This document shows, one piece after another, positions 1 through 64,000 of a stretch of 64,000 nucleotides of DNA (within the stretch, counting starts at the first letter, position 1; each line of letters begins with the position of its first letter). The position numbers were made by a program, and so were the translations under genes. Under the pieces are notes generated by a model. That model saw only the letters and a list, made by a program, of their open reading frames with translations. It was not told the origin of the DNA and searched no databases. Source of the DNA: a virus. Taxonomy: Duplodnaviria > Heunggongvirae > Uroviricota > Caudoviricetes. The stretch lies in IMG/VR virus record IMGVR_UViG_2654587728_000014, positions 5,853-69,852 of that record; one strand, 5' to 3'.

Positions 1-1
1 C

Positions 2-196
2 GGGATCGGTATGTCTTTTGATGCAATCAGAGGGGCTTTTTATGATGCAGGAACACGATCTGCGAGAATGCCGAATAACACAACTGATATAGGCAAAACC
101 GATGACCTTGGATTCGACGCCTCTCGTGTCGTGCCAACAGCTAATGAAAACCGTCCACGTAACATCGCCTTTAATTATATTGTGAGGGCTGCATAA
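2..196 (+). CDS. tail-fibre protein, C-terminal fragment (5' part lies upstream of the window)
   Basis: Frame is open from position 2; ends RPRNIAFNYIVRAA, the same C-terminal signature as the fibres at 38035-39489 and 1714-2220; immediately followed by a tfa gene. Confidence 0.6.
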   Translation, partial: GIGMSFDAIRGAFYDAGTRSARMPNNTTDIGKTDDLGFDASRVVPTANENRPRNIAFNYIVRAA

Positions 197-789
197 TGAA
201 ACCTGTTTTTGATGAAAATGGGCTGGCTACAGTGCCGGGTGATATGCGTTGTTATTATTATGATGCAGTAACGTCTGAATATACGGGCTGGTCTGATGAA
301 TATATTAATACTGGCGTAAGTATGCCCGTTTGTTCCACTGGTATTGACCCGGGCGAATACATTCCGGGAAGAGTGGCAGTATTTACGGGTAAGGGATGGA
401 GCCATGAAGAAGACCATCGCAATGAGACCGTTTACTCAACTGAAAATGGCGCAGCTGTTACAGTGGATTATATCGGTGCCATCAAAGACGGTTATGTCAC
501 GCTTTCACCGTTAACGCCATACGATAAATGGGATGGTGAGAAATGGGTGACGGATACCGAGGCACAGCATAGCGCCGCAGTAGAAGCTGCAGAAGCACAG
601 CGCCAGTCGCTGATTGATGCTGCAATGGCTTCCATCAGTCTGATTCAACTGAAATTACAGGCCGGGCGGAAGCTGACGCAGCCAGAAAACACCCGACTTA
701 ACGCTGTGCTGGATTATATTGACGCGGTGACGGCAACAGATACCAGCACAGCGCCGGACGTCATCTGGCCTGAACTGCCGGAGGCGTAG
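196..789 (+). CDS. tail-fibre assembly chaperone (Tfa / Mu U / P2 G family)
   Basis: 197 aa; conserved ETVYSTENG, KWVTDTE and LNAVLDYID blocks shared with the homologue at 39496-40110; start overlaps upstream fibre stop. Confidence 0.8.
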   Translation: MKPVFDENGLATVPGDMRCYYYDAVTSEYTGWSDEYINTGVSMPVCSTGIDPGEYIPGRVAVFTGKGWSHEEDHRNETVYSTENGAAVTVDYIGAIKDGYVTLSPLTPYDKWDGEKWVTDTEAQHSAAVEAAEAQRQSLIDAAMASISLIQLKLQAGRKLTQPENTRLNAVLDYIDAVTATDTSTAPDVIWPELPEA

Positions 790-1204
790 GCCATTCAATA
801 TCTGGCGCACCGGAAGTATCGACCAGTTCCAGTGCGTCCAGATAATCCAGCCACAAATTATATTGCGCCAGTTCCTCACCTTTCAGGCGACCAATCGCCG
901 CTTTACCAGGCCATTGCTTACTGTATATGTATTCGTTGACCTGATTAATCAATTGCTGCTTTTCCAGTTCGGCTGCAGCAATTTGTTCCTCATGAGTTGG
1001 CGGTGGAATTTCCCCCCAGGTGGGAAGGCCATCATCACCCGCGATGCGTACTTTCCCTTGCAACGTTCTGTCTTCAATAAATTCCAGGTAAGTGTCATAT
1101 GTCACTTCGACAACATCAGCAAGTTCCCATCCGGCCTGTTCATATTTCGCCACATCATTTTTAGCGAAAAAACTATTTTTTGAGGCGCTATAAACCATTT
1201 CCAT
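761..1204 (-). CDS. tail-fibre assembly chaperone, inverted copy (U'-like)
   Basis: 147 aa with LWLDYLDALELVDTSGAPDIEWP tail typical of Tfa C-termini; convergent with and overlapping the 196-789 gene by 29 bp. Confidence 0.75.
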   Translation of the reverse strand: MEMVYSASKNSFFAKNDVAKYEQAGWELADVVEVTYDTYLEFIEDRTLQGKVRIAGDDGLPTWGEIPPPTHEEQIAAAELEKQQLINQVNEYIYSKQWPGKAAIGRLKGEELAQYNLWLDYLDALELVDTSGAPDIEWPTPPAVQAR

Positions 1205-1205
1205 A

Positions 1206-1724
1206 TTAATACCCTACTGCAATATAAAAAACTGATTCACCAGCGTCCTGAGAACCTACCCCCGGAACGCCAGACCAGGTTTTGTTAATGAATGCAAAAC
1301 TGGTATTACTCAGATCAGATGCTCTGTACATCGGGCTGAACATCCAGTAGTTGGCTCCATATGTTTGTCCGAAAACAATGCCATAGCACTGATTTGTAAA
1401 TGGCGTAGAAAATAATTTTCCACCAGTACCAGCGATAGTCCCGAATCGCATCTGGAACCCATTCGGGAAATTAATTCCGCCTGCCGGTGAAGACCAGTAA
1501 GACATATCAGGTATTTGCCCAGCACTATTTCCCACGTTTTTTGTTGCAACGGTTCCTAACCCAAGATTAGCTCTTGCGTCAGATTTATTTGTTAACTCAT
1601 AAAGATTATTTGCCTTTTGAAGTGCTCCTATTATGCGTAAATCATCACCAGCGGCAACGGTTCCGACTGTCGTGCCCACATCCCTTTTCGCCGCTTCTCC
1701 TAAACCAACGTTTCTATGCCGCCC
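1206..1724 (-). CDS. alternative tail-fibre C-terminal cassette (Sv'-like), probably promoterless
   Basis: ORF 1206-1679 stays open upstream to a stop at 1725-1727; the extension encodes NVGLGE across the motif at 1695-1720; Gly/Thr/Asn-rich receptor-binding-like sequence. Confidence 0.5.
   Translation of the reverse strand, partial: GRHRNVGLGEAAKRDVGTTVGTVAAGDDLRIIGALQKANNLYELTNKSDARANLGLGTVATKNVGNSAGQIPDMSYWSSPAGGINFPNGFQMRFGTIAGTGGKLFSTPFTNQCYGIVFGQTYGANYWMFSPMYRASDLSNTSFAFINKTWSGVPGVGSQDAGESVFYIAVGY
1695..1720. other. candidate gix/hix-like crossover site 1
   Basis: TTCTCCTAAACCAACGTTTCTATGCC; half-site TTCTCCTAAACC plus AA core resembles hixL TTCTTGAAAACCAAGG (from memory); encodes the LGLGE junction. 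Confidence 0.35.
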
Positions 1725-2220
1725 TTACGATGTAATTAAACGCAATGTTACGGGGACGAATGGTCACATAATTAACCCCATCGCCTCGCGAAGGACCTGC
1801 AAATGAAAAACGGGAGAATCCAGGTTGGTTGTCAAGGATTTGGTCATAGTTATTGATTGAATGACCAGACCCAATGTCAAAATTACCTGCGTAATGAGAA
1901 AAACTTGTACCATCCTGCCGTGAAAGCAGATCGCGCCCTGTATCCACTTTTCGCCCGTCGTCCCATCCACGGATAAACTCACCGCGCAAATCGGGAAGAC
2001 GGAGGGTCGGGTAGACTCTGGCCAGAACAGGATATTGTTCTTTTGTAAAGGCGCGCCCGTCGCACTTTAACCAGCCTGCTGGCGGTGTGGCAGTGGGCCA
2101 CGGAACAGGTACACCAACGGGCAGCGCCGAGCCTTCCCCCAAACCAACGTTTTCGTTTTTATCCCTACCTATACCAACTCTGTATTTTTCACGAAACAAA
2201 GAGGATGTTTTTTTATGCAA
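1714..2220 (-). CDS. alternative tail-fibre C-terminal cassette 2 (Sv''-like)
   Basis: Encodes NVGLGEGSALPVGVPVPWPTATPPAGWLKCDGRAFTKEQYPVLARVYPTLRLPDLRGEFIRGWDDGRKVDTGR and ends RPRNIAFNYIVRAA; nearly identical over ~200 bp to the H gene at 40425-40625; track start is a TTG so the real unit probably begins at the motif near 2134. Confidence 0.55.
   Translation of the reverse strand: MHKKTSSLFREKYRVGIGRDKNENVGLGEGSALPVGVPVPWPTATPPAGWLKCDGRAFTKEQYPVLARVYPTLRLPDLRGEFIRGWDDGRKVDTGRDLLSRQDGTSFSHYAGNFDIGSGHSINNYDQILDNQPGFSRFSFAGPSRGDGVNYVTIRPRNIAFNYIVRAA
2134..2159. other. candidate gix/hix-like crossover site 2
   Basis: TTCCCCCAAACCAACGTTTTCGTTTT about 55 bp upstream of the invertase start; partial dyad AAACC-AA-CGTTT. 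Confidence 0.4.
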
Positions 2221-2814
2221 ATTGGCTATATTCGTGTGTCAACAAATGACCAGAACACGGATTTACAACGCAATGCACTGAACTGCGCAGGATGTGAACT
2301 GATTTTTGAAGATAAAATCAGCGGAACGAAATCAGCCAGACCGGGATTGAAAAAACTGCTCAGAACGCTATCAGAAGGAGATACGCTGGTTGTCTGGAAG
2401 CTGGACAGACTGGGCAGAAGTATGAAACACCTGATCACGCTTATTGAGGAATTGCGGGAAAAAGGTGTTAATTTCCGTAGTCTGACGGACAGCATTGACA
2501 CATCAACACCCATGGGGCGTTTCTTTTTTCACGTCATGGGGGCTTTAGCCGAAATGGAACGTGAATTAATTGTAGAGCGTACACTGGCCGGGCTGGCAGC
2601 AGCACGCGCACAAGGACGCATTGGCGGACGTCGCCCGAAGTTGACAAAAGAACAACACGAGCAAATAGCGAGGCTGATTAAAAACGGTCATGACAGGAAA
2701 CAACTGGCGATCATTTACGACATCGGCATATCGACGATTTATCGTTATCACCCTGTAGGCGATATACAGGCTGAAGAAACAACCAGGCAGACTCAGGAAA
2801 ATAAAAACCGCTAA
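2215..2814 (+). CDS. gin: DNA invertase, serine recombinase (Gin/Hin/Pin/Cin family)
   Basis: 199 aa; MQIGYIRVSTNDQNTDLQRNAL, VVWKLDRLGRSMKHLI and MGRFFFHVMGALAEMERELIVERT match the Mu Gin sequence as I remember it, including the catalytic Ser region and C-terminal HTH. Confidence 0.9.
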   Translation: MQIGYIRVSTNDQNTDLQRNALNCAGCELIFEDKISGTKSARPGLKKLLRTLSEGDTLVVWKLDRLGRSMKHLITLIEELREKGVNFRSLTDSIDTSTPMGRFFFHVMGALAEMERELIVERTLAGLAAARAQGRIGGRRPKLTKEQHEQIARLIKNGHDRKQLAIIYDIGISTIYRYHPVGDIQAEETTRQTQENKNR

Positions 2815-2833
2815 TCTGACCATTAGCGGTTTT
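2804..2833. terminator. bidirectional intrinsic terminator hairpin between invertase and gpU
   Basis: AAAACCGCTAAT-CTGACC-ATTAGCGGTTTT perfect stem with A and T runs on both sides, overlapping the invertase stop. Confidence 0.45.
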
Positions 2834-2840
2834 GCGTTAA

Positions 2841-3335
2841 TCAAAACAGCCCTTTAACGGAGCTGGCCGCGCTGTTAAGGGATGATGTGACCTTATCTTT
2901 GAAGCCGGACAGCATATCACTGAACGATGAGGATTGCAGGCGCTCCCGCAAATCCTCATCACAGCGTTCAAGAGTCAGTGAAAATTCTATCTTTTTCGCC
3001 TTACCGTAGCGATCAAACTCGGAACGGGTCGTATTCGTTTCAGTCAGTACATACATGCCGTAAATCTGCCCGACACCATCAATCAGAGGCCAGGGGCGTC
3101 CTGTATATGCCTGCGTGGTCAGCAACGAAAGCGACACTTCGCCACCTGTAATTTCAGGATAAAGCACGCCGGAAAGCACGATGCGATCATCACCTGCGCC
3201 GATATACTGCCAGCTTGCTGAACGGTTAACGCGTTCATTTTTCACATGCCGCCAGCTTTTGTTTTGCTGTAACTGCTGATGCGGCAATGTGCGCAGCTCA
3301 AAAACAAACATGCCGTAGATCATCATCATGGCCAT
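2841..3335 (-). CDS. phage tail protein, P2 gpU-like
   Basis: 164 aa starting MAMMMIYGMFVFEL with GVLYPEITGG and WPLIDGVGQIYGMYV, matching the P2 gpU pattern as remembered. Confidence 0.75.
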   Translation of the reverse strand: MAMMMIYGMFVFELRTLPHQQLQQNKSWRHVKNERVNRSASWQYIGAGDDRIVLSGVLYPEITGGEVSLSLLTTQAYTGRPWPLIDGVGQIYGMYVLTETNTTRSEFDRYGKAKKIEFSLTLERCDEDLRERLQSSSFSDMLSGFKDKVTSSLNSAASSVKGLF

Positions 3336-3341
3336 GACTCC

Positions 3342-4757
3342 TCAATCTTTATCGTAAAAACTGCCACGCCCGGCACGGGCGCGCCGTTCCATTTCTGCCC
3401 TGACCATTTCGCCAATCAGTTTCGCCAGTTCGCGGGGATTCTGTGTAACAACGTTATGCAGATGAACATGAATTTCACCGCCAAATCCGGAGGCAACAGG
3501 CTCCCGGTTACGGGAAGTTGCAGGAACTGATGCCACTGGCGATCGTATAGCCTCCGCCACCGGGCGGGAGCTGGCCGCAACAACAGGGACCAGCGCCGGA
3601 GGCAGCGGAGCCGGAACCACGGGTGTGATAGTAATTGCGGGGGCAGGCTTACTGACCTGCGCAATCTTCCGCTCCTGCCACTCCCCACGAACAGCAAGTG
3701 CGCGGGGCAGGTTCTTAAAGACAATATCGCCGGGGCCAATGCGTTTTTTCGTCTCATCAACCAGCTTACCTGTGTTATCAGCAATTTTGCTGAGTCTGCG
3801 TAGCGTACCGGTATTGTTGTCTGTGAGCGGTTTGTTGTCTCTGGGTTTATCGCCTTTTTTGTCGTCGACCTTATCTGACGGGGCCGGGCCGGGAGTCCAT
3901 GGTTTCTGAACCATTTTCTTGAGAACCGGATCCCATTCCCACATTACAGGAGCCTTTGAAGCGTTCTCTATTTTCTTTCTCGCCCGTTCCGCTTCATCCG
4001 GAAGCACTCCGAGCTTTTCAAGTATCCACGCCAGTGAATCCATCAATGCTTTTGTTGGCGTCAGGACAAGCTCTATCGCTCCACCGAGTACCCTGCCGAA
4101 TACCTCGCCAGCACTGGTACATTTATCCAGCGTTTCCTTGCTGGACTCCATCGGTGACAGCAGCGATTTAAACCAGTTAAAGACCTGAATAATCCCATCG
4201 CGCACGACATCAAAAACTGGACCGAACCGTTCAAAGGTTTCGCGCAACGGAGCCAGCCGTTCCATAATCCCACTGAACACCCCTGCATAAAACGCCTTGA
4301 TGGGTTCCCAGTATTTCCAGATGAGAACCGCCGCAGCCACAAACGCAGCAGCAATCAATCCGACCGGGCTGAACAGCGCCCCGATAGCGCCCCCCAGTAA
4401 CGAAACGGAACCCGTCACCATTCCCCATAGTGCTGGCAGGAGCCTGACAGCATTCATTGATCCGGTCAGGAGGGAAAAGCCAAGACGCAGTTTTGCCAGC
4501 GGGCCAGCAAGCACACCAATAGCCAACGACAACGAGCCGACCGTTGCAGTCATCGCCAGCAATGCCCCACCTGCAATCAGTAGCTGGCGCGTCAGTGCCG
4601 GATGGGCCTGCGCCAGCGCCGTCACCTTTGATACCACCCGCGTGAGCCACTGCGTGACAGAACGCAGCGGACCGTCAATCAGATCTGCAATGCGGATGCG
4701 CAACCCTTCCCATGCACTGCCGAGTGATTTCAGATCGCCGTCAAGGTTGTTGGCCAT
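3342..4757 (-). CDS. tail tape-measure protein, C-terminal part only (5'-truncated, likely pseudogene)
   Basis: 471 aa with Gly/Ala-rich TM-like stretches and a C-terminal proline-rich region; about half the length of P2 gpT; frame stays open upstream only to ~4895 where unrelated sequence begins. Confidence 0.6.
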   Translation of the reverse strand: MANNLDGDLKSLGSAWEGLRIRIADLIDGPLRSVTQWLTRVVSKVTALAQAHPALTRQLLIAGGALLAMTATVGSLSLAIGVLAGPLAKLRLGFSLLTGSMNAVRLLPALWGMVTGSVSLLGGAIGALFSPVGLIAAAFVAAAVLIWKYWEPIKAFYAGVFSGIMERLAPLRETFERFGPVFDVVRDGIIQVFNWFKSLLSPMESSKETLDKCTSAGEVFGRVLGGAIELVLTPTKALMDSLAWILEKLGVLPDEAERARKKIENASKAPVMWEWDPVLKKMVQKPWTPGPAPSDKVDDKKGDKPRDNKPLTDNNTGTLRRLSKIADNTGKLVDETKKRIGPGDIVFKNLPRALAVRGEWQERKIAQVSKPAPAITITPVVPAPLPPALVPVVAASSRPVAEAIRSPVASVPATSRNREPVASGFGGEIHVHLHNVVTQNPRELAKLIGEMVRAEMERRARAGRGSFYDKD

Positions 4758-4831
4758 AACCTTTGCTGTGCGTTCAGCCTCACCGCGCGCGCCTTCAAGT
4801 TCTTTTCTCAGTTTGGGTAAGGAGCCGTCAC

Positions 4832-4906
<75 letters not shown>

Positions 4907-4907
4907 T

Positions 4908-4964
<57 letters not shown>

Positions 4965-4993
4965 CAGAACTCGCGCCAGCCTGATTGCAGATA

Positions 4994-5383
4994 TTACTCT
5001 TTTTTCTCCGTATCTGCATCGGGTTCATCAGCAAATAGCTTGCCCTGCATCCGATCCAGTTCTTCTTTTCTTACCCGCTTAACCACGCTGTAGACCCACT
5101 GAAGCGAAACACCAAATTTGCGGGCCAGTTCGTGGTGGTTGCGTCCGTTAAACTCCCTGAAGATTTCCCGGTCGCGCTGACTGACCTTCCATACCATGCC
5201 CATCGGGAAATAAACGTTTTGCCCGCCCCAGACCTGCATCATTCGGTTCGCGACGGCCTGACCAATCTGGTCGGCAACTTCGGGCTCAATATCAATAATC
5301 TCGCGAACGGTCTCAGAGGTATGCTGTGCCAGTTCCACCAGGAGTTCCGGCCCCTTACTTCGAAACTGATTCAGGTCGCTCAT
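4994..5383 (-). CDS. Mor/C-family transcriptional activator
   Basis: 129 aa; C-terminal FNGRNHHELARKFGVSLQWVYSVVKR resembles the Mor HTH region (Mu Mor FNGRN...YG...VY..I.R); acidic tail. Confidence 0.65.
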   Translation of the reverse strand: MSDLNQFRSKGPELLVELAQHTSETVREIIDIEPEVADQIGQAVANRMMQVWGGQNVYFPMGMVWKVSQRDREIFREFNGRNHHELARKFGVSLQWVYSVVKRVRKEELDRMQGKLFADEPDADTEKKE

Positions 5384-5804
5384 GTTTGACTCCCGCAGCT
5401 CTGCGCTGCCACTTCTTCAGTTTCTCAATAACACTGCTTGCCTGTTCAGTACTGAGCCAGCGCAGGGCGCTGATGCCCGTTTCCCGCTTGATCCACCTCG
5501 CTAATGCATTTTCTGAACGGTCACGAACAATGCCGGCAGCAGCCATTTCAAGCCATAGCGCACGAATTTTCCTGGACTGCGGATGGTTATCCAGCGGTAA
5601 ACCGGAGCTGGCTTTTCTGGCTGGTTTAACGCGAAAGCCTTTCTTTTTCATGGATTCCAGCACGCAGTTTAGTTGTGTGGTATCCATTCCTTTGGTTGAG
5701 GCTTTACCGGTCAGCCCCTGTAACATCTGGCGGTAGGTGTCTTCATCCATACCCAGTTCATTACGGGCAATATGGATAAGCTGTATCAGGCGTTTTTTCT
5801 GCAT
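5355..5804 (-). CDS. GemA-like protein (Mu gp16 / DUF1018 family)
   Basis: 149 aa; LIQLIHIARNELGMDEDTYRQMLQ and KIRALWLEMAAAGIVRD blocks, position just upstream of Mor as in Mu. Confidence 0.5.
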   Translation of the reverse strand: MQKKRLIQLIHIARNELGMDEDTYRQMLQGLTGKASTKGMDTTQLNCVLESMKKKGFRVKPARKASSGLPLDNHPQSRKIRALWLEMAAAGIVRDRSENALARWIKRETGISALRWLSTEQASSVIEKLKKWQRRAAGVKHERPESVSK

Positions 5805-5805
5805 A

Positions 5806-6168
5806 TCATCTCCTTTTTTTCAGTCTGTCGGCAACAATGTCGGTTGCAGCTGGCAGGGTGACTGGCCAGAACAACATGACGGCGGTCATGTACAGGATGT
5901 AATGCGCGGTGTCGTAGTGCCTGCCATAGCCCAGGGAACGATGAAGTCTTGCGCTGCATGATCCTGCGTACATATACCAGAAAAGAAAACAGACAATGGT
6001 TTCAGTAGTCATTCTGAATACCTCCCCATTCGATATGAATATTACGGGCAGCAATGACAGGGTCGTTATTCCACCATGCACCTGACATGTATTTTTCAAC
6101 CTGTTCGCGTCCGGCAATAACACCAATTGTGATCCCCGGCCTGACGTTCTTAAAAAAGGCGCGGGCAA
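5806..6168 (-). CDS. small hypothetical membrane protein (probable start near 6012)
   Basis: Hydrophobic segments CFLFWYMYAG and ILYMTAVMLFWPVTL; abuts the GemA-like stop. Confidence 0.3.
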   Translation of the reverse strand: MPAPFLRTSGRGSQLVLLPDANRLKNTCQVHGGITTLSLLPVIFISNGEVFRMTTETIVCFLFWYMYAGSCSARLHRSLGYGRHYDTAHYILYMTAVMLFWPVTLPAATDIVADRLKKRR

Positions 6169-6232
6169 AAAGGTATCTGGCAGATATTCGGCAGGCTTTT
6201 AATTTCCGGCTTTTACCTGATAGCGTAATCAT
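6002..6232 (-). CDS. hypothetical protein
   Basis: 76-aa ORF in the early-operon strand between flanking genes; no recognisable motif. Confidence 0.25.
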   Translation of the reverse strand: MITLSGKSRKLKACRISARYLFARAFFKNVRPGITIGVIAGREQVEKYMSGAWWNNDPVIAARNIHIEWGGIQNDY

Positions 6233-6948
6233 CTGGCCTCCAGTTTCTGTTGTTCCTGCCCACTGACCGGGCGGTGCAGTCTGACGTTCTGCCCTTCACG
6301 AAACCCCGCATAGCGCGAGGCGTCGCCATTGCGGCTTCTTCCCGGTTTACGCGCCCTGGTGGTTTGCGTCTGCGGGTATTTATGTTCCAGCCACTGCTGC
6401 ATCAGTTCACGCTCATCATCGGTCAGGGCAAAGGACTGTATTTCACTGATAACGGCCAGCACCCAGCCTTCGGCAAACTGGTCTCCACGGCTGGTGCGGG
6501 TGGCGGTTTTTATTCTTTTGTTCTGTGCACTGATATACTGCTGACGCGCCTTTTTCAGCTGACGGGCCAGCACTTCCCAGGTGTATGCAGCCAGTGCCGC
6601 ACGTTCCCGGTTGCCGTAGAACCCCACAGACGGATGCGTGCCGGGGTGAATGATGGAGTTAACACCAAATACCTCGCGGATGATGTTCATCAGGCCCAGC
6701 ATGTAGCGCGGTGGACGGAGACTGCCTGTCGGCCAGTAGTGACTGATGGTTTCATCAATATCACTCATAGCAATGTCGGAATGTGTGATGCCGTGAACAT
6801 CCATCAGTTTACGGGCTCGGCACAGTGCCAGAGCGGCCTCGTGCGGGTTGCCGGATGCGGCCAGCGCCAGCAACTTTTTCAGTTTCTCAATGTGTTTATT
6901 CTGGTCTGTCATTGTTCTGTATCTCCGGTATTTTTCTGCCGTTTCCAT
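6229..6948 (-). CDS. DUF2786-like protein
   Basis: 239 aa; N-terminal KLKKLLALAASGNPHEAALALCRARKLM motif typical of the DUF2786 family as I recall. Confidence 0.45.
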   Translation of the reverse strand: METAEKYRRYRTMTDQNKHIEKLKKLLALAASGNPHEAALALCRARKLMDVHGITHSDIAMSDIDETISHYWPTGSLRPPRYMLGLMNIIREVFGVNSIIHPGTHPSVGFYGNRERAALAAYTWEVLARQLKKARQQYISAQNKRIKTATRTSRGDQFAEGWVLAVISEIQSFALTDDERELMQQWLEHKYPQTQTTRARKPGRSRNGDASRYAGFREGQNVRLHRPVSGQEQQKLEAR

Positions 6949-7124
6949 GCCCGGACAGCGTCGGACAGCTCTTTCAGGCTGTATGCTGCTTTAAGCTTTT
7001 CCCATAACCACTGTGTTGTTATGTGCATCAGCAGGGCAGCCAGGGCTGCCCCCGCACTGAGGCATGTCGCCAGGCCAGTAAGAATCAGTATCCATGCGGT
7101 GATTTCCCTGAGTATGTCAGCCAT
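6909..7124 (-). CDS. small membrane protein
   Basis: 71 aa with one clear TM helix WILILTGLATCLSAGAALAALLM. Confidence 0.35.
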   Translation of the reverse strand: MADILREITAWILILTGLATCLSAGAALAALLMHITTQWLWEKLKAAYSLKELSDAVRAWKRQKNTGDTEQ

Positions 7125-7138
7125 TGAATGCCTCCCGG

Positions 7139-7435
7139 TTACTCGTTCGTGTAAATCACGCCCAGTCGTGCAGCCAGACGTTCCAGTTTTTTCTGTTTGT
7201 GGAAGTCAATCAGCCGGTCCATCCCCTGAAGGCGCAATTGCTCTGTCATGATTTCCACGTCTGCCAGCTCTGCCGCGAGGTCGCTTTCGCTGCCCTGTCC
7301 GTTCAGATTGCGGGCAGCACTGGCCGCCAGTTCAGCGGCCTCTTCTGTCAGTTTCAGGGCCTGTGCGTCCGGCCCGAAACGCTGCAGGGCCAGACGGTAG
7401 AGGGCGGTGCGGGTGAGTATGGTGTTCCGTGTCAT
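7139..7435 (-). CDS. hypothetical protein, possible MazG-like all-alpha fold
   Basis: 98 aa; LTEEAAELAASAA and ELADVEIM motifs resemble MazG/HisE-type helices; weak. Confidence 0.3.
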   Translation of the reverse strand: MTRNTILTRTALYRLALQRFGPDAQALKLTEEAAELAASAARNLNGQGSESDLAAELADVEIMTEQLRLQGMDRLIDFHKQKKLERLAARLGVIYTNE

Positions 7436-7444
7436 GCCGCGCCC

Positions 7445-7717
7445 TCAGTGCTTCCGGCTGACGGTGATGTGCAGGCCGCCTTCTGCAGTGGTTTCCATCC
7501 GGTACGGCACCTCATGCGCTGCCGTGTGGGTTAGTGTGTTCACCAGTACCTGCAGGGCAGCCGCCTTTCCGTTGGTCGCCACAATGGCTTGAGCGGTCAT
7601 GCTGATTAGCGCCGTCAGGACGTGCTTCACATCGGTGAGGTCGCGGCATTCACACTCGTTGACATAGTGTTCAACAAGGGTTCGGGTGCGCTGTCGTGCT
7701 TCCTGTGGGGTAATCAT
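7445..7717 (-). CDS. hypothetical protein
   Basis: 90-aa ORF tightly packed in the minus-strand operon. Confidence 0.35.
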   Translation of the reverse strand: MITPQEARQRTRTLVEHYVNECECRDLTDVKHVLTALISMTAQAIVATNGKAAALQVLVNTLTHTAAHEVPYRMETTAEGGLHITVSRKH

Positions 7718-7908
7718 TGCGAGTCCTCCCTGTCAGGGCGGGAGAATTCCATGACGGGCACGTCTGCCGAAAAATGCTGGCTGCAGTACGGGCAGACCAG
7801 GGTGACGCGTACCGCAGGGATGTGGTATTTACCGGACATCACGGCGATGGCGCTGTGAAAACGCAGGGCTGTTATATCCCTCTCGCACTGAATACATTTA
7901 AATATCAT
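7714..7908 (-). CDS. small Cys4 zinc-ribbon-like protein
   Basis: 64 aa with CIQC...CPYC spacing typical of a zinc ribbon. Confidence 0.35.
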   Translation of the reverse strand: MIFKCIQCERDITALRFHSAIAVMSGKYHIPAVRVTLVCPYCSQHFSADVPVMEFSRPDREDSQ

Positions 7909-8005
7909 GATTTAATTCTCCTCTGTTTCCGGCGTGCAGAAGCCCGCGGCGCTGACGTCGGAATAAAAAAGAAAATGTTTTTATTAAATAATTAACGTGG
8001 TGTGT

Positions 8006-8536
8006 TTACTGCACATCCTGCTCAAAAGGAATTATTGAAAAATCCTCAATGTCGCTTTTAATGGAAATACCGGGAATATTTTTCACGGCCTCTTTTTCAT
8101 TCAGGATAGCGTCTTTATTTATTTCCTCTTTTACACGAATAAAGCGCTCAAGCCCCAGACGTCTCAGCAGTTCAATGACATTATCCGCCCCGCGAATGCT
8201 GACTGACGGCGGACGGTTTCGCCACTGCACCTCGCCGGTGGTGAGGTTAGCGAACTTCACCTTCCCGTTGCCGGTCAGTTCATCACGGTGCGCCTCACAC
8301 CATGTCTGGATACCGGACTGCAGTTCGGCCATGCGTTTTTTCAGGCTCTCGGTGAGCGGGGCATAACGTGCAGTGATGTCGCCAATGGTGTCATTCATTT
8401 CTGTTTCAGCCCTGACCAGTTCACGTTGCGCGTCACCAAGCAGTCTGATTCCCTCAATGACCTCTTCGCGTGTCCCCGGCACCCAGAGTGCTGCTGCGGC
8501 TTTGATACGTTTTGCCCCTTTTGTACTTTTTGCCAT
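8006..8536 (-). CDS. gam: host-nuclease inhibitor protein Gam (Mu Gam family)
   Basis: 176 aa; MAKSTKGAKRIKAAAA, ELTGNGKVKFANLTTGEVQWRNRPPSVSIRG and GISIKSDIEDFSIIPFEQ match Mu Gam closely as remembered. Confidence 0.85.
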   Translation of the reverse strand: MAKSTKGAKRIKAAAALWVPGTREEVIEGIRLLGDAQRELVRAETEMNDTIGDITARYAPLTESLKKRMAELQSGIQTWCEAHRDELTGNGKVKFANLTTGEVQWRNRPPSVSIRGADNVIELLRRLGLERFIRVKEEINKDAILNEKEAVKNIPGISIKSDIEDFSIIPFEQDVQ

Positions 8537-8563
8537 ATTTTATGACTCCTCCTGTTGTGCTGA

Positions 8564-8833
8564 TTACCACAAAGATTCCGGCCACACGACGCGACAGCCG
8601 TGCAGTTCGAAAACGCCCTGACGGAAATGTCCCCTGTGGTCATGACCGGTATACAGATAACAGGCCTTTCCCTGCTCAAGCATGCGCATGCAATGCGCAC
8701 TCCGGGAAACGCGGATGACAGGTTTGTTACCCCTGATGGTGATGCTTTGTACATCCGTGTTCGTCGCCTTAAGCGCCATAATGGCTGACTGCACTTTGCT
8801 GATTTGCTGGTTGATACCTGTGGTGGATTTCAT
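8564..8833 (-). CDS. hypothetical protein (kil position between B and gam)
   Basis: 89-aa ORF. Confidence 0.4.
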   Translation of the reverse strand: MKSTTGINQQISKVQSAIMALKATNTDVQSITIRGNKPVIRVSRSAHCMRMLEQGKACYLYTGHDHRGHFRQGVFELHGCRVVWPESLW

Positions 8834-8835
8834 TA

Positions 8836-10041
8836 TTAAACCCCTTTGACAACGTCAGCGTTGACCTGTGGAACCCCGATTTCAGCGGCCAGATTCATGG
8901 CGGCTATTACCAGGTTACTGACGGCCAGCGGATACAGCAGGCTGACCATATTTTTACGATGACTTCCCGGATTGCTCAGGCGGGCACGTATGGCATCCAC
9001 TGCGCTGGCGTCCATAATGTCCGTCAGTTGTTTACCGGCCCGTTGCAGTTTGAACGTCAGAAACTCTTCAAGGTTATTGTCCAGAGGCAGAAGTTCGACC
9101 ACCTCACAGCGCTGAACGACTTCACGGACTTCCATATTGCGTTCAGACAGTTTTGTCGCCAGTTCCGGCTGGCCAATCAGCACGATGGACAGCAGTTTTT
9201 TGAAACCGGACTCCAGCTCAAAAAAGCGTTTGAGGTGTTTCAGTGTCGGAATGGGCAGACTGTGGGCCTCCTCAATCACCAGAACGTGGCTGAACCCCGC
9301 CTGGCTGCTGTCTTTCAGGACGCGATGCAACTGGCGAAAGCGGGCGTCCTGACTGCGTCTGATGCTTTCCAGTGGTGCGATGGTACTGATAATGGCTTCG
9401 GCAATCGCTGCTGCCTTCAGGGTTTTCCCTTTCACATCGTTGTCTTCCATAGCGATGATGTATGGCTCGATAACAATTACCGGCGCATTCTCGCGGTTGA
9501 TACGTTCAGTCAGGTCGCGGCGCAGCGTGGATTTACCCGCACCGGACTCACCGATGACGGCCATAAACCCACCATGACGGGCTGTCTGGTACAACGCCTC
9601 ACGCACGTAGCGAATATCCGGGGTGGTGAACACATCATCAGAACCCTGCATGGCTTCGTCGGCGAACGGGTCACGGAAAAGACCAAACGCTTTTTTGGTT
9701 GCTGGAAATAACACCTGTTTTTTGAGTAACATATTCTCTTCCTCACTGAGGCTCGTTTTATCTGTGGTACCCGCTGTACGGGGCGTGGCCGCGCCCTGTA
9801 CAGCATCAAAACTCTTCGTTGTATCAATCCCCTGACTTTCCAGCCAGGACGCAAGACGCCGGCGCACTTCTCCGGGGCTGGTGCGGGGCCACGCGTTATG
9901 ATTCACAATCTGGGCCAGCGTGGCCTCAGAAACATCGACAGCTCTCGCCACCACCGCCTGTGGAATACGGGCCTCTTTCAGTTGCTGCTTCAGTACCAGC
10001 ATGTTTCCCTCCTCAGTTGCCGTTAACAATGCTGATAACAC
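8836..10041 (-). CDS. Mu-type transposition protein B (AAA+ ATPase)
   Basis: 401 aa; N-terminal HTH-like region, Walker A VIGESGAGKST, directly downstream of and overlapping the transposase. Confidence 0.8.
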   Translation of the reverse strand: MLSALLTATEEGNMLVLKQQLKEARIPQAVVARAVDVSEATLAQIVNHNAWPRTSPGEVRRRLASWLESQGIDTTKSFDAVQGAATPRTAGTTDKTSLSEEENMLLKKQVLFPATKKAFGLFRDPFADEAMQGSDDVFTTPDIRYVREALYQTARHGGFMAVIGESGAGKSTLRRDLTERINRENAPVIVIEPYIIAMEDNDVKGKTLKAAAIAEAIISTIAPLESIRRSQDARFRQLHRVLKDSSQAGFSHVLVIEEAHSLPIPTLKHLKRFFELESGFKKLLSIVLIGQPELATKLSERNMEVREVVQRCEVVELLPLDNNLEEFLTFKLQRAGKQLTDIMDASAVDAIRARLSNPGSHRKNMVSLLYPLAVSNLVIAAMNLAAEIGVPQVNADVVKGV

Positions 10042-11782
10042 TGCTGCGGGCCGGTGTGGTCAGCGTGGCCATGACTTCATCCAGTGCGGCTTCCGGTACG
10101 CCGTCCGGGTACTGTGCCGTTAACTGGCGGTAATGTTCCGGCGTCCAGGTAAGGCCGTCGGCGCTGAACTTATCGCGCAGGGCTTTCGCGGCCTCCACAT
10201 GAGTCATGGGACGTTGTTCAGTGCGCGGCCCGCGTACGTCAGAGGCCTGACCACGCTTCGGCATATAGGCCGGAAGTGTGGTGTCGTCGATATGTTTATA
10301 CGGGTCAAGCCGCCCGCCGAACGGCAGCGCCTTCGCCTTGCGTGCGGCGGCTGCATCTGCGGCGTTGTCTGTACCGGTAACCAGCGCTTCGGTTTCTTTT
10401 GCCGCCATCTGTGCCGGGGTTTCCGGCAGGGCTTTGTAACTTTCGCCAAATACCGCCGCGCCTTCAGCAAAGCCAAACTCGTTCTTTCTGACCTCTTCGA
10501 CCAGGAAGAACGTCTCGTGGCCGTCCTCACCGGTCAGAACCACCTGTGCCACATCGCTGCGCCATGGGTTACGGGTAATCATCAGTTTTTCACCAACCAG
10601 TACGCCCGGTACCGTTGATACGTCAAATTCAGTGCCCCGGAACGAGACACGAAGTTTTGGCGTGACTTTGCGGAGTTCTGGTGCCGCCACAGCCAGTTCA
10701 CGACATACCTCAACGGAAGGCGCTTTTTTCAGCTGCTCAGCAGTAATCTTCAGCCAGATATCCGTGCGGGTTTTACCGTGGCGGCTGTGAACAGCCGTGG
10801 CGTTAAAGTGGCTGCGCCATTTCGCGGCCAGCGCGTTGAGTTCTTCCAGACTGTGAACCGGCCGGAACTTCAGACCCGGCTCCAGCTTGCGTTCGATAAT
10901 GTCACGCGCCTTTTCCACCTGTCCGGTGGCGCGGGCGTTATGCGGCTTGTGCGCTATCAGGTCGATGCCCAGTGAGCGGCACATGTTTTTCGTCATACCC
11001 GCGGTGTTTGCCGAGCCGGGGTCGAGATAGAGTATTTTCGGCACGCCGTGCAGCACGTCTGCGCCGCCACGCTCCTGCATGGCGTTGATAAGCACAGAAC
11101 ACAGGTTCTCACCTGATTCCGCGCCCGTCACATACTCAACGTAAATCCAGCCGCTGGCATGGTCGGTAATCTCGTAACTCCACACGCGGTCACTGGCGAT
11201 ACGGGCAAGGTTAGCGGGCTTGTTCTTGTAGAACTTCGCGCTGTCCATCACCTGCAGCCCTTTATGTCCATTGCTCAGGTAGTAAAGCGTGCAGAGTGAG
11301 GCGTCAATCTGCCAGACATGATTGGGATGCAGACTGGCCACTTCGGTATGTGGTGCAGGGGCATCCAGTTGTTCCGGGTGCAGGCCATAGTTACGCAGAG
11401 CACGGCTGATGGCATCTTCAGACAACGGGAAAAACTCACTGGTGGTTTCATCTGTTCTGCCTGCGGTGATAAAGCCGTTAGCCCGCAGGGTTTCCACTGC
11501 ATCTGCGATGGAATAGAGACGCTTACCGTTCTTGCGGGTGGCCTCACGCAGTGTGGCAGATATCAGCGCGGCTTCGTCGCGGGTCAGGGCGCTGCGCCCG
11601 GCATCGGCGCGTTTTTTGCGTTTATCAGTCACAGATACCTCCTTCAGCCTGCGCAGCAGAGTGGCGCGGGACATGCCAAGTTCAGCACAGGCAGCGTCGT
11701 ATATTGCACCGCGTTTACCATGCCCCGCGTCACGTGCCGCGCGGGCTGTTTCAACCAGTTTTTCAGTCAGTGCCGGGGTCAT
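10013..11782 (-). CDS. Mu-family DDE transposase (A protein)
   Basis: 589 aa; N-terminal DNA-binding region, then catalytic core with VWQIDAS, LYLDPGSANT and QVEKARDIIE consistent with a DDE triad. Confidence 0.85.
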   Translation of the reverse strand: MTPALTEKLVETARAARDAGHGKRGAIYDAACAELGMSRATLLRRLKEVSVTDKRKKRADAGRSALTRDEAALISATLREATRKNGKRLYSIADAVETLRANGFITAGRTDETTSEFFPLSEDAISRALRNYGLHPEQLDAPAPHTEVASLHPNHVWQIDASLCTLYYLSNGHKGLQVMDSAKFYKNKPANLARIASDRVWSYEITDHASGWIYVEYVTGAESGENLCSVLINAMQERGGADVLHGVPKILYLDPGSANTAGMTKNMCRSLGIDLIAHKPHNARATGQVEKARDIIERKLEPGLKFRPVHSLEELNALAAKWRSHFNATAVHSRHGKTRTDIWLKITAEQLKKAPSVEVCRELAVAAPELRKVTPKLRVSFRGTEFDVSTVPGVLVGEKLMITRNPWRSDVAQVVLTGEDGHETFFLVEEVRKNEFGFAEGAAVFGESYKALPETPAQMAAKETEALVTGTDNAADAAAARKAKALPFGGRLDPYKHIDDTTLPAYMPKRGQASDVRGPRTEQRPMTHVEAAKALRDKFSADGLTWTPEHYRQLTAQYPDGVPEAALDEVMATLTTPARSSVISIVNGN

Positions 11783-11797
11783 AGCTTGTCTTCCCTG

Positions 11798-12115
11798 TTA
11801 TCCGATTCTGGCGGCAATTTTTCTGGCGAGGTCGCACAGTGTTTCGCCATCGCAGGTTTTCACCACGGTATTTACCGGTTGCGGTGCAACTACCGGGCGT
11901 AATGCTGACTGATTCTGCAGACGTCTTATCTGCTGCATCAGCATCACCTCCATCGTCAGTACAAACGGGTGCGTCTCCTGTGCGGGTACGCAGATTTCAC
12001 CGGAAGGGGTCACCACGCGGAAACCCTGCACCATCTCCGGCAGCAGATTACACAGTGCGTGCCCCAGTGCCTCCGGGCTGTCCATCAGGGTATTTTGTGT
12101 GTTATTCGTATTCAT
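11798..12115 (-). CDS. hypothetical protein
   Basis: 105-aa ORF immediately upstream of the transposase. Confidence 0.4.
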   Translation of the reverse strand: MNTNNTQNTLMDSPEALGHALCNLLPEMVQGFRVVTPSGEICVPAQETHPFVLTMEVMLMQQIRRLQNQSALRPVVAPQPVNTVVKTCDGETLCDLARKIAARIG

Positions 12116-13035
12116 TACTGCATATCCTCCGGTCGGTTGATTTCAGGTTCCGGTTCGGTCAGCCAGGCGGGGGCATCGTTACCCGATGGAGCGGCCTCAA
12201 GGTCAAACGTCTCACGTAATGCATGAACACTGCGTTCAATCTGGCAGACCAGACCGGCCATGAAATCTCTGGGGGTATCGATCATGTTTTTGGTGCAGTA
12301 TTCACACAGGGTCTCAAAAACACTGGACAGCCGGACGGCGATAGCCGATTCGGCCTCAACCGCTAATGCCGTCACTTCCGCCCGCAATTTTTTCAGTTCT
12401 TCGTCTGGCGGCGGAGGTTGCAGGCGCGATTTCTTCTCCAGTTTTGTGGCCAGTTCGTTGATTTTTTCGTCCTTTCCGGCAAGCACCTGTTGCTGAGCTG
12501 CGTTGGTTTCGCGCGCTTCACGCAGGGCGGCCTTCAGTTCGCGGCTGGTCATGCGATCAATATCATCAAGCGTTGCACCGGCGACGGTTCCACCATCAGC
12601 TAATGCGTCGAGTTCTTCGTCATCCAGAACCATCAGTTCATATAACTTGGTTTTTCCCAAAACGCTCAGCGCTGAGCGTTTTGGCTGTTCATCTCCATTG
12701 CCGAGAAATTTCACGCTGGCCTGCATCATGCGACGAGCTACCTGTGGTGCTAATCCGAGGTCGTTTTCCAGAATATTTGTGAAATCACCATGCGGTTCAT
12801 TTTCTTTTAAGATGATCAGCCGCTTACCCGCTTCCAACATAGATTCAGCACTCTGCGCCATATAAAAACGTGCTTCGTGAACGATGCGTTCACGTTCATA
12901 AGGCAGTCCATCACCAAACTGCTGCATGATCTCCATGCGATGCTGTGTCATGGCATTCAGGCTGACGTTGAGATCATCCGACAGCGGTACATCGGCGTTC
13001 AGTTCAGTGTTAATCGGTGATTTGGTACGTCCCAT
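12115..13035 (-). CDS. DUF3102-like protein
   Basis: 306 aa, coiled-coil-rich; family commonly found next to transposases in Mu-like prophages (from memory). Confidence 0.45.
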   Translation of the reverse strand: MGRTKSPINTELNADVPLSDDLNVSLNAMTQHRMEIMQQFGDGLPYERERIVHEARFYMAQSAESMLEAGKRLIILKENEPHGDFTNILENDLGLAPQVARRMMQASVKFLGNGDEQPKRSALSVLGKTKLYELMVLDDEELDALADGGTVAGATLDDIDRMTSRELKAALREARETNAAQQQVLAGKDEKINELATKLEKKSRLQPPPPDEELKKLRAEVTALAVEAESAIAVRLSSVFETLCEYCTKNMIDTPRDFMAGLVCQIERSVHALRETFDLEAAPSGNDAPAWLTEPEPEINRPEDMQ

Positions 13036-13045
13036 TGATTACTCC

Positions 13046-13360
13046 TTACAAACGACTACCTGAAATGACACGTTGGTTAATTTCGTTAATACGATCCTGT
13101 GCACGTGCCATCTCGTTACTGTGGGCCATGGCGATCTGCAGTAACTGGATGCCCGGTGCAAAACGTCCGTTCTCCAGTTTCAGAGCCAGCCCTTCTTCAA
13201 TGAGGGTGTTGAGTGCCCGGTTGATGTTTGCCGGTGACTCGTGCAGTGCTGTCGCCAGTTCACCGTTAGAAATACCGTTCAGGGCATGACCGCGCAGCGC
13301 TTTGAGTACCCGGAGGATGCGACTGCCGGAGCTTGAAACATTCGTCTTACTCATCTGCAT
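13046..13360 (-). CDS. putative winged-helix DNA-binding protein
   Basis: 104 aa; GISNGELATALHESPANINRALNTLIEEGLA looks like a winged HTH. Confidence 0.4.
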   Translation of the reverse strand: MQMSKTNVSSSGSRILRVLKALRGHALNGISNGELATALHESPANINRALNTLIEEGLALKLENGRFAPGIQLLQIAMAHSNEMARAQDRINEINQRVISGSRL

Positions 13361-13406
13361 ACCTCTTTTGCGATATGTGATAACCTTTTACAAAGACTCA
13401 AAATAT

Positions 13407-13595
13407 TTAGGCCGCCTGAGCTGTTGATTTCAGTCCCAACTTCACGGCGATTTCATGGGATTTACCGTAACGGGCTTTGGTCTGCCCGTTGAGAACGCGG
13501 TATACCTCATTGCGGTTGTAGCCGTTTTCTTCTGCCCAGCGGGTGAAAGTGATCCCGCGCTGGCGGAAGAGAGCTTTGACTTGTTCTGCAGTCAT
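13407..13595 (-). CDS. Ner-like DNA-binding regulator
   Basis: 62 aa basic HTH protein at the head of the early operon, divergent from the repressor. Confidence 0.45.
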   Translation of the reverse strand: MTAEQVKALFRQRGITFTRWAEENGYNRNEVYRVLNGQTKARYGKSHEIAVKLGLKSTAQAA

Positions 13596-13688
13596 CGTTG
13601 TCTCCTTTGTTGATGCAATGATGTTTGCCTTATATGTGTTAGATTATTGCTCATAATTATGAGCATATCAAGATAGAGATTCACTTTT

Positions 13689-14045
13689 ATGAGCAAAGAT
13701 ATAGGAGAGCGCGTTATTTCTGTGAGGAAGAAAGCAGGGTTGAACCAGAGAGAATTTGCAGCTCGTTTAGGTATTTCTAATGGTGGTATCAGTCAGATTG
13801 AAAATGGAAAGGCGATGCCTGGAGGGGAGTTTCTGTTAAAGATGCATCAAGAGTTTAATGTTGATGTAAATTGGTTGCTCACTGGAATGAGCACAGATGG
13901 TATGACTAGAAACCAGAATCAAATTTCCCCAGAAAAACAAAAACTAATAGATACTTTTGACGACATGACACCAGACCAACAACGCTCATTTCTTGAGATT
14001 GGGCGATTCTATACTCAGCCAAAACCAGGAAAAATCGCAGGCTGA
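13689..14045 (+). CDS. XRE-family HTH repressor (c-repressor analogue)
   Basis: 118 aa; N-terminal HTH LNQREFAARLGISNGGISQIENGK; divergent from the Ner/transposase operon. Confidence 0.7.
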   Translation: MSKDIGERVISVRKKAGLNQREFAARLGISNGGISQIENGKAMPGGEFLLKMHQEFNVDVNWLLTGMSTDGMTRNQNQISPEKQKLIDTFDDMTPDQQRSFLEIGRFYTQPKPGKIAG

Positions 14046-14130
14046 TACTGACCCGGACACAAAGGACAGGTGGTTGATCTGGATGCTTTCAGAAAACATC
14101 GCCAGTGACATAGTGGAAGTTGTTTGGTTT

Positions 14131-14160
14131 ACCGGAAAGCATTGTGCTTTCCGGTTTTGT
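14131..14160 (+). terminator. intrinsic terminator after repressor gene
   Basis: ACCGGAAAGCA-TTGT-GCTTTCCGGTTTTGTTT hairpin followed by T run. Confidence 0.5.
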
Positions 14161-14161
14161 T

Positions 14162-14926
14162 TCAGAAGTTGCAGATTAGCAGTTCACGGCGCGGCGTGGG
14201 TTTACCCGCCAGACTGTAGTTGATATTCACTGTCTGTATGTTCAGTCCAGTGAACACCTCGCGCATCTGCGGGATGTCGTTCACCGAAATTATCATTTTT
14301 CCTCTGATGCACCGGGCCAGCTCTGCCAGCCGCGAGTAGTTCCCTTCAGGAAAATCCACACCATAGCCTTCCGTACCCAGGTACGGTGGGTCGCAGTAGA
14401 ACAGCGTGTGCGGACGATCATAACGCTCAATGCACTGTTGCCAGTCCATGTGTTCTATGACTGTTCTGGAAAGCCGCAGGTGTGCCGCTGACAGTTCTTC
14501 TTCAATACGTAGCAGGTTGAAGCGTGGCGGGGATGTGGTGGAGGTACCGAAGCTGTGCTCTGCCACCTTGCCGCCAAACGCCTGCTTCTGAAGGTAGTAG
14601 AACCGTGCCGCACGCTGGATATCCGTCAGTGTTTCTTCCGGGGTGATCTGCAGCCATTTGTAGATCTGACGGCTGACCAGCGCCCATTTGAACTGGCGGA
14701 CAAATTCTTCCAGGTGATGCTTTACCACCCGGTACAGATTCACCAGTTCACCGTTGATATCATTGATGACTTCGATCTTGCCGGGTGTCTTAAGAAAATA
14801 GAGCGCTGCTGCCCCACAAAACGGCTCCACATAACATTCATGCGCCGGAAACAGCGGCAGAATGTGTTTTGCAAGGCGGCGTTTGCCACCAATCCACGGC
14901 ACGATGGGTAATGTCTGCATTTTCAT
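14162..14926 (-). CDS. DNA N6-adenine methyltransferase (Dam-like)
   Basis: PIVPWIGGKRRLAKHILPLFP AdoMet-binding start and DPPY catalytic motif; probable start at the internal MKMQ. Confidence 0.8.
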   Translation of the reverse strand: MKMQTLPIVPWIGGKRRLAKHILPLFPAHECYVEPFCGAAALYFLKTPGKIEVINDINGELVNLYRVVKHHLEEFVRQFKWALVSRQIYKWLQITPEETLTDIQRAARFYYLQKQAFGGKVAEHSFGTSTTSPPRFNLLRIEEELSAAHLRLSRTVIEHMDWQQCIERYDRPHTLFYCDPPYLGTEGYGVDFPEGNYSRLAELARCIRGKMIISVNDIPQMREVFTGLNIQTVNINYSLAGKPTPRRELLICNF

Positions 14927-15116
14927 AATCTGCAAGCCTTTTACAATTATTAAAAAATATGGCAGTCTGGTCAGGTCTCGCGAGACTGACTGAACCTTGG
15001 TCGGCTCACAGCGCATTCCTGTGGGGCGATGACCAGCCCGGCTTTCGGGTGCCGGGCTGGTCGTTCTTTCATGATGCGGCAGGGATGGCGGGATTTCTGT
15101 TAATGTGGTTTAGGGA

Positions 15117-15332
15117 TTATCCGGGGCGATTTTCTGACCTTATCCGGTCCAGGGCATAAGTAATACCTTCTGCAAAAACAGAAGTATCAAACTGCTTTTG
15201 TATTCCCTGAAAATGAAAAGCGGCACGACAGACACTCAGTTCTCCGCGGTATAACCGGATAATATCTTCCAGAACATTGTTCACTGCTTCAGCACGGCGC
15301 TGATGTTCTGTTAACGTTAATCGGGGATTCAT
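15117..15332 (-). CDS. hypothetical protein
   Basis: 71-aa ORF with strong Shine-Dalgarno (AAGGAG, 6-nt spacer) upstream of its ATG. Confidence 0.4.
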   Translation of the reverse strand: MNPRLTLTEHQRRAEAVNNVLEDIIRLYRGELSVCRAAFHFQGIQKQFDTSVFAEGITYALDRIRSENRPG

Positions 15333-15735
15333 GATGCACTCCTTAAATGATGATTTTTATGTACTCACCGGCAAAATATTCTGCCGATTACTGAACACGC
15401 ATCCGGCACCTCAGGTTTTGATTTATTCTGGTTTTTTCGATATCCCGGACCAGGTTGATCACGACCAGAAAAAGTGCCGGTGTTTTATTGATACGCTGAT
15501 ATGGCTTCGGGATAACAGCTATATTCGTTACTCTCAGTTGCTGGCTGTGGGAGCGGCTGATGTCGTCCTCACGGAAAAAACGCTCTGTCTGCTCAATGCC
15601 ATGCCGACCTTTCTGCAGCCCCGGCCCGTACCATTTAAAGAGTCACTTCTGGATGCAGTAAAAACCGGTGAAAATGCAGTCATCGCTGAATGCGTATCCC
15701 GGATTATGCGTTACGTGTTTAATGAACGTAAGTGA
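15331..15735 (+). CDS. hypothetical protein (uncertain; lone plus-strand ORF in the island)
   Basis: 134-aa ORF with weak GGGG RBS; convergent with and overlapping the P-loop gene. Confidence 0.25.
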   Translation: MMHSLNDDFYVLTGKIFCRLLNTHPAPQVLIYSGFFDIPDQVDHDQKKCRCFIDTLIWLRDNSYIRYSQLLAVGAADVVLTEKTLCLLNAMPTFLQPRPVPFKESLLDAVKTGENAVIAECVSRIMRYVFNERK

Positions 15736-16439
15736 GGTTTATCCGCTGTCTGCATAATCCCGATAGCCAGTGCGAGGGGAAGTAATTCCGGGGAAACTCT
15801 TTCAAACAGCGATGCCCATTCTCCTCTCGCCATCACTCTGTCCAGCCCGCCCTCCAGTTGCATTTCAGCAATCTTCCTGATTTCCCGGAACAACGCCGCT
15901 TTGATCTCTTCATGCTCAGCTTTATTTTCCGGTGTCAGAAGGTATTCGTCGAAGAACCGGGGAGGCTGGTTAATCGGGATGTGTTCCTGTTTGCCGTACT
16001 TCGGGGACGAACAACATTCTGTTGACTGACCAGTGAGTTTACGTAACTCCTTCATGAGCAGCTCCTGATCGTAAACTGTCATCAGTGCCGCAATGGTGGC
16101 ATGCAGTGCATCGGGCAGTATCCAGGGTTGCCGGCCCGTGGGGCATATAACATCCAGCAGCTCATTCGTCCGACAGATACGCTCCTCGCCGTATGACAAC
16201 AGGCCCTGTCCCGTGTATTCCTCCAGCCTGATCACTGTGCCAGCCCGTGGTTTCTGCCATGTGCTCAGATCATCCCCACTCATACGGCGCTCACCGTCCA
16301 CGTCTGCGGCGTCGACAATGACGCTGTTTCCGAATTCCTGTTTCACCACTTCCTCTATTCGCGCCAGTACGTAACTTTTACCGCTGCCCACAGGACCGGA
16401 CACGGTGACAGTGATGACCGGATTCAGTGTCTGCGTCAT
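15711..16439 (-). CDS. P-loop NTPase of unknown function
   Basis: 242 aa; N-terminal Walker A VSGPVGSGKSYV, candidate Walker B VIVDAADVD; C-terminal 150 aa without recognisable motif. Confidence 0.55.
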   Translation of the reverse strand: MTQTLNPVITVTVSGPVGSGKSYVLARIEEVVKQEFGNSVIVDAADVDGERRMSGDDLSTWQKPRAGTVIRLEEYTGQGLLSYGEERICRTNELLDVICPTGRQPWILPDALHATIAALMTVYDQELLMKELRKLTGQSTECCSSPKYGKQEHIPINQPPRFFDEYLLTPENKAEHEEIKAALFREIRKIAEMQLEGGLDRVMARGEWASLFERVSPELLPLALAIGIMQTADKPHLRSLNT

Positions 16440-16536
16440 ATCGTATTCTCCTCTGTGAATAATTCATCGTTTATCCTGCACATCCCGTATCCCCGGCTCT
16501 CTTAACGCGCTTTAAAATCCTTCGCGCCCTGTATTT

Positions 16537-16920
16537 GTGATGCTGTCTCCACCAGATAAGGAGACACACATGAAAAAACTGAAAAAATTCATTCCCCCTG
16601 TTAAAAAACCTCGCCTCAGCGGCTGGCTGCTGACCTCAGTGCTGTTGCTGGGCACCATCGCTCTGGTCTCACCACAGCAGCTGCCTGTTGTGATCTACAA
16701 GCTGGCACTCATCACGCTGGCAGCAGTGCTGGGTTACTGGCTTGACCGTTCGCTCTTCCCCAAAGCCCGTCCCGGTCAGTACCTGAAACATGACGACAGG
16801 CTGATGGCTGAAGGGCGTTTCCCGGTACAGACCGGCCTTCACCTGGTGTTTTCTGCTGCGTTAATCCGCCGTGCACTGATTGTTGCAGCGGTCTGCCTGG
16901 CTGTTGCGATGGGGCTTTAA
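16537..16920 (+). CDS. putative holin / lysis-cassette membrane protein
   Basis: Three hydrophobic helices; first gene of the plus-strand late arm, directly upstream of the endolysin; probable start at MKKLKKF near 16570. Confidence 0.4.
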   Translation: MMLSPPDKETHMKKLKKFIPPVKKPRLSGWLLTSVLLLGTIALVSPQQLPVVIYKLALITLAAVLGYWLDRSLFPKARPGQYLKHDDRLMAEGRFPVQTGLHLVFSAALIRRALIVAAVCLAVAMGL

Positions 16921-16922
16921 TC

Positions 16923-17663
16923 ATGAACTGGCCGCAGATCACCTGGATTGTATGCATGTCCCTGAAACTGGCTTTCGAAGCCTTTCGGGTCTTCATCAGA
17001 ACCGAACGCCTGTCAGTCCGCGCCGGGACCTTTCTGGTTCATATGGCATGGGTATTCTTTGTCGCAATGTTGCTCTGGTGTGGCGGCTTTTTCAGCCAGG
17101 CATGCGCAGCACAACCTCCGCAGGCTGCGCTGCAGTATCGCGATGATGTGATCCGTAATGCCCGGCTTGAATGGGGACTGTCTGCGCCGGTGGCCGATTT
17201 CGCCGCGCAACTGCATCAGGAAAGCGGCTGGCGACCTGATGCGATCTCGCCGGCTGGCGCTCAGGGACTGGCGCAGTTCATGCCTGCCACTGCCGACTGG
17301 ATAAGCCAGTTGATACCGATGCTGAGCAGTCGTGAGCCGTTTAATCCGGCATGGGCTATCCGGGCGCTGGTCAGCTATGACCGCTGGCTGTGGCAGCGTG
17401 TCAGCGCCGCCAGTGACTGCGAGCGTATGGCCATGACACTGTCGGGCTATAACGGTGGTCTGGGCTGGGTACAACGGGACAGGCGGCTTGCATCACAGAA
17501 AGGTCTGGACAGCACCCGCTGGTTCGGACATGTCGCCACGGTGAATGCCGGACGCAATGCGGCCAGCTGGCGGGAGAACCGCCATTATCCGCAGCGCATC
17601 CTGCGCGAACTGGCACCGCGATATCTCACATGGGGAGGCAGCAGTTGTGTGGCATCTGGTTAA
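16923..17663 (+). CDS. endolysin, lytic transglycosylase (SLT domain) with N-terminal hydrophobic segment
   Basis: 246 aa; ISPAGAQGLAQFMPATA SLT signature; N-terminal TM-like helix suggests a signal-anchor-release type. Confidence 0.75.
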   Translation: MNWPQITWIVCMSLKLAFEAFRVFIRTERLSVRAGTFLVHMAWVFFVAMLLWCGGFFSQACAAQPPQAALQYRDDVIRNARLEWGLSAPVADFAAQLHQESGWRPDAISPAGAQGLAQFMPATADWISQLIPMLSSREPFNPAWAIRALVSYDRWLWQRVSAASDCERMAMTLSGYNGGLGWVQRDRRLASQKGLDSTRWFGHVATVNAGRNAASWRENRHYPQRILRELAPRYLTWGGSSCVASG

Positions 17664-18297
17664 AAAGCTGCCGTGGCGCGGCATTCTGCTGGCCATTCTT
17701 ATCAATGCCTTTCTGGTCGGCCTGTATGCCATGGGATACAGAAGTGGTCATGACTCTGCAAAGCGTGACGGTGATACCGCGCTAAGTCAGTTGCAGTCAG
17801 CATTTGACGCGTACAAAACGGAGCAGGCAACGCTTGAGAATGCTGCGCTGCGGGCCTGGGCCAGACGGTATCAGGAGCAGGTGGCCGCCGGGCAGCGGGC
17901 TGAAGCCGGTTATCTTGAGCAGATTGCTCAACTGGAGAGCCGGAACAAACAACTACAGGGGCAAATTAACGATGTCACACAGCGCTGGATTGATGAAAAA
18001 GGTAAGAGTCATCCCATTGAGTGCGTGTTTACTCGCGGTTTCGTGCGCCAGTACAACGCCGCACTCGGATATGACAACGCATCCGTCGACACCGGTCATT
18101 CAGACTCAGTTGCCGCCACTGGCACCCGCTCTGGCACAGCGACCGGGCAACCTGAAACCACTGACACCCGGTTACGCGATTCGGGTGTCTCCCAGCGTGA
18201 CGTTCTCGCCAACATCATCGACAACGCATGGCAATGTCGTCGCTGGCGGAACCAGATAAACGCGCTGCTGGATGAACGGGAAGGATTACAGAAATGA
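17647..18297 (+). CDS. i-spanin (Rz-like)
   Basis: N-terminal TM helix GILLAILINAFLVGLYAMG then coiled-coil periplasmic domain; probable GTG start at 17647. Confidence 0.5.
   Translation: MWHLVKKLPWRGILLAILINAFLVGLYAMGYRSGHDSAKRDGDTALSQLQSAFDAYKTEQATLENAALRAWARRYQEQVAAGQRAEAGYLEQIAQLESRNKQLQGQINDVTQRWIDEKGKSHPIECVFTRGFVRQYNAALGYDNASVDTGHSDSVAATGTRSGTATGQPETTDTRLRDSGVSQRDVLANIIDNAWQCRRWRNQINALLDEREGLQK
17993..18259 (+). CDS. o-spanin (Rz1-like lipoprotein) embedded in the i-spanin gene
   Basis: Starts MKKVRVIPLSACLLAVSCAS with lipobox LAVSC, then proline-rich region; in +1 frame entirely inside 17647-18297. Confidence 0.5.
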   Translation: MKKVRVIPLSACLLAVSCASTTPHSDMTTHPSTPVIQTQLPPLAPALAQRPGNLKPLTPGYAIRVSPSVTFSPTSSTTHGNVVAGGTR

Positions 18298-18620
18298 CAC
18301 TGCAGGTTGAATTCTGGACGGTGGTGAGTTTTCTGCTCACCTTCATGGGGTTTGTGGGAGGGCTCGCCAAATGGTTGTTCAGTAAAACAGAAGAACGCCA
18401 GGCGGCACGATTCGCCTCCCTTGAACAGGCCCTGCAACAATCCGCCTCCAACTGGGGCGAGCTGGAAAAAGAATTTATGCGATTTAAAGCGGATTTACCG
18501 CTGAATTATGTCCGTCGAGAGGATTATATCCGTGGCCAGACAGTCATTGAGGCCAAACTGGACGCGCTTTATAACAAACTGGAAGTGGTACAGCAGTACC
18601 GCAATACCGGAGGTCAATAA
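18294..18620 (+). CDS. small membrane protein
   Basis: 108 aa; N-terminal TM VVSFLLTFMGFVGGLAKWLF then coiled coil. Confidence 0.4.
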   Translation: MTLQVEFWTVVSFLLTFMGFVGGLAKWLFSKTEERQAARFASLEQALQQSASNWGELEKEFMRFKADLPLNYVRREDYIRGQTVIEAKLDALYNKLEVVQQYRNTGGQ

Positions 18621-18931
18621 TGGTCGATATTACCCGGGTACGCCGCGAATCCCTGCGCTGGAGTCTGCTGGTTGCCCTGAACAAGACCCGCCCTTACACC
18701 GCCAGCGAGACGCTGCTGCTGGATGTGTCCCGTGCCATCTACCCGGACACCACACCGCTGGAACTGCGCCGCGAACTGGATTATCTGGCTGACCGTAAAA
18801 TGGTTGAGCTGGAGAAAAAACCTTCTGGCGACTGGTTTGCTGACCTGACCCGCCTCGGCGTAGACCTGGTGGAATACACCGTGGAATGTGGTCCGGGTAT
18901 TGCCCGCCCGGAAAAGTACTGGAGTGAATAA
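18620..18931 (+). CDS. hypothetical protein
   Basis: 103-aa ORF, start overlaps upstream stop. Confidence 0.45.
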   Translation: MVDITRVRRESLRWSLLVALNKTRPYTASETLLLDVSRAIYPDTTPLELRRELDYLADRKMVELEKKPSGDWFADLTRLGVDLVEYTVECGPGIARPEKYWSE

Positions 18932-19476
18932 TGGCCAGACGCAGCACAATAGAAAAGCTGCCGGAAGACGTGCGCCGCTGGCTTGAACGGGCGCTGACTG
19001 AATCCGGCTTCAGCGGGTATAACGAGCTGGAGTCACTGTTGCGTGAGCGGGGGTACGTCATCAGCAAATCCGCTATCCATCGCTATGGACAGAAGATTGA
19101 GCGCCGCTATGGTGCTATCCGTGCGGCAACAGAAGCGGCCCGCATGCTGACCGAAGGCGCAGCAGACGATCAGGATGCGCGTTCGGAGGCTGTGATAGCC
19201 CTTATTCAGACCGAGCTGTTCGAGAGTATTGTCCAGTTGCAGGAGGCGGAAGAAGGCGAAGTCGATCCTAAAGAACGCGTGGCCCTGCTGTCGAAGGTGG
19301 CGAAGAATGTGGCTACGCTGTCCCGCGCGTCCGTCAACCTCAAAAAGTTCCAGTCTGAAGTACGGGCCAGAGCGCAGCAGGCAGCCAGCAACGCCGAGAA
19401 AATTGCCCGTAAGGGGGGACTGTCAAGCGACGCAGTACAGGCGCTTCGTCGCGAGATTCTGGGGATTGCCACATGA
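18931..19476 (+). CDS. putative terminase small subunit (Mu gp27 / DUF3486-like)
   Basis: 181 aa, position immediately upstream of the large terminase; helical and charged. Confidence 0.5.
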   Translation: MARRSTIEKLPEDVRRWLERALTESGFSGYNELESLLRERGYVISKSAIHRYGQKIERRYGAIRAATEAARMLTEGAADDQDARSEAVIALIQTELFESIVQLQEAEEGEVDPKERVALLSKVAKNVATLSRASVNLKKFQSEVRARAQQAASNAEKIARKGGLSSDAVQALRREILGIAT

Positions 19477-21068
19477 CAAAATCATCCGGAGTGATTTTAA
19501 ACGCCGCTGGCGGCGGCCCCGAAGGGATGAGTCCCATGGACGGGAGGAATAACCTTGCTCCCGTTTTGCCTGATACCTCGGCGCTGGATGCCCCTCCCGT
19601 TCTGTTGCCTTACCAGCAGCGCTGGGTGGCAGACACCTCTCCGCTTAAGGTGATAGAAAAGAGCCGTCGTACCGGTATTACATGGGCTGAGGCATCCGAT
19701 AACGTACTGACCGCCGCCTCTTCTGCGCCAGCAGGCGGGATGAATGTGTATTACATCGCTTATAACCAGGACATGACCGTCGAATACATTCAGGCGTGTG
19801 CGATGTGGGCACGGGCATTCAACTATGCGGCCAGTGAAATTGAAGAAGGATTCTGGGAAGAGGACGACGACGACAAACACATCAGGACTTACACCATCAA
19901 ATTTCCTGACTCCGGCTTTCGTATTGTTGCGCTCTCCAGCCGCCCGTCTAACCTGCGTGGCCGTCAGGGTATTATTGTTATCGACGAAGCGGCGTTCCAT
20001 GAGCAACTGGACGAACTGCTGAAAGCGGCGCTGGCGATGCTTATCTGGGGGGGAAAGGTACGCGTTATCTCCACCCATGACGGTGACGACAATCCGTTCA
20101 ATACGCTTATCGGGGATATCCGTGCCGGACGTCAGGGAGGCAGCATACATCGCATCACTTTCCGGGAAGCCGTATCTGAGGGGCTGTTCCGGCGCGTCTG
20201 TCTGCGCACCGGGAAGGAATGGTCGGAGGCATCCGAGCAGGCCTGGATGGCATCGGTGTACAAATTCTACGGTGCCGGCGCATCCGAAGAGCTTGACTGT
20301 ATTCCGGCCAACGGTGGCGGTGCCTGGCTGTCCCGTGCCCTGATAGAGTCCCGCATGTCCGCTGATACGCCGGTATTGCGTCTGACCTGCAAGGAAGGTT
20401 ATGAACTGCTGTCTGATGAGGTTCGCTTCCGCGAGACGCAGGACTGGCTTGATGAGTATCTGAAACCATTGCTGGAGGCACTCCCCACTGATGCCCGCTC
20501 TTTCCTGGGGCGCGACTTTGGCCGTAGCGGTGATTTGTCGGTGGACTATCCCCTGCTGCAGGAGAAGAACCTGGTACGACGCGTGCCATTCGTACTGGAG
20601 CTGCGTAACGTGCCGTTCAGACAGCAGGAGCAAATCACCTGGTATCTGATGGATGGCCTGCCCGGTCTGCTGGGTGCAGCGTTTGATGCCCGTGGTAATG
20701 GTGCCTATCTGGCTGAATACGCCATGCAGCGCTACGGCTCCGGCCGGGTTCAGCAGGTGATGCCAACCGAAGGCTGGTACCGGGAGCATATGCCTCCGGT
20801 CAAAGCTGCACTGGAAGACGGCAACCTGGTGGACTTACCAAAGGATGAAGACACACTGGATGACCTGCGGGCCGTTCAGGTGGTGAACGGTGTCCCCCGC
20901 GTACCGGAGCAACGCTCAAAAGCAAAGGCTGACGGTGGTAAACGCCACGGGGATTCAGCCATCGCACTGGCGCTGGCGTATTTCGCCAGCCGTGAAATTA
21001 ACAAAGGGCCGGTGAAGGCAAGCTCACGCCGTCGTCGTCAGGCGGCCCGTATGCTGGAGGGATTCTGA
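19473..21068 (+). CDS. terminase large subunit (Mu gp28-like)
   Basis: 531 aa; position and size, ATPase-like N-terminus and acidic nuclease-like motifs (IVIDEAAF). Confidence 0.8.
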   Translation: MTKSSGVILNAAGGGPEGMSPMDGRNNLAPVLPDTSALDAPPVLLPYQQRWVADTSPLKVIEKSRRTGITWAEASDNVLTAASSAPAGGMNVYYIAYNQDMTVEYIQACAMWARAFNYAASEIEEGFWEEDDDDKHIRTYTIKFPDSGFRIVALSSRPSNLRGRQGIIVIDEAAFHEQLDELLKAALAMLIWGGKVRVISTHDGDDNPFNTLIGDIRAGRQGGSIHRITFREAVSEGLFRRVCLRTGKEWSEASEQAWMASVYKFYGAGASEELDCIPANGGGAWLSRALIESRMSADTPVLRLTCKEGYELLSDEVRFRETQDWLDEYLKPLLEALPTDARSFLGRDFGRSGDLSVDYPLLQEKNLVRRVPFVLELRNVPFRQQEQITWYLMDGLPGLLGAAFDARGNGAYLAEYAMQRYGSGRVQQVMPTEGWYREHMPPVKAALEDGNLVDLPKDEDTLDDLRAVQVVNGVPRVPEQRSKAKADGGKRHGDSAIALALAYFASREINKGPVKASSRRRRQAARMLEGF

Positions 21069-22564
21069 TGGCGAGGGGTATCTGGGTTTCACCCGATGAA
21101 TTTGTTGCTTTTTCTGAGCCTCAGAAATCACTGACCGCGCAGATTGCCTCCCGCAGCCGCGCGATCGACTTTTACGGACTGGGCATGTATCTGCCCAATC
21201 CTGATCCCATTCTCAAGGCTCAGGGACGGGATATCCGTATCTACCGCGAACTGCGCACCGACCCGCTGGTCGGGGGCTGTATCCGCAGACGTAAAGCAGC
21301 GCTTAAATCGCTGGAGCGTGGACTGGAGCGTGGTCACGCCTCTGCCCGGGTCTTCCGTTTCATCCGCGACATGCTCGACGATCTGGATCTGTCCCGCATC
21401 ATCGGTGAAATGAGCGATGCCGTGCTCTACGGGTATCAGCCCTGTGAAATCATGTGGGGCCGTTCGGTCAGGTCGTGGGCGGTGACGGATATTGTCGGCA
21501 AACCGCCTGAGTGGTTTCAGTTTGATACGGACAACTGCCTGCGCTTCCGGGCGCGTGATGCGGGTGTGGAGGGTGAGCTGCTGTCACCGTCAAAATTCGT
21601 GGTGCCGGCACAGGATGCCTCGTATGACAATCCTTACGGTTTCCCGGACCTGTCCATGTGCTTCTGGCCGGTCGCCTTCAAGAAAGGCGGGATGAAATTC
21701 TGGCTCCGCTTTGCCGAAAAGTTTGGCTCCCCGTGGGTGATCGGTAAGCACCCGAGGGGTGCAAATGATGCAGAGATTGAAAAACTGCTGGACTCCATGG
21801 AGCAGATGGTGGAGGACGCGGTGGCCGCCATCCCCGATGACAGCAGCATCGAACTCAAAGCCGCGGATGGTAAGGCGGACAGCAGCGAGGTATTCCGCGA
21901 GCTGATCACACTGTCACGCAGTGAGATCTCCATTGCATTACTCGGTCAGAATCAGACCACGGAAGCGAACAGTAACAAGGCCTCTGCACAGGCCGGGCTG
22001 GAGGTAACGGCTGATATCCGCGATGCGGATGCGGACATCATTCAGGCGGCAGTGAATCAGGTCATCAGAACGGTGGTCACCCTGAACTTCGGCGATGTGC
22101 CGTGTCCGGTCTGGGCCATGTGGGAACAGGAGGCCATTGATGACACCCGTGCCACCCGCGACGAAAAACTCACCCGGGCGGGTCTGCGTCTGACCCCGCA
22201 GTACTTCAAGCGTGAGTACCAACTGCAGGACGGCGATATTGACGAGACACCACCGTCGGAACGACAGAATAACATGCTGCCGCTGTCATTTGCCGAGGCG
22301 ATTGATGCTGATATTCAGGCTCAGCAGCAGCTTGACGACGCGCTGGACATTCTGATGAACGGAGGCGCGTTAAATGGCACGCTGGAACCCGTCCTGGCAC
22401 CTCTGTTCAGGCGGGTCGAAAATGGGGTTAACCCGTCTGAGCTGCTGGGCGAACTGGCGGAGCTCTACCCTCAGATGAACACGGACGATCTGCAGGAGCG
22501 GCTGGCCCGCATTCTCTTTGTGACAAATATCCGGGGGCGTCTGCATGAGCGTGACAACGGCTGA
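21068..22564 (+). CDS. portal protein (Mu gp29 / DUF935-like)
   Basis: 498 aa, between terminase and MuF-like gene. Confidence 0.8.
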   Translation: MARGIWVSPDEFVAFSEPQKSLTAQIASRSRAIDFYGLGMYLPNPDPILKAQGRDIRIYRELRTDPLVGGCIRRRKAALKSLERGLERGHASARVFRFIRDMLDDLDLSRIIGEMSDAVLYGYQPCEIMWGRSVRSWAVTDIVGKPPEWFQFDTDNCLRFRARDAGVEGELLSPSKFVVPAQDASYDNPYGFPDLSMCFWPVAFKKGGMKFWLRFAEKFGSPWVIGKHPRGANDAEIEKLLDSMEQMVEDAVAAIPDDSSIELKAADGKADSSEVFRELITLSRSEISIALLGQNQTTEANSNKASAQAGLEVTADIRDADADIIQAAVNQVIRTVVTLNFGDVPCPVWAMWEQEAIDDTRATRDEKLTRAGLRLTPQYFKREYQLQDGDIDETPPSERQNNMLPLSFAEAIDADIQAQQQLDDALDILMNGGALNGTLEPVLAPLFRRVENGVNPSELLGELAELYPQMNTDDLQERLARILFVTNIRGRLHERDNG

Positions 22565-23366
22565 ACTGGCGTACTGCATGACGCTTCCCCCGAAGCGGGC
22601 AATCAACTACCTGAAGTCCAAAGGGTATCAGATTACCTGGGACTGGGAAGAAATGTGGCAGGAGGCCCATGCCCGCGCCTTTACCGTTGCTAAAGTGACC
22701 CGCCTGGATATCCTGGAAGATATTCGCGGGGCACTGCAGCAGGCTGTCGATGAAGGAAAAACCGATCGCTGGTTCCGGCAGGAGCTGGAGCCGGTGCTGA
22801 AGCGTAAGGGATGGTGGGGACCACGTGACACGACTGACCCGGTAACGGGTGAGCCAGTCACCATTCAGCAGGGCAGTCCGTGGCGGCTCGATACCATCTT
22901 TCGCACCAATATGTCCGTACTCTACAGCGCCGGTCGTTGGGCGGAACAGATGGAAAACGTCGACGACAGGCCGTACTGGATGTATACCGGCATCAACGAC
23001 AGCCATACCCGCAGGAGCCATCTGGCGCTGCATGGTCTGGTGCTGCGCTGGGATGACCCGTTCTGGCAGGCATTTTACCCGCCGAACGGCTGGCGCTGCC
23101 GCTGTAGTGTGATTGCCCTGAGTGCGGCGGATGTACGTGCCCGTGGCCTGAAGGTTATCAGCTCCGGCTCTGCCATGGGCCAGGAACTGAAACTGGTCTC
23201 AGAGAAAACCGGCGAAATGCGGAACGTGGCCACCTTTAATACCGGCACCACGAAGGTGATCACCGACGTCGGCTGGTCTTATGCACCGGGGGCAGCATAC
23301 CGTCCCGACCTGGCCCGCTATCAGGGTACGCTTCAGCCACTGGCACAACAGGAACTGAGAGGATAA
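22545..23366 (+). CDS. head morphogenesis protein (Mu F-like)
   Basis: 273 aa; WRTVLDSRTR-like core (DSHTRRSHLALHG) typical of the MuF family. Confidence 0.7.
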   Translation: MSVTTAELAYCMTLPPKRAINYLKSKGYQITWDWEEMWQEAHARAFTVAKVTRLDILEDIRGALQQAVDEGKTDRWFRQELEPVLKRKGWWGPRDTTDPVTGEPVTIQQGSPWRLDTIFRTNMSVLYSAGRWAEQMENVDDRPYWMYTGINDSHTRRSHLALHGLVLRWDDPFWQAFYPPNGWRCRCSVIALSAADVRARGLKVISSGSAMGQELKLVSEKTGEMRNVATFNTGTTKVITDVGWSYAPGAAYRPDLARYQGTLQPLAQQELRG

Positions 23367-23368
23367 CA

Positions 23369-23827
23369 ATGGCTTCCGATAACCTGGTCAGTATCACCAT
23401 TAACGATAAATCCCTGCGCCGGAGCCTCCGTGCGCTGGATCTTGCTGCCACAGACCTGGAGCCCGCGATGCGCAAAATTGCCGGAACCCTGCTGGCGGAA
23501 ACACAGTTTAACTTTCTTGATGAGGGGCGTCCGGGGTGGATGCCCTCGCTGGCAGCGGAAGAGCGTGACGGGCAGACACTGCAGGATACCGGGCGTCTGA
23601 TGGGGTCAGTATCAACCGACCATGACGACCGGCAGGCTGTTGTGGGGACCAACGTTGTTTACGGTGCCATTCACCAGTTCGGGGGTAAAACGGGGCGTAA
23701 TGAGTCTGTTGAACTTCCGGCCCGCCCGTTCCTGCCGGTGACGGGGGATGGAGAACTACAGCCTGAAGTGGTAATCCCCATCCTCGATACCATTGTCCGC
23801 CATCTTGAATCAGCGGCCCGTCGCTGA
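23369..23827 (+). CDS. virion morphogenesis protein (Mu G-like)
   Basis: 152 aa following the MuF gene. Confidence 0.5.
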   Translation: MASDNLVSITINDKSLRRSLRALDLAATDLEPAMRKIAGTLLAETQFNFLDEGRPGWMPSLAAEERDGQTLQDTGRLMGSVSTDHDDRQAVVGTNVVYGAIHQFGGKTGRNESVELPARPFLPVTGDGELQPEVVIPILDTIVRHLESAARR

Positions 23828-24041
23828 GTTTTCTCTCTTCAGGCGGGTGATTTATCATTGCCAGCGAATGAGGGGCTGTATTACCTTTATAAAGGCTTTA
23901 CAGCCTCTGTTTTATAACCGCCTCCGGTTCACCGTATTGCTTTCCCTGTCCTTCTCCCCTGATGTTTTCTAAAGCAGATTAAAATCGCCGGGCCTGCATT
24001 TCTCACAAACTGTCTCCGACAACATAACGCGGGACAGCAAA

Positions 24042-25157
24042 ATGTCAGCCATTCACATTTTTAAAGCCGGTACTCATACCGATATGCACGGCAAAAAACT
24101 GCCGTTCACGCCAGACGATCTTGCCGCCTGCGTGAAAGCCTATGACCCGTCCGTCCATGAAGCACCACTCGTGATTGGTCATCCCAGAACGGAAGACCCG
24201 GCGTGGGGCTGGGTGAAAGCCCTGTCGCTCAGCGGCGTCGATCTGATGGCAGAGCCTGCCCAGCTGGACCCGCAGTTTGCTGAGATGGTCACCGACGGAC
24301 GATTCAAAAAAGTGTCCGCCTCTTTCTACCTCCCGGATTCACCGTCCAATCCGAAGCCCGGCGTGCTCTACCTGCGCCATGTGGGCTTTCTCGGGGCACA
24401 GCCACCTTCCGTCAAGGGGCTGAAACAGGTGTCCTTCAGTGAGCAGGAAGAAGGTGTGGTGGAGTTCGCCGACTGGCAGGCCATCACGAATGCCTCCCTG
24501 TGGGGAAAGCTGCGCGATTTTCTGATCGCCCGCTTCAGTCTGGACGAAGCAGAAAAAGTCCTGCCGGAATGGCAGCTCAACAATCTGCGCGAAGAGGCGT
24601 ACCGCGACACACCGTCGCAGGATGCAGCAGGTGCGCAATTCAGTGAGACAGGCCAGGTGCCGTCTTCCGCAAGTAACGAGGAATCATCGATGACAAAAGA
24701 AGAGATTGAAGCCCTTCAGGAGGAGAACCGCCGCCTGAAGCAGCAGGCTGCTGATCGCGATGCGCGTGATGCACAGGTCAGACAGGAGCAACTGCATAAG
24801 GACAATGTGGCCTTTGCAGAAAAACTGGTCGCAGAGGGCCGTCTGGCTCCCCGCGCCTCCTCCGTGGTGGTTGCCCTGCTGGATGCCGTCGCCGGTGGCG
24901 ACAAGCCGGTGGAGTTTGCTGAGGGGGAAAGCCGCACACCGCTGGCCACCGCCTTTCGTTCATTGCTCTCCGACGGGGAGCCGGTGATGAATTTCGCCGA
25001 ACAGGCCACAAAAGAGCGTGTCGGCGACACGGTGAAGGTGGATGTGGCAGAGTTTGCGGAAGCCGATCCTGAGCGTCTGGCCCTGCATCAGAAAGCAGTG
25101 GCCCTGTCCAAAAAAGAAGGCATCAGCTATGAGGCTGCTGTCGCACGCTGCCTGTAA
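24042..25157 (+). CDS. head maturation protease / scaffold (Mu I-like)
   Basis: 371 aa; N-terminal protease-like domain, C-terminal coiled-coil scaffold-like region, upstream of the major head gene. Confidence 0.6.
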   Translation: MSAIHIFKAGTHTDMHGKKLPFTPDDLAACVKAYDPSVHEAPLVIGHPRTEDPAWGWVKALSLSGVDLMAEPAQLDPQFAEMVTDGRFKKVSASFYLPDSPSNPKPGVLYLRHVGFLGAQPPSVKGLKQVSFSEQEEGVVEFADWQAITNASLWGKLRDFLIARFSLDEAEKVLPEWQLNNLREEAYRDTPSQDAAGAQFSETGQVPSSASNEESSMTKEEIEALQEENRRLKQQAADRDARDAQVRQEQLHKDNVAFAEKLVAEGRLAPRASSVVVALLDAVAGGDKPVEFAEGESRTPLATAFRSLLSDGEPVMNFAEQATKERVGDTVKVDVAEFAEADPERLALHQKAVALSKKEGISYEAAVARCL

Positions 25158-25171
25158 TTTAAGGAGAGAGC

Positions 25172-26125
25172 ATGTCTGATTACTTAAAAGGTAAACGTGT
25201 CGTTGATCCGGTACTGACCAGTATCGCCCGTGGCTATAAAAATGCCGCATTCATCGGCGAACGTATTTTCCCCGTCGTGCTGACGGACAAGGAAGGCGTG
25301 CGTGTACCGACCTTCGGGAAAACCGCCTTTGTGGAATATGACACCGAGCGTGCCGTCGGGGCGGACAGCAATGTTCTGGTTCGTGAAAAAACAGGCACGC
25401 TGGACCTGGTGCTGGGTGAACACGATCTGGCTGCGCCGGTGGACTATCGCGAGCAGGCGGAGTCCATGTTTAACGAAGAGAGCAAGGCCATCCGTCGCGC
25501 CACGAATGGCGTGAACCTGCGCCGTGAACTTATCGCTGCCCGTCTGGCTCAGGATGAAAAGGTCTACCGTACCGGGCACGTCAAAAAACTGACAGCCAGT
25601 GATCGCTGGGTCGGTGGTAAGGGGGACCCCATCGGGGTGATTGAAGCCGGTATGGAAGCGGTCCGTACGGCCACGGGGCTGCGTCCTAACCTGATGACCA
25701 TGGGGGCCGGCGTGATGGCGCTGCTGAAGTTCCACCCGGCGATTCAGGCCGCCATCGGAGCCAACGAACGCAAGCGCATCACCACAGAAATCCTGCAGGA
25801 CCTCTTTCAGATCGAAGAGATCGTCATCGGTGCCCCAGTCTCCCTGCCGTCCATGAAAGCGGCAATGGATAAGAACAGCGTGCCGGCGGATATCTGGGGA
25901 GACAATCTGATGCTGCACTATGTCGGCAAACCGCAGCCGGGGGCGGACAGCGCGGACGAGAACGAGCCGTCCTTCGGCTACACCCTGCGTCGTAAGGGGA
26001 TGCCTGTTGCCGACAAATACGACGGAGCCGGTGGCAAGGTGAAGTACTGCCGTTATACCGATATCTACAAAGTCGCCGTGGTTGGTGGCGATGCCGGGTA
26101 TCTCATTACCGGTATCAGTAAATAA
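25172..26125 (+). CDS. major head protein (Mu T-like)
   Basis: 317 aa following protease/scaffold; strong RBS GGAGAG. Confidence 0.7.
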   Translation: MSDYLKGKRVVDPVLTSIARGYKNAAFIGERIFPVVLTDKEGVRVPTFGKTAFVEYDTERAVGADSNVLVREKTGTLDLVLGEHDLAAPVDYREQAESMFNEESKAIRRATNGVNLRRELIAARLAQDEKVYRTGHVKKLTASDRWVGGKGDPIGVIEAGMEAVRTATGLRPNLMTMGAGVMALLKFHPAIQAAIGANERKRITTEILQDLFQIEEIVIGAPVSLPSMKAAMDKNSVPADIWGDNLMLHYVGKPQPGADSADENEPSFGYTLRRKGMPVADKYDGAGGKVKYCRYTDIYKVAVVGGDAGYLITGISK

Positions 26126-26134
26126 GGAGGCGTT

Positions 26135-26473
26135 ATGGGAACCACTCAGCAGGTCATTCTGATCACAACCGTAACGGCAGGGGCAGCACTGGCACAGCAG
26201 CGTTTTGTCGGGGCAGATAATACCCCCTGTAAAGCCGGTGCCGCAGCGCTCGGGGTTGCCGAAGTGGATGCTGTTACCGGCGACAGCACGCCGGTGAGCG
26301 TTCTGGGCATTATTGCTGTCGAGGCCGGGGCCGCTGTCAGCCGTGGTGTGGCTGTTCAGTCAGATGCTCAGGCCAGAGCCGTGCCGCAGTCCGGCGACGG
26401 TAAATCCTGTGGTATTGCACTTGATGAAGCCGGGGGTGAAGGCGACGTCATTCGTATCCTGCGCGGGGTGTGA
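26135..26473 (+). CDS. head-associated hypothetical protein (DUF2190-like)
   Basis: 112 aa Ala/Val/Gly-rich. Confidence 0.4.
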   Translation: MGTTQQVILITTVTAGAALAQQRFVGADNTPCKAGAAALGVAEVDAVTGDSTPVSVLGIIAVEAGAAVSRGVAVQSDAQARAVPQSGDGKSCGIALDEAGGEGDVIRILRGV

Positions 26474-26474
26474 C

Positions 26475-26921
26475 ATGTACTGCACCCTGGAGGATTTGCT
26501 TGCGCAGGTGCCGGAGCGGACGCTTATCGAGCTCACCAGTGAAGAGATGGACTTCGACTCGCCTGCAACAGTGAATACCCGTGTGGTGGACAGCTGTATC
26601 CGCTATGCCGACGAGCTGATTGATGCCCATCTGCGCGGACGCTATATCCTGCCACTGGCAGAGATACCGACTGTTCTGCGGGACATTGCCATCACGCTGG
26701 TCCGTTACCGGCTCTACGCCCGCCGCCCGGAAGGTGACCTCCCGGATACGGTGAAGGATGACCACAAAGAAGCGCTGCGGCAACTCAGGGAGTTACGTGA
26801 TAACAGGCTCACGCTGGGGCTGCCGTCCACTCAGAAAGATGTGCCTGAGCCTGGCGAGTTTCGTGTACGCAGTCGCCCGGCCACTTTCGGCGGTCGTGAC
26901 GGTTTACTGGAGAAATACTGA
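26475..26921 (+). CDS. Mu gp36-like protein (DUF1320)
   Basis: Position after head genes; ATG at 26475. Confidence 0.45.
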   Translation: MYCTLEDLLAQVPERTLIELTSEEMDFDSPATVNTRVVDSCIRYADELIDAHLRGRYILPLAEIPTVLRDIAITLVRYRLYARRPEGDLPDTVKDDHKEALRQLRELRDNRLTLGLPSTQKDVPEPGEFRVRSRPATFGGRDGLLEKY

Positions 26922-27385
26922 TGAACGTTCTGCCCGTCCTTGATGCGGTACTGGCCCGGTTACGCGAGAAGCTGCCGCAACTGCAGGTGGAGTACTTCCC
27001 GGAGAAACCGGCTGAATATCGCCTGAACCATCCGGTTGGCGCGTTGCTGCTGAGCTATGCCGGTTCGCGCTTTGACAGGCCGGATGATACCGGTGCGGTG
27101 ATCCAGTCTCAGACTATCCAGCTCTGCGTCACGGTGGTCTTCCGCCAGCTCAACGGTAAAAAAGGGGCGATTAATGTCCTGGATGCTGTCCGCCGCATTC
27201 TCGGTGGCCACACCCCGCCCGGCTGCCGCCGCCGTATCTGGCTGACCCGCGAGGTGTTTATCGGTGAAGTCAGGGGGCTGTGGCAATACGCCCTCGACTT
27301 CGCGACTGAAAGCATCTTTATCGAAGACAGCGATTTACCGTCCGGCCCGCTGTTAACCGAAGTGAACTATGAGGAAAGCGAGTGA
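26921..27385 (+). CDS. Mu gp37-like protein (DUF1834)
   Basis: 154 aa in head-tail joining position. Confidence 0.45.
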   Translation: MNVLPVLDAVLARLREKLPQLQVEYFPEKPAEYRLNHPVGALLLSYAGSRFDRPDDTGAVIQSQTIQLCVTVVFRQLNGKKGAINVLDAVRRILGGHTPPGCRRRIWLTREVFIGEVRGLWQYALDFATESIFIEDSDLPSGPLLTEVNYEESE

Positions 27386-27636
27386 TGAAAGCATACCGCT
27401 ATTCCGGCCCGGCCAGCGGCGTCACGCTGTCGGACGGAACCGAAATCCTGCTCTGGCCGGGGAAGGCGGTTTCCCTGCCGGAGGAGCATGACTACGTGAA
27501 GGTACTGGTGGCGCTGAAGCATCTGACGCCGGTACCAGAAGATACTAAACCCGCCGTCACACCGGCTGTGCAGTCACCAAAGCGCAGAAGCAGCAGTGAC
27601 AGCGAAGTGAAAACGGAGGACGCCCATGGCAGCTAA
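27382..27636 (+). CDS. hypothetical protein
   Basis: 84-aa ORF with overlapping start/stop coupling to neighbours. Confidence 0.4.
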   Translation: MMKAYRYSGPASGVTLSDGTEILLWPGKAVSLPEEHDYVKVLVALKHLTPVPEDTKPAVTPAVQSPKRRSSSDSEVKTEDAHGS

Positions 27637-29053
27637 CTATCTGCATGGTCCCGAAACCATTGAGGTGGAAAACGGAGCCCGCCCGGTTAAAACGGTGAAA
27701 TCTGCCGTTATTGGCCTGATTGGTACCGCCCCGATGGGGGATGTCAATACGCTGGTACAGTGCCTGTCTGAGAAAGACGCAGCGGCATTTGGCAGCCAGT
27801 TCACCGGCTTTACCATTCCGCAGGCGCTGGATGCGATTTATGACCATGGTGCAGGCACCGTTCTGGTCATTAACGTCCTCGACCCGGCGAAACATAAAAC
27901 GGCGATCGAGGATGAGGTGGTTACCTTTGACAAATCGACAGGGCAGGCCAGACTGGCGCATCCGGTTGTCGCTAATGTGGTGGTGAAAAACAGTGAAGGC
28001 AGCACCACCCACACGGCGAACACGGACTACCGTGTTGATGCGCAGGCGGGTGTGCTCACGAACCTGGGCAAGGCTATTGAGGCCGGTGGCAGCGTGAAGG
28101 TGAGCTATGAGTACGCGGACCCGTCGAAGGTGACTGCGGCGGACATCATCGGCGGGGTGAACAGCGCCGGAAACCGAACCGGCATGAAGCTGCTTAACGA
28201 CAGCTTCAACCTGTACGGCTATTTCGCCAAAATTCTGATTGCGCCGGTGTTCTGCACCCAGAAGAGTGTCGCAGTTGAGCTTATCGCCATGGCAGAGAAG
28301 CTGGGCGCGGTAACCTACATTGATGCGCCTGTCGGTACCACCTTTGCACAGGCTCTGGCAGGTCGTGGCCCGGAAGGCACCATCAACTTCAATACCAGCT
28401 CCGACCGCGTCCGTCTGTGCTATCCGCATGTGAAGGTATATGACCCGGTGACAAACACAGAGCGTCTGGAGCCGCTCAGCCAGCGTGCAGCAGGTCTGCG
28501 TGCCAGAGTCGATCTGGACAAGGGCTACTGGTGGTCATCCTCCAATCAGGAGATTCTGGGGATCACCGGCGTGGAGCGCCAGCTGTCCGCGATGATTGAT
28601 GACCCGCAGAGTGAGGTAAACCTGCTTAACGAACAGGGGATCACCACGGTATTCAGCAGTTACGGCAGCGGCCTTCGTCTGTGGGGTAACCGGACGGCAG
28701 CATGGCCAACGGTCACCCATATGCGTAACTTTGAGAACGTTCGCCGCACCGGTGATGTGATCAACGAGTCCATTCGTTATTTCAGCCAGCAGTACATCGA
28801 CATGCCGATTACTCAGGCGCTGATTGATGCACTGACGGAGTCGGTCAACGCCTACGGTCGCAAAATGACTGGTGATGGTGCGGTACTGGGCTTCCGTTGC
28901 TGGTTTGATCCGGCCCGCAATCCGGAGACGGAGCTGGCCGCCGGGCACCTGTTGCTGAGCTACAAATATACGCCACCACCGCCGCTGGAGCGACTGACGT
29001 TTGAGACTGAGATCACCTCGGAATACCTGTTAACCCTGAAAGGGGGCAACTGA
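27626..29053 (+). CDS. tail sheath protein
   Basis: 475 aa directly upstream of the tube gene; typical contractile-tail order. Confidence 0.8.
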   Translation: MAANYLHGPETIEVENGARPVKTVKSAVIGLIGTAPMGDVNTLVQCLSEKDAAAFGSQFTGFTIPQALDAIYDHGAGTVLVINVLDPAKHKTAIEDEVVTFDKSTGQARLAHPVVANVVVKNSEGSTTHTANTDYRVDAQAGVLTNLGKAIEAGGSVKVSYEYADPSKVTAADIIGGVNSAGNRTGMKLLNDSFNLYGYFAKILIAPVFCTQKSVAVELIAMAEKLGAVTYIDAPVGTTFAQALAGRGPEGTINFNTSSDRVRLCYPHVKVYDPVTNTERLEPLSQRAAGLRARVDLDKGYWWSSSNQEILGITGVERQLSAMIDDPQSEVNLLNEQGITTVFSSYGSGLRLWGNRTAAWPTVTHMRNFENVRRTGDVINESIRYFSQQYIDMPITQALIDALTESVNAYGRKMTGDGAVLGFRCWFDPARNPETELAAGHLLLSYKYTPPPPLERLTFETEITSEYLLTLKGGN

Positions 29054-29574
29054 TGTCAAAGATTGAGATAAACCGCATCACGAATGCCAACATCTATCTG
29101 GATGGTACTAACCTGCTGGGACGGGCTGAGGAAGTTAAACTCCCCGATGTCTCCATGATTATGCAGGAACACAAGGCGCTGGGGATGGTGGGTAAGGTGG
29201 AACTCCCGGCTGGTTTTGACAAACTGGAAGGCGAAATCAAATGGAACAGCTTTTACCGCGATGCGATGCTGTCTGCCGCTAACCCGTACAGGTCGCTGGC
29301 ACTGCAGTGTCGTTCCAGCGTCCAGCGCTACAGCTCGCAGGGGCTGATTGACGAAATCCCGCTGGTCACCTTCCTGACGATTATGTTCAAGAAGAACCCT
29401 CTGGGGACGTTCAAACAGCACGAGAACGCCGAGTTCTCCAGTAGCTTCACCTGCACGTATATCAGACAGGTACTGGATGGTGAAGAGCTGCTGCAACTGG
29501 ACTATCTGGCCAACATCTTCCGGGTCGGCGGTGTTGATCAACTGACTGACTACCGTATCAATATCGGGGGCTGA
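29053..29574 (+). CDS. tail tube protein
   Basis: 173 aa following sheath. Confidence 0.7.
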   Translation: MSKIEINRITNANIYLDGTNLLGRAEEVKLPDVSMIMQEHKALGMVGKVELPAGFDKLEGEIKWNSFYRDAMLSAANPYRSLALQCRSSVQRYSSQGLIDEIPLVTFLTIMFKKNPLGTFKQHENAEFSSSFTCTYIRQVLDGEELLQLDYLANIFRVGGVDQLTDYRINIGG

Positions 29575-29652
29575 CGATGAGTGTTGAACTGACGGATAAA
29601 GGAAGACGATGTGCGGCACTGGGCATGTCAAATGGTACGTGGTTAACCCTCC

Positions 29653-29859
29653 TTGATATTCCGGGGGGTGGAAACCCTTTTTAATACCCGTAAAACCAAT
29701 GACCCGATTGACTGCACACGTTCAAAGGCCCGCAAACTGGCGGATTTGATTGAAGCATGGGAGCCTCCCGACCACTGGTTCTCCGGCACCGGCAAATCTG
29801 AGGGAAAGACGCTTCTCATCGCTTTCCTGCGTAACTGCAAGGGGTTTCGCACTTGCTGA
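29653..29859 (+). CDS. hypothetical small protein
   Basis: 68-aa ORF followed by hairpin terminator at 29867-29888. Confidence 0.25.
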   Translation: MIFRGVETLFNTRKTNDPIDCTRSKARKLADLIEAWEPPDHWFSGTGKSEGKTLLIAFLRNCKGFRTC

Positions 29860-29866
29860 CATCACA

Positions 29867-29888
29867 GGGGCTCCGGCCCCTTCTTCTT
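29867..29888 (+). terminator. intrinsic terminator hairpin
   Basis: GGGGCTCCGGCCCC followed by TTCTTCTT. Confidence 0.35.
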
Positions 29889-29956
29889 AATCTCCTTTAA
29901 TATCCGTCACGCGCTTCTCCCGACATACTGCCCTGAACTTACACAGGAGCACAATC

Positions 29957-30229
29957 ATGTCACAGACCCCATCCGATACTTTTAAATTGTCTTATCCCTT
30001 CACCACTGCTGCAGGCACCAGAATTGAGCAGGTTGAACTGAAACGCCTGACGGTAAAAGACCTGAAGCAGGTGCGCAAAATCAGCAAAAACCCGGCAGAC
30101 TGGGACGAACCGCTGATTGCCCGCAGTACTGGTCTTCTCCCGGAAGATCTCGACAATATGGATCTGGCTGATTACCTGCAGTTACAGAAACGATTTCAGC
30201 TCATCACGGGGATGGGTGAGAGCAACTAG
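29957..30229 (+). CDS. tail assembly chaperone (upstream of tape measure)
   Basis: 90 aa acidic protein in the position of P2 E / lambda G. Confidence 0.5.
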   Translation: MSQTPSDTFKLSYPFTTAAGTRIEQVELKRLTVKDLKQVRKISKNPADWDEPLIARSTGLLPEDLDNMDLADYLQLQKRFQLITGMGESN

Positions 30230-30374
30230 GGCGCTGACGCAGGCGCAGGGGCTGCTGGCGAGATGGTTCCGGTTTCAGCCGGGGGAGATTGATGCCCTCG
30301 ATACTGACGATCTGGAGATGTGGCTGGAGCAGGCTGAAGAGCAAATAAAAAGCGAGTACGGCGACAAATCATAG
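30210..30374 (+). CDS. candidate frameshift extension of the tail assembly chaperone (+1 frame)
   Basis: +1 frame relative to 29957-30229 continues as an acidic protein-like sequence (EIDALDTDDLEMWLEQAEEQIKSEYGDKS) past the zero-frame TAG at 30227. Confidence 0.35.
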   Translation, partial: GWVRATRALTQAQGLLARWFRFQPGEIDALDTDDLEMWLEQAEEQIKSEYGDKS

Positions 30375-30449
30375 TACAGACAGCCGCCAGTAGCGGCTGT
30401 TCTGCGTTATCCCCTCACGTCTTCTCACCTTCCCCGGAGGTTAACCACT

Positions 30450-33140
30450 ATGTCGGGACAGTTTTCAGTCGGCGTTGTTATCGGCGGGATGATTGGTAGC
30501 ACATTCCGTTCTGCAATGAGCGGTACCCGCCGTGCGCTTGATTCCCTGAGCGATACCTCACGCCGCCTGCAGGAACGTCAGAACGCTTTAACCCGTGCAA
30601 CAGAACGTTATGGTCAACTGGGTTCTTCCCGGATGCAGCATCTCAACAGCGAGCTGCTGCGGGTAAGCCGCACCATGGAGCAAATTGAGCGCCAGCAGCG
30701 CCGTCTGTCAGCGGCATCCGCTACCAGTGATGCGCTGAAAGCTAACCGCATGGCGCTGTATGGTCAGGGGATTGAAGCGTATGGCATGGCACAGACTGTT
30801 TATCATACGGTTTCCCCTGCCGTTCAGCAGTCCATGTCTTTTCAGGACAAAATGATTGATATGTCGATCACCGCAAAATATGACAATAAAACGCGGGATG
30901 GACTTGCCGGACAGATAAAAGGCTGGGCGCTTAAATACAATCAGTATCAGGATGAGCTGCAGGAGGCGGTGGGTTCACTCATCAGCGACAATATTGATAA
31001 TGTGTCAGATATCGGTTTTCTGATGCCGGATATTGCCCGCGCGGCAACGGCAACACGCACGTCTGCTCAGGACTGGGCAAAAGTGGCCGCAGTCTGGCAA
31101 AACTCCCTGAAAGGTGCGGCCAGAGATTTTGGTGCCGTTCAGAATATTATGGCTTATGCCGGTGACCAGGGGTCATTTGAAATCCCGGATCAGGTCAAGT
31201 GGATGCAGTCCCTGGCCCCAATGATGGCGGGTATTGCCAGTGGAAAAGAGGCTGTTGCTGAAATCGGGGCCAGTCTCCAGATAGCAAAAATCGGTGCAGG
31301 TTCCACCGACGAAGCAGCCAATAATTTTAAAAACTTTCTTACCAAAATTTTTGCCCGCGATACTCAGAAACAGTTTGCTGATCTGGGTATTGATTTGCAG
31401 GGATCTATTGCGAGTTATAAAGCTGCGGGGATCTCTCCGATTGAAGGGATGTTGAGTGTTATAGAACGTTACCTCAATGCCAAAAGCCCCGAAGCGCTGG
31501 CCGGCTTCAAATCAGCCATGAAAATAAAGAATGATACGGCAAGAGATGAGGCACTTCAGGCTCTGGCGAAAAACTTTGGTCTGGGCGATATGTTCGCGGA
31601 TATGCAGGTCATGGCATTTATCCGCCCGATGCTGGCCAACATGGACAGATATCGAGAGATCCGTGCCGGTGCTCTCAGGGCTGCGGATAACGATTTGCTT
31701 GCCAGTGCTTATGATCAGCGGCTGAAATCTCCCCTTGAAGCCACTAAAACACTTATGGTCAGCAGTCGCGATCTGGCAATTACGCTGGGCGATCAATTAG
31801 CTCCATCTTTTATTTCTTTGACTCAGGAACTGCTTCCACTCATTCAGGGGGCAAAACACTGGGTAGCGACTCACCCGCAATTTGTCAGTGGGGCTTTTAA
31901 GCTCATCAGTGCGCTCCTTGCGATTAAGATAGCGACTGTTGGTCTCAAACTGGGGCTGAATCTCCTTATTTCCCCCTTTGTAAGTGTCTGGAAAAATGCT
32001 GTTTTACTTCGGGCCAACTGGCTTCGTCTGTCGCTCGCACTGGGGCAAGGCGGTAAGCTCCGCTGGCTGGTGACCGGATTTAGCGCCGTCGCCAGAGGAG
32101 CCAGAACACTGAGTGGCGTGCTCTCCGGGGGGCTGGTTCGCGGAATTATGCTCGCCGGACGTGCTGTTCTCTGGATTGGACGTGCGCTGATGATGAATCC
32201 CATCGGTCTCGTTATCACCGCTGTCGCGGCAGCAGCTTACCTTATCTACCGCAACTGGGGGGCAGTCAGTGGCTGGTTTAAACAGCGCTGGGCAGACATT
32301 CAGGAAGCCTTTAACGGCGGCATTGTGGGAATTGGTAAGTTACTGATTAACTGGTCGCCGGCAGGCCTGCTCTATAAAGCCTTTGCAGCTGCGCTGAAAT
32401 ATCTTGGTGTTGATCTGCCGGCAAAGTTTACCGACTTCGGTGGCCATCTTGTCGATGGTCTGATTAACGGTATCAAAAACAAATGGGAGTCGCTCAAATC
32501 CAGTGTAACCGGAATGGGTGACAGCATCAGTGGCTGGTTCAGCGAAAAGCTGGGCATTCATTCGCCGAGCCGCGTGTTTATGGGCTTTGGTGACAATATC
32601 GCGCAGGGGGCCGCCATTGGCCTGCAGCGGACCACTCCGCTTGCAGCTCTGGCCGGGCAGCGAATGGCCAGTGAACTGCTCCCCAGAATGCCCGTGAGCA
32701 TCCAGGGGCCAGAAATACGGGATAACACTTCAGGTGTTCGCTTCAGTATGCCGTTGCCCGATATCAATGGGTTTATGTCGTCTGCTAAAAATGCGATCGG
32801 AGCCGTAATCAATAGTTTGTCTTCCATGCCCGCTATTCCGCTCTCCACCCGGGCATCGATTTTACCAGGGCAACGTCTGGCAAATGAGATGACACCGGAT
32901 GTTCCCCGTATCCCCTCGCCTGAAATCCTGGCTGCCGGATATTCAGGCCGTGGTGCAGCTGCAACCGGCGGTGGAACGTCTGGTGGTATCCAGGTCAGCT
33001 TTAATCCTCAGTTTTTCCTCAATGGCAGGGAAACCACAGCGCCTGCAGGACTGACTGGTGCCCTGAATATGAGTCTGCATGAGCTGGAAAAAATGCTGGA
33101 GCGTCTGCTGGCTCAGAAACAACGTAAGGAGTACCGCTGA
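30450..33140 (+). CDS. tail tape-measure protein
   Basis: 896 aa, helical N-terminal half and Gly/Ala-rich hydrophobic central segments. Confidence 0.85.
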   Translation: MSGQFSVGVVIGGMIGSTFRSAMSGTRRALDSLSDTSRRLQERQNALTRATERYGQLGSSRMQHLNSELLRVSRTMEQIERQQRRLSAASATSDALKANRMALYGQGIEAYGMAQTVYHTVSPAVQQSMSFQDKMIDMSITAKYDNKTRDGLAGQIKGWALKYNQYQDELQEAVGSLISDNIDNVSDIGFLMPDIARAATATRTSAQDWAKVAAVWQNSLKGAARDFGAVQNIMAYAGDQGSFEIPDQVKWMQSLAPMMAGIASGKEAVAEIGASLQIAKIGAGSTDEAANNFKNFLTKIFARDTQKQFADLGIDLQGSIASYKAAGISPIEGMLSVIERYLNAKSPEALAGFKSAMKIKNDTARDEALQALAKNFGLGDMFADMQVMAFIRPMLANMDRYREIRAGALRAADNDLLASAYDQRLKSPLEATKTLMVSSRDLAITLGDQLAPSFISLTQELLPLIQGAKHWVATHPQFVSGAFKLISALLAIKIATVGLKLGLNLLISPFVSVWKNAVLLRANWLRLSLALGQGGKLRWLVTGFSAVARGARTLSGVLSGGLVRGIMLAGRAVLWIGRALMMNPIGLVITAVAAAAYLIYRNWGAVSGWFKQRWADIQEAFNGGIVGIGKLLINWSPAGLLYKAFAAALKYLGVDLPAKFTDFGGHLVDGLINGIKNKWESLKSSVTGMGDSISGWFSEKLGIHSPSRVFMGFGDNIAQGAAIGLQRTTPLAALAGQRMASELLPRMPVSIQGPEIRDNTSGVRFSMPLPDINGFMSSAKNAIGAVINSLSSMPAIPLSTRASILPGQRLANEMTPDVPRIPSPEILAAGYSGRGAAATGGGTSGGIQVSFNPQFFLNGRETTAPAGLTGALNMSLHELEKMLERLLAQKQRKEYR

Positions 33141-34024
33141 TGTTTGCCGTACTGGGTGATATTGAGTTTGAGCTGATTACCTACTGGGACGGCTTCGAGG
33201 CCACGTTCGGCGTCGATTATGCGGAGCATGCCCGCATCGGGGGTAAGCCTGGCCTGCAGTTCGTCGGCGACAGGCTGGACGAAATCCAGATAACTCTGGT
33301 TTTCCATCAGCATTATTGTGTACCCGATGTGGAGCTGGCGAGACTGCGAACAGCCATGAAAGCCCATCAGGCACTGGCGCTGGTCTTCGGCAACGGTGAC
33401 TATCGCGGCTGGTTCGTGATTACCGATGTGACTGCAACCAGCGAGCAGACTGACAGTACCGGCAACGTGCTGGCTGTCAGTGCCACCGTGTCTCTCCGGG
33501 AATACACCGGTGACCCGAAAAATCCTCTGCAACCACCGGCAATACGCACGAAGCTCCCGGGTGTCGGGGCGGTCTCCGGTGCCATACCTTCACCTTCAGG
33601 GGTGGCGCAGTTCATCCGCAACGGCGTCAACTATGCGAAACAGGCGCAGTCTGTACTCCAGACCACTATCAGCGCCGTTCGGGTGACACAGAAAATGAAG
33701 GATAACCCCGTTGTCGCACTGACCCGTGTGCCGGGGCTGATGAGCGGACTGGGTAATATCTCCGGGGCTCTGGGGAAAAGTGTTCCGGCGTTTAACGCAC
33801 TCTCTGAATCCATGCCCGATGCCATCAGTCTGGCCAGAACAGCCAGCGAAGCAGCCACGTATGTACAGCAGGCACAGTCTGCGCTGAGTGGTGTGGACAA
33901 AAGAAATATTGCAGGTGCTCTGGATACCGTTTCCGGGCAGCTTAACGCCGCCGGCACAGCATTCAACCGCATGTCTCCGGAATTAAGTGCAATGGCCGCC
34001 AGAATACTGACGAGGAGTGTGTGA
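33140..34024 (+). CDS. tail protein with P2 gpU-like N-terminal domain
   Basis: Starts MFAVLGDIEFELITY, parallel to the gpU-like start at 2841-3335. Confidence 0.55.
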   Translation: MFAVLGDIEFELITYWDGFEATFGVDYAEHARIGGKPGLQFVGDRLDEIQITLVFHQHYCVPDVELARLRTAMKAHQALALVFGNGDYRGWFVITDVTATSEQTDSTGNVLAVSATVSLREYTGDPKNPLQPPAIRTKLPGVGAVSGAIPSPSGVAQFIRNGVNYAKQAQSVLQTTISAVRVTQKMKDNPVVALTRVPGLMSGLGNISGALGKSVPAFNALSESMPDAISLARTASEAATYVQQAQSALSGVDKRNIAGALDTVSGQLNAAGTAFNRMSPELSAMAARILTRSV

Positions 34025-34236
34025 TGTTTCTTGAACATGTTACCCGTGACGGAGAGCGCTGGGATTCGCTGGCATGGCAGTACTACGGTGACCCGCTGGG
34101 CTATCCCCGGATTATTGCCGCCAATCCGCACGTGGCCATCACGCCGGTGCTGCCCTCCGGGCTGTTGTTACTGATCCCGGTGATTGAGGCTGAAGAAGCC
34201 CGTACAGAAGAGGATATTGCCCCATGGCTGAGATAA
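34021..34236 (+). CDS. tail protein X-like (LysM-like)
   Basis: 71 aa; GERWDSLAWQYYGDP pattern like P2 gpX. Confidence 0.5.
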   Translation: MMFLEHVTRDGERWDSLAWQYYGDPLGYPRIIAANPHVAITPVLPSGLLLLIPVIEAEEARTEEDIAPWLR

Positions 34237-35378
34237 ACAGCACTGCGCAAGTCACATCAGCGTTAACCGGCGTCAGCGATGTGCTGACACCGGTGTTCAC
34301 TTTGTGGTATCTGCAGAAAAACATCACCTCTGATATCGCGCCTTATGTCACCCGTGTGACCTGGAGCGATAACATCAAAAATGAGTCCGATACCATTGAG
34401 GTGGAGCTGGACGACACCGATGGCCGCTGGCTGGATAAATGGTATCCGGGCAAGGGTGACACGCTGACGCTGAAAATGGGCTATCAGGGCGAGAAGCTGC
34501 TGTCCTGCGGTACGTTCTCTATAGACGAGATCGAAGTGAGTTCGCCCGCTTCCGTTGTTTCTATCCGTGGGGTGGCCACCTCGGTTAACAGTGCCCTGCG
34601 GACTAAAACCAGTCGTGGTTTTGAGAACACCACGCTGGCAGCTGTTGCGGGGCGGATTGCCAGAAAGCACCGACTGAAACTGGTGGGCAGCATTGAGTCC
34701 ATCAGAATCGACCGGGTGACCCAGTATGCTGAAACCGACGTGGGTTTTCTGCGCCGGCTGGCCAGCGAGTATGGTTATGCAGTGAAAGTGGTCAGTGACC
34801 AGCTGATTTTTTCTCATCTGGCCACACTGCGCAGTCAGGAGCCGGTCAGGCAGTTAAAACCGCAGGATGTGGCCCGCTTTTCCCTGCGTGACACCATCAA
34901 CCGGGTCTATAAATCTGCAAAGGTAAAACACCAGAAAAGCAGCAGTAAAAAACTGATCGTCTACGAAGCTGATGGTGGTACCCGTGAAAGCGACAAAAAG
35001 CTCAAAGGTGGTAAGGTTACCAGCGCTGACTCACTTAAAGTTAACAGCCGCGTCAGCGACCCGGACAGTGCCCGGATTAAAGCGGATTCAGCACTGGCCA
35101 GACATAACGAATACCAGCAGAACGGCTCCCTGACGCTGACGGGAACACCTCAACTGACAGCAGGCAACAAAATTGAACTGGTGGGTTTTGGGCAGTTATC
35201 CGGGCCATGGCTCATAACCACTGCCCGCCATGCGTTTGACCGTAACAGCGGCTACACCACAGAGCTGGAAGTGGCACGGGGGCCAGTCACAAGAGGGAAA
35301 AAACAAAAAACTCAGAAACTCACGGTTTATCACCCGGATGGCAGTACATCGACGGTGATTAAGGAGAAGAAAAAATGA
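34224..35378 (+). CDS. tail protein, P2 gpD / Mu P-like
   Basis: 384 aa in the position after tape measure and X. Confidence 0.7.
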   Translation: MAEINSTAQVTSALTGVSDVLTPVFTLWYLQKNITSDIAPYVTRVTWSDNIKNESDTIEVELDDTDGRWLDKWYPGKGDTLTLKMGYQGEKLLSCGTFSIDEIEVSSPASVVSIRGVATSVNSALRTKTSRGFENTTLAAVAGRIARKHRLKLVGSIESIRIDRVTQYAETDVGFLRRLASEYGYAVKVVSDQLIFSHLATLRSQEPVRQLKPQDVARFSLRDTINRVYKSAKVKHQKSSSKKLIVYEADGGTRESDKKLKGGKVTSADSLKVNSRVSDPDSARIKADSALARHNEYQQNGSLTLTGTPQLTAGNKIELVGFGQLSGPWLITTARHAFDRNSGYTTELEVARGPVTRGKKQKTQKLTVYHPDGSTSTVIKEKKK

Positions 35379-35971
35379 CTGGTGTCACTCGTCAGGTCGG
35401 TACGGTCAGTGCCGTTGATGCCGACAGGGTTCAGGCCCGCGTTCGTCTGCCTGAATGCGATAACCTGCGCACAAACTGGCTTAACGTGCTGCAGCGCAAT
35501 ACCCAGGATAACAAAGATTACTGGCTCCCTGACGTGGGGGAGCAGGTTGAGGTGCTGCTCGATGCCAACGGCGAGGATGGTGTTATTCTGGGCGCGGTGT
35601 ATTCAGACGTCGATAAACCACCGTTCAGTGACAAAAATATCCGGGGAACCCGGTTTGCTGATGGTGCAGAGTACAGCTACAACCGGAAGACGCACACTCT
35701 GACCATCCGGGGCGGCATTGAGCATATTGTCATTGAGTGTGGTGCTGATGTGGTATTGAAAACACAGAAAGCCACGATTGACGCACCGGAAACCGAACTT
35801 ACCGGAGATCTGCGTGTCAGGGGTAAGCTGATTTACGAAGGAGGCATGGCGGGTTCTGGTGGTGAAGGTGTTACCGCGACCATCCATGGCAATATCGAGA
35901 TTAAAGGGAATGCCCATGCCACGGGCAGTATGTTGTCTGATGGCGAAAACTCCAGCCACCACTCCCACTGA
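35375..35971 (+). CDS. baseplate assembly protein V (spike)
   Basis: 198 aa; order V-W-J-I. Confidence 0.7.
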   Translation: MTGVTRQVGTVSAVDADRVQARVRLPECDNLRTNWLNVLQRNTQDNKDYWLPDVGEQVEVLLDANGEDGVILGAVYSDVDKPPFSDKNIRGTRFADGAEYSYNRKTHTLTIRGGIEHIVIECGADVVLKTQKATIDAPETELTGDLRVRGKLIYEGGMAGSGGEGVTATIHGNIEIKGNAHATGSMLSDGENSSHHSH

Positions 35972-36025
35972 GCTTTTTAAACGCCTTTAATATCAGCGTT
36001 CCCGCACGGGGGCAATACTGCCCCC

Positions 36026-36373
36026 ATGAAAACAACCTCAGTATTCTGGCAACCGACCCTGCAGGCTCCCGGCGAAATTGTCCGGGGGCTGGATGATATC
36101 CGGCAGGCGATTCAAATTATCCTGCGGACTCCCCGCGGCAGCGACCCGCATCGCCCGGAGTTCGGCAGCAATCTGCATCTTTATATCGACTGGCCTGTAG
36201 ACCGGGCCATTCCGCATGTGGTGCGCGAATCCGTCGATGCCATCCGGCGCTGGGAGCCCCGCTGCCAGCTTATGTCAGTTAAACCCGCCGTCGACGGCGA
36301 ACATCTTACGCTCCGGGTGAGCTGGAAAGGCTCAGACGGACAGACCCGGACTCAGGAGCTGCTATGGCGCTGA
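36026..36373 (+). CDS. baseplate protein W (gp25-like)
   Basis: 115 aa between V and J. Confidence 0.65.
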   Translation: MKTTSVFWQPTLQAPGEIVRGLDDIRQAIQIILRTPRGSDPHRPEFGSNLHLYIDWPVDRAIPHVVRESVDAIRRWEPRCQLMSVKPAVDGEHLTLRVSWKGSDGQTRTQELLWR

Positions 36374-37467
36374 CAGAACCCGATTTTATTGAACGCGATG
36401 CCGACAAAATCACGGCAGAAATGATTGCGAAGTATGAAGCGGATACCGGCAAAACGCTGTACCCGGCACAGGCAGAACGTCTGCTGATTGATCTGTGGGC
36501 CTATCGCGAAATGCTGGTCAGGGTTGCGGTACAGGAGGCAGCAAAGCAGAATCTGGTCGCCTTTGCCCGTGAGCCGATGATTGATTACCTCGGTGAACTG
36601 GTCGGTGTATACCGTCTTGCCGCGCAGCCTGCCACTACCACGCTCCAGTTCTCCGTAGATGAGGCACTGGCCATTGATGTGCTGATCCCGGCAGGCACCC
36701 GCGTCAGCGCTTCCGACAGCGTTATTTTTGCCACCGATACAGATGTGGTACTGAAGGCCGGATTGCTGCTGGTCAATGTCACGTCCACCTGTACCGAACC
36801 CGGTACCGCTGGTAACGGCTGGCAACCTGCGCAGGTCAGTCAGTTACTCGATGAGATTGATAACGTCGACCTGCTGGTGAGCAATCTGACGGCCAGTTCC
36901 GGCGGTTCAGAACAGGAAGACGATGACAGGCTCCGGGAGCGTATCAGGCTGGCCCCGGAGTCATTCACCAATGCCGGAAGCCGTGGCGCATACCGCTTTC
37001 ATGCCATGCAGGCCCATCCCAACATTGTCGATGTTGCTGTGCTTTCCCCGGTTCCCGGGACCGTAGATCTGTATCCGCTGCTCAGTACCGGTCTGCCGGA
37101 CGGCGGTGTTCTCACGCTGGTAGAGAGTTTCTGCTCTGATGAGAAAGTCAGGCCACTCACTGATACAGTGCGGGCTAAAACACCAGTGAAGGTGGATTAC
37201 ACCATTGAAGCCAAGATTACGATCTATCGTGATCAGGATGCCAGGTCTGTAAAAGATGCCGCTAACAGCGCCATACAGAACTGGGTGGCATCACGTGCCG
37301 CCACGCTGGGGCGCGATATTGTCCCCAGCCAGATTATCAGTGCATTGTCCGTTTCCGGGGTGTACCAGGTTGAACTGGTGACACCGGCACTGCGGGTGGT
37401 GGCAGAAAACGAATGGGCAAACTGTACGGCAATCACTCTTAACATGACTGGAGTGTCTGATGACTGA
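36364..37467 (+). CDS. baseplate protein J
   Basis: 367 aa. Confidence 0.75.
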   Translation: MALTEPDFIERDADKITAEMIAKYEADTGKTLYPAQAERLLIDLWAYREMLVRVAVQEAAKQNLVAFAREPMIDYLGELVGVYRLAAQPATTTLQFSVDEALAIDVLIPAGTRVSASDSVIFATDTDVVLKAGLLLVNVTSTCTEPGTAGNGWQPAQVSQLLDEIDNVDLLVSNLTASSGGSEQEDDDRLRERIRLAPESFTNAGSRGAYRFHAMQAHPNIVDVAVLSPVPGTVDLYPLLSTGLPDGGVLTLVESFCSDEKVRPLTDTVRAKTPVKVDYTIEAKITIYRDQDARSVKDAANSAIQNWVASRAATLGRDIVPSQIISALSVSGVYQVELVTPALRVVAENEWANCTAITLNMTGVSDD

Positions 37468-38038
37468 GCCATTACAACTCCCGCCACCGCTTGAGGGTGA
37501 TATCAGTCTCAGGACGCTGGGAAGACTGGCAGGACGGCTGGATAACATCGACCTGAGCGTACTGATGGTCTTTCTCGTCGATATCGTCGACAGTTCCGCG
37601 CTGCCATGGCTGGGCGAGCAGTTCTCACTGTCTGGCGATGGCTGGGAGCTGGCGGAATCGGACGATGTTCGCCGCATGCTTATAAAAGCAGCCATCGAAC
37701 TGCACCGGTATAAAGGGACGCCGTGGTCAATCCGGGAAGTTATCCGCCGTTTTGGCTTTGGTGAAGTGGATCTGATTGAAGGCACAGGTCGTCTCAGTTA
37801 CGACGGCAATCGCAGCTATAACGGACTGTTTGTTCATGGAGATGCAGCCGCCTGGGCAGTTTATCGCGTTATTCTGAAACAGCCCATTACTAACGATCAG
37901 GCCGCGATGCTGCGTCAGACGCTCGCTGCATTTGCACCGGCCCGCTGCCATCTGGCCAGCCTGGAGTATCAGTCTGTGGCCATTCGCTATAACAATACCG
38001 CCATCCATGATGGCAGTTATAACCACGGGAGCAGTTGA
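37460..38038 (+). CDS. tail protein I (baseplate, fibre attachment)
   Basis: 192 aa between J and the tail fibre. Confidence 0.65.
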   Translation: MTEPLQLPPPLEGDISLRTLGRLAGRLDNIDLSVLMVFLVDIVDSSALPWLGEQFSLSGDGWELAESDDVRRMLIKAAIELHRYKGTPWSIREVIRRFGFGEVDLIEGTGRLSYDGNRSYNGLFVHGDAAAWAVYRVILKQPITNDQAAMLRQTLAAFAPARCHLASLEYQSVAIRYNNTAIHDGSYNHGSS

Positions 38039-39489
38039 TTATGGGAAACCTGAATGAAACAGAAAAGTGGGAAGAAAATATCTATCAACTGGAGACATCA
38101 GATCCGGTTCTGGGTGGTGCAGACGGGATATCAAATCGAGCCCCCCGGCAACTGGCAAACAGGACGAAATGGCTGAAGAAAAAAACGGAGGAAGCCGCAC
38201 AGTCACTGGCTGAACACGTACGTTCCCGTAACCACCCGGACGCGACACTGACAGCTAAGGGGTTCACCCAACTGAGCAGTGCCACCAACAGCACCTCTGA
38301 AACGCTGGCCGCCACACCAAAGGCCGTCAAGGCTGCATATGACCTGGCTGCCGGCAAGGCCCCCGTCAGCCATACTCACCCGTGGAGTCAGATAACGGGA
38401 GTGCCTGCTGCCTCGCTGACGGCAAAAGGCACCGTACAACTGAGCAGCGCCACGGACAGTCAATCAGAAACTGAGGCTGCCACGCCGAAGGCGGTCAAGG
38501 CTGCATACGACCTTGCAGCCGGCAAGGCGCCCGTCAGCCACACTCACCCGTGGAGTCAGATAACGGGAGTGCCTGCTGCCTCGCTGACGGCAAAAGGCAC
38601 CGTACAACTGAGCAGCGCCACGGACAGTCAATCAGAAACTGAGGCTGCCACGCCGAAGGCGGTCAAGGCTGCATACGACCTTGCAGCCGGCAAGGCGCCC
38701 GTCAGCCACACTCACCCGTGGAGTCAGATAACGGGAGTGCCTGCTGCCTCGCTGACGGCAAAAGGCACCGTACAATTGAGCAGTGCCATCAACAGCACGT
38801 CTGAAATACTGGCCGCCACACCGAAAGCGGTCAAGGCTGCATACGATCTGGCAAACGGAAAACAACCGGCAGATGCCACGCTCACTGCTCTGGCAGGACT
38901 TGCCACTGCAGCAGATCGGTTGCCTTATTTTACCGGAGCAGACCGCGCAGAGCTGGCAACCCTTACAGCTATTGGTCGCGCTATTATCGCTAAGGGCAGT
39001 ATAAAAGATGTCCTCAATTACCTTGGTTTGGGGGAAGGCTCTGCATTGCCTGTTGGTGTACCGGTTCCATGGCCCACCGCCACACCGCCAGCAGGCTGGT
39101 TACAGTGCAACGGAGCTACGTTCACCAAAGAACAATATCCTGTTCTGGCCAGAGTCTACCCGACCCTCCGTCTTCCCGATTTGCGCGGTGAGTTTATCCG
39201 TGGATGGGACGGTGGTCGCAAGGTTGATACCGGGCGTGCGCTACTTTCATTTCAGGAAGGGACTATCGTATCCGGTTTTGATGATAATGATACCGGAGAT
39301 ATCAGTTCGCTCGGCTCTACACAATACGGATTTGGTGACGCTTTAACCTCTAATCAACTGGGGGTCTTAAATGGCAAAAAGTGGATATTTGATGCATCCT
39401 CTAAAGGTGCACAAAGATATGACTGGTGGGCTTATGTATCAGCTCGCCCCCGCAATATCGCATTTAACTATATCGTGAGGGCGGCGTGA
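38035..39489 (+). CDS. tail-fibre protein of the Mu-like prophage
   Basis: 484 aa; three 56-aa shaft repeats; C-terminal NYLGLGEGSALPVGVPVPWPTATPPAGWL...RPRNIAFNYIVRAA shared with the P2-like H gene; no tfa gene follows on this strand. Confidence 0.85.
   Translation: MIMGNLNETEKWEENIYQLETSDPVLGGADGISNRAPRQLANRTKWLKKKTEEAAQSLAEHVRSRNHPDATLTAKGFTQLSSATNSTSETLAATPKAVKAAYDLAAGKAPVSHTHPWSQITGVPAASLTAKGTVQLSSATDSQSETEAATPKAVKAAYDLAAGKAPVSHTHPWSQITGVPAASLTAKGTVQLSSATDSQSETEAATPKAVKAAYDLAAGKAPVSHTHPWSQITGVPAASLTAKGTVQLSSAINSTSEILAATPKAVKAAYDLANGKQPADATLTALAGLATAADRLPYFTGADRAELATLTAIGRAIIAKGSIKDVLNYLGLGEGSALPVGVPVPWPTATPPAGWLQCNGATFTKEQYPVLARVYPTLRLPDLRGEFIRGWDGGRKVDTGRALLSFQEGTIVSGFDDNDTGDISSLGSTQYGFGDALTSNQLGVLNGKKWIFDASSKGAQRYDWWAYVSARPRNIAFNYIVRAA
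38251..38880. repeat. tandem 168-bp coding repeats (~3.7 copies) in the tail-fibre gene
   Basis: Copies at about 38419-38586 and 38587-38754 look identical by eye; flanking copies diverged; each encodes TAKG..QLSSA..S.SET.AATPKAVKAAYDLA..K.PVSHTHPWSQITGVPAASL. Confidence 0.7.
39011..39036. other. gix/hix-like motif in the Mu-like fibre gene
   Basis: TCCTCAATTACCTTGGTTTGGGGGAA; its GGTTTGGGGGAA half is the reverse complement of the TTCCCCCAAACC half at 2134. Confidence 0.3.
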
Positions 39490-39495
39490 TACCGT

Positions 39496-40110
39496 TCAGC
39501 CGGCAAGCGCCAGTGGCGCTTCCGGCCAGCTGATTTCAGGTGCCTTGCTGATATCCAGTGCGTTCAGCTCGTCGATATAATCCAGCACGGCGTTCAGTTT
39601 TGCCGTTTCTTCTGGTTTCAGACTGCGACCAGCACGCAGTTTGAGGTTGATAAGATCGACGGACGCCATCGCCTGTTTCACCCGTTGCTGGCGTTGCTGT
39701 CTGGCAACCTCCAGTTCTGCGGCTCGCTGCCGTTCAGTATCGGTTACCCACGCCTCACCGTTCCAGGTATCCCATGGCGTGGCTGGCTGTTTTGTGGTGG
39801 TGTCCGCCGGGTAATCACCCGGTTGGGTAATCAGAACGGGGTTACCGTTCTCCGTGCTGTATACCGTCTCGCCGCGGTGATCAGGCACATGCTCCCACCC
39901 GTTCAGCGTGGCAGTCCGGCAAACCACGTAACCCGAAATTGCTTCCGGCGGTGCATCGGCGCACGAATGTGCCGGAGTACCCACCCCAAGGGCGAGATAC
40001 TCCACAGAGGATGAGGTGTATTCCCGGGTTTCCTCGTCATAGTGATATACAGTGATATCGCCCGCTACAGTGGCGATACCGTTTTCATCCAGAACTGCAG
40101 TGTTACTCAT
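39496..40110 (-). CDS. tail-fibre assembly protein (P2 G-like)
   Basis: 204 aa homologous to the Tfa at 196-789; start overlaps the H stop. Confidence 0.8.
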   Translation of the reverse strand: MSNTAVLDENGIATVAGDITVYHYDEETREYTSSSVEYLALGVGTPAHSCADAPPEAISGYVVCRTATLNGWEHVPDHRGETVYSTENGNPVLITQPGDYPADTTTKQPATPWDTWNGEAWVTDTERQRAAELEVARQQRQQRVKQAMASVDLINLKLRAGRSLKPEETAKLNAVLDYIDELNALDISKAPEISWPEAPLALAG

Positions 40111-41759
40111 TAAACTGCCCTCACAATGTAATTAAGTGCAATGCTACGGGGTCTGACAGTGATACCCTTCGCATACCCGCTTCTGATAGAGGTCAGAATA
40201 GTAGCCTGCATACCATTGTCTGACATTGCCACGACAGGATCGCTGAATGTTGTCCCGTCCGGCATTTTAAAGCTGCCCTCACGAAGGTCTGTAATGGAAT
40301 CTTCATTGTTGAATCCCATGCCGACTATCCCCGAGGTTCCCGTAGTGTCCTGGTTATAATAATCCAGCATTGCTGTTCTTAACAGCGTTGCCCCTTGTGC
40401 GGACAGCAACTTACGTCCTGTATCAACTTTGCGCCCGTCGTCCCATCCACGGATAAACTCACCGCGTAAATCGGGAAGACGGAGGGTCGGGTAGACTCTG
40501 GCCAGAACAGGATATTGTTCTTTTGTAAAGGCGCGCCCGTCGCACTTTAACCAGCCTGCTGGCGGTGTGGCGGTGGGCCACGGAACAGGCACACCAACGG
40601 GTAGCGCCGAGCCTTCTCCTAAACCAAGGTAATCAAGAACTCCCTGAGTGCTGGTTTTACCAAGAATGGCACGTCCAACACTTGTCAACGCGGTTAACGC
40701 GGCACGATCTGCCCCTGTAAAATATGGGAGTTTATCTGCTGATGTAGCAAGCTCCGCCAGCGCCGTCAGGGTGGCATCCTTCGGTTGCTTACCCGCAAGC
40801 GCGTTAGTCATGGTGGTCGCAAAATTCGGGTCATTGCCCAGCGCTGCAGCCAGTTCGTTCAGCGTGTTCAGTGCATCAGGTGACGAATCTACAAGTGCGG
40901 CAATCGCAGCCATAACGAAAGCCGTGCTTGCGATCTGGGCACTATTAGTCCCCTGTGGCGCTGTTGGTGTTGTTGGCGTTCCGGTCAGTGCCGGGCTGTT
41001 TAATGGTGCTTTCTTGTTCGTTTCATCCATTACCGCCTTAACAGCTTTTGGTGTCGCTGCCAGCGTTTCAGACGTGCTGTTCGTGGCGCTACTGAGCTGA
41101 ACAATCCCTTTTTGTGTAGTGGTGGCGTTCTGGGCGGTATATTTCCCGTTAGCCAGGTCATATGCAGCCTTAACCGCTTTCGGTGTTGCGGCCAGTGTTT
41201 CTGATTCACTGTTAATTGCACTGCTTAACTGAGTAAAACCTTTTACGGTCAGCGAGGCGTCCGGGTGACGTCGTGACTGTTCGTGCTCTGATATTTTATC
41301 ATCCACATATTTGCGGGTTGCCAGAACCACAGACGGGTCGATTTTCAGCGTGATGGCTTCGGTGTTCGTGACAACCAGAATCATGCGGATAGTCTGGGTG
41401 CGTCCACTGCCTTCCTGCAACTGCGGTTTGTACGTTTCCGGGCAGTTTGCCACCGCAATGAGTGCACCTTCATCATCATAAAGACCAATCTCACGGATCC
41501 AGAATCCTCCCTCGTTTTCAGGGATGATTTGCTCCGCAATAATCTGGCTCTGATTGTTAGGGTCAACACTCAGAAGATTCAGCGGTGCAATGCGTTTCTG
41601 GTTAATCAGTTTTGTTTGTGCAGGGTCTGGTGTTGGTAACACACCATTTGCATCACCAACGGCCATTTGCGTCAGATTCAGCTTACTGCCGAGCATCGTC
41701 GCGTTAGCCAGTCGTGCTGCGCCCTGATTAGTCAGAATGGCGTAGTATTTCACTGTCAT
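40110..41759 (-). CDS. tail-fibre protein (P2 H-like)
   Basis: 549 aa; N-terminus MTVKYYAILTNQGAARLA with WIREIGLYDDEGALIAVAN matches the P2 gpH N-domain as remembered; C-terminal region shared with the other fibres. Confidence 0.85.
   Translation of the reverse strand: MTVKYYAILTNQGAARLANATMLGSKLNLTQMAVGDANGVLPTPDPAQTKLINQKRIAPLNLLSVDPNNQSQIIAEQIIPENEGGFWIREIGLYDDEGALIAVANCPETYKPQLQEGSGRTQTIRMILVVTNTEAITLKIDPSVVLATRKYVDDKISEHEQSRRHPDASLTVKGFTQLSSAINSESETLAATPKAVKAAYDLANGKYTAQNATTTQKGIVQLSSATNSTSETLAATPKAVKAVMDETNKKAPLNSPALTGTPTTPTAPQGTNSAQIASTAFVMAAIAALVDSSPDALNTLNELAAALGNDPNFATTMTNALAGKQPKDATLTALAELATSADKLPYFTGADRAALTALTSVGRAILGKTSTQGVLDYLGLGEGSALPVGVPVPWPTATPPAGWLKCDGRAFTKEQYPVLARVYPTLRLPDLRGEFIRGWDDGRKVDTGRKLLSAQGATLLRTAMLDYYNQDTTGTSGIVGMGFNNEDSITDLREGSFKMPDGTTFSDPVVAMSDNGMQATILTSIRSGYAKGITVRPRSIALNYIVRAV
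40614..40639. other. gix/hix-like motif in the H gene
   Basis: TTCTCCTAAACCAAGGTAATCAAGAA; left half identical to site 1 at 1695; inverted relative to the motif at 39011. Confidence 0.3.
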
Positions 41760-42397
41760 GCGTTTACTCTCAGATTATCAATTAAATGAATGGCCGGGGC
41801 AGGGAAATAATCCCCTTCGACAATAATGGACTCCGGGGTGTAGGGATAAACCGTCAGGGCATCGCCGTGATAGCATCCCGTACCAACGAAAATCTTTCCG
41901 TTCACACTCAGGCTGATCGCCAGCCCCGTCAGATGGCGACTTACTGGTTTTGCATCCGCAATAAGGCGCTCAAGTTCCTGATACATTTCATCGGTGATGC
42001 CCTGATCAAGTACTCCGACAACAATGCGAAATGTTCCTGGCTCCTCGTTGAGTTGCCACCACTCCTTTACTTCAATCAGGTAGCCGAGAGGCTCCACGGC
42101 TCTTCGCAGTGCGCTGATGGTCCCTTTGTGTCGGTGTATCAGCCATGCATCACGAATTACCTGTCGCTTTGTCTCTTCCGGCCAGTTGCGATCCCAGCGG
42201 TCAACGGAAAACGCCCAGGCGAGATAAGGCAGCAGATGCACCGGGCAGGTGTCCGGCGACCACAGCGTGTTGAGGTCTACCGGAATGTCTGTAATGCGTG
42301 TTCCGACGGCTTCGGCACAACGCATGAAATTGCTGGCTGATGGTGGTAACAGTGAATTACTCATTGCGTCCACCTTCGCTGATGGTGAATGACTCAC
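41756..42397 (-). CDS. tail protein I (P2 gpI-like)
   Basis: Position between J and H. Confidence 0.7.
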   Translation of the reverse strand: MSHSPSAKVDAMSNSLLPPSASNFMRCAEAVGTRITDIPVDLNTLWSPDTCPVHLLPYLAWAFSVDRWDRNWPEETKRQVIRDAWLIHRHKGTISALRRAVEPLGYLIEVKEWWQLNEEPGTFRIVVGVLDQGITDEMYQELERLIADAKPVSRHLTGLAISLSVNGKIFVGTGCYHGDALTVYPYTPESIIVEGDYFPAPAIHLIDNLRVNA

Positions 42398-43253
42398 AGC
42401 GCGCCGCCTGTATGTCGCTGATGGTCATATTCTGTGTGGGTTCGATTATCTCCACGCGTTGCACACCGTGCACATGCAGTGCGGCAGCAATGGCGGACAA
42501 CGCCACGTCCTGACCGATAAGCCCCTGCTCAGCCAGCCACTTCCTGAACGACGATTCAGCCGCGGCCAGAATAGGTTCGGATTCCGGGCCGGGGTAAAAG
42601 TACAGTTTTGCATTCAGCCGCCATGTCACGATTCTGGCGCTCTGTACGGTCAGGCGGTCGGCCACCGGGCGGGTATCCTCTGCATTCAGAACGGCGCGAA
42701 CGGTATTAAGCAACGCCTCCGTTGCTGTGCCGTCGCCTTCAGTGGACAGGATGGAAACCGTCACATTTGCCGGAGACGGACTGATAGCCCGCGCATCACG
42801 CACCAGACCGCTGGCGCTGCGGGCAAAATACTCGTATGCACCTGACGGGCCAGCAACACTCAGGCCATCGTACGCCCGCTGTGCCCGCAGTCTCAGCGAG
42901 GTGTCACTTTCCATCACTGCGTCGGTGGTATCCGTTGCCGGAGTGATGGTCAGGCGCTTTGTGTTCATATTGCCCGCGAGGTTGTCCAGGTCTGTCCCGG
43001 CGCTGTGGCTTAACATGCAGGCGTGTGCCCCCTCATTGACCCGCTGGCGTAACAGCATTTCACGAAACGCTGTTGTCTGGGCGATAACGTTCAGGGGTTC
43101 CGATTCCAGCTCCAGCGCGGCGGAGACGGCTTCACGCTGTTCGGCGGGATAAGCCGCAATCATCATGGCCTTTGTGTCAGCCAGAATTGCCTCAAAGTCA
43201 GGCTCCGCGATGATGGCGGGTTCCGGTAACTGGGAAAGGTCAACGGCGGGCAT
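42357..43253 (-). CDS. baseplate assembly protein J
   Basis: 298 aa; size and position as P2 gpJ. Confidence 0.75.
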   Translation of the reverse strand: MPAVDLSQLPEPAIIAEPDFEAILADTKAMMIAAYPAEQREAVSAALELESEPLNVIAQTTAFREMLLRQRVNEGAHACMLSHSAGTDLDNLAGNMNTKRLTITPATDTTDAVMESDTSLRLRAQRAYDGLSVAGPSGAYEYFARSASGLVRDARAISPSPANVTVSILSTEGDGTATEALLNTVRAVLNAEDTRPVADRLTVQSARIVTWRLNAKLYFYPGPESEPILAAAESSFRKWLAEQGLIGQDVALSAIAAALHVHGVQRVEIIEPTQNMTISDIQAARCESFTISEGGRNE

Positions 43254-43256
43254 GAT

Positions 43257-43607
43257 TTACTCCTTCAGCGTGATGGTTAACTCAACATTCTGCATGGTCT
43301 GCATGACAGTGCCCGACAGCGTCACCCCGGCGCGGCCTCCCGCTTTCCAGACAACGTCGATGGCGTCCAGGGCAATGCGGGGTTCCCATCGTGTCAGCGC
43401 AATCACGGCAGCACTCATGCATTGCAGACGAGTTGTGTTATTCATGGGTTCGTCAATCAAATCAGGCACAAGGCTGCCATATTCCCGTCGCATAACCCGG
43501 CTTGCCAGCGGGGTGATCAGGATGTCCCTGACTGACTGTTTCAGGTGCTCCATATCGTTCAGGTTTCCCGTCCCGTCCGGATTCATTCCTGTGTAGCGGG
43601 TTGTCAC
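43257..43607 (-). CDS. baseplate protein W
   Basis: 116 aa gp25-like. Confidence 0.7.
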   Translation of the reverse strand: MTTRYTGMNPDGTGNLNDMEHLKQSVRDILITPLASRVMRREYGSLVPDLIDEPMNNTTRLQCMSAAVIALTRWEPRIALDAIDVVWKAGGRAGVTLSGTVMQTMQNVELTITLKE

Positions 43608-44185
43608 TGCGGGCCTCCTGTCGAATCGCTGCCACCTTTAACGCCACCGTGCTTATGCGTATGCACTGTGATGCCGTTTGAGGTGAAATCGCCGCCGCTG
43701 TGCGTGATATTGCCGCTCATCTTTCCCCCTTTTGTGACGTCAAGCGTCGCTGTTCTCAGAAGGTCTGTGCATTCCACGACGGGCGTATCCAGTGTCACGC
43801 TGACGGATGCCTGCAGGGTGGCTGTTTTCATGCCGCTGGCGCTCAGTGCGCCTGCGTCCGTGTCGTAGCGGAACACCGCGCCATCCGGCGCGCTGATCAC
43901 GATTTCTTTCAGGCTTTTGCCGGGGGCCGGACTGGCATCACTCCACAGGCTGCCAATTATCATGGCGGTTTCCGGGTTGCCGCCAATGCAGGCAATTACC
44001 ACCTGTTCGCCTGGTGATGGCGGCAGCCACACATTGAAGGCTCCCGCGCGCGTGGTGTTCCAGCGCAGCCAGCCTGTTTCCAGTTCGCCGCTGCGAACGC
44101 GCACGCACCAGGATTCCTCATCAACTTCAGAGATGATCCCGGTACGGATGATGTTGCTCAGCAGTCGCATGAGTTCTGCGCTCAC
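43604..44185 (-). CDS. baseplate spike protein V
   Basis: 193 aa. Confidence 0.7.
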   Translation of the reverse strand: MSAELMRLLSNIIRTGIISEVDEESWCVRVRSGELETGWLRWNTTRAGAFNVWLPPSPGEQVVIACIGGNPETAMIIGSLWSDASPAPGKSLKEIVISAPDGAVFRYDTDAGALSASGMKTATLQASVSVTLDTPVVECTDLLRTATLDVTKGGKMSGNITHSGGDFTSNGITVHTHKHGGVKGGSDSTGGPQ

Positions 44186-44826
44186 CGTACAGCCTCCGCA
44201 ATCCGGCCCAGCACCGTGTTATAAATCAGGCGCTCATCTGCCTGGCTGATACCCAGCAGCTCACGTACCGGGTAATCGGTGAAAATGCCCGGCGCAACCT
44301 GATCGCGCTCACCGAACTGATGAACGCGTGCAATACGTGCGGCCACGCCGCTGTAACCCACCGTCACACCGGAAGCATCTGCACGGGCTTTCAGGTAGCG
44401 GGCGGTGCGCAGTTTTACGAACATGGGGACGCGCTTTGTGCTGTCCTGGTTGATGCGCCGGGTGCGTATTTCCAGAAAACGGTCGATGTCATCCCGGTAA
44501 AACGTGCGGATATTGTTTTTATCCTCATCCCACCCGGTAATGGTTCGCCCGTATTTCCCCGTGTCGTGATGCCAGTTTTTCAGCGTGCGTGCTTCGTTAT
44601 TCCAGATAAAGCGAATGCGCTCCTGTATCCGGGTTACGCGGCGTCTGCGTGGTGTCCATGCGGTCCCGTCCGGCGCTTTCTGTGACCGGATGCGCGCCTG
44701 CTGGGCGCGGCGTAAATCCTGTGCCAGCTTTCTGGCGATGTTATTGATGGCCTGCTGATTCAGGCTGTCGCGGATGGCCTCAAAGGTTTCATCCACACGG
44801 GTGAATGCCTTATCCATCGCTTTCAC
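44182..44826 (-). CDS. tail completion / virion morphogenesis protein (P2 gpS-like)
   Basis: Position between R and V. Confidence 0.5.
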   Translation of the reverse strand: MKAMDKAFTRVDETFEAIRDSLNQQAINNIARKLAQDLRRAQQARIRSQKAPDGTAWTPRRRRVTRIQERIRFIWNNEARTLKNWHHDTGKYGRTITGWDEDKNNIRTFYRDDIDRFLEIRTRRINQDSTKRVPMFVKLRTARYLKARADASGVTVGYSGVAARIARVHQFGERDQVAPGIFTDYPVRELLGISQADERLIYNTVLGRIAEAVR

Positions 44827-45277
44827 CCCACGTCACATCCTGGAATATATGCGACCAGTCGCCTTCGGAAGATGGCAGACGGGGTTTTGGCTCCGGCAGG
44901 TGCTCTGCCTGCGGTGTCCCCTGACTGCTGCGCGTAATGCGAACGCGTTCCCGCAGGGGGAGCGTAAACAGGAGATCGGCGCTGTCATCGTCATTGATAA
45001 CGGCGGAGAATTTGATGTCCTGATTACGCTCCGGATTGAGCAACAACTGTGGCTGATTTTCGGATAACCACGCCAGTAGCGGCAGCGTGAGGTCGTCCAG
45101 CTCCCCGGCGTAATCCATGACAAACATCACCATCTGATAGCGGTAAACAAACGAGGGCGTTTCTCCGGTCGTTTCAATGTTGCCGCTCTCCACGAAAATG
45201 GTGAATTTTTCCGGGTTGGCCTGACACCATCGGCATGAACGGGTCATGGCTTCACGCAGGGAATCAGTTTTCAGCAT
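44810..45277 (-). CDS. tail completion protein (P2 gpR-like)
   Basis: 155 aa, same size as P2 gpR. Confidence 0.55.
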   Translation of the reverse strand: MLKTDSLREAMTRSCRWCQANPEKFTIFVESGNIETTGETPSFVYRYQMVMFVMDYAGELDDLTLPLLAWLSENQPQLLLNPERNQDIKFSAVINDDDSADLLFTLPLRERVRITRSSQGTPQAEHLPEPKPRLPSSEGDWSHIFQDVTWGESDG

Positions 45278-45584
45278 GGTTGTTGTCCTCGTTGTTCAGT
45301 CGTTGCAGTCTGCGCTGTTCCAGTAATTCAATGGCCCGTTTATCCGCGTTACAGGTTTCCAGTGCATCCAGAAGGCGGTCGCCCCATATACCGAGATTTC
45401 CCCATGTGGGAGTGTCAGGGAAGGGGGGAGGCGTTACCGGTATGGTCAGCGTCTGCGGTATAAGCCGGACTGACGGCGCTGGCCGTGGCGCGTTCTGCGT
45501 GCCTGCGCAACCTGTCAGTAAAACGAGCATCAGACAAAGCGTGGGCGCATTCATCTTTTGCAATATCGTTGCGTAGCTGTTCAC
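45264..45584 (-). CDS. o-spanin lipoprotein (P2 LysC-like)
   Basis: Lipobox LLTGCAG after a signal sequence; overlaps the 3' part of the i-spanin gene in another frame. Confidence 0.5.
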   Translation of the reverse strand: MNSYATILQKMNAPTLCLMLVLLTGCAGTQNAPRPAPSVRLIPQTLTIPVTPPPFPDTPTWGNLGIWGDRLLDALETCNADKRAIELLEQRRLQRLNNEDNNHAEN

Positions 45585-45822
45585 GTCTGGCTTCTCCGTC
45601 CTGATTGCGTTGCTGATTTTCCACGCGGAGTTGCGCCAGCACCTGCTGCATATCCTGTACCCCGGTGCTGATGATATTCAGGGTGTCGACGGTACTTTTC
45701 AGGGTGCTGGCCTGCGCTTCGTTTCTGGCGTTCTCCCGGCCCAGCGACCACGACAGACGTATGGATGTTCCCCATGCGGCAATCAGAAGGAAAGCGACAC
45801 CCAGCGTGGGCCAGAGCTTCAT
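45415..45822 (-). CDS. i-spanin (P2 LysB-like)
   Basis: Start MKLWPTLGVAFLLIAAWG (TM helix) overlapping the endolysin stop as ATGA; coiled-coil periplasmic domain. Confidence 0.5.
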   Translation of the reverse strand: MKLWPTLGVAFLLIAAWGTSIRLSWSLGRENARNEAQASTLKSTVDTLNIISTGVQDMQQVLAQLRVENQQRNQDGEARREQLRNDIAKDECAHALSDARFTDRLRRHAERATASAVSPAYTADADHTGNASPLP

Positions 45823-46211
45823 GCCGGATAGGCTCCGTGTGGTAACTGAAAATGCGGTCCGTCTTTCAGGGTCTTCCAGTCGCCGCCCCATTCCACCGGA
45901 ATATTCAGTTCCCGGCTGGCCTGTCTGAATGCTGCTGCGATTTTTTCGTACAGCGACCATTCCCATGACACCTGGCTGCCGATATAAGCCACAACATCCA
46001 CGGCATGCCCCGTAAGGTGGCGGCTGTTCATGGTCTGGCTCTTACCCGTGGCCACCAGTTGCTTCTGGCGGTAACGGCTGCGCAACCCTTCGGTGATACC
46101 AAAATCCACTTCCGAGATTTCCAGTGCCCGTCGGGTCACTTTCACCAGATCAGGATTTACGCCCTGCAAATTCTTTTCGCTCCGGCTGCTGAATTTAAAT
46201 GTGTTGCTCAT
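45819..46211 (-). CDS. endolysin, peptidase M15-like
   Basis: 130 aa; SRHLTGHAVDV and WGGDW...GPHFQL resemble the Zn-binding motifs of M15 peptidases. Confidence 0.55.
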   Translation of the reverse strand: MSNTFKFSSRSEKNLQGVNPDLVKVTRRALEISEVDFGITEGLRSRYRQKQLVATGKSQTMNSRHLTGHAVDVVAYIGSQVSWEWSLYEKIAAAFRQASRELNIPVEWGGDWKTLKDGPHFQLPHGAYPA

Positions 46212-46531
46212 TCGTCCTTCTCCTTCACCCTGCGATTAAAGGCCGCAATAACCTTGTCGCGTGCTTTCTCTGCCCCCATAAAACCGATTGATGCGCCGAT
46301 AAACGTCACGGCATCTTCAGGAAAACCGAAGAAGCGCAACGACCCGGCCACGGCCATGGCAAGAACGCCGCACGCCAGCGATCCCGTTACGGTCTGAACC
46401 AGTGTTCGTCCGTCATAAAGACTCATCAGCGCGGAAATGCTGACCGCCGCGCCTACTGCATACACCGTTGGCAGGTGGTCAAAGAGCCATGCAATAACCT
46501 GCTCTGTGATCCCTGTTTGAATGGTGCTCAC
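46208..46531 (-). CDS. putative holin
   Basis: About 108 aa with two or three TM helices directly upstream of the endolysin; start codon uncertain. Confidence 0.4.
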   Translation of the reverse strand: MSTIQTGITEQVIAWLFDHLPTVYAVGAAVSISALMSLYDGRTLVQTVTGSLACGVLAMAVAGSLRFFGFPEDAVTFIGASIGFMGAEKARDKVIAAFNRRVKEKDE

Positions 46532-46533
46532 TG

Positions 46534-46734
46534 CTACTCCCCCCACAACGGAATCATTTCTCGTTTCTTCTTCTCCGGCTCCGGCATCTCCACTTCCTGC
46601 CCGGCGTCCAGAAATACCTGCTGACAGAGTCCGGGGTTGGCATCCAGCACCTTTTCGGTGACGCCCTGCGTCGTGCCGTAGTACCGGAAACAGAGCGAAT
46701 CCACGGTGTCGCCTTCCAGTGCCTTTACTTTCAT
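46534..46734 (-). CDS. tail protein X (LysM-like)
   Basis: GDTVDSLCFRYYGTTQG pattern typical of P2 gpX. Confidence 0.5.
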   Translation of the reverse strand: MKVKALEGDTVDSLCFRYYGTTQGVTEKVLDANPGLCQQVFLDAGQEVEMPEPEKKKREMIPLWGE

Positions 46735-47237
46735 CAGCACAACTCCGCAAAGATTCGCGGACGGCACAGAATGTCAGAGATGGCCCAGCTCACATCACGC
46801 CACAAATCCGATGTCTGTATATCCAGTGCGTCCGCCCGGCGGTCGCCCTTGTCCGTTGTGTCCGCATCGCGGTAACGCTCCAGAATCAGGGCGCGTGTGG
46901 CGGTGTAAACCGCATTGCGCCAGTGCCAGAGATTGACACTTTCTCCGTTAATTACGGGTGCCGGAACATCGGCCAGCGTCTGATGGCCAGCCGCCTGCTG
47001 TTCCTGCTGCCATGCTTCCAGCTCGCGGGTAACATGTGCCACAGCCCCGGTGGCGGTATGCAGCAGACGGGAGGTGGTCACACGGCCCGGCAGTCGTACC
47101 GCCAGACGCAGCTCACGCAGCACAATATCCGGCCAGAATGCACCCGCTGAAATACGGGTATCACCATCATCGGTATCGGTGATGTCGTCCTCTGCGGGGC
47201 CGGGGTTGGTTCTGGCAACCATACTCATGGGGTTCAC
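46734..47237 (-). CDS. head completion protein (P2 gpL-like)
   Basis: 167 aa, position after M. Confidence 0.65.
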   Translation of the reverse strand: MNPMSMVARTNPGPAEDDITDTDDGDTRISAGAFWPDIVLRELRLAVRLPGRVTTSRLLHTATGAVAHVTRELEAWQQEQQAAGHQTLADVPAPVINGESVNLWHWRNAVYTATRALILERYRDADTTDKGDRRADALDIQTSDLWRDVSWAISDILCRPRIFAELC

Positions 47238-47330
47238 TCCTGAAAAAAATCGGGCGGTGGGTGCGCGGTGTAAACGGTCACGGAGTCAAACCGGAACACC
47301 GCGCACGCCGCCCGCTGACGGGGTCAGTCG

Positions 47331-48131
47331 TTAACCGCGCTTCGCCTTCTGCGTCGCGGTGGTTTTTCGTGTTGCAGGCTTCCGCGTTGTCTTTTTACTT
47401 TTGCTGCTTTCGTCCTGCGCCTGCTGTGCGCTGGCGTCTTCTGGTTCGGCTGCGGAATCGGCTTTTTTCAGGGCGCGGGAAAGGGTTGCAATCTCGCGTT
47501 TCACACCTGCATTCGGGTTCAGGTGCATTGCTTCGCGCAGCAGCTTCAGTGACAGGGCCATGCTGTCCGCATCACTCAGGCCACGACGGGCAAAGGCGCA
47601 CGCCTTGCATAATTTGGCGCGCACTTCGTCCGGCATGTCCTGGTCGGTGACAATCTCCCGGAGGGTATCCAGTGGTTCGATAAAGGCGGACAAATCCGCG
47701 TCGGCATCCGTCCCGGCCTGCGTCAGTACCGGGTTGCAGATTTCTTCGGTCAGCACTGTGGCAGCAGTACGGCCAAAGTTATCCGGCATAATGAGGTTAT
47801 GACGGACCACATACGCACCAATACGCAACGCCAGCGGAAGATCGCCGCAGTCAATCGCCCACACCATCAGCGTGGCAATCACTTCATCCTGCTGCCCGCC
47901 GTCAGCCTCCAGCGTTCCCTCAATCCAGCCGGAAAAGTCCGGCAACAACTCTTTTTTGATGGCGGCTTTCGCGCTTCTGGCCTGTACGCCCTTAAGCCGG
48001 GCCTGTGCCAGACGCAGACGATACAGCACCTCTTCATGCGCGGTACGCGCGGCGTGGTCCACGCCTTCGTTCGCCCGGCCTGCGCGCTGTGCCATCACGT
48101 TCTGCCAGTGTTGCTGTGCAGGAGTAATCAT
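47331..48131 (-). CDS. terminase endonuclease (small) subunit (P2 gpM-like)
   Basis: 266 aa; basic C-terminal tail; position N-M-L. Confidence 0.7.
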   Translation of the reverse strand: MITPAQQHWQNVMAQRAGRANEGVDHAARTAHEEVLYRLRLAQARLKGVQARSAKAAIKKELLPDFSGWIEGTLEADGGQQDEVIATLMVWAIDCGDLPLALRIGAYVVRHNLIMPDNFGRTAATVLTEEICNPVLTQAGTDADADLSAFIEPLDTLREIVTDQDMPDEVRAKLCKACAFARRGLSDADSMALSLKLLREAMHLNPNAGVKREIATLSRALKKADSAAEPEDASAQQAQDESSKSKKTTRKPATRKTTATQKAKRG

Positions 48132-48176
48132 TTTTTCTCTCCGTTACAGGCGGGCATGATGCCCGCTGTGAGTTGA

Positions 48177-49229
48177 TTAGCTGTCGGCGAACTTCAGGCC
48201 AGTGACCATCGCGCACTTGCCATAGTCTTCAACGACATAAGCGTCATTGATGGACTGGTAGGTGGCGATGCGGTTGTATTCCGGTTCGTCTTTCATCAGA
48301 CGACGCATTGAACCTTTCTGCCAGTAAATCGACAGGTTGTTGAACGAGGTGATCAGCATCGTTGCATCCGGGAAGAACGGCGCAAGGAACACACCCAGCC
48401 CGCCAATGGTGCGCGATGACAGGATGAGCTGTCCGGCGAGTAATTCCGCATTGGGATTCTGGCCGCTGATGCTGTTCAGCACGGGCAGACGCAGCGAGTT
48501 AAACAGGTTGCGCCCCATAATCACCACGAGGTCGTCAGCTTCCTTGTGCCATTCATCCAGCAGGGATGAGCGTGCGTCCTGAACCAGTGCATCAGCGTTC
48601 GCATACTCACCCGCGTGCGCCACGGTGTTGTCCATGTTGCGGGAGGTCAGCGTCACGTCATTCATTACGCGCGCGCTGGCATTGGTTCTGATGTGCTCCA
48701 GCCACCCCACGTTAACGTCCTGAAGCAGCTTGTTGGTGCTGAAGTTGGATTTTTCCGCGTGTGACGTGCCGTTAAAGCCGATCATGATGCGGTCAAGCGC
48801 CACCTGTCGGGCAATCTGTGCGCTGATGCGGGTCTGGAAGTCATTGTGCGCCGCCCAGGCATCAAGCTGCGGATACGAAATAAACGTGTCGTAGTTCACC
48901 TGCTCACACTGGTACTGACGGGACTTCAGGTCGACAGCGTTAATCGGGTTGCGGCGATCTGTGCCGTCATAACTGGTATTTGTGCGCGCAATCGGCCCGG
49001 TGGTGTCCATGAGGACTTTTTCGCCTTTCTGGTCGGTCACACCGATCACGTTAATTTTTTTTGTAAGTTCGGTGCTATCCTTTGAGGCGTTTTCAAAACG
49101 CTGCTGCACCGAGGGTTCCACGGTAAATCGCGATACCAGCCCAGAAACCGGGATATTGTTAATCGACGCCTGTCGCGTCATGTAGCAGCCCAGCTTGTTA
49201 CGGGCATTATCTGACATCACCAGATTCAT
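48177..49229 (-). CDS. major capsid protein (P2 gpN-like)
   Basis: 350 aa. Confidence 0.8.
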   Translation of the reverse strand: MNLVMSDNARNKLGCYMTRQASINNIPVSGLVSRFTVEPSVQQRFENASKDSTELTKKINVIGVTDQKGEKVLMDTTGPIARTNTSYDGTDRRNPINAVDLKSRQYQCEQVNYDTFISYPQLDAWAAHNDFQTRISAQIARQVALDRIMIGFNGTSHAEKSNFSTNKLLQDVNVGWLEHIRTNASARVMNDVTLTSRNMDNTVAHAGEYANADALVQDARSSLLDEWHKEADDLVVIMGRNLFNSLRLPVLNSISGQNPNAELLAGQLILSSRTIGGLGVFLAPFFPDATMLITSFNNLSIYWQKGSMRRLMKDEPEYNRIATYQSINDAYVVEDYGKCAMVTGLKFADS

Positions 49230-49252
49230 AAAAAATTTGCTCCTTTGTCTTA

Positions 49253-50122
49253 TCAGAAGTCAGCCAGCTGGTCGGAGGCTGCGCCCGTTGCGGTGAACCG
49301 GTTCTGCGGATCGCCGTCCTGCGTGCGCAGCTTTTCCTTCAGTGCTGTCAGCTCTGTGGTCAGCGAAGTGATTTTCTGGCTGTCCTGCTGATGGCGGGTT
49401 TCCAGTGCATTAAAGCGGTCGATAATATCGGCCTGTGACGTTGCGACACCTTCCACCGCTTCCTGAATACGGGAGAAACTGGCGTCATCCGCTTTGCGGC
49501 CACGGCCAATAATCCCCATAACGCGGTTAAACCACTGGGTGCCTTCTTCCTGACGTTGTTCGGTGAGTTCGATAAGTTCTGACTCCATAGCGGCGGTGAA
49601 CATCGCCACGTCTCCCTGCTGACAGTTGAATGTCATCAGTTGCATACGTTGTTGTGCCGCAAAGGCCAGACGTTCCGTGCCCAGGCTGGCGGGGGTGTCG
49701 GTCATTGCCAGCCCGCGCAGGTAAGGGCCTCCCGTGATGGTTGACTGTGGTTCCAGCTCAATACTGGAGTAAATTTTTTTACCATCGTTAAGCAGGGACA
49801 TCATGCGAGCGGTCGGCTCAATTTCGGCATACAGTGCCGTGCGGCCTGCCAGCGGGCCATCGGTTATGTCTTCGGTGCTCAACCCCACAACATCGCCCAT
49901 AGCGGAAAACTCGCTACCGGGGAGTGGTGACAGGATGTGCTCAATATTCACACGTGCACCATAAACGGACGGGTTATAACTGGTGGCGGCAGCTTTCAGC
50001 ATGTCGCCGTTGATTTCGCGCCCGTCTGCCGTCACACCGGAGACAGCCACGCGAAACTTTTTGCGGGATGTCTTTTTTTCATTAGTCATAGTTTTTGCCC
50101 CTCTGACTGGTTCTTCAGTCAT
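49253..50122 (-). CDS. capsid scaffold protein (P2 gpO-like)
   Basis: 289 aa; divergent from P-Q. Confidence 0.7.
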   Translation of the reverse strand: MTEEPVRGAKTMTNEKKTSRKKFRVAVSGVTADGREINGDMLKAAATSYNPSVYGARVNIEHILSPLPGSEFSAMGDVVGLSTEDITDGPLAGRTALYAEIEPTARMMSLLNDGKKIYSSIELEPQSTITGGPYLRGLAMTDTPASLGTERLAFAAQQRMQLMTFNCQQGDVAMFTAAMESELIELTEQRQEEGTQWFNRVMGIIGRGRKADDASFSRIQEAVEGVATSQADIIDRFNALETRHQQDSQKITSLTTELTALKEKLRTQDGDPQNRFTATGAASDQLADF

Positions 50123-50243
50123 GATGGCAAAGCGTAACAGGCTGATACAAAGGGCTTTTGTTGTAAGAAAACAGTCAGAACAGGGGGTTAAGGAGAACGG
50201 TTTCGCGCGCGGGTAATCTTCCTGTAATTACTCAGGGGGAGCA

Positions 50244-51995
50244 ATGATTCAGGACGCTTTTGTGCGCCAGCGTGCGCGGCAACTTTACTGGCAGGGTTAT
50301 CCGCCCGCAGAAATATCACGTCTGATGGGAATAAACCCGAACACGATTTATGCGTGGAAAAAACGCGACCAGTGGGATGAAACGCCACCCGTGCAGCGTG
50401 TCACGCAGTCCATCGATGCGCGCCTCATCCAGCTTACTGAAAAACAGAATAAAACAGGTGGTGACTTCAAGGAAATAGACCTGCTGACCCGGCAGCTTAA
50501 AAAGCTGCATGATGGCCAGCCGGATGTGATGGCCGCAGGAAAGAAAGGCCGGGCGAAAAAACTCAAAAATCATTTCACGCCGGAACAGATTGCCGCACTG
50601 CGGGAAAAAATCATCAGCAGGCTGGAGTGGCATCAGCGGGGCTGGTTTGACTCCCTGACCCTTTGCAGGGAAGCCGGGATACGTAACAGGATGGTCCTGA
50701 AATCCCGACAGATTGGGGCGACCTGGTATTTTGCTCAGGAAGCACTGCTGATGGCGCTGCGTGACGATGTGGCGCAACCTTACCAGCGTAACCAGATTTT
50801 TTTGTCTGCGTCGCGTCGTCAGGCGTTCCAGTTTAAAAGCATTATTCAGGAGGCTGCATCTGAAGTTGATGTGGAGCTGAAAGGGGGCGATAAAATCATC
50901 CTCTCCAACGGCGCAGAGCTGCATTTTCTTGGTACTTCTGCTGCGACGGCACAGTCCTACACGGGCAATTTTTATTTTGATGAATTTTTCTGGGTCAGTC
51001 GCTTTGCTGAACTGCGCAAGGTGGCTGGCGCTATGGCAACCCTCAGCGGACTGCGGCGCACCTACTTCTCCACGCCATCCACCGAAACGCACGAGGCATA
51101 CGCCTACTGGAACGGCGACCGCTGGAACGAGAAAAAGGCCTCGCATAAACGCCAGCGTTTTTCTGTGGACTGGAAAACGCTGCATAACGGGCTTATCTGC
51201 CCTGACCGGACGTGGCGGCAAATTGTCACGCTGGAAGATGTGGTTAATCACGGCTGGAAACACACCGATATTGATGAAATTCGTGATGAAAACACCGAAG
51301 ACGAGTTCCTCAATCTCTATATGTGTGAGTTTGTCCGCGAAGGGGAATCGGCATTTAACCTGAATATCCTGATTGGCTGTGGTGTTGACGGATACGACGA
51401 CTGGAAAGACTGGAAACCTTTTGCTCCCCGCCCGATGGGGAATCGTCCGGTATGGATTGGGTATGACGCAAACGGCAGCAGTGGAAACGGCGACAGCGGC
51501 GCTGTGTCCGTGGTGGTTCCTCCGGCTGTTCCTGGCGGCCGTTTTCGAACGGTGGAGACGCGACGCGTTCAGGGGCTGGAGTTTGAAGAACAGGCCAGAG
51601 TCATTGAAGAGTTCACGTGTCGCTACAACGTGGAACACATCGGCATTGATGTGACAGGCGGGAACGGGGAGGCTGTTTATCAGATAGTGAAACGGTTTTT
51701 CCCTGCTGCTATTCCGTACACCTTCACGCTGTCATCAAAACGGTCGCTGGTACTGAAAATGCTGCAAATAATGCGTGCCGGGCGGTGGGAATACGATCGC
51801 GCCGAACGCGAGCTGGTCGCAGCCTTTAACGCCGTGCGTAAGGTGAAAACACCGGGCGGCTTTATCACTTACGAAACGGACCGCGCGAGGGGGATCAGCC
51901 ACGGCGACCTTGCGTGGGCAACCATGCTTGCTGTCATTAACGAACCAATTGGCGGCGAAGGAGAAAACGAGCGTTTCACGGTTATGGAGTTCTGA
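50244..51995 (+). CDS. terminase ATPase (large) subunit (P2 gpP-like)
   Basis: 583 aa; N-terminal HTH-like, ATPase and nuclease regions. Confidence 0.8.
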   Translation: MIQDAFVRQRARQLYWQGYPPAEISRLMGINPNTIYAWKKRDQWDETPPVQRVTQSIDARLIQLTEKQNKTGGDFKEIDLLTRQLKKLHDGQPDVMAAGKKGRAKKLKNHFTPEQIAALREKIISRLEWHQRGWFDSLTLCREAGIRNRMVLKSRQIGATWYFAQEALLMALRDDVAQPYQRNQIFLSASRRQAFQFKSIIQEAASEVDVELKGGDKIILSNGAELHFLGTSAATAQSYTGNFYFDEFFWVSRFAELRKVAGAMATLSGLRRTYFSTPSTETHEAYAYWNGDRWNEKKASHKRQRFSVDWKTLHNGLICPDRTWRQIVTLEDVVNHGWKHTDIDEIRDENTEDEFLNLYMCEFVREGESAFNLNILIGCGVDGYDDWKDWKPFAPRPMGNRPVWIGYDANGSSGNGDSGAVSVVVPPAVPGGRFRTVETRRVQGLEFEEQARVIEEFTCRYNVEHIGIDVTGGNGEAVYQIVKRFFPAAIPYTFTLSSKRSLVLKMLQIMRAGRWEYDRAERELVAAFNAVRKVKTPGGFITYETDRARGISHGDLAWATMLAVINEPIGGEGENERFTVMEF

Positions 51996-53041
51996 TGAGC
52001 AGAAAAAATAAAAAAGTGCGCATGAGTTCACGCATTGATCTCGCTGATGCGCTCAGGAAAGAATCATCGCTCAGTGCATTCACATTTGATGGTCCTTATC
52101 GCCTGACCGGGCATGACCTGCTGGACAATATGTACTGTGCTGATAACGGGCGGTGGTATGAAACCCCGGTGGACTGGTACGGTCTGGCAAGAGCAGCCCG
52201 GCAAACGTCCTGGCATCAGTCTGCGCTTTACTTTAAGCGCAATGTATTACTCGGTTGCTACATCCCGCACCCGCTGCTTTCCCGGCAGGATTTCTCGGCG
52301 CTGGCGCTGGACTGGTTTGTGTTCGGTAACGCATTCCTTGAGCTTCGAAGCAATATGCTCGGCGAACCGCTTAAATTACGGCACGCCCTGGCGAAATACA
52401 TGCGACGCGGAAGCGATCTTGAATCATGGTGGTATGTGCAGGATGGCAAGGACGCGTTTCAGTTTCGTCCTGGCAAAGTGTGCCACCTGATGAATCCGGA
52501 TATTAACCAGGAAATCTACGGCATGCCGGAATATCTTGGCGCATTACTCTCGGCCAGCCTTTCTCATTCGGCGGACATGTTCAGAAAACTGTACTACGAC
52601 AACGGATCCCACGCCGGGTGCATCATCTACATCGGTGCAGCGCAGGTAAACCGCGAAAGCATGGACTCCCTGAAAGAAACGCTACAGGGGGCACGTGGTG
52701 GTGGTGCGTTTAAAAACGTGCTCATTCATGCGCCCAACGGGGGCAAAGAGGGGGTGCAAATTTTGCCGTTCCAGCAGATCACCGCAAAAGATGAATTCAT
52801 GAATGTTAAGGCGGCATCCCGTGATGATGTGCTGGCTGCGCACCGCGTTCCGCCGCAACTGATGGGGGCGATGCCGGGCGAAAAAAGTGCGTTTGGCGAT
52901 GTGGAGAAGGCAGCGCGGGTTTACGCAATTAACGAGCTGATGCCCGTCATGGAGGCTATGAAGCACATCAATGACTGGCTTGGCGAAGAGGTGATCCGTT
53001 TTAACTCTTATGCTCTTCTTGATGAAAAAACAGCCCCGTGA
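51995..53041 (+). CDS. portal protein (P2 gpQ-like)
   Basis: 348 aa immediately after P. Confidence 0.8.
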   Translation: MSRKNKKVRMSSRIDLADALRKESSLSAFTFDGPYRLTGHDLLDNMYCADNGRWYETPVDWYGLARAARQTSWHQSALYFKRNVLLGCYIPHPLLSRQDFSALALDWFVFGNAFLELRSNMLGEPLKLRHALAKYMRRGSDLESWWYVQDGKDAFQFRPGKVCHLMNPDINQEIYGMPEYLGALLSASLSHSADMFRKLYYDNGSHAGCIIYIGAAQVNRESMDSLKETLQGARGGGAFKNVLIHAPNGGKEGVQILPFQQITAKDEFMNVKAASRDDVLAAHRVPPQLMGAMPGEKSAFGDVEKAARVYAINELMPVMEAMKHINDWLGEEVIRFNSYALLDEKTAP

Positions 53042-53057
53042 TGGGGCTGTCCTTTTT
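53025..53057. terminator. bidirectional terminator hairpin between portal and cargo gene
   Basis: AAAAAACAGCCCC-GTGAT-GGGGCTGTCCTTTTT overlapping the Q stop. Confidence 0.4.
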
Positions 53058-53619
53058 ACCAGAGTTGAACCATTTTCTGGGTGCCGTCAGGCTTGAGATT
53101 ATCAATTTCAGAGAGAACGTAATATTGAATGGCTTCACAAACGGTGGTGTAGGGTGAATTACCTTCTTTAAGTGGCACGATATTATTATTAACGCGAACC
53201 TGTATTTCATCGTTATACATTGCGATCGAAACAGGCGTGTGCACGAACGCGACTTCGCCAGGTGTGTCGTCAACCACCGTTTCAATACTAAAAGTCAGTT
53301 TTCGCTCATCATTGCTGCCCCGTGCTTTGGGGGTAGCGGCAGGGATCTGGGATAAAGGCATTCTGCGAAATCCTTCGGCTGCTTCCAGTCCGCATGAAAC
53401 GTAATGCTGGCGATTACCGTCGCTATCTGTCCAGGTCTGTGATGGCAGCTCCAGCGAGATTTCATAAGCATCAACAATGCCCTGGGCAAGGCGTACAAGC
53501 GGGGTCAGATCTTCATTGCGGCGAAAGCTCTCCTTTACCTGCTCCCGTTTTTCTCTTAACTGCTTGTAATTAATGACCATAAGACAGCCTCCATTGATTT
53601 CTTTGCTCGTATTTTGCAC
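53056..53619 (-). CDS. hypothetical cargo protein (ORFan)
   Basis: 187-aa ORF (likely start at MVINYKQ) convergent with Q and bounded by terminator hairpins. Confidence 0.4.
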   Translation of the reverse strand: MQNTSKEINGGCLMVINYKQLREKREQVKESFRRNEDLTPLVRLAQGIVDAYEISLELPSQTWTDSDGNRQHYVSCGLEAAEGFRRMPLSQIPAATPKARGSNDERKLTFSIETVVDDTPGEVAFVHTPVSIAMYNDEIQVRVNNNIVPLKEGNSPYTTVCEAIQYYVLSEIDNLKPDGTQKMVQLW

Positions 53620-54108
53620 TTATGAAGTATGGTCGGCAAGGTGCCGTATCGCTGACGCGCTTCGCTTGTCTGCTGCTTCGCCGGGGCATAAAAAATTTAT
53701 GCCCCGGCTCTCCAGCTCCTGTATCAATCAGATAATTTCACGACGCCTTCCAGTTTATCGCCACCATCGACGGTCAGACTCTTACGCAATTCCACCGCGT
53801 TGACTGTATGTTCTCGCTGCCTCAGTGCGATTTTGACGGCCTTACCTTTCACCCCATCAAATCAAAAGCCCTCACGCCTTTTTCATGCTCAGCGTGAGAA
53901 ATATGGCCATTCTGTTGTGTCTCTGCGACATCGTTCAGGGAATGCTATTTACCCCCTGAAACGCGGGCTGTTCCCCCGTCACCTGCGCGCAGAAAAAACG
54001 CGTTTTTTTGTGCACGTACGGATCCTTGACGGATCCAGCCACCACGCGGGCCGGAAGTACAAAAAGTCGTTCAAAAAAATTGTGCAAACTTGTGCACTAT
54101 CGTGCAAA

Positions 54109-54135
54109 CAAAAAAAGCGCCTTATCGGCGCTTCA
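54109..54135 (-). terminator. intrinsic terminator after small cargo gene
   Basis: On minus strand GAAGCGCCGATAAGGCGCTTTTTTT. Confidence 0.4.
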
Positions 54136-54141
54136 AAAGTA

Positions 54142-54411
54142 TCAATTGTTGCTGTTTATTAATCGCCAACCACGAACATATGCTTCATAGGCATCTCTGT
54201 GCCTTACAGTTCCAGCCTGGCTAAACGGAATGTTAGCTAAAACTAAATCATTCTGAGCCATAGCGCGTCCTTCAAGCGCATCTTTTATGCCTAGCTCAAA
54301 AGCACAGGCAGCGCATTTGTGCCGACCTTCTTGTCCTTGATATTCAGGGAGAGACAGAAATGTTGGATTATAACGATGAGGGTTCTTGCAAATACCTGTT
54401 TTAGCCCGCAC
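54142..54411 (-). CDS. hypothetical small protein with His/Cys cluster
   Basis: 89 aa; GTG start with GAGGT RBS; RHKCAACAFE cluster. Confidence 0.4.
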   Translation of the reverse strand: MRAKTGICKNPHRYNPTFLSLPEYQGQEGRHKCAACAFELGIKDALEGRAMAQNDLVLANIPFSQAGTVRHRDAYEAYVRGWRLINSNN

Positions 54412-54536
54412 TTTATTTACCTCATAGGAAAAATATGCGTGCCTTTACAGAGGTGCGTGTAAGCAATAAAATATACGACGCACATTTTGATTTACTTCGG
54501 AAGGCACGCATATCAGGTTAAGTGAGCCCGACCGAG

Positions 54537-54577
54537 TTTTACGCCCCAATAGTTGCTGCTATTGGGGCGTTTTGCAT
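54537..54577 (+). terminator. hairpin with T run (plus-strand terminator-like)
   Basis: TTTTACGCCCCAATAG-TTGCTG-CTATTGGGGCGTTTTG. Confidence 0.35.
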
Positions 54578-54775
54578 GGACAATGCCGCGCAATTATCTT
54601 GTCGCTCACAATGCGAACGATCTTACAAAAAGGCACATTACTGTCAAGATAATTGATCGTTTTAATCGATAGATAATAGACAATCTATTTGTTTAACAGA
54701 TCGATTATTGAAGTAAGTGTGCCAAATGGAATGATACTGTCTCTATAAACGTGAGCATTTTTCGCGCAGATGCTT

Positions 54776-55087
54776 TTACTCAGGAAATAACGCCCGGATA
54801 TTCCCAGCCATCTGGCTGGTTATCTTAGCCACTGGTGCAGACTGTGCTTCAAACTTTTTTGAGCTGATTTGTGTCACAGGTAACATCTCATCATCAGCCC
54901 ATGCGGCCAGTCGGTAAGCCTCTGCCGGATTCGTCTTCAGAAGTGCCAGCCCGGCCAGAAAAGCCACGCGTTGGCCGCTTTTGCGGGCTTCTGGTGTAAG
55001 GCTGTCCAGCCAGGCGCATGCTTCTCCTTCGTTCTTGACGGCGGCGGGCTTCAGATAGAAACTTATCCGTCTGGTTGGTGTCGTCAT
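54776..55087 (-). CDS. ParR/StbB-like partition adaptor protein
   Basis: About 104 aa from the internal Met; ISFYLKP start resembles R1 ParR IAFKLNP; start overlaps the ParM stop. Confidence 0.45.
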   Translation of the reverse strand: MTTPTRRISFYLKPAAVKNEGEACAWLDSLTPEARKSGQRVAFLAGLALLKTNPAEAYRLAAWADDEMLPVTQISSKKFEAQSAPVAKITSQMAGNIRALFPE

Positions 55088-55091
55088 TGGT

Positions 55092-56051
55092 TTACTCCTT
55101 GTCCATTGCGTACAGCCCATTAACCAGAGCAAACTGTGGCACCCCGTCCGCGATGAAAGTCGCATTAACTCCGCAGGCTTCGCGGATAGCGGGTGCCACA
55201 ATCTCCGCCCCGCCACCGACAACCATCACCCGCCCGTAACCCGAAAAAACCGCCAGCGCGCGGATCACGCGTTGTTTCAGTGTTTCTTCCTTTTCACGAA
55301 TAACCGCCATCAGGCTGGCGTAATGCGCGTCATTGTGGATGTGCTGGCGCAGCCAGGCTTCATTATGGCGATGTTCGATAATGGTATTGGCGATGTGGTG
55401 ACTGGTGCGCATACCGTTAGTGGCCATCACCGACAGTACGGCATCGGCCATAAGAGAAACGCCTACGTGTGGATCGCAAAACACCTGGCTGATACCTGCC
55501 AGTTGCCCCTGAACCTTTGCCACATCCAGCGTGGTTCCGCCCAAATCCACAATCAGCAGGGATTCAAACGGACTCATGTCAGCCAGTGCTTTAAAGCCAG
55601 CCGGAATGGATTCAGGCATAACCCGTACGTTACGGATAGTGAATGCTTCGCCGTTCTGGTACTCCACCGGGCGCATGACGTTCGCTTTTTTGCGGTTGAT
55701 GTTGGCCATGTCCGGCTGTGCGTTTGTGTCGAAATATTCGCTCAGTGGCAGGGTAACAACCACATCCACTTCCTGTGGCGTGATGTCTGATTTGACCAGC
55801 GCGTGATGAATGGCAATGACATTCACATCGCTGTACTGGTATTGCGTGTCGGTCGTCTGGACAAAGCGATCGCTGACCGGATCAAAACCATAGCGCACGC
55901 CATCAAGCATGTAGTTAGCAGGCTGCGAGCCACCGAACGGCGCAGACCATTCCGACTTGAAGCTGTTCGGGCTGATGGCGTTGCGGCGTTCGCCGTTCTC
56001 AGTCCATGCCAGCTTGATGTTGGTGGAGCCGTCGTCGATGTAAATTTTCAT
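55092..56051 (-). CDS. ParM/StbA-like actin-family segregation ATPase
   Basis: 319 aa; MKIYIDDGSTNIKLAW, SDVNVIAIHHAL, MPESIPAG and IVDLGGTTLD match plasmid R1 ParM as remembered. Confidence 0.7.
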   Translation of the reverse strand: MKIYIDDGSTNIKLAWTENGERRNAISPNSFKSEWSAPFGGSQPANYMLDGVRYGFDPVSDRFVQTTDTQYQYSDVNVIAIHHALVKSDITPQEVDVVVTLPLSEYFDTNAQPDMANINRKKANVMRPVEYQNGEAFTIRNVRVMPESIPAGFKALADMSPFESLLIVDLGGTTLDVAKVQGQLAGISQVFCDPHVGVSLMADAVLSVMATNGMRTSHHIANTIIEHRHNEAWLRQHIHNDAHYASLMAVIREKEETLKQRVIRALAVFSGYGRVMVVGGGAEIVAPAIREACGVNATFIADGVPQFALVNGLYAMDKE

Positions 56052-56074
56052 GTCGGTTTTCCTTATGTTGATTA

Positions 56075-56190
56075 ATTAATCGTTTACGGGATTCTGAAAT
56101 CCCGTTTTTGCCTGTTTTGTGCGCGCCTCATATATCGCTGCGCGTTTTTTGCTCATTTACGGGATTCGTGAGTCCCGTTTCTGTCTGTTT
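56075..56190. repeat. two ~40-bp direct repeats each containing a palindrome (candidate parC-like centromere)
   Basis: TTTACGGGATTCTGAAATCCCGTTTTTGCCTGTTTTGTG and TTTACGGGATTCGTGAGTCCCGTTTCTGTCTGTTTTTTG immediately upstream of parM; the second overlaps the 3' end of gene A. Confidence 0.3.
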
Positions 56191-58995
56191 TTTGTTTCCA
56201 CTGGTCAGGCCACCCCGCAGCAGGTCTGCTTTGCGGCTGGCGCGTTCAGTGGTTTCACTGATTCTCTGTGCGTGCTCTGCGTCGCGGATGGCGCGCAGCA
56301 TGTCAGAAAGCACGGTAACGGGTGTTTTCATGGTGTTCTGGTCCTGCTGAAGTGTGGATGCCAGGCGTGCGGCGGCTTCAGGGTCTGATGCCCCCAGCTG
56401 TGCCAGATAGCTGGCGACCGGGTTATGGCGGATCTCCGTGCTGCTTACGCCATGATTACGGCTCAGACGCTGCCAGAGCTGCGTGATTCGGCTGTCCGGG
56501 CGGGTATCCGGTTTGCGTACAATTTCAAATCCCTGCGGTGCAATGATGCTGCCGTCAACGTACAGACTGCCGCCCCGTAACAGGTGCTGCATCTGTTGTT
56601 CACCGATATGCAGGCCGAGAGATTCAGCAGACTCCCGCCATTCTTTAGCGAGTAACTCGTGGTTATCAGGCAAAGGCCGCTGCTGTTTGCGGCTCTGTGT
56701 CCAGTTCTGCATTTCATCGCTGCTGTTTTTTGCCTGTTTGTCACGAAGCGAACGCATCAGCGCCCGGCGTTCGTGCCGTTTCAGTGAGCGCATCCATTCA
56801 TTTACTTCAACGCCGTCAGGAAGCTGCGGCCACGGTGCTGGCCGTTCTTCCGGCTGTTCTGTCCCGTTGTTGCCTGTTTCCTGTACACGGGGACAGTTAT
56901 TGCCACGAGTCCAAGGGGCGGCAGGGCCGCCCTGAAGGTCAAAACCATTTTCGCGGGCGCTGTCTTCCGCTTCCGGTTTGCGTCTTACCAGCTTCCAGTT
57001 ATCCGGATGCGTGCATACGCGGGAAGACTCCCCAATGAGCGGCGACCAGATCCCGTAAATCTGTACGCTCTGTTCACCGTAATCGTTCAGCTCATCTGCG
57101 AGGTCGTAGGCGGTGCGAATCAGGTAGTCTTTGCGTGGAACAAGTACGCCACCCTGTTTCTCAATGTAGGTGGCAAAACATCCGGCATCAGCGGCAGCGA
57201 GTACCGCGTCCATTGCGTCATCCTTCAGCCGTTGCGGGCCTTCCGGATTGCGTGCCATCTGGCTGGCAAGGCGGCGCAGTTCACGCCACACCTGACGGGA
57301 GGGGATGCCAAAGAACTGGAACTGACGGACCCGGTGAAGGCGCGCCCAGCCGATGGCGCGCTCCACGCTCTCGGCCATTGATTTACCTGTTTCGTGGTCA
57401 ACGCGTGGCTTGCCCGTTTTCGGGTCGATGCCATCCACGGCGCGGCTGTCCAGGTTCTTTCCGATGTAGGTGGCGATGTAGCTGGTTGGCGTGCCTTTTG
57501 AGCCGTCGACGTACTCCGCCTTAAAACGCGGAGTTATGTCATCGCCCAGCTCGTGGCGGTCTTCCTGAATGGCAATATCGCAGACGTGGGACACGATGGT
57601 TTCAATCTCGTCCGGATGTGCAAAGACCATCATATGCCAGTGCACAGTGCCGTCATGGTGAGGCTCCACCGTGCGGATGCCATACCAGCGCAGGCCGTCG
57701 CGGTTCAGTTTTTTGCGGACCGCCGCAAAAAACGTGTTAACCAGGTAATCGCTGGAGTCGCGCATTGTGGCCCCGTTCCATTTGGGATTCGGATGACCGT
57801 TCTCCGTTGTTGCGTGGTATTTTGACGGGCAGGTGACAGTCAGAAACACCGCTCTGTCGCCACGGGCTTCGGCCAGAAGTTCCAGCCCCTTCATGGTGGC
57901 CATCATTTCTGCCTTACGGTGAACCGGGTTACTTACTCCCGCGTAATACACCGTCTCGAGATCAATCGTGAACCCGTCTTCATTTTCCAGCATGAAACTT
58001 TTCAGGAAATCGCGTGTTTTCTCGCGCTGTGCGCGAAACTCGCTTAACGCGTCCTGGCTCAGATAGGGTGATGTTTTTCTGGAAACCAGACAGGCGGCGC
58101 GGAGTTGTTCTTCCCGCCACTCGCAACGTAACAGCCACAGTTTGCGTTTCCACCATTCCGCACAGGTCAGGCGAAGGGTTGCGCCCGGCAGCAGCTCCGT
58201 GTCCGGTTCGTTCCTCCGGTCTTTGTCTGTTGTCAGTGCGTCATAATGTGGAGGCATGGCGTGCAGGTGTAACGCCATGCGGGCCAGCATCTGATACGCC
58301 TTCAGCGTTACATCCATGGTCAGCTCACCATCGGTCGCGCCAAAGCCATCGCAGAGTTTTTCGAAGGTGCTGCTGAACATCGCCGCCGTCATGGTGGCCA
58401 GCGTCTGTATCTGGTGCTTGTTGAGCTGCGGCAGGTAAAGCAAATCATCCAGGCGTTCGCGTCCGGCAAGGGAGCGATAACCCGGTGTCAGCCAGCGGTG
58501 GTCGGTGCGGTCCAGGCGTTCGAATATTTTGCGCAGGGTTCCGCGCGCGTAGCGTTCAGCCTGCCAGCTCTTTTTGCCTTTCTGGCGATCGGCTTCCTGT
58601 TTTTTGCGCAGGAAAGAGAGGTGGCGGCTCAGAGGTTTACGCAGATAAACGGGAAGCACCTTCAGTGTGGCAAAAGCACGGGCCACCGGGTCTTGTTCTG
58701 TTGCCTGACGCTTGCTGATGATGCTTTGTGCCAGCTTTTCACGCTGTCCGGCTTCCTCAAGGGATGCCATGAGTTTTTTACCCACGGTGGATTGTGCGAA
58801 AAAGGCTTCCTCCTTCGCTTCCTGTTCTTCCAGAGCCTTTTTGTCTGCCTCAAGGTAGTAACGGATGGCGCGTTGCAGGTCGGTTTCAGTTTCCTGCCTG
58901 TGCTCCGTAAATCTGGCCGGATCAATGGCTGGCCGTGGTTCATTCCAGCTCCATGCAAACTCATTCATGGCTGGTATCCCGTCACGCGCTGCCAC
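56128..58995 (-). CDS. replication initiation endonuclease (P2 gpA-like, rolling-circle HUH)
   Basis: 955 aa; HUH-like TVHWHMMVF and Tyr-containing YIATYIGK motifs. Confidence 0.8.
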   Translation of the reverse strand: MAARDGIPAMNEFAWSWNEPRPAIDPARFTEHRQETETDLQRAIRYYLEADKKALEEQEAKEEAFFAQSTVGKKLMASLEEAGQREKLAQSIISKRQATEQDPVARAFATLKVLPVYLRKPLSRHLSFLRKKQEADRQKGKKSWQAERYARGTLRKIFERLDRTDHRWLTPGYRSLAGRERLDDLLYLPQLNKHQIQTLATMTAAMFSSTFEKLCDGFGATDGELTMDVTLKAYQMLARMALHLHAMPPHYDALTTDKDRRNEPDTELLPGATLRLTCAEWWKRKLWLLRCEWREEQLRAACLVSRKTSPYLSQDALSEFRAQREKTRDFLKSFMLENEDGFTIDLETVYYAGVSNPVHRKAEMMATMKGLELLAEARGDRAVFLTVTCPSKYHATTENGHPNPKWNGATMRDSSDYLVNTFFAAVRKKLNRDGLRWYGIRTVEPHHDGTVHWHMMVFAHPDEIETIVSHVCDIAIQEDRHELGDDITPRFKAEYVDGSKGTPTSYIATYIGKNLDSRAVDGIDPKTGKPRVDHETGKSMAESVERAIGWARLHRVRQFQFFGIPSRQVWRELRRLASQMARNPEGPQRLKDDAMDAVLAAADAGCFATYIEKQGGVLVPRKDYLIRTAYDLADELNDYGEQSVQIYGIWSPLIGESSRVCTHPDNWKLVRRKPEAEDSARENGFDLQGGPAAPWTRGNNCPRVQETGNNGTEQPEERPAPWPQLPDGVEVNEWMRSLKRHERRALMRSLRDKQAKNSSDEMQNWTQSRKQQRPLPDNHELLAKEWRESAESLGLHIGEQQMQHLLRGGSLYVDGSIIAPQGFEIVRKPDTRPDSRITQLWQRLSRNHGVSSTEIRHNPVASYLAQLGASDPEAAARLASTLQQDQNTMKTPVTVLSDMLRAIRDAEHAQRISETTERASRKADLLRGGLTSGNKKQTETGLTNPVNEQKTRSDI

Positions 58996-59354
58996 TCCTG
59001 CGAGAAGAGGGCAGAAAGGCGGTTAAATTCAGCGGTGTATTCACTCAGCGAGGCACACCCGCCAGCAGTGCGATGCGCCAGCATTGCCGCAAATACGGAG
59101 GTCGGGGAGTCGTAATACGCCAGCAGTGATTCTCCGTGTGGTGTCAGGCAGTGCAACGCCAGCCCGTGTGGTGTGAAGTCCACGCGGTAGCAGTCGTCTA
59201 CTGTGAAATAAAGGGTGTCTGCATTCTCCGGTTTTGTGGTGCGTGCTCTGTTGTCACGACCACGGATGTAGAGATCAAATAATCCCTGAAGAACGGGAGC
59301 CAGACGGGTGTCCTGTGTGCGCACCCATCTTGTGAAGTCATGAGCGTCAATCAT
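58965..59354 (-). CDS. hypothetical early protein
   Basis: 129-aa ORF overlapping the start of A. Confidence 0.4.
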   Translation of the reverse strand: MIDAHDFTRWVRTQDTRLAPVLQGLFDLYIRGRDNRARTTKPENADTLYFTVDDCYRVDFTPHGLALHCLTPHGESLLAYYDSPTSVFAAMLAHRTAGGCASLSEYTAEFNRLSALFSQEWQRVTGYQP

Positions 59355-59426
59355 GCTGCAATTCTCTTTACTACAGATGTGCGAAGGCCTCCCGCCGCAA
59401 GGTGCAGGAAAGGCCCGGAACAGGAA

Positions 59427-59657
59427 TTAATGGGGTTTGTTTTGCTGCTCGATGAGCTGCTGAAGCTCGCGCAGATCATCCGCCAGATAGCTAAATACTG
59501 CGGCGGAGTAGGCGTTTGACAGCACGTGGCTGTGCTCATGTGACATGTTGATGAACATGATACGAGCGACGCGTGATGCGCGGTAAAGTCTGCGGTTGAT
59601 TTCAGTCTGGATGTGACGACGCGCAGCGTATGCGCGCTGTTGTTTGCGGTTTGCCAT
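59427..59657 (-). CDS. hypothetical small basic protein
   Basis: 76-aa ORF. Confidence 0.3.
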   Translation of the reverse strand: MANRKQQRAYAARRHIQTEINRRLYRASRVARIMFINMSHEHSHVLSNAYSAAVFSYLADDLRELQQLIEQQNKPH

Positions 59658-59979
59658 GGGGTGGCCTCTTTGGTTGTAAGTTTTGAAAACTCACCATCCA
59701 GAGGTGGAAAACTCGGGGTGGTGAGACGTACAGGGTTTCCACAACCGGCAACCAAAGAACCCGGCCCGACCGAAGTCGGCCCTGTACGCCCCACCATAAT
59801 TCGTGTGCGAAAAAGACGTGGCGATACGGTACGCACAAAAAAACCGCTGGCGCGGTTGTGCGCTTTGGTTGTCAGCGGGGTGGAAATCCCGGCACCCGTT
59901 TTATGAGGTGCAGCGGAAATGTAACCTGACTGATTGCGGCATGGCAAGCGGTTTTTTTGTGTGTGCATGTTCTGGTTTC

Positions 59980-60279
59980 TTACTGGTTCAGAAAAAAATC
60001 AAAAACCTTGTCAATGCGTTGCAGCAGCTCTTGCTGTATTGCTTCCGGCGTTTCCGGTTCGCCCGGCGCCTCCAACGTCGCGCAGAAATCAGCGATTTCA
60101 TGATGGAGCGTCAGGCGAATGGCAGGAGCCGTGGTTCTGGCGTGCTCCAGCTCATTCAGCAGTGCCAGCACAGCAGACGGCGAGAGCATTGCGCGAAATG
60201 CCAGTAATTTTTGAGGCGTTGCCATTCGTTGCAGGGCAAATGCCAGTTCGCGTAGCTTCTGGTGGTTGATGGTGCTCAT
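59980..60279 (-). CDS. hypothetical protein
   Basis: 99-aa ORF with start/stop coupling to neighbours. Confidence 0.35.
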   Translation of the reverse strand: MSTINHQKLRELAFALQRMATPQKLLAFRAMLSPSAVLALLNELEHARTTAPAIRLTLHHEIADFCATLEAPGEPETPEAIQQELLQRIDKVFDFFLNQ

Positions 60280-60542
60280 GCTCTGGCTTCCTTCAGTAGC
60301 TGGTTAAACATGTGAGTAAGTGGATTGCTACACCCGAACGGCATCGGGTTTACGTGGTAAGAAGCCTGGCCTCCTGTTTTGCGAGCGCGACCACCTGTGC
60401 TGCGGTTTGTTCTGATGACTAAGCCGCCGCGCCAAAGTCGGCGTAACTCAGCATTAATGGCTGTGGTTGGGGTATTCAGTGCTGCGGCGATCTCTCCGCC
60501 GCTACACCCCGGATGAGTAGCGATGTAGTCCAGAATGGTCAT
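60276..60542 (-). CDS. putative winged-helix DNA-binding protein
   Basis: 88 aa; ILDYIATHPGCSGGEIAAALNTPTTAINAELRRLWRGGLV. Confidence 0.4.
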   Translation of the reverse strand: MTILDYIATHPGCSGGEIAAALNTPTTAINAELRRLWRGGLVIRTNRSTGGRARKTGGQASYHVNPMPFGCSNPLTHMFNQLLKEARA

Positions 60543-60742
60543 CTGCGTGGCTCCTGTACCTGTCGGATAAGATTTACTCGCGCCACGTTGGTGGCGCAGA
60601 AGTAAGTGCCGTCAGTGAGGTAGATGTGGTGTGCATCCTTTTCCGAACGATGTTTGTCGATAGTGGTAATCAGGCGTTCGTCGACCTCGTATTCGCGCCC
60701 TCTGGAGGTAAAGCGAACGACGGGAAAATGCTTAATTGCCAT
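60539..60742 (-). CDS. hypothetical protein
   Basis: 67-aa ORF. Confidence 0.35.
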   Translation of the reverse strand: MAIKHFPVVRFTSRGREYEVDERLITTIDKHRSEKDAHHIYLTDGTYFCATNVARVNLIRQVQEPRR

Positions 60743-60765
60743 TGCGCCCCCTTTGTCCAGTAACC

Positions 60766-61182
60766 CTATGCGTTAAATACGGCACGTTGCGCGTCATCAA
60801 TGAATACAGCTTGAGAGCGTTCTATCAGGCGGAGATTTGTCAGAAGCTCTGACTCTTTTGTGTGGTAAGGCGTTATCAGGTATTTGCCGTGCAGTTCGGC
60901 AATAATGGTGTATTGCGTCATTATTGCCGAACCAAGAATGTAAATGCGGCGTCCAATGCTGGACGGATTCATGGCTGCAACTGTTGACTGTGTTTTAAGA
61001 GTATCGATTTCTTTGCCCTGTTCCTCAATAATTTTGGCTGCGTCAGCGGTGATTTTTGCAATGGTCAGTGCGTGAAGTGCTGCCATATGTTGGCTACGCT
61101 TCACGGCATCTTTAGCCATTTCATCTTCCGCTTCTGATATTTTTTTAAATGTGTCGATAATGCCTTCTTCTTTTGCTTTCAT
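60766..61182 (-). CDS. hypothetical protein
   Basis: 138-aa ORF. Confidence 0.35.
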   Translation of the reverse strand: MKAKEEGIIDTFKKISEAEDEMAKDAVKRSQHMAALHALTIAKITADAAKIIEEQGKEIDTLKTQSTVAAMNPSSIGRRIYILGSAIMTQYTIIAELHGKYLITPYHTKESELLTNLRLIERSQAVFIDDAQRAVFNA

Positions 61183-61384
61183 TTTATATCTCCGTTATTT
61201 ACGCGTGCGAATACCTCCATTAATACGGATGGTTTTCACGTTTTCTTATTTAATTTGATGTTTTATTTGTATCGTTATTCATCAGAGAAAAAACGCTCGA
61301 TCTTTTTCACTGAATTAATAATTCGCATAATCCCAATGGCGCAGACCACCGAAATAATCAGAACAAGCCATGAGATAAATATAC

Positions 61385-61630
61385 TCATGCGATATTTCCC
61401 AACTTATACGGTTCAATATGTTCCCCGCATTCTGCGGCACAGATCAGCTCGGAAAGTTCGTTAAGTGCATCCAGATCATCAGCGTAAAAAGCCACGTCAT
61501 ACAGACTTCGGATTGCTCTGGTCAATGAGTCACGGGCCGCACGTTCAGCATGAGCGCCTGATGCACTTAAGCGAAAATAAAAACGCTCAAGTGCTTTGTT
61601 AATGAGAGTTTTATATTCTTTGCCCATCAC
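61385..61630 (-). CDS. hypothetical protein
   Basis: 81-aa ORF. Confidence 0.3.
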   Translation of the reverse strand: MMGKEYKTLINKALERFYFRLSASGAHAERAARDSLTRAIRSLYDVAFYADDLDALNELSELICAAECGEHIEPYKLGNIA

Positions 61631-61638
61631 AACGCCCT

Positions 61639-62040
61639 TTAATCTGCTTTCTGTATTTCAGCTTCTGAATCCATACAAATAATTTCGATATAGGGTTCAT
61701 CGGCATTAACCTGGCGTGCCTTTTCAGCTTCGCTAATGATTTCTCGTACGGTCTGGTACGGAAGTTCCACAAGCAGTCGCGTGCCGTTCAGATAAACGTA
61801 AGTGGCTTCGTCGGTTCCGTTTTTACCCGCCGGAGTCACTCCGTCAATAGCGGATGCACGTAATAACAGTTCACCGCGAAAATCAATAAAACGGATAAAT
61901 ACACCTTGTGCATGGTCTTTGGTCATAAAGCGCCTGTTATAAATCAGCCTGTTTAATAAAACTTTGCCCGCGAAGCAGACGATCAACCGTGCGAAGTGCT
62001 TCGTATAATGTGAAATCCTGCCCGAACTGATTGTCGCCAC
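61639..62040 (-). CDS. hypothetical protein
   Basis: 133-aa ORF; partly overlaps 61937-62275 so one of the two may be spurious. Confidence 0.3.
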   Translation of the reverse strand: MATISSGRISHYTKHFARLIVCFAGKVLLNRLIYNRRFMTKDHAQGVFIRFIDFRGELLLRASAIDGVTPAGKNGTDEATYVYLNGTRLLVELPYQTVREIISEAEKARQVNADEPYIEIICMDSEAEIQKAD

Positions 62041-62275
62041 AGCTCAATGCAAAAATGCGGTTTCCGGTAAACGGATTGCGTGGGCATTTGTGGATCACGA
62101 TTCCAGCTTTCTCAATCAGCCAGGCGTGCTCGCCGATTTGTTTTACTGGGTAGCCATCCGGCGTTGCGTGTGTATCACTCAGGCTGTAGCGAGAGTTGCT
62201 GCGTGATGCACTGGTAGTGAAACGGTTAGCGTGGCGTTCTGTTCCGGTACGAAAATTACGGCGTTGCTTCAGCAT
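61937..62275 (-). CDS. hypothetical protein
   Basis: 112-aa ORF. Confidence 0.3.
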   Translation of the reverse strand: MLKQRRNFRTGTERHANRFTTSASRSNSRYSLSDTHATPDGYPVKQIGEHAWLIEKAGIVIHKCPRNPFTGNRIFALSCGDNQFGQDFTLYEALRTVDRLLRGQSFIKQADL

Positions 62276-62289
62276 AAAATGACACCTCG

Positions 62290-62568
62290 TTATTTTGTCA
62301 TCTGCACGTATTTTTCTGCGCTCCTGATTGTTTTCAGGAAAAGAGCGAAGAGATTTACTGTGCGTCTTGAGTTCTTTTCATCCTGGTTGATGGGAATTGA
62401 ACCTCTGTCAGCCTGTCTTTTCACTGTGTTAACAGCTTGGTTGGTACGCTTTGCGTAATCTTTCAGGCTTTCTTCAAGTACTGGTAACCCATGCTCATCG
62501 CGGTAGGGATAGAACGCTGCTAAACGCTCAAAGTCTGCCTGTTCGTGTGTGTTCAGGACTTTTGCCAT
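62290..62568 (-). CDS. putative early lytic regulator (Cox/Apl position)
   Basis: 92 aa, first gene of the minus-strand early operon, divergent from the C repressor; assignment by position only. Confidence 0.35.
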   Translation of the reverse strand: MAKVLNTHEQADFERLAAFYPYRDEHGLPVLEESLKDYAKRTNQAVNTVKRQADRGSIPINQDEKNSRRTVNLFALFLKTIRSAEKYVQMTK

Positions 62569-62664
62569 GTGTGATAACCTGCGCTATCTGTGGTTGTTTG
62601 TGACTTGGTGTACTTATAAGTACACCTTGTGCGCAAGCTTAGTGTACTTATAGGAACACTGTCA

Positions 62665-62973
62665 ATGCTTATCGGTGAAAAAATTAGAGTGATTCGTGAA
62701 TCAGAGGATTTAACGCGCGAAGAATTTTGCGGCCTGATTGATGTGCCTATCGGCACTTTGCGTCGTTATGAAACGGGGCGGATTGAAAACATAGGGGGCG
62801 AAGTGCTTATCAAGATTGTTAATCACCCTCGCTTTTTTAAGTACATGAATTGGCTTATGACGGGAAAAACAAATGAGGCTGCTGGGCAGATCAGTCCGTC
62901 TCTCTCCCCTGATGGGCCAAAAAGCACATCGCCTTCTCAAAAACCCCGCAAGACTGGCACACAGCCCGGCTAA
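62665..62973 (+). CDS. immunity repressor (P2 C-like)
   Basis: From internal Met MLIGEKIRVIRESEDLTREEF; HTH and C-terminal GQISPSLSPDG...SQKPRKTG parallel the P2 C repressor as remembered. Confidence 0.65.
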   Translation: MLIGEKIRVIRESEDLTREEFCGLIDVPIGTLRRYETGRIENIGGEVLIKIVNHPRFFKYMNWLMTGKTNEAAGQISPSLSPDGPKSTSPSQKPRKTGTQPG

Positions 62974-63022
62974 TCATGGAGCGCTGGGGGCATGGTGGTC
63001 TTGTAACGCTGGGGTTTCACGA

Positions 63023-64000
63023 ATGAGCATAAAATCAATTCCGGGAGGGTATCTTCTTGACATACGCCCGGAGGGGCGTAAAGGCAAACGCATTCGTAAA
63101 AAATTTAAAACGAAATCGGATGCAGTTTTATATGAGCGGTGGGTGCTGGCGCAACAGCATAACAATGAGTGGAAAGGAAACTCTATTGATCGCCGTCCGC
63201 TGTCAGTGCTTATTGACTTGTGGTGGAAATACCACGGCCAGCTAATGAAGTCAGGGCATAACACGCGCCTTAAATTGCTGCGCTTGAGTGAGGCAATGGA
63301 TGACCCGTGCGTGCATAAACTTAATACAACGATGCTCACCGAGCTACGTGTGTCCAGGATAGAGCAGGGGATACAGCCCAGCACCATAAATCGAGAGATT
63401 GGGGCGTTAAGCGCGATGTTTACCGCACTCATCTCATCCGGCCATTTTCTTAACGATAACCCCGTTCAAGGCCTTAAAGGAATGAAGGTTAACGAGCGCG
63501 AAATGGGATACCTGAGTAAGTCTGAATGTGTTCAGTTGCTGGATGCACTGGCTGAAAATCCCGATGAACGGCTGGCTGTCGAAATCCTTCTGTCGACCGG
63601 GGCGCAATGGGGCGAGGTAGCGGCACTGGAGCAGCGCCGTGTTCTTCATTGTCGAATCACTTTTTCAAAAACGAAGAACAGCAAAAACCGTACCGTTCCT
63701 ATTTCTGAAAGCCTGTTTGAAAAGATCAAAAAACGGGGCGGGAAACTGGTGTTTCCGACGCTGGATTATTCATTGGTTCGCGATGTCATCAAAACGGTCG
63801 CACCTGATGTTCCTGACGGCCAGGCTGTTCATGCGCTGCGCCACACCTTCGCCAGTCATTTCATGATGAACGGCGGCAATATTCTGACGCTCCAGAAAAT
63901 TCTGGGGCACGCAAAGATTCAGACAACGATGATTTATGCCCATCTTGCGCCGGATTACCTGCAGGATGCGGTGAGGTTTAATCCACTAGGAGGTGCTTAA
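63023..64000 (+). CDS. int: tyrosine integrase (P2 Int-like)
   Basis: About 325 aa; C-terminal catalytic motifs HALRHTFASHFMMNGGNILTLQKILGHAKIQTTMIYAHL; stop at 63998-64000. Confidence 0.85.
   Translation: MSIKSIPGGYLLDIRPEGRKGKRIRKKFKTKSDAVLYERWVLAQQHNNEWKGNSIDRRPLSVLIDLWWKYHGQLMKSGHNTRLKLLRLSEAMDDPCVHKLNTTMLTELRVSRIEQGIQPSTINREIGALSAMFTALISSGHFLNDNPVQGLKGMKVNEREMGYLSKSECVQLLDALAENPDERLAVEILLSTGAQWGEVAALEQRRVLHCRITFSKTKNSKNRTVPISESLFEKIKKRGGKLVFPTLDYSLVRDVIKTVAPDVPDGQAVHALRHTFASHFMMNGGNILTLQKILGHAKIQTTMIYAHLAPDYLQDAVRFNPLGGA

Follow-up and report, generated by a model that had tools for sequence, protein, structure and literature searches.

Tail assembly chaperone pairs consist of two proteins with a shared N-terminus that are made in a fixed ratio, are both needed for tail assembly and are absent from virions. 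Frameshifted pairs of the lambda G/GT type were reportedly treated by Xu et al. in 2004, lambda itself being a siphovirus. In lambda, gpG and gpGT arise by a -1 shift at G_GGA_AAG in a ratio of about 30:1; the two share their N-terminus, one product attaches to the tape measure protein and the extension to the major tail protein, and neither is found in the virion (PMC5009743). Tail chaperone genes as a whole shift by -1, -2 or +1 (PMC5009743), and the PRFect paper lists 350 forward cases among 2,718 training cases, which are annotated frameshifts in SEA-PHAGES genomes. A first-pass annotation of the locus described here had called a +1 shift at a stop codon unusual for such genes, which is fair but overstated, since all three directions are documented (PMC5009743).

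The closest described system is that of P2, in which gpE and gpE+E' (91 and 142 aa; PMC3091744) are encoded in the FETUD tail operon, flanked by the genes FII (tube) and T (tape measure). P2 has a proven -1 site, GGT TTT TTG, with the canonical heptamer T_TTT_TTG six codons before the stop (GenBank record). The gp41 gene of Mu occupies the same gene position and belongs to the same Pfam family, and the Mu record gives a verified -2 frameshift at CGG_GGG_CGA, a two-base backward slip on a G5 run with the rare codon CGA in the A site. Shifts of +1 at UUU_Y are described for Yersinia YopN-TyeA and for influenza A PA-X (UCC_UUU_CGU), and UUU_Ynn is a documented +1 shift-prone motif in bacteria (PMC5009743).

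A chaperone gene overlapped by a conserved +1 frame

In the window, i.e., the whole 64,000-nt stretch of phage DNA analysed here, the tail genes lie on the plus strand in the order sheath (27626..29053; Pfam Phage_sheath_1, 2.2e-29, and Phage_sheath_1C, 4.1e-19), P2 FII-type tube (29053..29574; Phage_tube, 2.9e-53), one small ORF, chaperone (29957..30229) and tape measure. The tape measure gene (30450..33140; 896 aa; PhageMin_Tail, 1.7e-20; PGAP 'phage tail tape measure protein') presumably encodes the client of the chaperone. The chaperone gene is thus placed between tube and tape measure genes, as in frameshifted tail chaperone pairs and as in P2. Read from the letters, a Shine-Dalgarno sequence AGGAG (29945..29949) precedes its ATG by 7 nt, and the ORF ends with GAG AGC AAC TAG (stop at 30227-30229), as the first-pass annotation had stated. 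The zero-frame product, analogous to P2 gpE, comprises 90 aa in the window allele and 111 aa in most relatives. It matches Pfam PF10109 Phage_TAC_7 over residues 8-82 (1.9e-22; 79.5 bits, cut-off 25), the family ('E, or 41 or 14') to which the N-terminal part of the P2 protein also belongs, and phrog_166 tail protein (5.5e-30).

In the +1 frame (window coordinate mod 3 = 0), no stop occurs from 30117 to 30371, and the frame closes with TAG at 30372-30374, while the -1 frame is shut by TGA at 30215-30217. A count of 48 sense codons beyond the chaperone stop, including EIDALDTDDLEMWLEQAEEQIKSEYGDKS, agrees with the approximate length proposed earlier. When read from 30198 to 30374, the +1-frame continuation comprises 58 codons plus TAG and encodes SSSRGWVRATRALTQAQG-LLARWFRFQPGEIDALDTDDLEMWLEQAEEQIKSEYGDKS; joined to chaperone codons 1-80, it gives a predicted fusion of 138 aa and 15.9 kDa. 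These lengths, 90 (or 111) and 138 aa, are close to the 91 and 142 aa of the P2 pair. By tblastn, the homologous extension occupies the +1 frame of the chaperone at 149 of 153 related loci from E. coli, Klebsiella, Salmonella, Brenneria, Ralstonia and Pseudomonas. The same arrangement is present in Burkholderia BcepMu as well as in BcepMu-type and Pseudomonas-type loci, and a -1 arrangement is limited to two distant relatives, L012 (A_AAG_GGA) and L141 (T_TTT_TTG). This comparison had been proposed as a check on the +1 arrangement, which it bears out: together with the predominance of +1-synonymous substitutions in the extension (see below), it rules out an assembly indel or a chance ORF. The pairing of chaperone and extension through the +1 frame is upheld, but the placement of the slip at the stop codon is not.

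The continuation matches phrog_8286 (1.3e-32), and its conserved part, an E'-like domain of the GpE family (30252..30371), begins at LLARWFRFQPGEID. Residues 100-132 of the fusion align with positions 4-36 of the 37 in Pfam PF06528 Phage_P2_GpE at 18.3 bits, which is under the 23-bit cut-off. Alignment of the fusion family to P2 gpE+E' by hhalign gave a full-length match (E 2.1e-5, probability 77%), so that the homology with P2 extends to the extension. The extension, named 'GpE family phage tail protein' by PGAP, had no NCBIfam match, and the fusion profile had no match in the PDB at E <= 1. For the extension of Mu, which lies in the same frame as that of the window (+1 being equivalent to -2), no similarity was detectable, Mu not being among the tblastn matches. 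Lambda, which shifts by -1, is likened to this locus by its functional model only.

Where selection changes frame

Codon-position variability shows where the coding constraint passes from one frame to the other. The most variable position is zero-frame position 3 through codon 78 and zero-frame position 1, which is the wobble position of the +1 frame, from codon 82, so that the change of pattern falls at codons 79-81. Three types (E. coli, Salmonella and Ralstonia) were compared by counting the substitutions that are silent in the zero frame alone and those that are silent in the +1 frame alone. In the upstream region, the zero-only/+1-only counts were 181/31, 116/7 and 96/21, respectively, against 38/75, 14/48 and 18/27 in the linker (Fisher p = 5e-21, 4e-24 and 6e-7). 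The extension of the E. coli type showed 126 +1-only and 42 zero-only synonymous substitutions. Counts for the first 8-9 linker codons were intermediate (25/24, 5/10 and 12/6), and in the Ralstonia type this early half gives counts no different from those further upstream (p = 0.2). These early-linker counts are consistent with dual coding, and judged from such substitutions the slip site is not fixed to the nucleotide. In codons 99-111, 100 of 128 changes are synonymous in the +1 frame and 11 in the zero frame; the former zero-frame tail, as far as substitutions tell, is under little zero-frame constraint.

A second marker of the +1 frame is a Trp codon (30213..30215; W86 of the fusion), which occurs in 105 of 105 unique sequences and is invariant in alignment A2. 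It follows the Phe codon at the domain edge by 1-6 codons in every relative and lies four codons upstream of TAG in all E. coli-type and Salmonella-type sequences. The zero-frame codon that overlaps it is always NTG (CTG, ATG, GTG or TTG), despite the availability of other synonymous Leu and Val codons.

Both the constraint and the Trp codon bear on the reading that PGAP implies, namely that no frameshift takes place and that translation begins inside the overlap, the +1 ORF yielding a small 'GpE family' protein of its own. PGAP indeed calls a separate CDS of 46-52 aa in several genomes, starting at CTG 30234 here and at GTG 30216 in other strains, the BcepMu record lists the +1 ORF as a gene of its own (gp42), and many sequences contain an ATG, GTG or TTG somewhere in the linker. 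However, position and type of the start codon vary, SD-like matches are missing in most cases, and seven unique sequences have no ATG, GTG or TTG at all between TTT and the LLARW motif. The +1-frame constraint and the invariant Trp, moreover, reach upstream of every annotated start, and the homologous E' of P2 is made only as a fusion (P2 GenBank record; PMC3091744). We regard a separate start as very improbable. An independent start with its own ribosome binding site had been named beforehand as the observation that would speak against a frameshift, and no conserved start or SD was found for the extension; what is seen is a conserved 3' ORF that overlaps the chaperone in another frame and has no start of its own.

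The shift itself had originally been placed at the chaperone stop, as an RF2-like +1 shift at AAC_TAG_G (30224-30230). A stop and an open +1 frame are both present there, and stop codons are classic +1 pause sites (PMC5009743). Yet the TAG is a derived nonsense allele of a CAG (Gln) codon: of 5426 complete E. coli genomes, 6 contain its 41-mer (strains EcPF7, MLI121, MLI114, TUM1857, JMK_KBN3987 and FCI23) and 560 the CAG 41-mer, i.e., 560 of the 566 genomes matching either of them, and by alignment CAG also stands in nearly all other relatives. Selection in the +1 frame, furthermore, begins 10 codons before the TAG. Re-pairing is not available at AAC_TAG, where the tRNA-Asn on AAC would need ACU, and no SD-like stimulator lies upstream. 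Thus, neither a conserved A-site stop, nor a re-pairing P-site codon as in CUU_U, nor the 5' SD-like stimulator of RF2-type sites is found, and a slip at the stop, which the comparative data contradict, can hardly be credited.

In most relatives, the zero frame continues to TGA at 30290-30292, yielding the 111-aa product, and across the relatives it stops 9, 11, 17, 25, 27, 30 or 32 codons past TTT. The stretch 30230..30292 (GADAGAGAAGEMVPVSAGGD, then TGA) is this former tail, which is untranslated in the zero frame of the window allele. The C-to-T change at 30227-30229 shortens the zero-frame tail only; read in the +1 frame, it is silent (ACC to ACT, both Thr).

The candidate slip site CGA_TTT_C

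The flip at codons 79-81 coincides with the heptanucleotide CGA_TTT_C (30191..30197; codons 79-80 plus C), in which an in-frame UUU is followed by a pyrimidine and the +1 frame is open downstream to 30371. Among the 105 unique sequences, parsimony gives no change at TTT and 1/1/2 changes at the three positions of CGA. The only TTT_Y inside the permitted overlap is in every case this one, with CGATTTC in 103 sequences, CGGTTTC in one and GTGTTTCGG in one; BcepMu-type sequences read TCC, GCC or TCT, then TTT and CGC or CGT, at this position. The interval is narrow at both ends, the nearest +1-frame stop lying as little as 4 codons upstream of TTT (15 sequences) and the closest zero-frame stops 9 (L119, L120), 11 (window) and 17 (L109) codons downstream, and exactly one TTT_Y lies between the two stops in every sequence. 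In the genes that flank the GC-rich loci (Pseudomonas, BcepMu and Ralstonia types), TTT accounts for 3-26% of the Phe codons, and in all groups CGA accounts for 5-12% of the Arg codons. Part of the conservation of CGA_TTT could be explained by a slip 1-3 codons further upstream, with GAT TTC then translated in the +1 frame.

The slippery sequence of this pair would accordingly be an invariant UUU_C of the +1 type. Neither an X_XXY_YYZ heptamer nor an extension in the -1 frame, as in P2, was found. In both P2 and the window, the chaperone domain nevertheless has a UUU Phe codon at its C-terminal edge, and relative to the MDLxD motif the P2 site lies at most 3 residues from the window Phe. While P2 slips -1 six codons before its stop, the proposed +1 site of the window lies 32 codons before the ancestral zero-frame stop, or about 10-11 before that of the window allele, leaving a long dual-coded overlap. 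The window shares its slippery tetranucleotide and, as predicted, the UUU-to-UUC re-pairing of tRNA-Phe with the UUU_Y sites of Yersinia and influenza A virus, and the UCC_UUU_CGC or UCU_UUU_CGU of BcepMu-type relatives is close to the PA-X site. PA-X, however, has a slow CGU in the A site, whereas the enterobacterial and Ralstonia types have the rare CGA before UUU and an ordinary A-site codon (CAG, CAA or CUG); in the enterobacterial type this is CAG or CAA, neither of which is rare. A fold of 30185-30300 was no better than shuffled sequence (z = -0.46), giving no sign of a stimulatory 3' structure, no SD-like sequence was found 5' of CGA_TTT_C, and Rfam had no matches over 29800-30500.

It is unlikely, though less so than a separate start, that a real frameshift takes place elsewhere in the overlap, either by +1 at GCA GGG GCT (30245-30253) or by -2 or +1 at the G5 run of 30278-30286. 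The verified Mu site is itself a G5 run just before the stop, and the run in the window (30281..30285, in GCC GGG GGA GAT TGA), which resembles it, lies two codons 5' of the ancestral TGA. Ralstonia-type phages carry GGC GGG GGA directly before LLARW, and the frame signal is ambiguous in the first half of the linker. None of these runs is conserved across clades, though: the Salmonella type has GGC AAT GGC GCT, variant L006 has GGGC, and the G5 run is missing in the Salmonella and Ralstonia types. The G5 run also comes after LLARWFRFQ, a segment where the +1 frame is already under strong constraint (100/128 vs 11/128), and the zero frame is shut before it in the Klebsiella KP12-type (GTT TAG), in L119 and L120 and in the window. 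The invariant Trp lies upstream of every G-run candidate named here. Both the G4 run (30245-30253) and the G5 run (30281-30285) were rejected on these grounds, i.e., poor conservation, earlier zero-frame stops and earlier +1-frame selection, and no G-run slippery site of the Mu -2 type was found where translation would change frame. At UUU_C itself, a -2 re-pairing (GAU) is impossible, unlike in Mu, and CGA stands 5' of the slippery codon rather than in the A site.

We consider it probable, on the strength of sequence comparison, that one start codon gives rise to two proteins, the short chaperone and a fusion produced by a +1 slip at UUU_C. The majority of ribosomes would stay in the zero frame and make the short chaperone, 90 aa here and 111 aa in most relatives. 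In a minority, the P-site tRNA-Phe would move from UUU (30194-30196) to the overlapping UUC (30195-30197), and these ribosomes would read the +1 frame to TAG 30372-30374. The predicted 138-aa fusion would consist of the chaperone domain, a 19-residue linker and the P2 E'-like domain (LLARWFRFQPGEIDALDTDDLEMWLEQAEEQIK...). On the model of lambda G/GT and P2 E/E+E', the N-terminal part common to both products would bind the tape measure protein, the tail tube protein would be brought in through the extension, and neither product would be part of the virion. The TAG about 10-11 codons past the candidate slip site is a rare recent mutation; it trims a zero-frame tail that is poorly conserved and does not alter the predicted fusion. 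The comparison shows two frames in a conserved arrangement, the place at which selection passes from one to the other, an invariant CGA_TTT_C and homology to P2 E+E'; from these patterns we infer the slip at CGA_TTT_C, its efficiency, any stimulatory role of the rare CGA and the binding partners.

More tentatively, we hypothesize that the chaperone family of P2 E, Mu gp41 and BcepMu gp41 has switched its shift direction while still slipping on a UUU Phe codon (-1 at U_UUU_UUG in the P2 type, +1 at UUU_C in the BcepMu type), with CGA as stimulator in the enterobacterial and Ralstonia types. This almost invariant rare codon 5' of UUU, which pairs by inosine-adenosine wobble, would occupy the E site during the slip. 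If so, it would represent a kind of +1 stimulator so far undescribed for bacterial programmed frameshifts.

State of this copy and its annotation

The window copy may belong to a decaying prophage, its neighbouring gene carrying a 1-nt insertion. A stronger form of this view, in which the TAG and the nearby insertion inactivate a defective prophage so that no functional product would come from this copy, is compatible with the frameshift proposed here; it is conceivable but, in our view, not the favoured account. It agrees with the rarity of the TAG allele and with a G6 run at 29663-29668, G5 in relatives, that splits a phrog_1239 gene. The EcPF7 copy is nearly identical, and there PGAP labels the upstream gene 'frameshifted' and treats the chaperone as a pseudogene with an 'internal stop'. 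On the other hand, the TAG is silent in the +1 frame, and the 90-aa product retains the whole Phage_TAC_7 domain (residues 8-82) and has the size of P2 gpE. Even earlier zero-frame stops occur in L119 and L120, where the +1 frame is intact and still diverging, and the viral contig L047 has the TAG together with an intact upstream gene.

The prophage family is present in 637 of 5426 complete E. coli genomes (about 12%), with relatives in Klebsiella, Salmonella, Ralstonia, Pseudomonas and Burkholderia. No joined frameshift gene was annotated in any phage record of this family that we examined; the records divide the pair between a 'tail assembly protein' and an orphan ORF, 'GpE family', whose start is arbitrary, and in that of BcepMu the wrong ORFs carry the lambda G/T roles. 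A joined annotation would mend the split pair, the pseudogene flag on the TAG allele and the role assignment in BcepMu. Tail chaperones extended by a frameshift have been familiar since lambda G/GT, and the chaperone gene of the window is very probably an unannotated example, so that the finding opens no new field. It would add a well-conserved bacterial +1 case at UUU_C beside homologues that use -1 and -2, which makes the chaperone family well suited to the question of what determines the direction and efficiency of a shift.

Natural in-frame fusions of chaperone and extension exist at two loci (L029, L103) and among several database proteins of 138 aa. As their junctions are scattered over differing homopolymer runs, mostly G5 to G4, and the G4 variant occurs in none of the complete E. 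coli genomes, their likeliest source is sequencing error or sporadic mutation, and they were dropped as a guide to the junction.

Downstream of the pair, the extension stop was correctly described as lying close to the tape-measure ATG (30450), the spacer being 75 nt rather than 76 bp, a figure that includes one end. Within it, at 30380..30400 on the plus strand, lies a hairpin, ACAGCCGC-CAGTA-GCGGCTGT, which terminator prediction did not call. The region 30370-30452 folds at -26.9 kcal/mol (z = -4.56), and the hairpin is conserved among relatives, in which the stem is kept and the loop is variable.

Tail module and overlapping reading frames

The genes considered here form the tail module of a prophage of the Mu-head/P2-tail (BcepMu-like) kind. 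Among phage records, Escherichia phage PhiKM (Bcepmuvirus) comes closest, at 99% identity, and 637 of 5426 complete E. coli genomes carry near-identical DNA. The sheath gene (27626-29053) is followed by a tube gene of the P2 FII type (29053-29574), a small gene of phrog_1239 (29577-29859; function unknown), a 90-codon ORF (29957-30229) matching Pfam Phage_TAC_7, "tail assembly chaperone proteins E, or 41 or 14" (1.9e-22), and the tape measure gene (30450-33140), after which come homologues of P2 U, X and D. As described in the first-pass annotation and confirmed by re-reading the sequence, the chaperone ORF ends in GAG AGC AAC TAG (TAG at 30227-30229) and is overlapped by an open +1 frame. That frame runs from 30117 to 30371, and its stop (30372-30374) lies 75 nt 5' of the tape measure ATG. 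A TGA at 30215-30217 closes the -1 frame.

The same annotation had suggested a possible +1 shift at the chaperone stop codon itself, a proposal that does not hold. PhiKM, EC958 and most other copies have CAG where the window has TAG, and with CAG the zero frame is read for another 20 codons, up to TGA at 30290-30292, so that the protein has 111 aa. In a search of complete E. coli genomes with 41-mers that have the polymorphic base at their centre, 6 genomes had the TAG form and 560 the CAG form; a conserved frameshift mechanism therefore cannot hinge on TAG. The codon is a recent, rare mutation, and in the +1 frame the underlying C-to-T change is silent, replacing the Thr codon ACC by ACT. Furthermore, constraint on the +1 frame begins upstream of TAG, where a +1-frame Trp codon (30213-30215) is located. 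At 90 aa, the product of the TAG allele is as large as P2 gpE and retains the entire Pfam domain (residues 8-82); PGAP labels the TAG copy in EcPF7 a pseudogene with "internal stop".

The prophage to which the window copy belongs may be decaying, given that the adjacent phrog_1239 gene is split by a G5-to-G6 insertion (29663-29668) common to the window and EcPF7. The extra G leaves ORFs of 35 and 68 aa, each matching phrog_1239, and leads PGAP to label the gene "frameshifted"; PhiKM, EC958 and 30 other loci have G5. However, a viral contig (L047) combines TAG with an intact upstream gene, and even earlier zero-frame stops are tolerated in other lineages.

Conservation of the +1 arrangement

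Related loci (n = 153) were gathered from phage records, GTDB genomes and IMG/VR, and chaperone and extension were placed by tblastn. The extension lies in the +1 frame relative to the chaperone in 149 of them, in the -1 frame in two and in frame in two, which confirms the +1 arrangement in related phages. BcepMu itself shows it as well, as do another eight contigs of the BcepMu type and seven of the Pseudomonas type. Both -1 loci are distant relatives with canonical heptamers: A_AAG_GGA in Pasteurella phage AFS-2018a (L012, about 1730-1745) and T_TTT_TTG, the site of P2, in L141. Together with the -2 shift of Mu and the +1 shift proposed here, all three directions thus occur within Pfam PF10109.

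Each in-frame locus has a one-base deletion, and the continuous fusion ORFs (Apirhabdus apintestini CP138906, L029; IMG/VR 2734481909, L103; proteins P0001-P0011) arise from single-base deletions in one or another homopolymer run, with the G5 run at 30281-30285 affected most often. Because the G4 form of this run is present in none of the complete E. coli genomes, most in-frame fusion ORFs probably reflect errors of reads or of assembly in Logan assemblies.

Most substitutions in the extension are silent when read in the +1 frame but alter the amino acid or create a stop in the zero frame. For example, the Arg of the WFRF motif is encoded by CGG, AGA, AGG or CGC across lineages, and AGA creates a zero-frame TAG in Klebsiella-type sequences. 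The stretch 30238-30345 is nearly identical in E. coli-type and Klebsiella-type prophages, whereas the flanking chaperone differs by ~12-18%; codons 99-111 show 3.3 changes per nt versus 6-7 elsewhere. This low divergence could reflect a double coding constraint or a recombination block.

The proposed shift site and the change of selected frame

The interval permitted for a shift is bounded 5' by the last +1-frame stop and 3' by the zero-frame stop. The former comes as near as 4 codons 5' of the codon-80 TTT (15 unique sequences), and the latter follows TTT after as few as 9 codons in two diverged Salmonella-type sequences, 11 in the window and 17 in the related locus L109. In 105 sequences, each interval contains exactly one UUU-pyrimidine site, always the codon-80 TTT, as CGA_TTT_C in 103 (30191-30197 in the window), CGG_TTT_C in one and GTG_TTT_CGG in one. 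BcepMu-type sequences have TCC, GCC or TCT, then TTT_CGC or TTT_CGT. TTT is retained even where it is a minority codon, accounting in flanking genes for 3% (Pseudomonas type), 13% (BcepMu type) and 26% (Ralstonia type) of Phe codons. A shift at a G-run, as at the verified -2 site of Mu (CGG_GGG_CGA), fails here, since such a site is not conserved and the position of the stops also contradicts it.

At the UUU site, tRNA-Phe can slip onto the overlapping UUC and still pair perfectly. A shift by -2 would place it on GAU. Neither a Shine-Dalgarno-like sequence 5' of the site nor a significant structure 3' of it (z = -0.46) was found, so any stimulator must be local. The obvious candidate is the conserved CGA, a rare codon (5-12% of Arg codons in flanking genes of all groups). 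That the shift direction was switched on a conserved UUU codon, with the 5' CGA as stimulator, seems rather unlikely to us.

Parsimony counts of changes per codon position on 105 unique sequences showed a zero-frame third-position excess up to codon 78 and near invariance of codons 79-80 (CGA 1, 1, 2 changes; TTT 0, 0, 0); from codon 82 onward, zero-frame position 1, the +1-frame wobble position, was most variable. Substitutions synonymous in one frame only (zero frame/+1 frame) numbered 181/31, 116/7 and 96/21 upstream of the site in the E. coli, Salmonella and Ralstonia types, respectively, versus 38/75, 14/48 and 18/27 in the linker between the site and LLARW, the start of the conserved E'-like part (Fisher p = 5e-21, 4e-24 and 6e-7). 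The second half of the linker gave 13/51, 9/38 and 6/21, and its first 8-9 codons 25/24, 5/10 and 12/6, a mixed pattern that fits reading of both products in this stretch; this first half differs from upstream in two of the three clades. All 105 sequences have a +1-frame Trp 1-6 codons past the Phe, and the overlapping zero-frame codon is always NTG, despite other synonymous Leu and Val codons. Independent initiation of the extension fails as an explanation, since no conserved start or Shine-Dalgarno sequence is present and the linker of seven sequences lacks any start codon.

Relation to known systems and neighbouring elements

Reading codons 1-80 and then the +1 frame would yield a predicted protein of 138 aa and 15.9 kDa. 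An alignment of 15 predicted fusions matched P2 gpE+E' over the full length (hhalign E 2.1e-5, probability 77%); the extension scored 18.3 bits against Pfam Phage_P2_GpE, below the cut-off of 23. In P2, the -1 site GGT TTT TTG is experimentally established, with products of 91 aa and 142 aa (PMC3091744). Its slippery Phe lies 11 residues past the conserved MDLxD motif, compared to 8 here; the proposed shift lies at practically the same position, where the chaperone domain ends on its C-terminal side, and goes in the opposite direction.

Frameshift-extended tail chaperones are already classic, with -1 shifts in lambda G/GT (PMC5009743) and P2 E/E+E' and a -2 shift in Mu gp41. Cases of +1 have been reported for a haloarchaeal myovirus (PMC5009743), and 350 of the 2,718 training cases of the PRFect paper (annotated frameshifts in SEA-PHAGES genomes) are forward. 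The +1-prone motif UUU_Y is the likely site in YopN-TyeA, and influenza PA-X uses UCC_UUU_CGU (PMC5009743), nearly the same as TCC_TTT_CGC in BcepMu. By homology, BcepMu gp41 is the chaperone and gp42 its +1 extension, which would be reached via this site; the record (AY539836, L155, 4603-5364) lists the +1 ORF as "gp42, probable lambda G", with a further slip posited into "gp43". None of 16 phage records matching the BcepMu fusion joins chaperone and extension in one CDS, and PGAP splits the pair into separate genes, naming the extension "GpE family phage tail protein". The window pair is probably a new, unannotated case of a frameshift-extended tail chaperone, a prior mention in the literature being possible.

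A terminator-like hairpin (AGGGGCTCCGGCCCCT, then TCTTCTT; 29866-29881) lies between the phrog_1239 and chaperone genes, within the expected single late tail operon. A strong conserved hairpin (ACAGCCGC / GCGGCTGT; 30380-30400) separates the extension stop from the tape measure start; the fold of 30370-30452 has z = -4.56, the loop varies among relatives, and no T tract follows 3' of the hairpin, which might serve in the stability or processing of the mRNA. Finally, NZ_PJIO01000028.1 (L015/L030), an 8241-bp contig filed under the actinobacterium "Arthrobacter sp. GMC3", encodes a chaperone with 100% identity to that of the E. coli prophage and is probably a contaminant of its assembly.

Follow-up and report, generated by a model that had tools for sequence, protein, structure and literature searches.

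The 64,000-nt stretch of DNA analyzed here (the window) carries the tail-fibre modules of two prophages, and the locus is very probably the scrambled product of cross-talk between two DNA-inversion systems of the Gin/Cin type (Din family). The order of the locus rests on one draft WGS assembly contig. The prophages are nested, a BcepMu-like phage being situated inside the tape-measure gene T of a P88-like prophage of the P2 family. The earlier note on this DNA had recognized two unrelated prophages, which is borne out, but had treated them as independent neighbours, which they are not.

The body of the BcepMu-like transposable prophage (4832..39024, plus strand; hereafter Mu-like) starts at the end TGATTAG... 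and runs through the constant part A of its fibre. The early genes, encoding Mor, GemA, Gam, a MuB-like ATPase, and a DDE transposase, lie on the minus strand, and the late genes lie on the plus strand. The prophage was assigned to the genus Bcepmuvirus by its 99.6% identity over 25 kb to Escherichia phage PhiKM of that genus and by Pfam matches to rve, AAA_22, Mor, GemA, and Mu_Gam. The hexamer CGTCAC is duplicated at both Mu-like ends, inside the P2-like gene T, and the same Mu-like end adjoins many different host genes in other genomes. The rest of the P88-like prophage (40628..64000; hereafter P2-like) is oriented on the minus strand, with the exception of P and Q on the plus strand, and shows 99.5% identity to L007; in the parent comparison, this intact sister prophage was 99.9-100% identical. 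Its minus-strand order is the N-terminus of H, I, J, W, V, S, R, the lysis genes, L, M, N, and O, accompanied by replication genes and then by an integrase from 62873 to the window end; the annotation of an O157 prophage was used for this region. The identity of 94-95% over about 80% of the length to P88 and PhiR44_2, which share this gene order, including an invertase and a tail operon on the opposite strand, places it among the P88-like phages (Peduoviridae, Xuanwuvirus); the Pfam matches include P2 GpR, S, V, W, J, I, GPO, and cap_P2.

The left end of the window is composed of P2-like elements, among which one Mu-like cassette is situated. The 3' end of the fibre C-terminal cassette Yp of the P2-like segment S1 (1..195, plus; 100% to L007) starts at a crossover site 261 bp upstream of the window, on the source contig (L015). 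It is followed by the tfa gene G of S1 (196..789, plus; Pfam Caudo_TAP_N/Caudo_TAP), with an identical protein in the intact P2-like prophages L007-L009, by a second tfa gene, G' (761..1204, minus; Caudo_TAP; 100% to L007), and by the alternative fibre C-terminal cassette cass' (1206..1694, minus; ORF 1206-1679), which is 100% identical to L007 up to the next site. The cassette Z of the Mu-like phage (1714..2133, minus; Pfam Collar; 99.3% to E. coli 4/0 and 99.5% to Z of LS4) now sits between this P2-like cassette and the P2-like invertase gene. The latter (2215..2814, plus; 199 aa) encodes a Gin-family serine DNA invertase with Resolvase and HTH_7 domains, and matched the Gin structures 4M6F/3UJ3 in the PDB over residues 1-185 (E 3e-91), with Ser9 present and YIRVSTNDQ conserved; its earlier identification as a Gin-type invertase is thereby upheld (E about 1e-90). 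A second invertase gene (invertase 2) is located just upstream of the window. Both genes are intact, both products carry PF00239 and PF02796, as in Din-family enzymes, and the two are 86% identical. Nucleotide identity with the first 240 nt of gin is 70-76%; Fis sites are too degenerate to call.

Downstream, the gene at 2841..3335 (minus), which the earlier note had taken for a tfa gene, matched Phage_P2_GpU and encodes the P2-like tail protein gpU. The next element is the C-terminal half of T (3342..4831, minus), cut by the Mu-like insertion; up to 4831 it matches T of other E. coli at 100%, and T is intact in L007. On the far side of the Mu-like phage, the P2-like tail genes from FI to the N-terminal part of T, together with D, are inverted, and the halves of T have opposite orientations. 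The right end of the Mu-like phage, together with invertase 2, is located ~5.8 kb to the left of its left end. From the window alone, invertase 2 and the N-terminal half of T were predicted just upstream, and the source contig (GCA_001267345.1, JHRJ01000008.1) showed both.

At the other end of the Mu-like body, within 38035-41759, the two fibre genes converge with a gap of 6 bp (39490-39495), the ORFs being as previously described. The Mu-like fibre, in its present form A|X (38035/38041..39489, plus; 482 aa from the ATG at 38041), contains 168-bp tandem repeats at 38248-38861. On the minus strand, a tfa gene (39496..40110; Caudo_TAP) is followed by the hybrid fibre gene B|Y (40110..41759; 549 aa), in which the N-terminus of the P2-like H (B) is fused in frame to the Mu-like cassette Y. 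These two genes had been read as a P2-like G-H pair. The description holds for the N-terminus of H, which is the P2-like part, from 40628 onward, but the last 171 codons of H and the entire tfa gene match the Mu-like prophage of E. coli LS4/ST131 at 99-100% identity, and the pair is a chimera in which a Mu-like tfa (99% DNA match to LS4) is now the 'G' gene of the hybrid P2-like fibre. The counterpart of this tfa in LS4 and 4/0 is annotated as a tail fiber assembly protein (WP_000072165.1). As had been stated, it is the only tfa between the two inverted motifs. The 1.6-kb unit proposed as shared by both prophages is the invertible segment S3 of the Mu-like phage itself (39025..40625, 1601 bp; 99% to LS4), composed of the X C-terminus, tfa, and the Y C-terminus; its outer site has become joined in frame to the N-terminus of the P2-like H.

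The LGLGEG-coding motifs that bound this segment (39011-39036, minus; 40614-40639, plus) represent one 26-bp site, TTCYCCYAAACC-AA-GGTAAT..., in inverted orientation, and YLGLGEGSALPVGVPVPWPTATPPAGW is encoded by both fibre genes. In total, four crossover sites were found in the window and one 261 bp upstream of it, in the orientations minus, plus, plus, minus, and plus. The core pattern TTCYCCYAAACCAASGT occurred four times in the window against 0.00 expected (100 shuffles). All five sites have the half-site TTCYCCYAAACC and the core AA in common, with the architecture TTCYCCYAAACC-AA-(G/C)GT..., which matches that of Mu gix, TTCCTGTAAACC-GA-GGTTTTGGATAA. As in other Din-family sites, two imperfectly symmetric 12-bp half-sites surround a 2-bp core in inverted orientation, and the core dinucleotide is identical at all five, in both prophages. 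The motifs are Gin/Cin-type crossover sites. After the motif, the two fibre genes show 87.5% identity over 200 nt, decaying beyond; the conserved block of ~200 bp had been noted correctly and its identity put slightly too high, at roughly 90%. Before the motif the identity is only about 60%, and a repeat search on the window returned the motif pair as an inverted repeat of 392 nt (77%).

Comparison of the sites with their parental counterparts revealed that four of the five are hybrids. On its cassette side, each hybrid junction matches one parental site at 99.5-100% over 200 nt, and on its outer side it matches a different one, again at 99.5-100%; alternative parents score 25-72%. The only native site is s3 of the Mu-like phage (A|X; 39011..39036, minus; core 39023-39024), 100%/100% identical to s3 of LS4. 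The site at 40614..40639 (plus), TTCTCCTAAACC AA GGTAATCAAGAA, combines Mu-like s4 (Y) on the cassette side (100% to L001) with P2-like s1 (H) on the outer side (100% to L007). Here, the native Mu-like homology to LS4 ends at 40630 and the native P2-like homology to FAM21845 begins at 40612; the parental homologies overlap at 40612-40630 only, and this site is, at the sequence level, demonstrably the recombination product of a Mu-like and a P2-like site. The site at 1695..1720 (plus), TTCTCCTAAACC AA CGTTTCTATGCC, joins P2-like s2 on the cassette side to Mu-like s4, at the 3' end of Z, on the outer side (100% to L007 / 99.5% to L001), and that at 2134..2159 (plus), TTCCCCCAAACC AA CGTTTTCGTTTT, joins Mu-like s5 (Z) on the cassette side to P2-like s2, upstream of the invertase gene, on the outer side. 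The site upstream of the window (minus) joins the P2-like Yp cassette to the promoter side of the Mu-like invertase.

These junctions bear on how the arrangement came about. The simplest picture would be that two prophages integrated independently side by side and that their fibres converge by chance, the motif creating a new common invertible unit. The 6-bp gap between the convergent fibres and the separate baseplate genes upstream of each agree with it; however, the Mu-like phage sits within T with a target duplication, the genes from FI to the N-terminal part of T and D are inverted beyond it, the Y cassette and tfa beside the P2-like H are Mu-like, and further hybrid sites are present at 1695-1720 and 2134-2159. 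The source contig and the junction comparison together refute this picture, which we consider highly improbable. Equally little credence is given to RecA-type homologous recombination in the conserved block of roughly 200 bp as the origin, without an invertase, of 40614-40639 and the other junctions. In its favour, the cassettes are 87-96% identical over about 200 nt past the site, and E. coli O157 is well known for large inversions between homologous regions of its prophages (cited in PMC6379469). Nevertheless, the conserved block lies on the cassette side only, where the sequence is 100% Mu-like Y and Yp of the P2 parent reaches just 72.5%; on the outer side, B and the 3' end of Z, the flanks of the two parents, show no relationship (about 27%); the cassette side of the cass' junction has no homology to the Mu-like cassettes (25-29%); and at four of four hybrid junctions the parents switch within 7 bp. 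A switch inside the AAACCAA core points to the action of an invertase, and homologous recombination, which the earlier note had admitted as a route, is excluded for the junction.

It is also unlikely, if less so, that the contig order reflects an assembly path through mixed inversion isomers or a mis-join at repeats, in which case the junctions may be real and their combination not be present on one chromosome. The assembly is a draft, segments of this kind are known to flip in clonal cultures (PMC4272514), and in a second run the Logan contig ends about 75 bp past a crossover site. On the other hand, the sites have only 14-19 bases in common and the near-repeats reach 87-96% identity, short of full identity, so each hybrid junction needs spanning reads. 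Furthermore, the five junctions form one consistent signed permutation that can be reached via legal inversions, and the Logan assembly of SRR21136863, an independent read set, reproduced the T::Mu junction and the hybrid site 2134-2159 with 0 mismatches in 12.7 kb. Cross-talk between the two inversion systems is the reading retained below. A breadth-first search required at least two inversions between the prophages, one of ~40 kb, or three inversions counting from the reference isomers, and enumeration yielded 64 legal isomers from five sites, with four C-terminal cassettes in the window plus Yp.

In this reading, the sequences show a history that begins with a P88-like prophage in which the ancestral module order was H, s1, S1 (Yp, G, G', cass'), s2, and the invertase. 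The BcepMu-like phage then entered T, 2.7 kb from the P2-like invertase gene, with duplication of CGTCAC, bringing the module order fibre A, s3, S3 (X, tfa, Y), s4, cassette Z, s5, and invertase 2. As the junction sequences show, one or both of the invertases recombined sites across the prophage boundary, and the convergent fibre arrangement is the outcome of at least 2-3 earlier inversions among the five sites, one of them ~40 kb. These events grafted the Mu-like receptor-binding tip (Y) and its chaperone tfa onto the P2-like fibre and left the Mu-like fibre reading A|X. The remaining system could constitute a shufflon-like network of 64 states in which both invertase genes are intact. A single additional inversion would make the Mu-like phage contiguous again, now with the P2-like module S1, and this would amount to a mechanism swapping receptor-binding modules between unrelated phages.

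The unit between 39023/24 and 40626/27 may still flip, exchanging X and Y between the fibres of both prophages. Inversion of 39025-40625 in silico gave two in-frame fibres, A|Y (501 aa, then tfa) and B|X (532 aa), in agreement with the earlier expectation that the C-termini would be swapped and tfa handed to the Mu-like fibre. Among complete E. coli genomes, those of ST131 included, S3 is present in both orientations, as expected of an invertible unit, in the native Mu-like context of other strains only. The A|Y junction as flipped in silico has 100% matches in EC958 and JJ1887, among others; the A|X junction matches two genomes, Z0117EC0098 and IPCEC31, at 100.0% and ST131-type strains, e.g., AR_0055 and AR_0058, at 99.9%. 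Similarly, the P2-like segment S1 occurs in both orientations (L007 vs L012/L013). Flipping of the 1.6-kb unit in the present hybrid context is plausible. Its rate would probably be reduced, since the closest recombinational enhancer should be situated within the 5' part of an invertase gene, the usual home of Gin-family enhancers, ~37 kb away.

When compared to known systems, the locus resembles the Mu G segment with Gin (also the P1 C segment with Cin and the e14 P segment with Pin) in its serine invertase, ~75% identical to Gin, in the 26-bp 12-2-12 sites inside the fibre gene at the border of constant and variable parts, in the swapping of fibre C-termini together with the tfa chaperone, and in the invertase gene adjoining the segment. 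It differs in the core, AA here and GA in gix of Mu and P88, in having five sites and two invertases instead of two sites and one invertase, in drawing its sites from two different prophages, with segments that reach ~37-40 kb and include nearly a whole prophage, and in that only one of three Mu-like cassettes carries a tfa. The mosaic tail-fibre genes of P2, Mu, P1, and others were reportedly ascribed by Haggard-Ljungquist in 1992 and Sandmeier in 1994 to horizontal exchange, inferred from sequence mosaicism. There, as here, unrelated N-termini are joined to shared C-terminal cassettes at the same conserved motif, and P2-like and Mu-like phages carry identical modules (L007 vs L011); the present locus, in contrast, is the intermediate itself, with parents at 99.5-100% and breakpoints within a 7-bp core.

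The Min multiple-inversion system of plasmid p15B has more than two crossover sites, overlapping segments, several C-termini for one fibre N-terminus, and a Din-family invertase. A three-site 'shufflon' has been described in a P2-like prophage of EPEC E2348/69 (PMC4272514). The present locus shares with both the sites in excess of two (at least three), the overlapping invertible segments, the several alternative C-termini, and the Din-family invertase. Whereas each of those systems is one element with one fibre gene, here the sites belong to two prophages. A common set of cassettes is contested by a pair of constant N-termini of unrelated phage origin, A (Mu-like) and B (P2-like H), and in both prophages the synteny is disrupted by inversions. 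Action in trans also has a precedent, as the Fels-2 invertase Fin inverts the Salmonella H segment (Kutsukake 2006, as cited in PMC4272514); sites and enzymes are interchangeable within the family, and for this reason a Din invertase of one element acts on the sites of another. In that case, however, the site pairs stay within their own element, while here sites of different elements recombine into hybrid sites and hybrid genes. The large chromosomal inversions between homologous prophages of E. coli O157:H7 (Iguchi 2006, cited in PMC6379469) are alike in that prophages form the endpoints of inversions of tens of kb or more; those occur by homologous recombination in long, near-identical regions, in contrast to site-specific exchange at a 26-bp site between unrelated prophages. 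The components are already known, and the cross-talk between prophages appears to be undescribed.

It is possible, and offered here tentatively, that compatible Din-type systems carried by unrelated prophages fuse into a single inter-phage shufflon if they are close together on the same chromosome, which may be a general invertase-catalyzed route for the reciprocal exchange of receptor-binding modules (cassettes and chaperones) between phage families. If so, viable recombinants, such as a Mu-like phage with a P2 module, could leave the cell, and the process would reversibly lock and unlock both prophages and invert host genes lying between them. A natural recombinant of this type is L011, a Mu-like phage whose late region is 99.6% identical and in which the P2-type module S1 occupies precisely the interval from one site core to the other. 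A chromosomal inversion of roughly 45 kb in E. coli 4/0 begins and ends within fibre regions of the same two types of prophage, the cassettes being too alike to separate a site-specific from a homologous origin. This inversion carries dmsABC through aroA, and strain 4/1-1 keeps the uninverted order. In ST131, the two prophage types are situated ~17 kb apart.

The fibre region of the window holds three open reading frames, namely the Mu-like fibre gene (38035-39489, plus strand, with a likely ATG at 38041), a tfa gene (39496-40110, minus strand), and a hybrid fibre gene (40110-41759, minus strand). The convergent fibre and tfa reading frames, with stop codons 6 bp apart, lie where an earlier note on this sequence had placed them. 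The motif that it described as common to both fibres was found as well, each gene encoding ...YLGLGEGSALPVGVPVPWPTATPPAGW... from DNA in inverted orientation at 39011-39036 and 40614-40639. The claimed identity of about 90% past the motif stands as conservation over 200 nt, with the figure corrected to 87.5%; before the motif, identity between the two fibre genes is only about 60%. Four copies of the core pattern TTCYCCYAAACCAASGT lie in the window (1695, 2134, 39020, and 40614), and the motif pair is real and not a chance match, since none of 100 dinucleotide-preserving shuffles yielded the pattern. The motif corresponds to a 26-bp site composed of two 12-bp half-sites flanking a 2-bp core, for example TTCTCCTAAACC-AA-GGTAATCAAGAA. 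The gix site taken from the Mu genome, TTCCTGTAAACC-GA-GGTTTTGGATAA, has the same architecture but carries GA as its core dinucleotide, in contrast to AA in the window. The gene at 2215-2814 encodes, as previously proposed, an invertase: a 199-aa serine recombinase with the Pfam domains Resolvase and HTH_7, which matches the solved Mu Gin structures over its whole length (E = 3e-91) and contains the catalytic serine. This P2-like gene and that of the 190-aa Mu-like invertase (invertase 2) both look intact. Additionally, units of 168 bp (56 aa) are tandemly repeated in the Mu-like fibre gene at 38248-38861, in about 3.7 copies with 82-100% identity; the repeat number differs among strains, as the window has one copy more than E. 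coli LS4.

The window combines two prophages. Positions 4832-39024 are 99.6% identical to Escherichia phage PhiKM of the genus Bcepmuvirus and include genes encoding a DDE transposase, a MuB-like ATPase, Gam, GemA, and Mor; across further E. coli genomes the same Mu-like end adjoins many different host genes, as expected of a transposable phage. Positions 40628-64000 form a prophage of the P2 family whose identity to phages P88 and PhiR44_2 is 94-95%. P88 shares its gene order, in which a DNA invertase follows the fibre cassettes and the FI-U tail operon occupies the opposite strand, and reading that operon as an extra inversion was accordingly rejected. As in P88 and an O157 prophage, ParM-type segregation/partition genes lie by the replication endonuclease (55092-56051 and neighbours). 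A reading of positions 1-4800 as a third prophage, e14-like and equipped with a separate fibre and tfa, was discarded because the 471-aa reading frame is the C-terminal half of the P2-like tape-measure protein and the 164-aa one is gpU.

The earlier note had set the two prophages side by side, while our analysis revealed that they are nested. The C-terminal half of the tape-measure gene T (3342-4831) matches its counterparts in other E. coli with 100% identity as far as 4831, after which the Mu-like end TGATTAG... starts. In a sister assembly (L007, GCA_001266335.1), the same P2-like prophage is uninterrupted at 99.9-100% identity, and comparison with it places the T target CGTCAC, duplicated, at both Mu ends. 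The content foreseen upstream from the window alone, that is, the rest of T and the Mu-like right end with its invertase, was exactly present on the source contig JHRJ01000008.1 (GCA_001267345.1), where position 1 of the window is position 6284. Read towards the window, the contig carries D, FI, FII, E, and E', then 456 codons from the N-terminal part of T, the right end of the Mu-like prophage with its 190-aa invertase, and last a crossover site followed by the P2-like cassette Yp, which continues into the window. The two halves of T run in opposite directions, which by itself proves an inversion with one endpoint between them.

Intact relatives provided the native arrangements. Between aroA and ycaL, E. 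coli LS4 and many ST131 genomes carry the Mu-like prophage, whose right end there comprises the constant fibre part A, site s3, cassette X, tfa (reverse), cassette Y (reverse), s4, cassette Z (reverse), s5, the 190-aa invertase, and aroA. The P2-like order in three intact loci (L003, L004, and L007) is H with its N-terminal constant part B, site s1, Yp, G, G' (reverse), the cassette cass' (reverse), s2, the 199-aa invertase, and U and T in reverse. Orienting each site from its cassette side to its outer side and comparing 200 nt per side with these five parental sites, we found that only A|X (39011-39036) is native, both sides being 100% identical to s3. The B|Y site (40614-40639) has a cassette side 100% identical to Mu-like s4 and an outer side 100% identical to P2-like s1. 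At 1695-1720, where cass' meets the 3' end of Z, the cassette side is 100% P2-like s2 and the outer side 99.5% Mu-like s4. At 2134-2159, Z (99.5% Mu-like s5) is joined to the flank beside the P2-like invertase (100% s2), and 261 bp upstream of the window, Yp (100% P2-like s1) is joined to the flank beside the Mu-like invertase (100% s5). In the informative flanks the alternative parents score 25-72%, and the exchange point is limited to the common 7-bp core AAACCAA.

Homologous recombination, which the earlier note had allowed as an alternative route, is excluded as the origin of these junctions because identity between Y and Yp is only 72.5%, B bears no relation to the other outer flank, the 3' end of Z, and cass' is not homologous to any of the Mu-like cassettes. 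Judged by sequence, the hybrid junctions carry the signature of a serine invertase, and a cross-prophage invertase mechanism can, with high confidence, be taken as established from them. The contig order may instead reflect a mixed population or a mis-join, the source being a draft assembly; nevertheless, the crossover sites have fewer than 20 identical bases in common and the near-repeats are non-identical, the five junctions form one consistent permutation, and the Logan assembly of another run (SRR21136863) agrees without a mismatch over 12.7 kb that span both the T::Mu junction and the 2134-2159 hybrid site. The break of a Logan contig near a site is uninformative on heterogeneity, since near-repeats would break the contig anyway. 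Neither the T::Mu nor the B|Y junction occurred in 5,426 complete E. coli genomes, and an exact look-up of the hybrid proteins B|Y and Z-ORF returned the source assembly only.

The cross-prophage inversions were modelled with six segments and five oriented sites, and an inversion was allowed only if constant sides stayed joined to cassette sides. Of the resulting 64 isomers, the one observed is separated from the reference order by three inversions; isomers shuffled only within each prophage are all at least two inversions away from it. On one shortest path, the P2-like segment S1 (Yp, G, G', and cass') would flip, about 40 kb would then invert between the H site and Mu-like s4, and finally about 2.4 kb would invert between the two invertase-proximal sites. 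A single inversion between s1 and s4 rightly predicted the upstream invertase but not the position of cassette Z, and the three-inversion model was adopted.

The proposal that 39025-40625 is an invertible unit common to both fibres is structurally sound as a tip swap, but the unit itself is the Mu-like phage's own segment S3 (X, tfa, and Y), 99% identical to the LS4 segment. An in-silico flip bore out the predicted swap of C-termini and transfer of tfa to the Mu-like fibre: it gives A|Y (501 aa), with tfa directly downstream and its start overlapping the A|Y stop codon, and B|X (532 aa), both in frame. EC958, JJ1887, and many further genomes match this A|Y junction over its full length with 100% identity, and others match A|X with 99.9-100%; as both occur, S3 flips in nature in its native context. 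In the window, the same flip would swap tips between the fibres of two prophages because the outer site has been exchanged, and continuing inversion in this genome is a plausible prediction. Gin, Hin, and Cin depend on an enhancer in cis that is bound by Fis and usually lies inside the invertase gene, and the closest such gene lies about 37 kb from this unit, so flipping would be expected to be slower here than in the native arrangement, and inversions at the three invertase-proximal sites are predicted to be likelier. Among the Mu-like cassettes X, Y, and Z (39025-40625 and 1714-2133), only Y is followed by the tfa chaperone gene, and when the fibre is in its A|X form, tfa runs convergently and antisense to the operon of the fibre; X and Z are either chaperone-independent or borrow a chaperone.

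In its present state neither prophage is a normal phage, since T is broken in the P2-like prophage, with its tail genes displaced and inverted, and the right end of the Mu-like prophage is detached and no longer contiguous. One more inversion would restore a contiguous Mu-like phage (A, S1, invertase 2, and right end) and would leave S3 and Z with the P2-like H. A natural Mu-like prophage (L011, GCA_001285645.1) with a late region 99.6% identical to the window carries module S1 precisely between the site cores, 98.7% identical and with an identical 197-aa tfa, and is exactly the kind of phage expected after that step. At the same locus, host genes flank an array in L010 (8691-12152, GCA_048120985.1) in which a sugar-binding periplasmic protein gene (SBP_bac_1) continues in frame into a fibre 'Collar' cassette; G, G', cass', and the 190-aa Mu-like invertase come next. 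The array looks like a remnant after loss of the Mu-like prophage body present in L011. On the metagenome scaffold ERZ28648199 (L016, 6762-13797), P1-like tail genes (Phage_P1_Gp16 and P1_tail_fiber_R) precede a fibre fragment, after which come module S1, 99.9% identical to that of the window, and the P2-like invertase with gpU and T; the scaffold represents either a third phage family with the module via the same sites or a chimeric scaffold.

An independent, related rearrangement is present in E. coli 4/0, where the Mu-like prophage adjoins ycaL as usual but its fibre end abuts a P2-like prophage. The roughly 45-kb inversion (NZ_CP023849.1, about 955,000-1,002,000; loci L002, L005, L017, and L018) ends in the fibre-switch regions of the P2-like (serS/dmsA) and Mu-like (aroA/ycaL) prophages and takes in 13 or more host genes, including dmsABC, ycaC, ycaD, pflAB, focA, ycaO, ycaP, serC, and aroA, so that the Mu-like invertase and aroA are now beside the P2-like invertase and tail genes near serS. 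A site-specific origin is unprovable here because the cassettes of the two prophages are too alike. In strain 4/1-1 the order is uninverted, with the prophages about 17 kb apart. The two strains were rejected as an isogenic pair dating the inversion, their P2-like prophages encoding different protein versions, and serve only as one inverted and one uninverted example.

Tail-fibre mosaicism in P2, Mu, P1, and relatives has been known for three decades, and fibre-segment exchange among these three phages was inferred in the 1990s; the conserved joint motif was suspected as the exchange point on comparative evidence, and Gin-family invertible fibre segments in Mu-like and P2-like prophages are textbook knowledge. 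In EPEC, Goldberg et al. showed such segments to flip, among them those of a three-site shufflon carried by a P2-like prophage (PMC4272514, which cites Kutsukake 2006 for trans-action between family members), and DNA invertases are a recognised feature of a P2 hotspot (bioRxiv 10.1101/2024.10.15.618418). The nearest precedent found for cross-prophage recombination is an ST131 preprint, which gives no mechanism for the inversions and the 'translocation' that it notes between fibres of P88-, BP-4795-, and phiE255-like prophages. The literature searched contains no account of crossover sites of two different prophages recombining, with hybrid sites and inversions of tens of kb. The present locus is an exchange caught part-way, with both parents identifiable at 99.5-100% identity and breakpoints inside the 7-bp core, in a genome one inversion away from a reciprocal module swap whose expected recombinant phage was found in another genome. 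Prophage invertases are thus able to cause structural variation of 40-45 kb that can disable two prophages at once and, as in E. coli 4/0, may take in host genes. Host-range prediction for phages induced from polylysogens should allow for inter-prophage cassette exchange.

Annotation pipelines label these fibres pseudogenes, and assemblies break or pick one isomer at the sites. For example, in LS4, 4/0, and 4/1-1 (L001, the LS4 locus, 10240-12461; L002, a 4/0 locus, 10240-11812) RefSeq (PGAP) lists both the silent cassettes and the fibre gene of the Mu-like prophage as pseudogenes, tagged 'incomplete'; invertible fibre genes that work are systematically mis-annotated. Finally, the sites of phage P88 (L022, 23847 and 26901) are of the Mu gix type with a GA core (TTCCTGTAAACC-GA-...), unlike the AA-core sites of the P88-like prophage in the window. 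Related P2-family phages therefore fall into different site-compatibility classes, which should restrict the prophage pairs that cross-recombine.

Follow-up and report, generated by a model that had tools for sequence, protein, structure and literature searches.

The DNA analyzed here, referred to as the window, is a stretch of 64,000 nucleotides corresponding to positions 6284-70283 of the draft WGS contig JHRJ01000008.1. It carries a tail-fibre gene of a BcepMu-like prophage on the plus strand; the mechanical open reading frame begins at TTG 38035, and ATG at 38041 is the likely start of the gene. The exact 482-aa protein is on public record from the same contig, and its close homologues carry tail fibre protein names. 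Pfam searches identified four PF03406 stretches in this protein (243 bits against a cut-off of 22, E 1e-73) and a Collar domain (PF07484, Phage Tail Collar) near its C terminus. The same searches placed Tail_P2_I and Baseplate_J genes upstream of the fibre gene and a Caudo_TAP tail-fibre assembly chaperone downstream, on the opposite strand. A preliminary description, made from the letters of the window, had noted a 56-aa module in a tail-fibre shaft, and this assignment was borne out by the PF03406 (Phage_fiber_2) repeats, the position of the gene after Baseplate_J and Tail_P2_I, and the Collar tip at its end. The gene and its repeat array are composed of the following features.

38041-39489, plus strand: tail-fibre gene of the BcepMu-like prophage, analogue of Mu S and P2 H, 482 aa from ATG 38041
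38251-38418, plus strand: unit 1, diverged and older, with 82.7% identity to unit 2
38419-38586, plus strand: unit 2a, first of the identical pair, encoding TAKGTVQLSSATDSQSETEAATPKAVKAAYDLAAGKAPVSHTHPWSQITGVPAASL
38587-38754, plus strand: unit 2b, identical to unit 2a
38755-38862, plus strand: partial unit 4, PF03406 core only, with the first ~108 nt kept
38374-38775, no strand assigned: 402 nt (2.4 units) over which the sequence repeats perfectly every 168 bp

The 56-residue unit reads TAKGTVQLSSATDSQSETEAATPKAVKAAYDLAAGK and then APVSHTHPWSQITGVPAASL; it is made up of a PF03406 core of 42 residues and a 14-residue linker with the motif SHTHPW. Motifs in homologues of the fibre are spaced by either 56 or 44 residues, and the cores of the P2-type H gene described below are spaced by 44 residues and lack SHTHPW; thus, the linker appears to be an optional insert in the module. 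When the sequences of solved structures were searched, the PF03406 core aligned to residues ~109-149 of the Mu fibre protein S (5yvq and 8ju3), and the C-terminal part of the fibre aligned to the collar/tip of T4 gp37 (2xgf) and to a short tail fibre (9cuy). Among solved structures the core motif was placed only in Mu S, and no rise per module was derivable from them. An AlphaFold2 monomer model of the whole fibre, built on a 34-sequence alignment, was unusable (mean pLDDT 33.6, pTM 0.21). The fibre is presumably an obligate trimer.

Direct comparison of 38419-38586 with 38587-38754 found 168 of 168 bases equal, as the preliminary description had suggested. The longest perfect run at offset 168 was 234 nt (38374-38607), which yields the 402-nt periodic tract; the duplication junction can be placed anywhere inside 38374-38775 and no finer. 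Tandem Repeats Finder reported an array at 38269-38853 with a period of 168, 3.5 copies, 91% matches, no indels, and a score of 907. The period equals 56 codons and is in frame with the plus-strand reading frame 38035/38041-39489. The flanking copies were diverged, again in agreement with the preliminary description: units 1 and 2 have different letters at 29 of their 168 positions, and the partial unit 4, which is 79% identical to unit 2, continues into a linker toward the crossover site described below. Because the remaining paralogous units are 17-39% diverged, the identity over 168 nt is not due to chance. Between units 1 and 2, 18 codon changes are synonymous and 5 are non-synonymous, and this synonymous excess between older units indicates, at the level of codon comparison, that the module is under purifying selection; given that selection, the array module is presumably functional.

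Downstream of the array, the stable 5′ portion of the gene ends at the left of two inverted crossover sites, which enclose an invertible segment. The elements of this switch are as follows.

39011-39036, plus strand: left 26-bp invertase crossover site TCCTCAATTACCTTGGTTTGGGGGAA, with its central TT at 39023-39024
40614-40639, minus strand: partner crossover site of 26 bp on the right (TTCTTGATTACCTTGGTTTAGGAGAA as reverse complement), with its central TT at 40626-40627
39025-40625, no strand assigned: invertible segment of ~1.6 kb, found in both orientations among strains
2215-2814, plus strand: 199-aa serine invertase of Gin/Pin type belonging to the P2-like prophage, with Pfam Resolvase and HTH_7 domains

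Both sites match the family consensus and lie inside fibre reading frames. The segment between them contains the collar-type tip of the plus-strand fibre (to 39489), a tail-fibre assembly gene on the minus strand (39496-40110), and the tip of a minus-strand fibre (40110 to about 40625). It lies in the opposite orientation in strain L4_E1441 (locus L003), where it is 99.8% identical, and is likewise opposite in strain 4/0. Since the array and its duplicated unit lie upstream of the left crossover site, the duplicated unit is part of the constant shaft and not of the exchangeable receptor-binding tip. No invertase gene adjoins the 1.6-kb segment; one lies 36 kb off, at 2215-2814, with a crossover-like site nearby at 2122-2148. 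This invertase is 86% identical to that of the Mu-like prophage, whose own 190-aa invertase gene is on the same contig, just outside the window. It is plausible that the invertase encoded at 2215-2814 could act in trans on 39011-39036 and 40614-40639.

This architecture has a close published counterpart. In E. coli EC958 (ST131), prophages Phi1, Phi2, and Phi4 carry stable 5′ Phage_fibre_2 repeats followed by an invertible 3′ Collar region (Forde et al. 2014, PMC4134206), and the 26-bp crossover sites published for Phi2 are TCCTCAATTACCTTGGTTTAGGAGAA and GAGAGATAAACGTTGGTTTGGGGGAA (PMC4134206). The window shares with EC958 the tandem PF03406 repeats, the invertible Collar region, and the 26-bp sites, the Phi2 sites corresponding closely to 39011-39036, 40614-40639, and 2122-2148; the left site of the window differs from the Phi2_5prime site (PMC4134206) at two bases. 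Two features set the window apart from EC958, namely that the ST131-type genomes compared have one unit fewer and that the far side of the invertible segment in the window is a P2-type H gene, not an invertase gene. A more general likeness is to Mu gene S with its G segment and Gin, and to P1 Cin, e14 Pin, and p15B Min, in which a constant N-terminal part is joined to alternative C-terminal tips that a serine invertase swaps by acting on short inverted sites. However, in Mu S the motif matched one stretch (residues ~109-149), whereas the fibre of the window has four, and the prophage of the window is BcepMu-like, not Mu itself.

The copy number of the unit was then compared among relatives. 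The counts rest on rows of full coverage together with fetched loci; rows whose alignment omitted the query's first 119 nt were off-register and were excluded. A sister allele is that of IPCEC31 (locus L001), which had zero mismatches to the window over 36813-38607 and a single mismatch, at 40628, over 38542-40630. Over about 3.8 kb (36813-40627), IPCEC31 thus has one unit fewer and shows no other difference from the window. The preliminary description had held that perfect identity implies a recent expansion, and this one-unit difference in an otherwise equal sequence supports that view. Furthermore, IPCEC31 carries a 66-bp perfect direct repeat at offset 168 (L001 20975-21040), composed of the last 45 nt common to units 1 and 2 and the first 21 nt common to units 2 and 4. 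The same 66-bp unit-junction sequence, which is the direct repeat of the one-unit-shorter allele, is included in the tract 38374-38775 of the window.

The backbone of the prophage is carried by ~620 E. coli genomes, and the shorter allele is common. Full matches to 37400-40200 occur in at least 144 complete E. coli genomes, and all 25 of those listed, many of them ST131, span 2633 bp compared with 2801 bp in the window, being 168 bp shorter. There were 596 records at 95-99% identity, and ST131-type genomes were uniform, every full-length ST131-type match in an evenly spaced sample spanning 703 bp. Of 5,426 complete E. coli genomes, 17, with IAI39 and L4_E1441 among their number, matched a probe laid over the border between the identical units (38430-38700) at full length and at least 99% identity, and a further 547 records matched it only at 90-95%. 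The numbers of motifs in fetched loci were as follows.

3 motifs: IPCEC31, strain 4/0, and phage PhiKM
4 motifs: the window and L4_E1441
5 motifs: KUEC74, PEC403, A24, and E-1246
6 motifs: MS 21-1
8 motifs: IAI39, with a 686-aa fibre

Locus L005 was also considered as a four-motif allele and was ruled out, as the fetched locus shows five. In 120 database homologues the number ranged from three to eight motifs, and several of them have two or three adjacent modules that are identical at the protein level (e.g., P0008, P0084, P0090, and P0112). Less perfect neighbours were found as well: the neighbouring middle units of loci L004 and L009 are 95-99% identical, and in some homologue proteins neighbouring modules are identical at 50-55 of 56 residues. 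The copy-number comparison of related strains therefore gave a series from three to eight motifs, and the earlier suggestion that such repeats are unstable and can change fibre length agrees with it. These data indicate that the array is a length polymorphism with repeated gain and loss, in which the allele of the window, judged by the identity of its units, is a young member.

We consider it probable, at roughly 0.78, that the window carries a four-motif shaft array whose units 2 and 3 (2a and 2b above) derive from a very recent in-frame tandem duplication. In the three-motif allele that is common in ST131, the unit 1/unit 2 and unit 2/unit 4 junctions form the 66-bp repeats 168 bp apart, and these repeats could mispair through unequal sister-strand exchange or replication slippage. 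Such mispairing would lead to the gain or loss of exactly one unit, which is what the presence of a 66-bp direct repeat in the shorter allele predicts. A gained unit would add 56 residues to each chain and so lengthen the shaft, and the receptor-binding tip would be left unaltered because it is encoded downstream, in the invertible segment. Slippage or unequal exchange is the mechanism suggested by the position of these repeats, and consequences for fibre length, reach, or adsorption may follow from the added residues. We infer gain rather than loss as the direction of the change, but it is just as possible that the ST131 allele arose by deletion.

The explanation that survives best beside this one, though improbable, is an assembly artefact, by which the true allele has three motifs or some other number and the assembler cycled through 168 bp once too often. 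The source is a draft WGS contig, and the number of units in the source strain is that of the assembly, as short reads cannot span the 402-nt periodic tract. Apart from the extra unit, moreover, the window and IPCEC31 agree over about 3.8 kb, and one contig with the exact 482-aa protein was examined, listed with 2 samples. However, assemblers generally collapse such repeats and seldom expand them, and the perfect unit 2/unit 2 tandem occurs in 17 independently assembled complete genomes, IAI39 and L4_E1441 among them. The chance of an artefact was set low because the tandem is found in these independently finished genomes too.

If instead an older four-motif allele had been homogenised by gene conversion and the three-motif allele derived from it by deletion, the same identity would be seen. 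The middle units that are 95-99% alike in L004 and L009, and the protein neighbours agreeing at 50-55 of 56 residues, form a continuum from identical to diverged modules that would be in keeping with conversion. Nevertheless, this course requires two events where one is enough, and the three-motif allele otherwise equals the window and carries the 66-bp repeat that predicts a one-step change; we regard conversion as quite unlikely. A programmed high-frequency length switch, i.e., a contingency locus with within-culture rates comparable to those of the neighbouring invertase switch, is very improbable, for although the unit number is highly variable across strains and the array adjoins a true programmed switch, the long units come without dedicated machinery and the uniformity of ST131-type genomes (the 596 records at 95-99% and the sampled full-length matches all of 703 bp) points to rare events.

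A recent tandem duplication of a fibre module is not without precedent, as T4 fibres are known to evolve by duplicating small domains in frame. Tandem duplications in T4 gene 37 reportedly expand host range, and they are said to lie in the receptor-recognition region (adhesin). The array of the window resembles gene 37 in the in-frame tandem duplication of a small domain, in its probable origin by recombination between short conserved sequences, and in the His motifs that mark the units; the duplicated unit of the window differs in being located in the shaft, upstream of the exchangeable tip. PMC3157838 cites a paper on the gene 37 duplications, Tetart et al. 1996 (J Mol Biol 258:726). In lambda Stf, other PF03406 side tail fibres, and the collagen-like proteins of EHEC prophages, segment lengths vary in multiples of the repeat period (PMC3368898). 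These proteins share with the fibre of the window the Phage_fiber_2 motif in variable number, and they differ in being side fibres of siphoviruses or podoviruses with other N- and C-terminal domains. A literature search on tandem-repeat copy number in fibres found nothing specific. Published work already covers the repeat family, the invertible tip, and the way the repeats are arrayed in the constant part of the fibre gene in this prophage family (PMC4134206, PMC3368898).

The finding is real and the duplication probably recent, yet it is ordinary fibre-length variation, and the allele matters little by itself, being one more step in a known repeat length series. It does offer a clean natural instance of a one-step gain or loss of a unit with the mispairing substrate still visible. 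Arrays of this kind are also sensitive to assembly, and they make fibre length variable in prophages of clinically important E. coli.

The fibre gene that faces the array from the opposite strand was examined for shared repeats as well.

40110-41759, minus strand: P2-type H fibre gene, 549 aa, with Pfam PF12571, two PF03406, and PF07484
41001-41255, minus strand: the two PF03406 cores of H, at 44-aa spacing and without the His linker

The H gene comprises a P2 N-terminal domain, the two PF03406 cores, and a tip in the shared invertible segment, and homologues of its stable part are found in P2-like prophages. The preliminary description had placed the same module in H, adding inverted homology between the two fibres. 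This was correct in that H has two PF03406 cores with 73-82% DNA identity to the plus-strand array in inverted orientation; it did not hold for the 56-aa module as a whole, as the cores of H are spaced by 44 aa and lack the His linker. The PF03406 repeats were also considered as a recombination substrate between the two fibres and were set aside, as the longest exact inverted match between the H cores and the array is 21 nt, whereas the collar-coding sequence that flanks the crossover sites has one of 56 nt. Judged by these match lengths, PF03406 inverted homology is unlikely to be a driver of recombination. The inverted homology actually used is that of the invertase crossover sites (26 bp each) together with the collar-coding DNA next to them.

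More notable than the array is how the two unrelated fibre genes came to face each other, which involves the following tract.

4832-39024, plus strand: BcepMu-like prophage body, which extends from the left end (TG) as far as the crossover site within the fibre gene

This prophage encodes a DDE transposase (rve), an AAA+ partner (AAA_22), Gam, GemA, and Mor, and TG...CA ends were found for it; its relative PhiKM is classed in Bcepmuvirus. The left end is the TG at 4832, which interrupts a P2-type tape-measure gene, the C-terminal half of that gene lying at 3342-4831 on the minus strand (C-terminal 471 codons, 3342-4757). A search of the window for the Mu-like right end showed it to be absent there, and it is located outside. 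The Mu-like prophage of other strains is homologous to the window only as far as the central dinucleotide (40626-40628) of the crossover site on the right, and the sequence past this point belongs to the P2-like prophage.

Intact P2-like relatives provided the native gene order for comparison. They carry ...V W J I H, then chaperones and spare tips, and then an invertase, followed on the other strand by U, T (937 aa), E, tube, and sheath, and then by D and ogr. If the crossover site of P2 H had recombined by inversion with the Mu-like site nearest the invertase, a specific gene order was predicted just to the left of the window: an orphan P2 tip should be followed by the invertase of the Mu-like prophage, then by the right end of that prophage, and then, in opposite orientation, by the tape-measure gene's N-terminal half. 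Precisely this order was found in the first 6.3 kb of the contig. Moreover, when the two tape-measure halves, which lie in opposite orientation, were placed on an intact copy, they overlapped by the 6 bp GTGACG (1330 + 1490 = 2814 + 6), indicating that GTGACG is the target-site duplication of transposition. The predicted order and the GTGACG duplication in the tape-measure halves together indicate that the BcepMu-like phage transposed into the P2-like tape-measure gene first and that ~37 kb then inverted between fibre crossover sites. As the outcome of the inversion, both fibre genes converge on one 1.6-kb invertible segment. Two other origins of the convergent fibres were ruled out: the abutting of two unrelated prophages by the native P2-like order and the left end of the contig, and a deletion between direct crossover sites by the same gene-order evidence for inversion.

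This rearrangement of nested prophages, an invertase-mediated inversion that joined unrelated fibre genes, shows that invertase crossover sites can recombine the fibre genes of unrelated prophages and split both prophages. It bears on prophage decay, on the movement of tips between phage families, and on the annotation of convergent fibre genes. The contig retains two invertase genes, both intact, and at least three crossover sites, and we tentatively raise the possibility that the array may be one layer of a compound fibre-diversification locus that is possibly still active. Continued flipping of both the 1.6-kb and the ~37-kb segment, if it occurs, would make the same tips and chaperone pass back and forth between two unrelated phages, and gain or loss of a unit would tune the shaft length of one phage. 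The exact junction of the window was found in no complete E. coli genome of the collection. A similar fusion of Mu-like and P2-like fibres is present in strain 4/0; because the Mu left end abuts ycaL in that strain, the fusion there is probably an independent event.

One prophage lies inside another here: a P2-like prophage has its tape-measure gene interrupted by a BcepMu-like transposable phage, and the insertion is accompanied by a 6-bp target duplication, GTGACG. The halves of the tape-measure gene, 456 and 471 codons, are now opposite in orientation and, together with the insertion, lie at window 3342-4832 and at 15722-17075 of L019, the part of the same contig directly left of the window. 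The fibre tips were swapped when about 37 kb inverted between two sites, the crossover site in the P2-type H fibre gene and, in the Mu-like fibre segment, the invertase-proximal one. The inverted block occupies about 1-39024 of the window, with junctions at 39011-39036 and 40614-40639, and as a result of the rearrangement both fibre genes converge on a single 1.6-kb invertible segment. The inversion split the P2-like and the Mu-like prophages, and therefore neither is now mobile as a unit.

The first 2,814 nucleotides of the window (1-2814) make up the invertible cluster native to the P2-like prophage, and since the inversion none of its tips has been attached to a fibre N-terminal part. The cluster comprises the following features.

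P2-like prophage, native invertible cluster (window positions)
11-196, + strand, end part of a collar-type tip
196-789, + strand, chaperone gene 1
761-1204, - strand, chaperone gene 2
1206-1679, - strand, spare tip 1
1714-2220, - strand, spare tip 2
2215-2814, + strand, serine invertase of 199 aa

A Mu-like/P2-like fibre fusion of the same kind is carried by E. coli strain 4/0 (L002/L007, NZ_CP023849.1), in which the 1.6-kb segment is oriented opposite to that of the window. Because the Mu left end in strain 4/0 adjoins ycaL, not a tape-measure gene, the fusion probably had more than one origin.

Within the fibre shaft, the SHTHPW linker (window 38356-38373), which recurs in units 2a and 2b, is confined to the 56-residue modules. 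The linker resembles the His-x-His motifs that bind metal in T4 fibre needles, and it may bind a metal in the trimer.

The Mu-in-tape-measure junction of the window also occurred in a contig from an independent short-read assembly (Logan SRR21136863; L020, 36,342 bp). Judging by its length, this contig would stop at about window 38,400, on the border of the 168-bp array, which is where a break would fall if the repeat disrupts short-read assembly.

In several genomes RefSeq calls the fibre gene partial, with an internal stop, or a pseudogene, as in the following cases.

Fibre genes flagged by RefSeq
L001 (IPCEC31), 20840-21922
L002 (strain 4/0), 14993-16565
L003 (L4_E1441), 3090-4830

The flagged sequence can be read as an intact constant part plus a tip, and the flags are probably a by-product of the invertible arrangement, an effect of which the EC958 authors had already warned (PMC4134206). 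The name 'short-chain fatty acid transporter' has been given to many public homologues of the fibre protein, and in PhiKM, a Bcepmuvirus relative, an ORF lying directly downstream of the fibre gene on the opposite strand carries the label 'Fe2+ ABC transporter permease protein 2'; such transporter names look like propagated mis-annotations.
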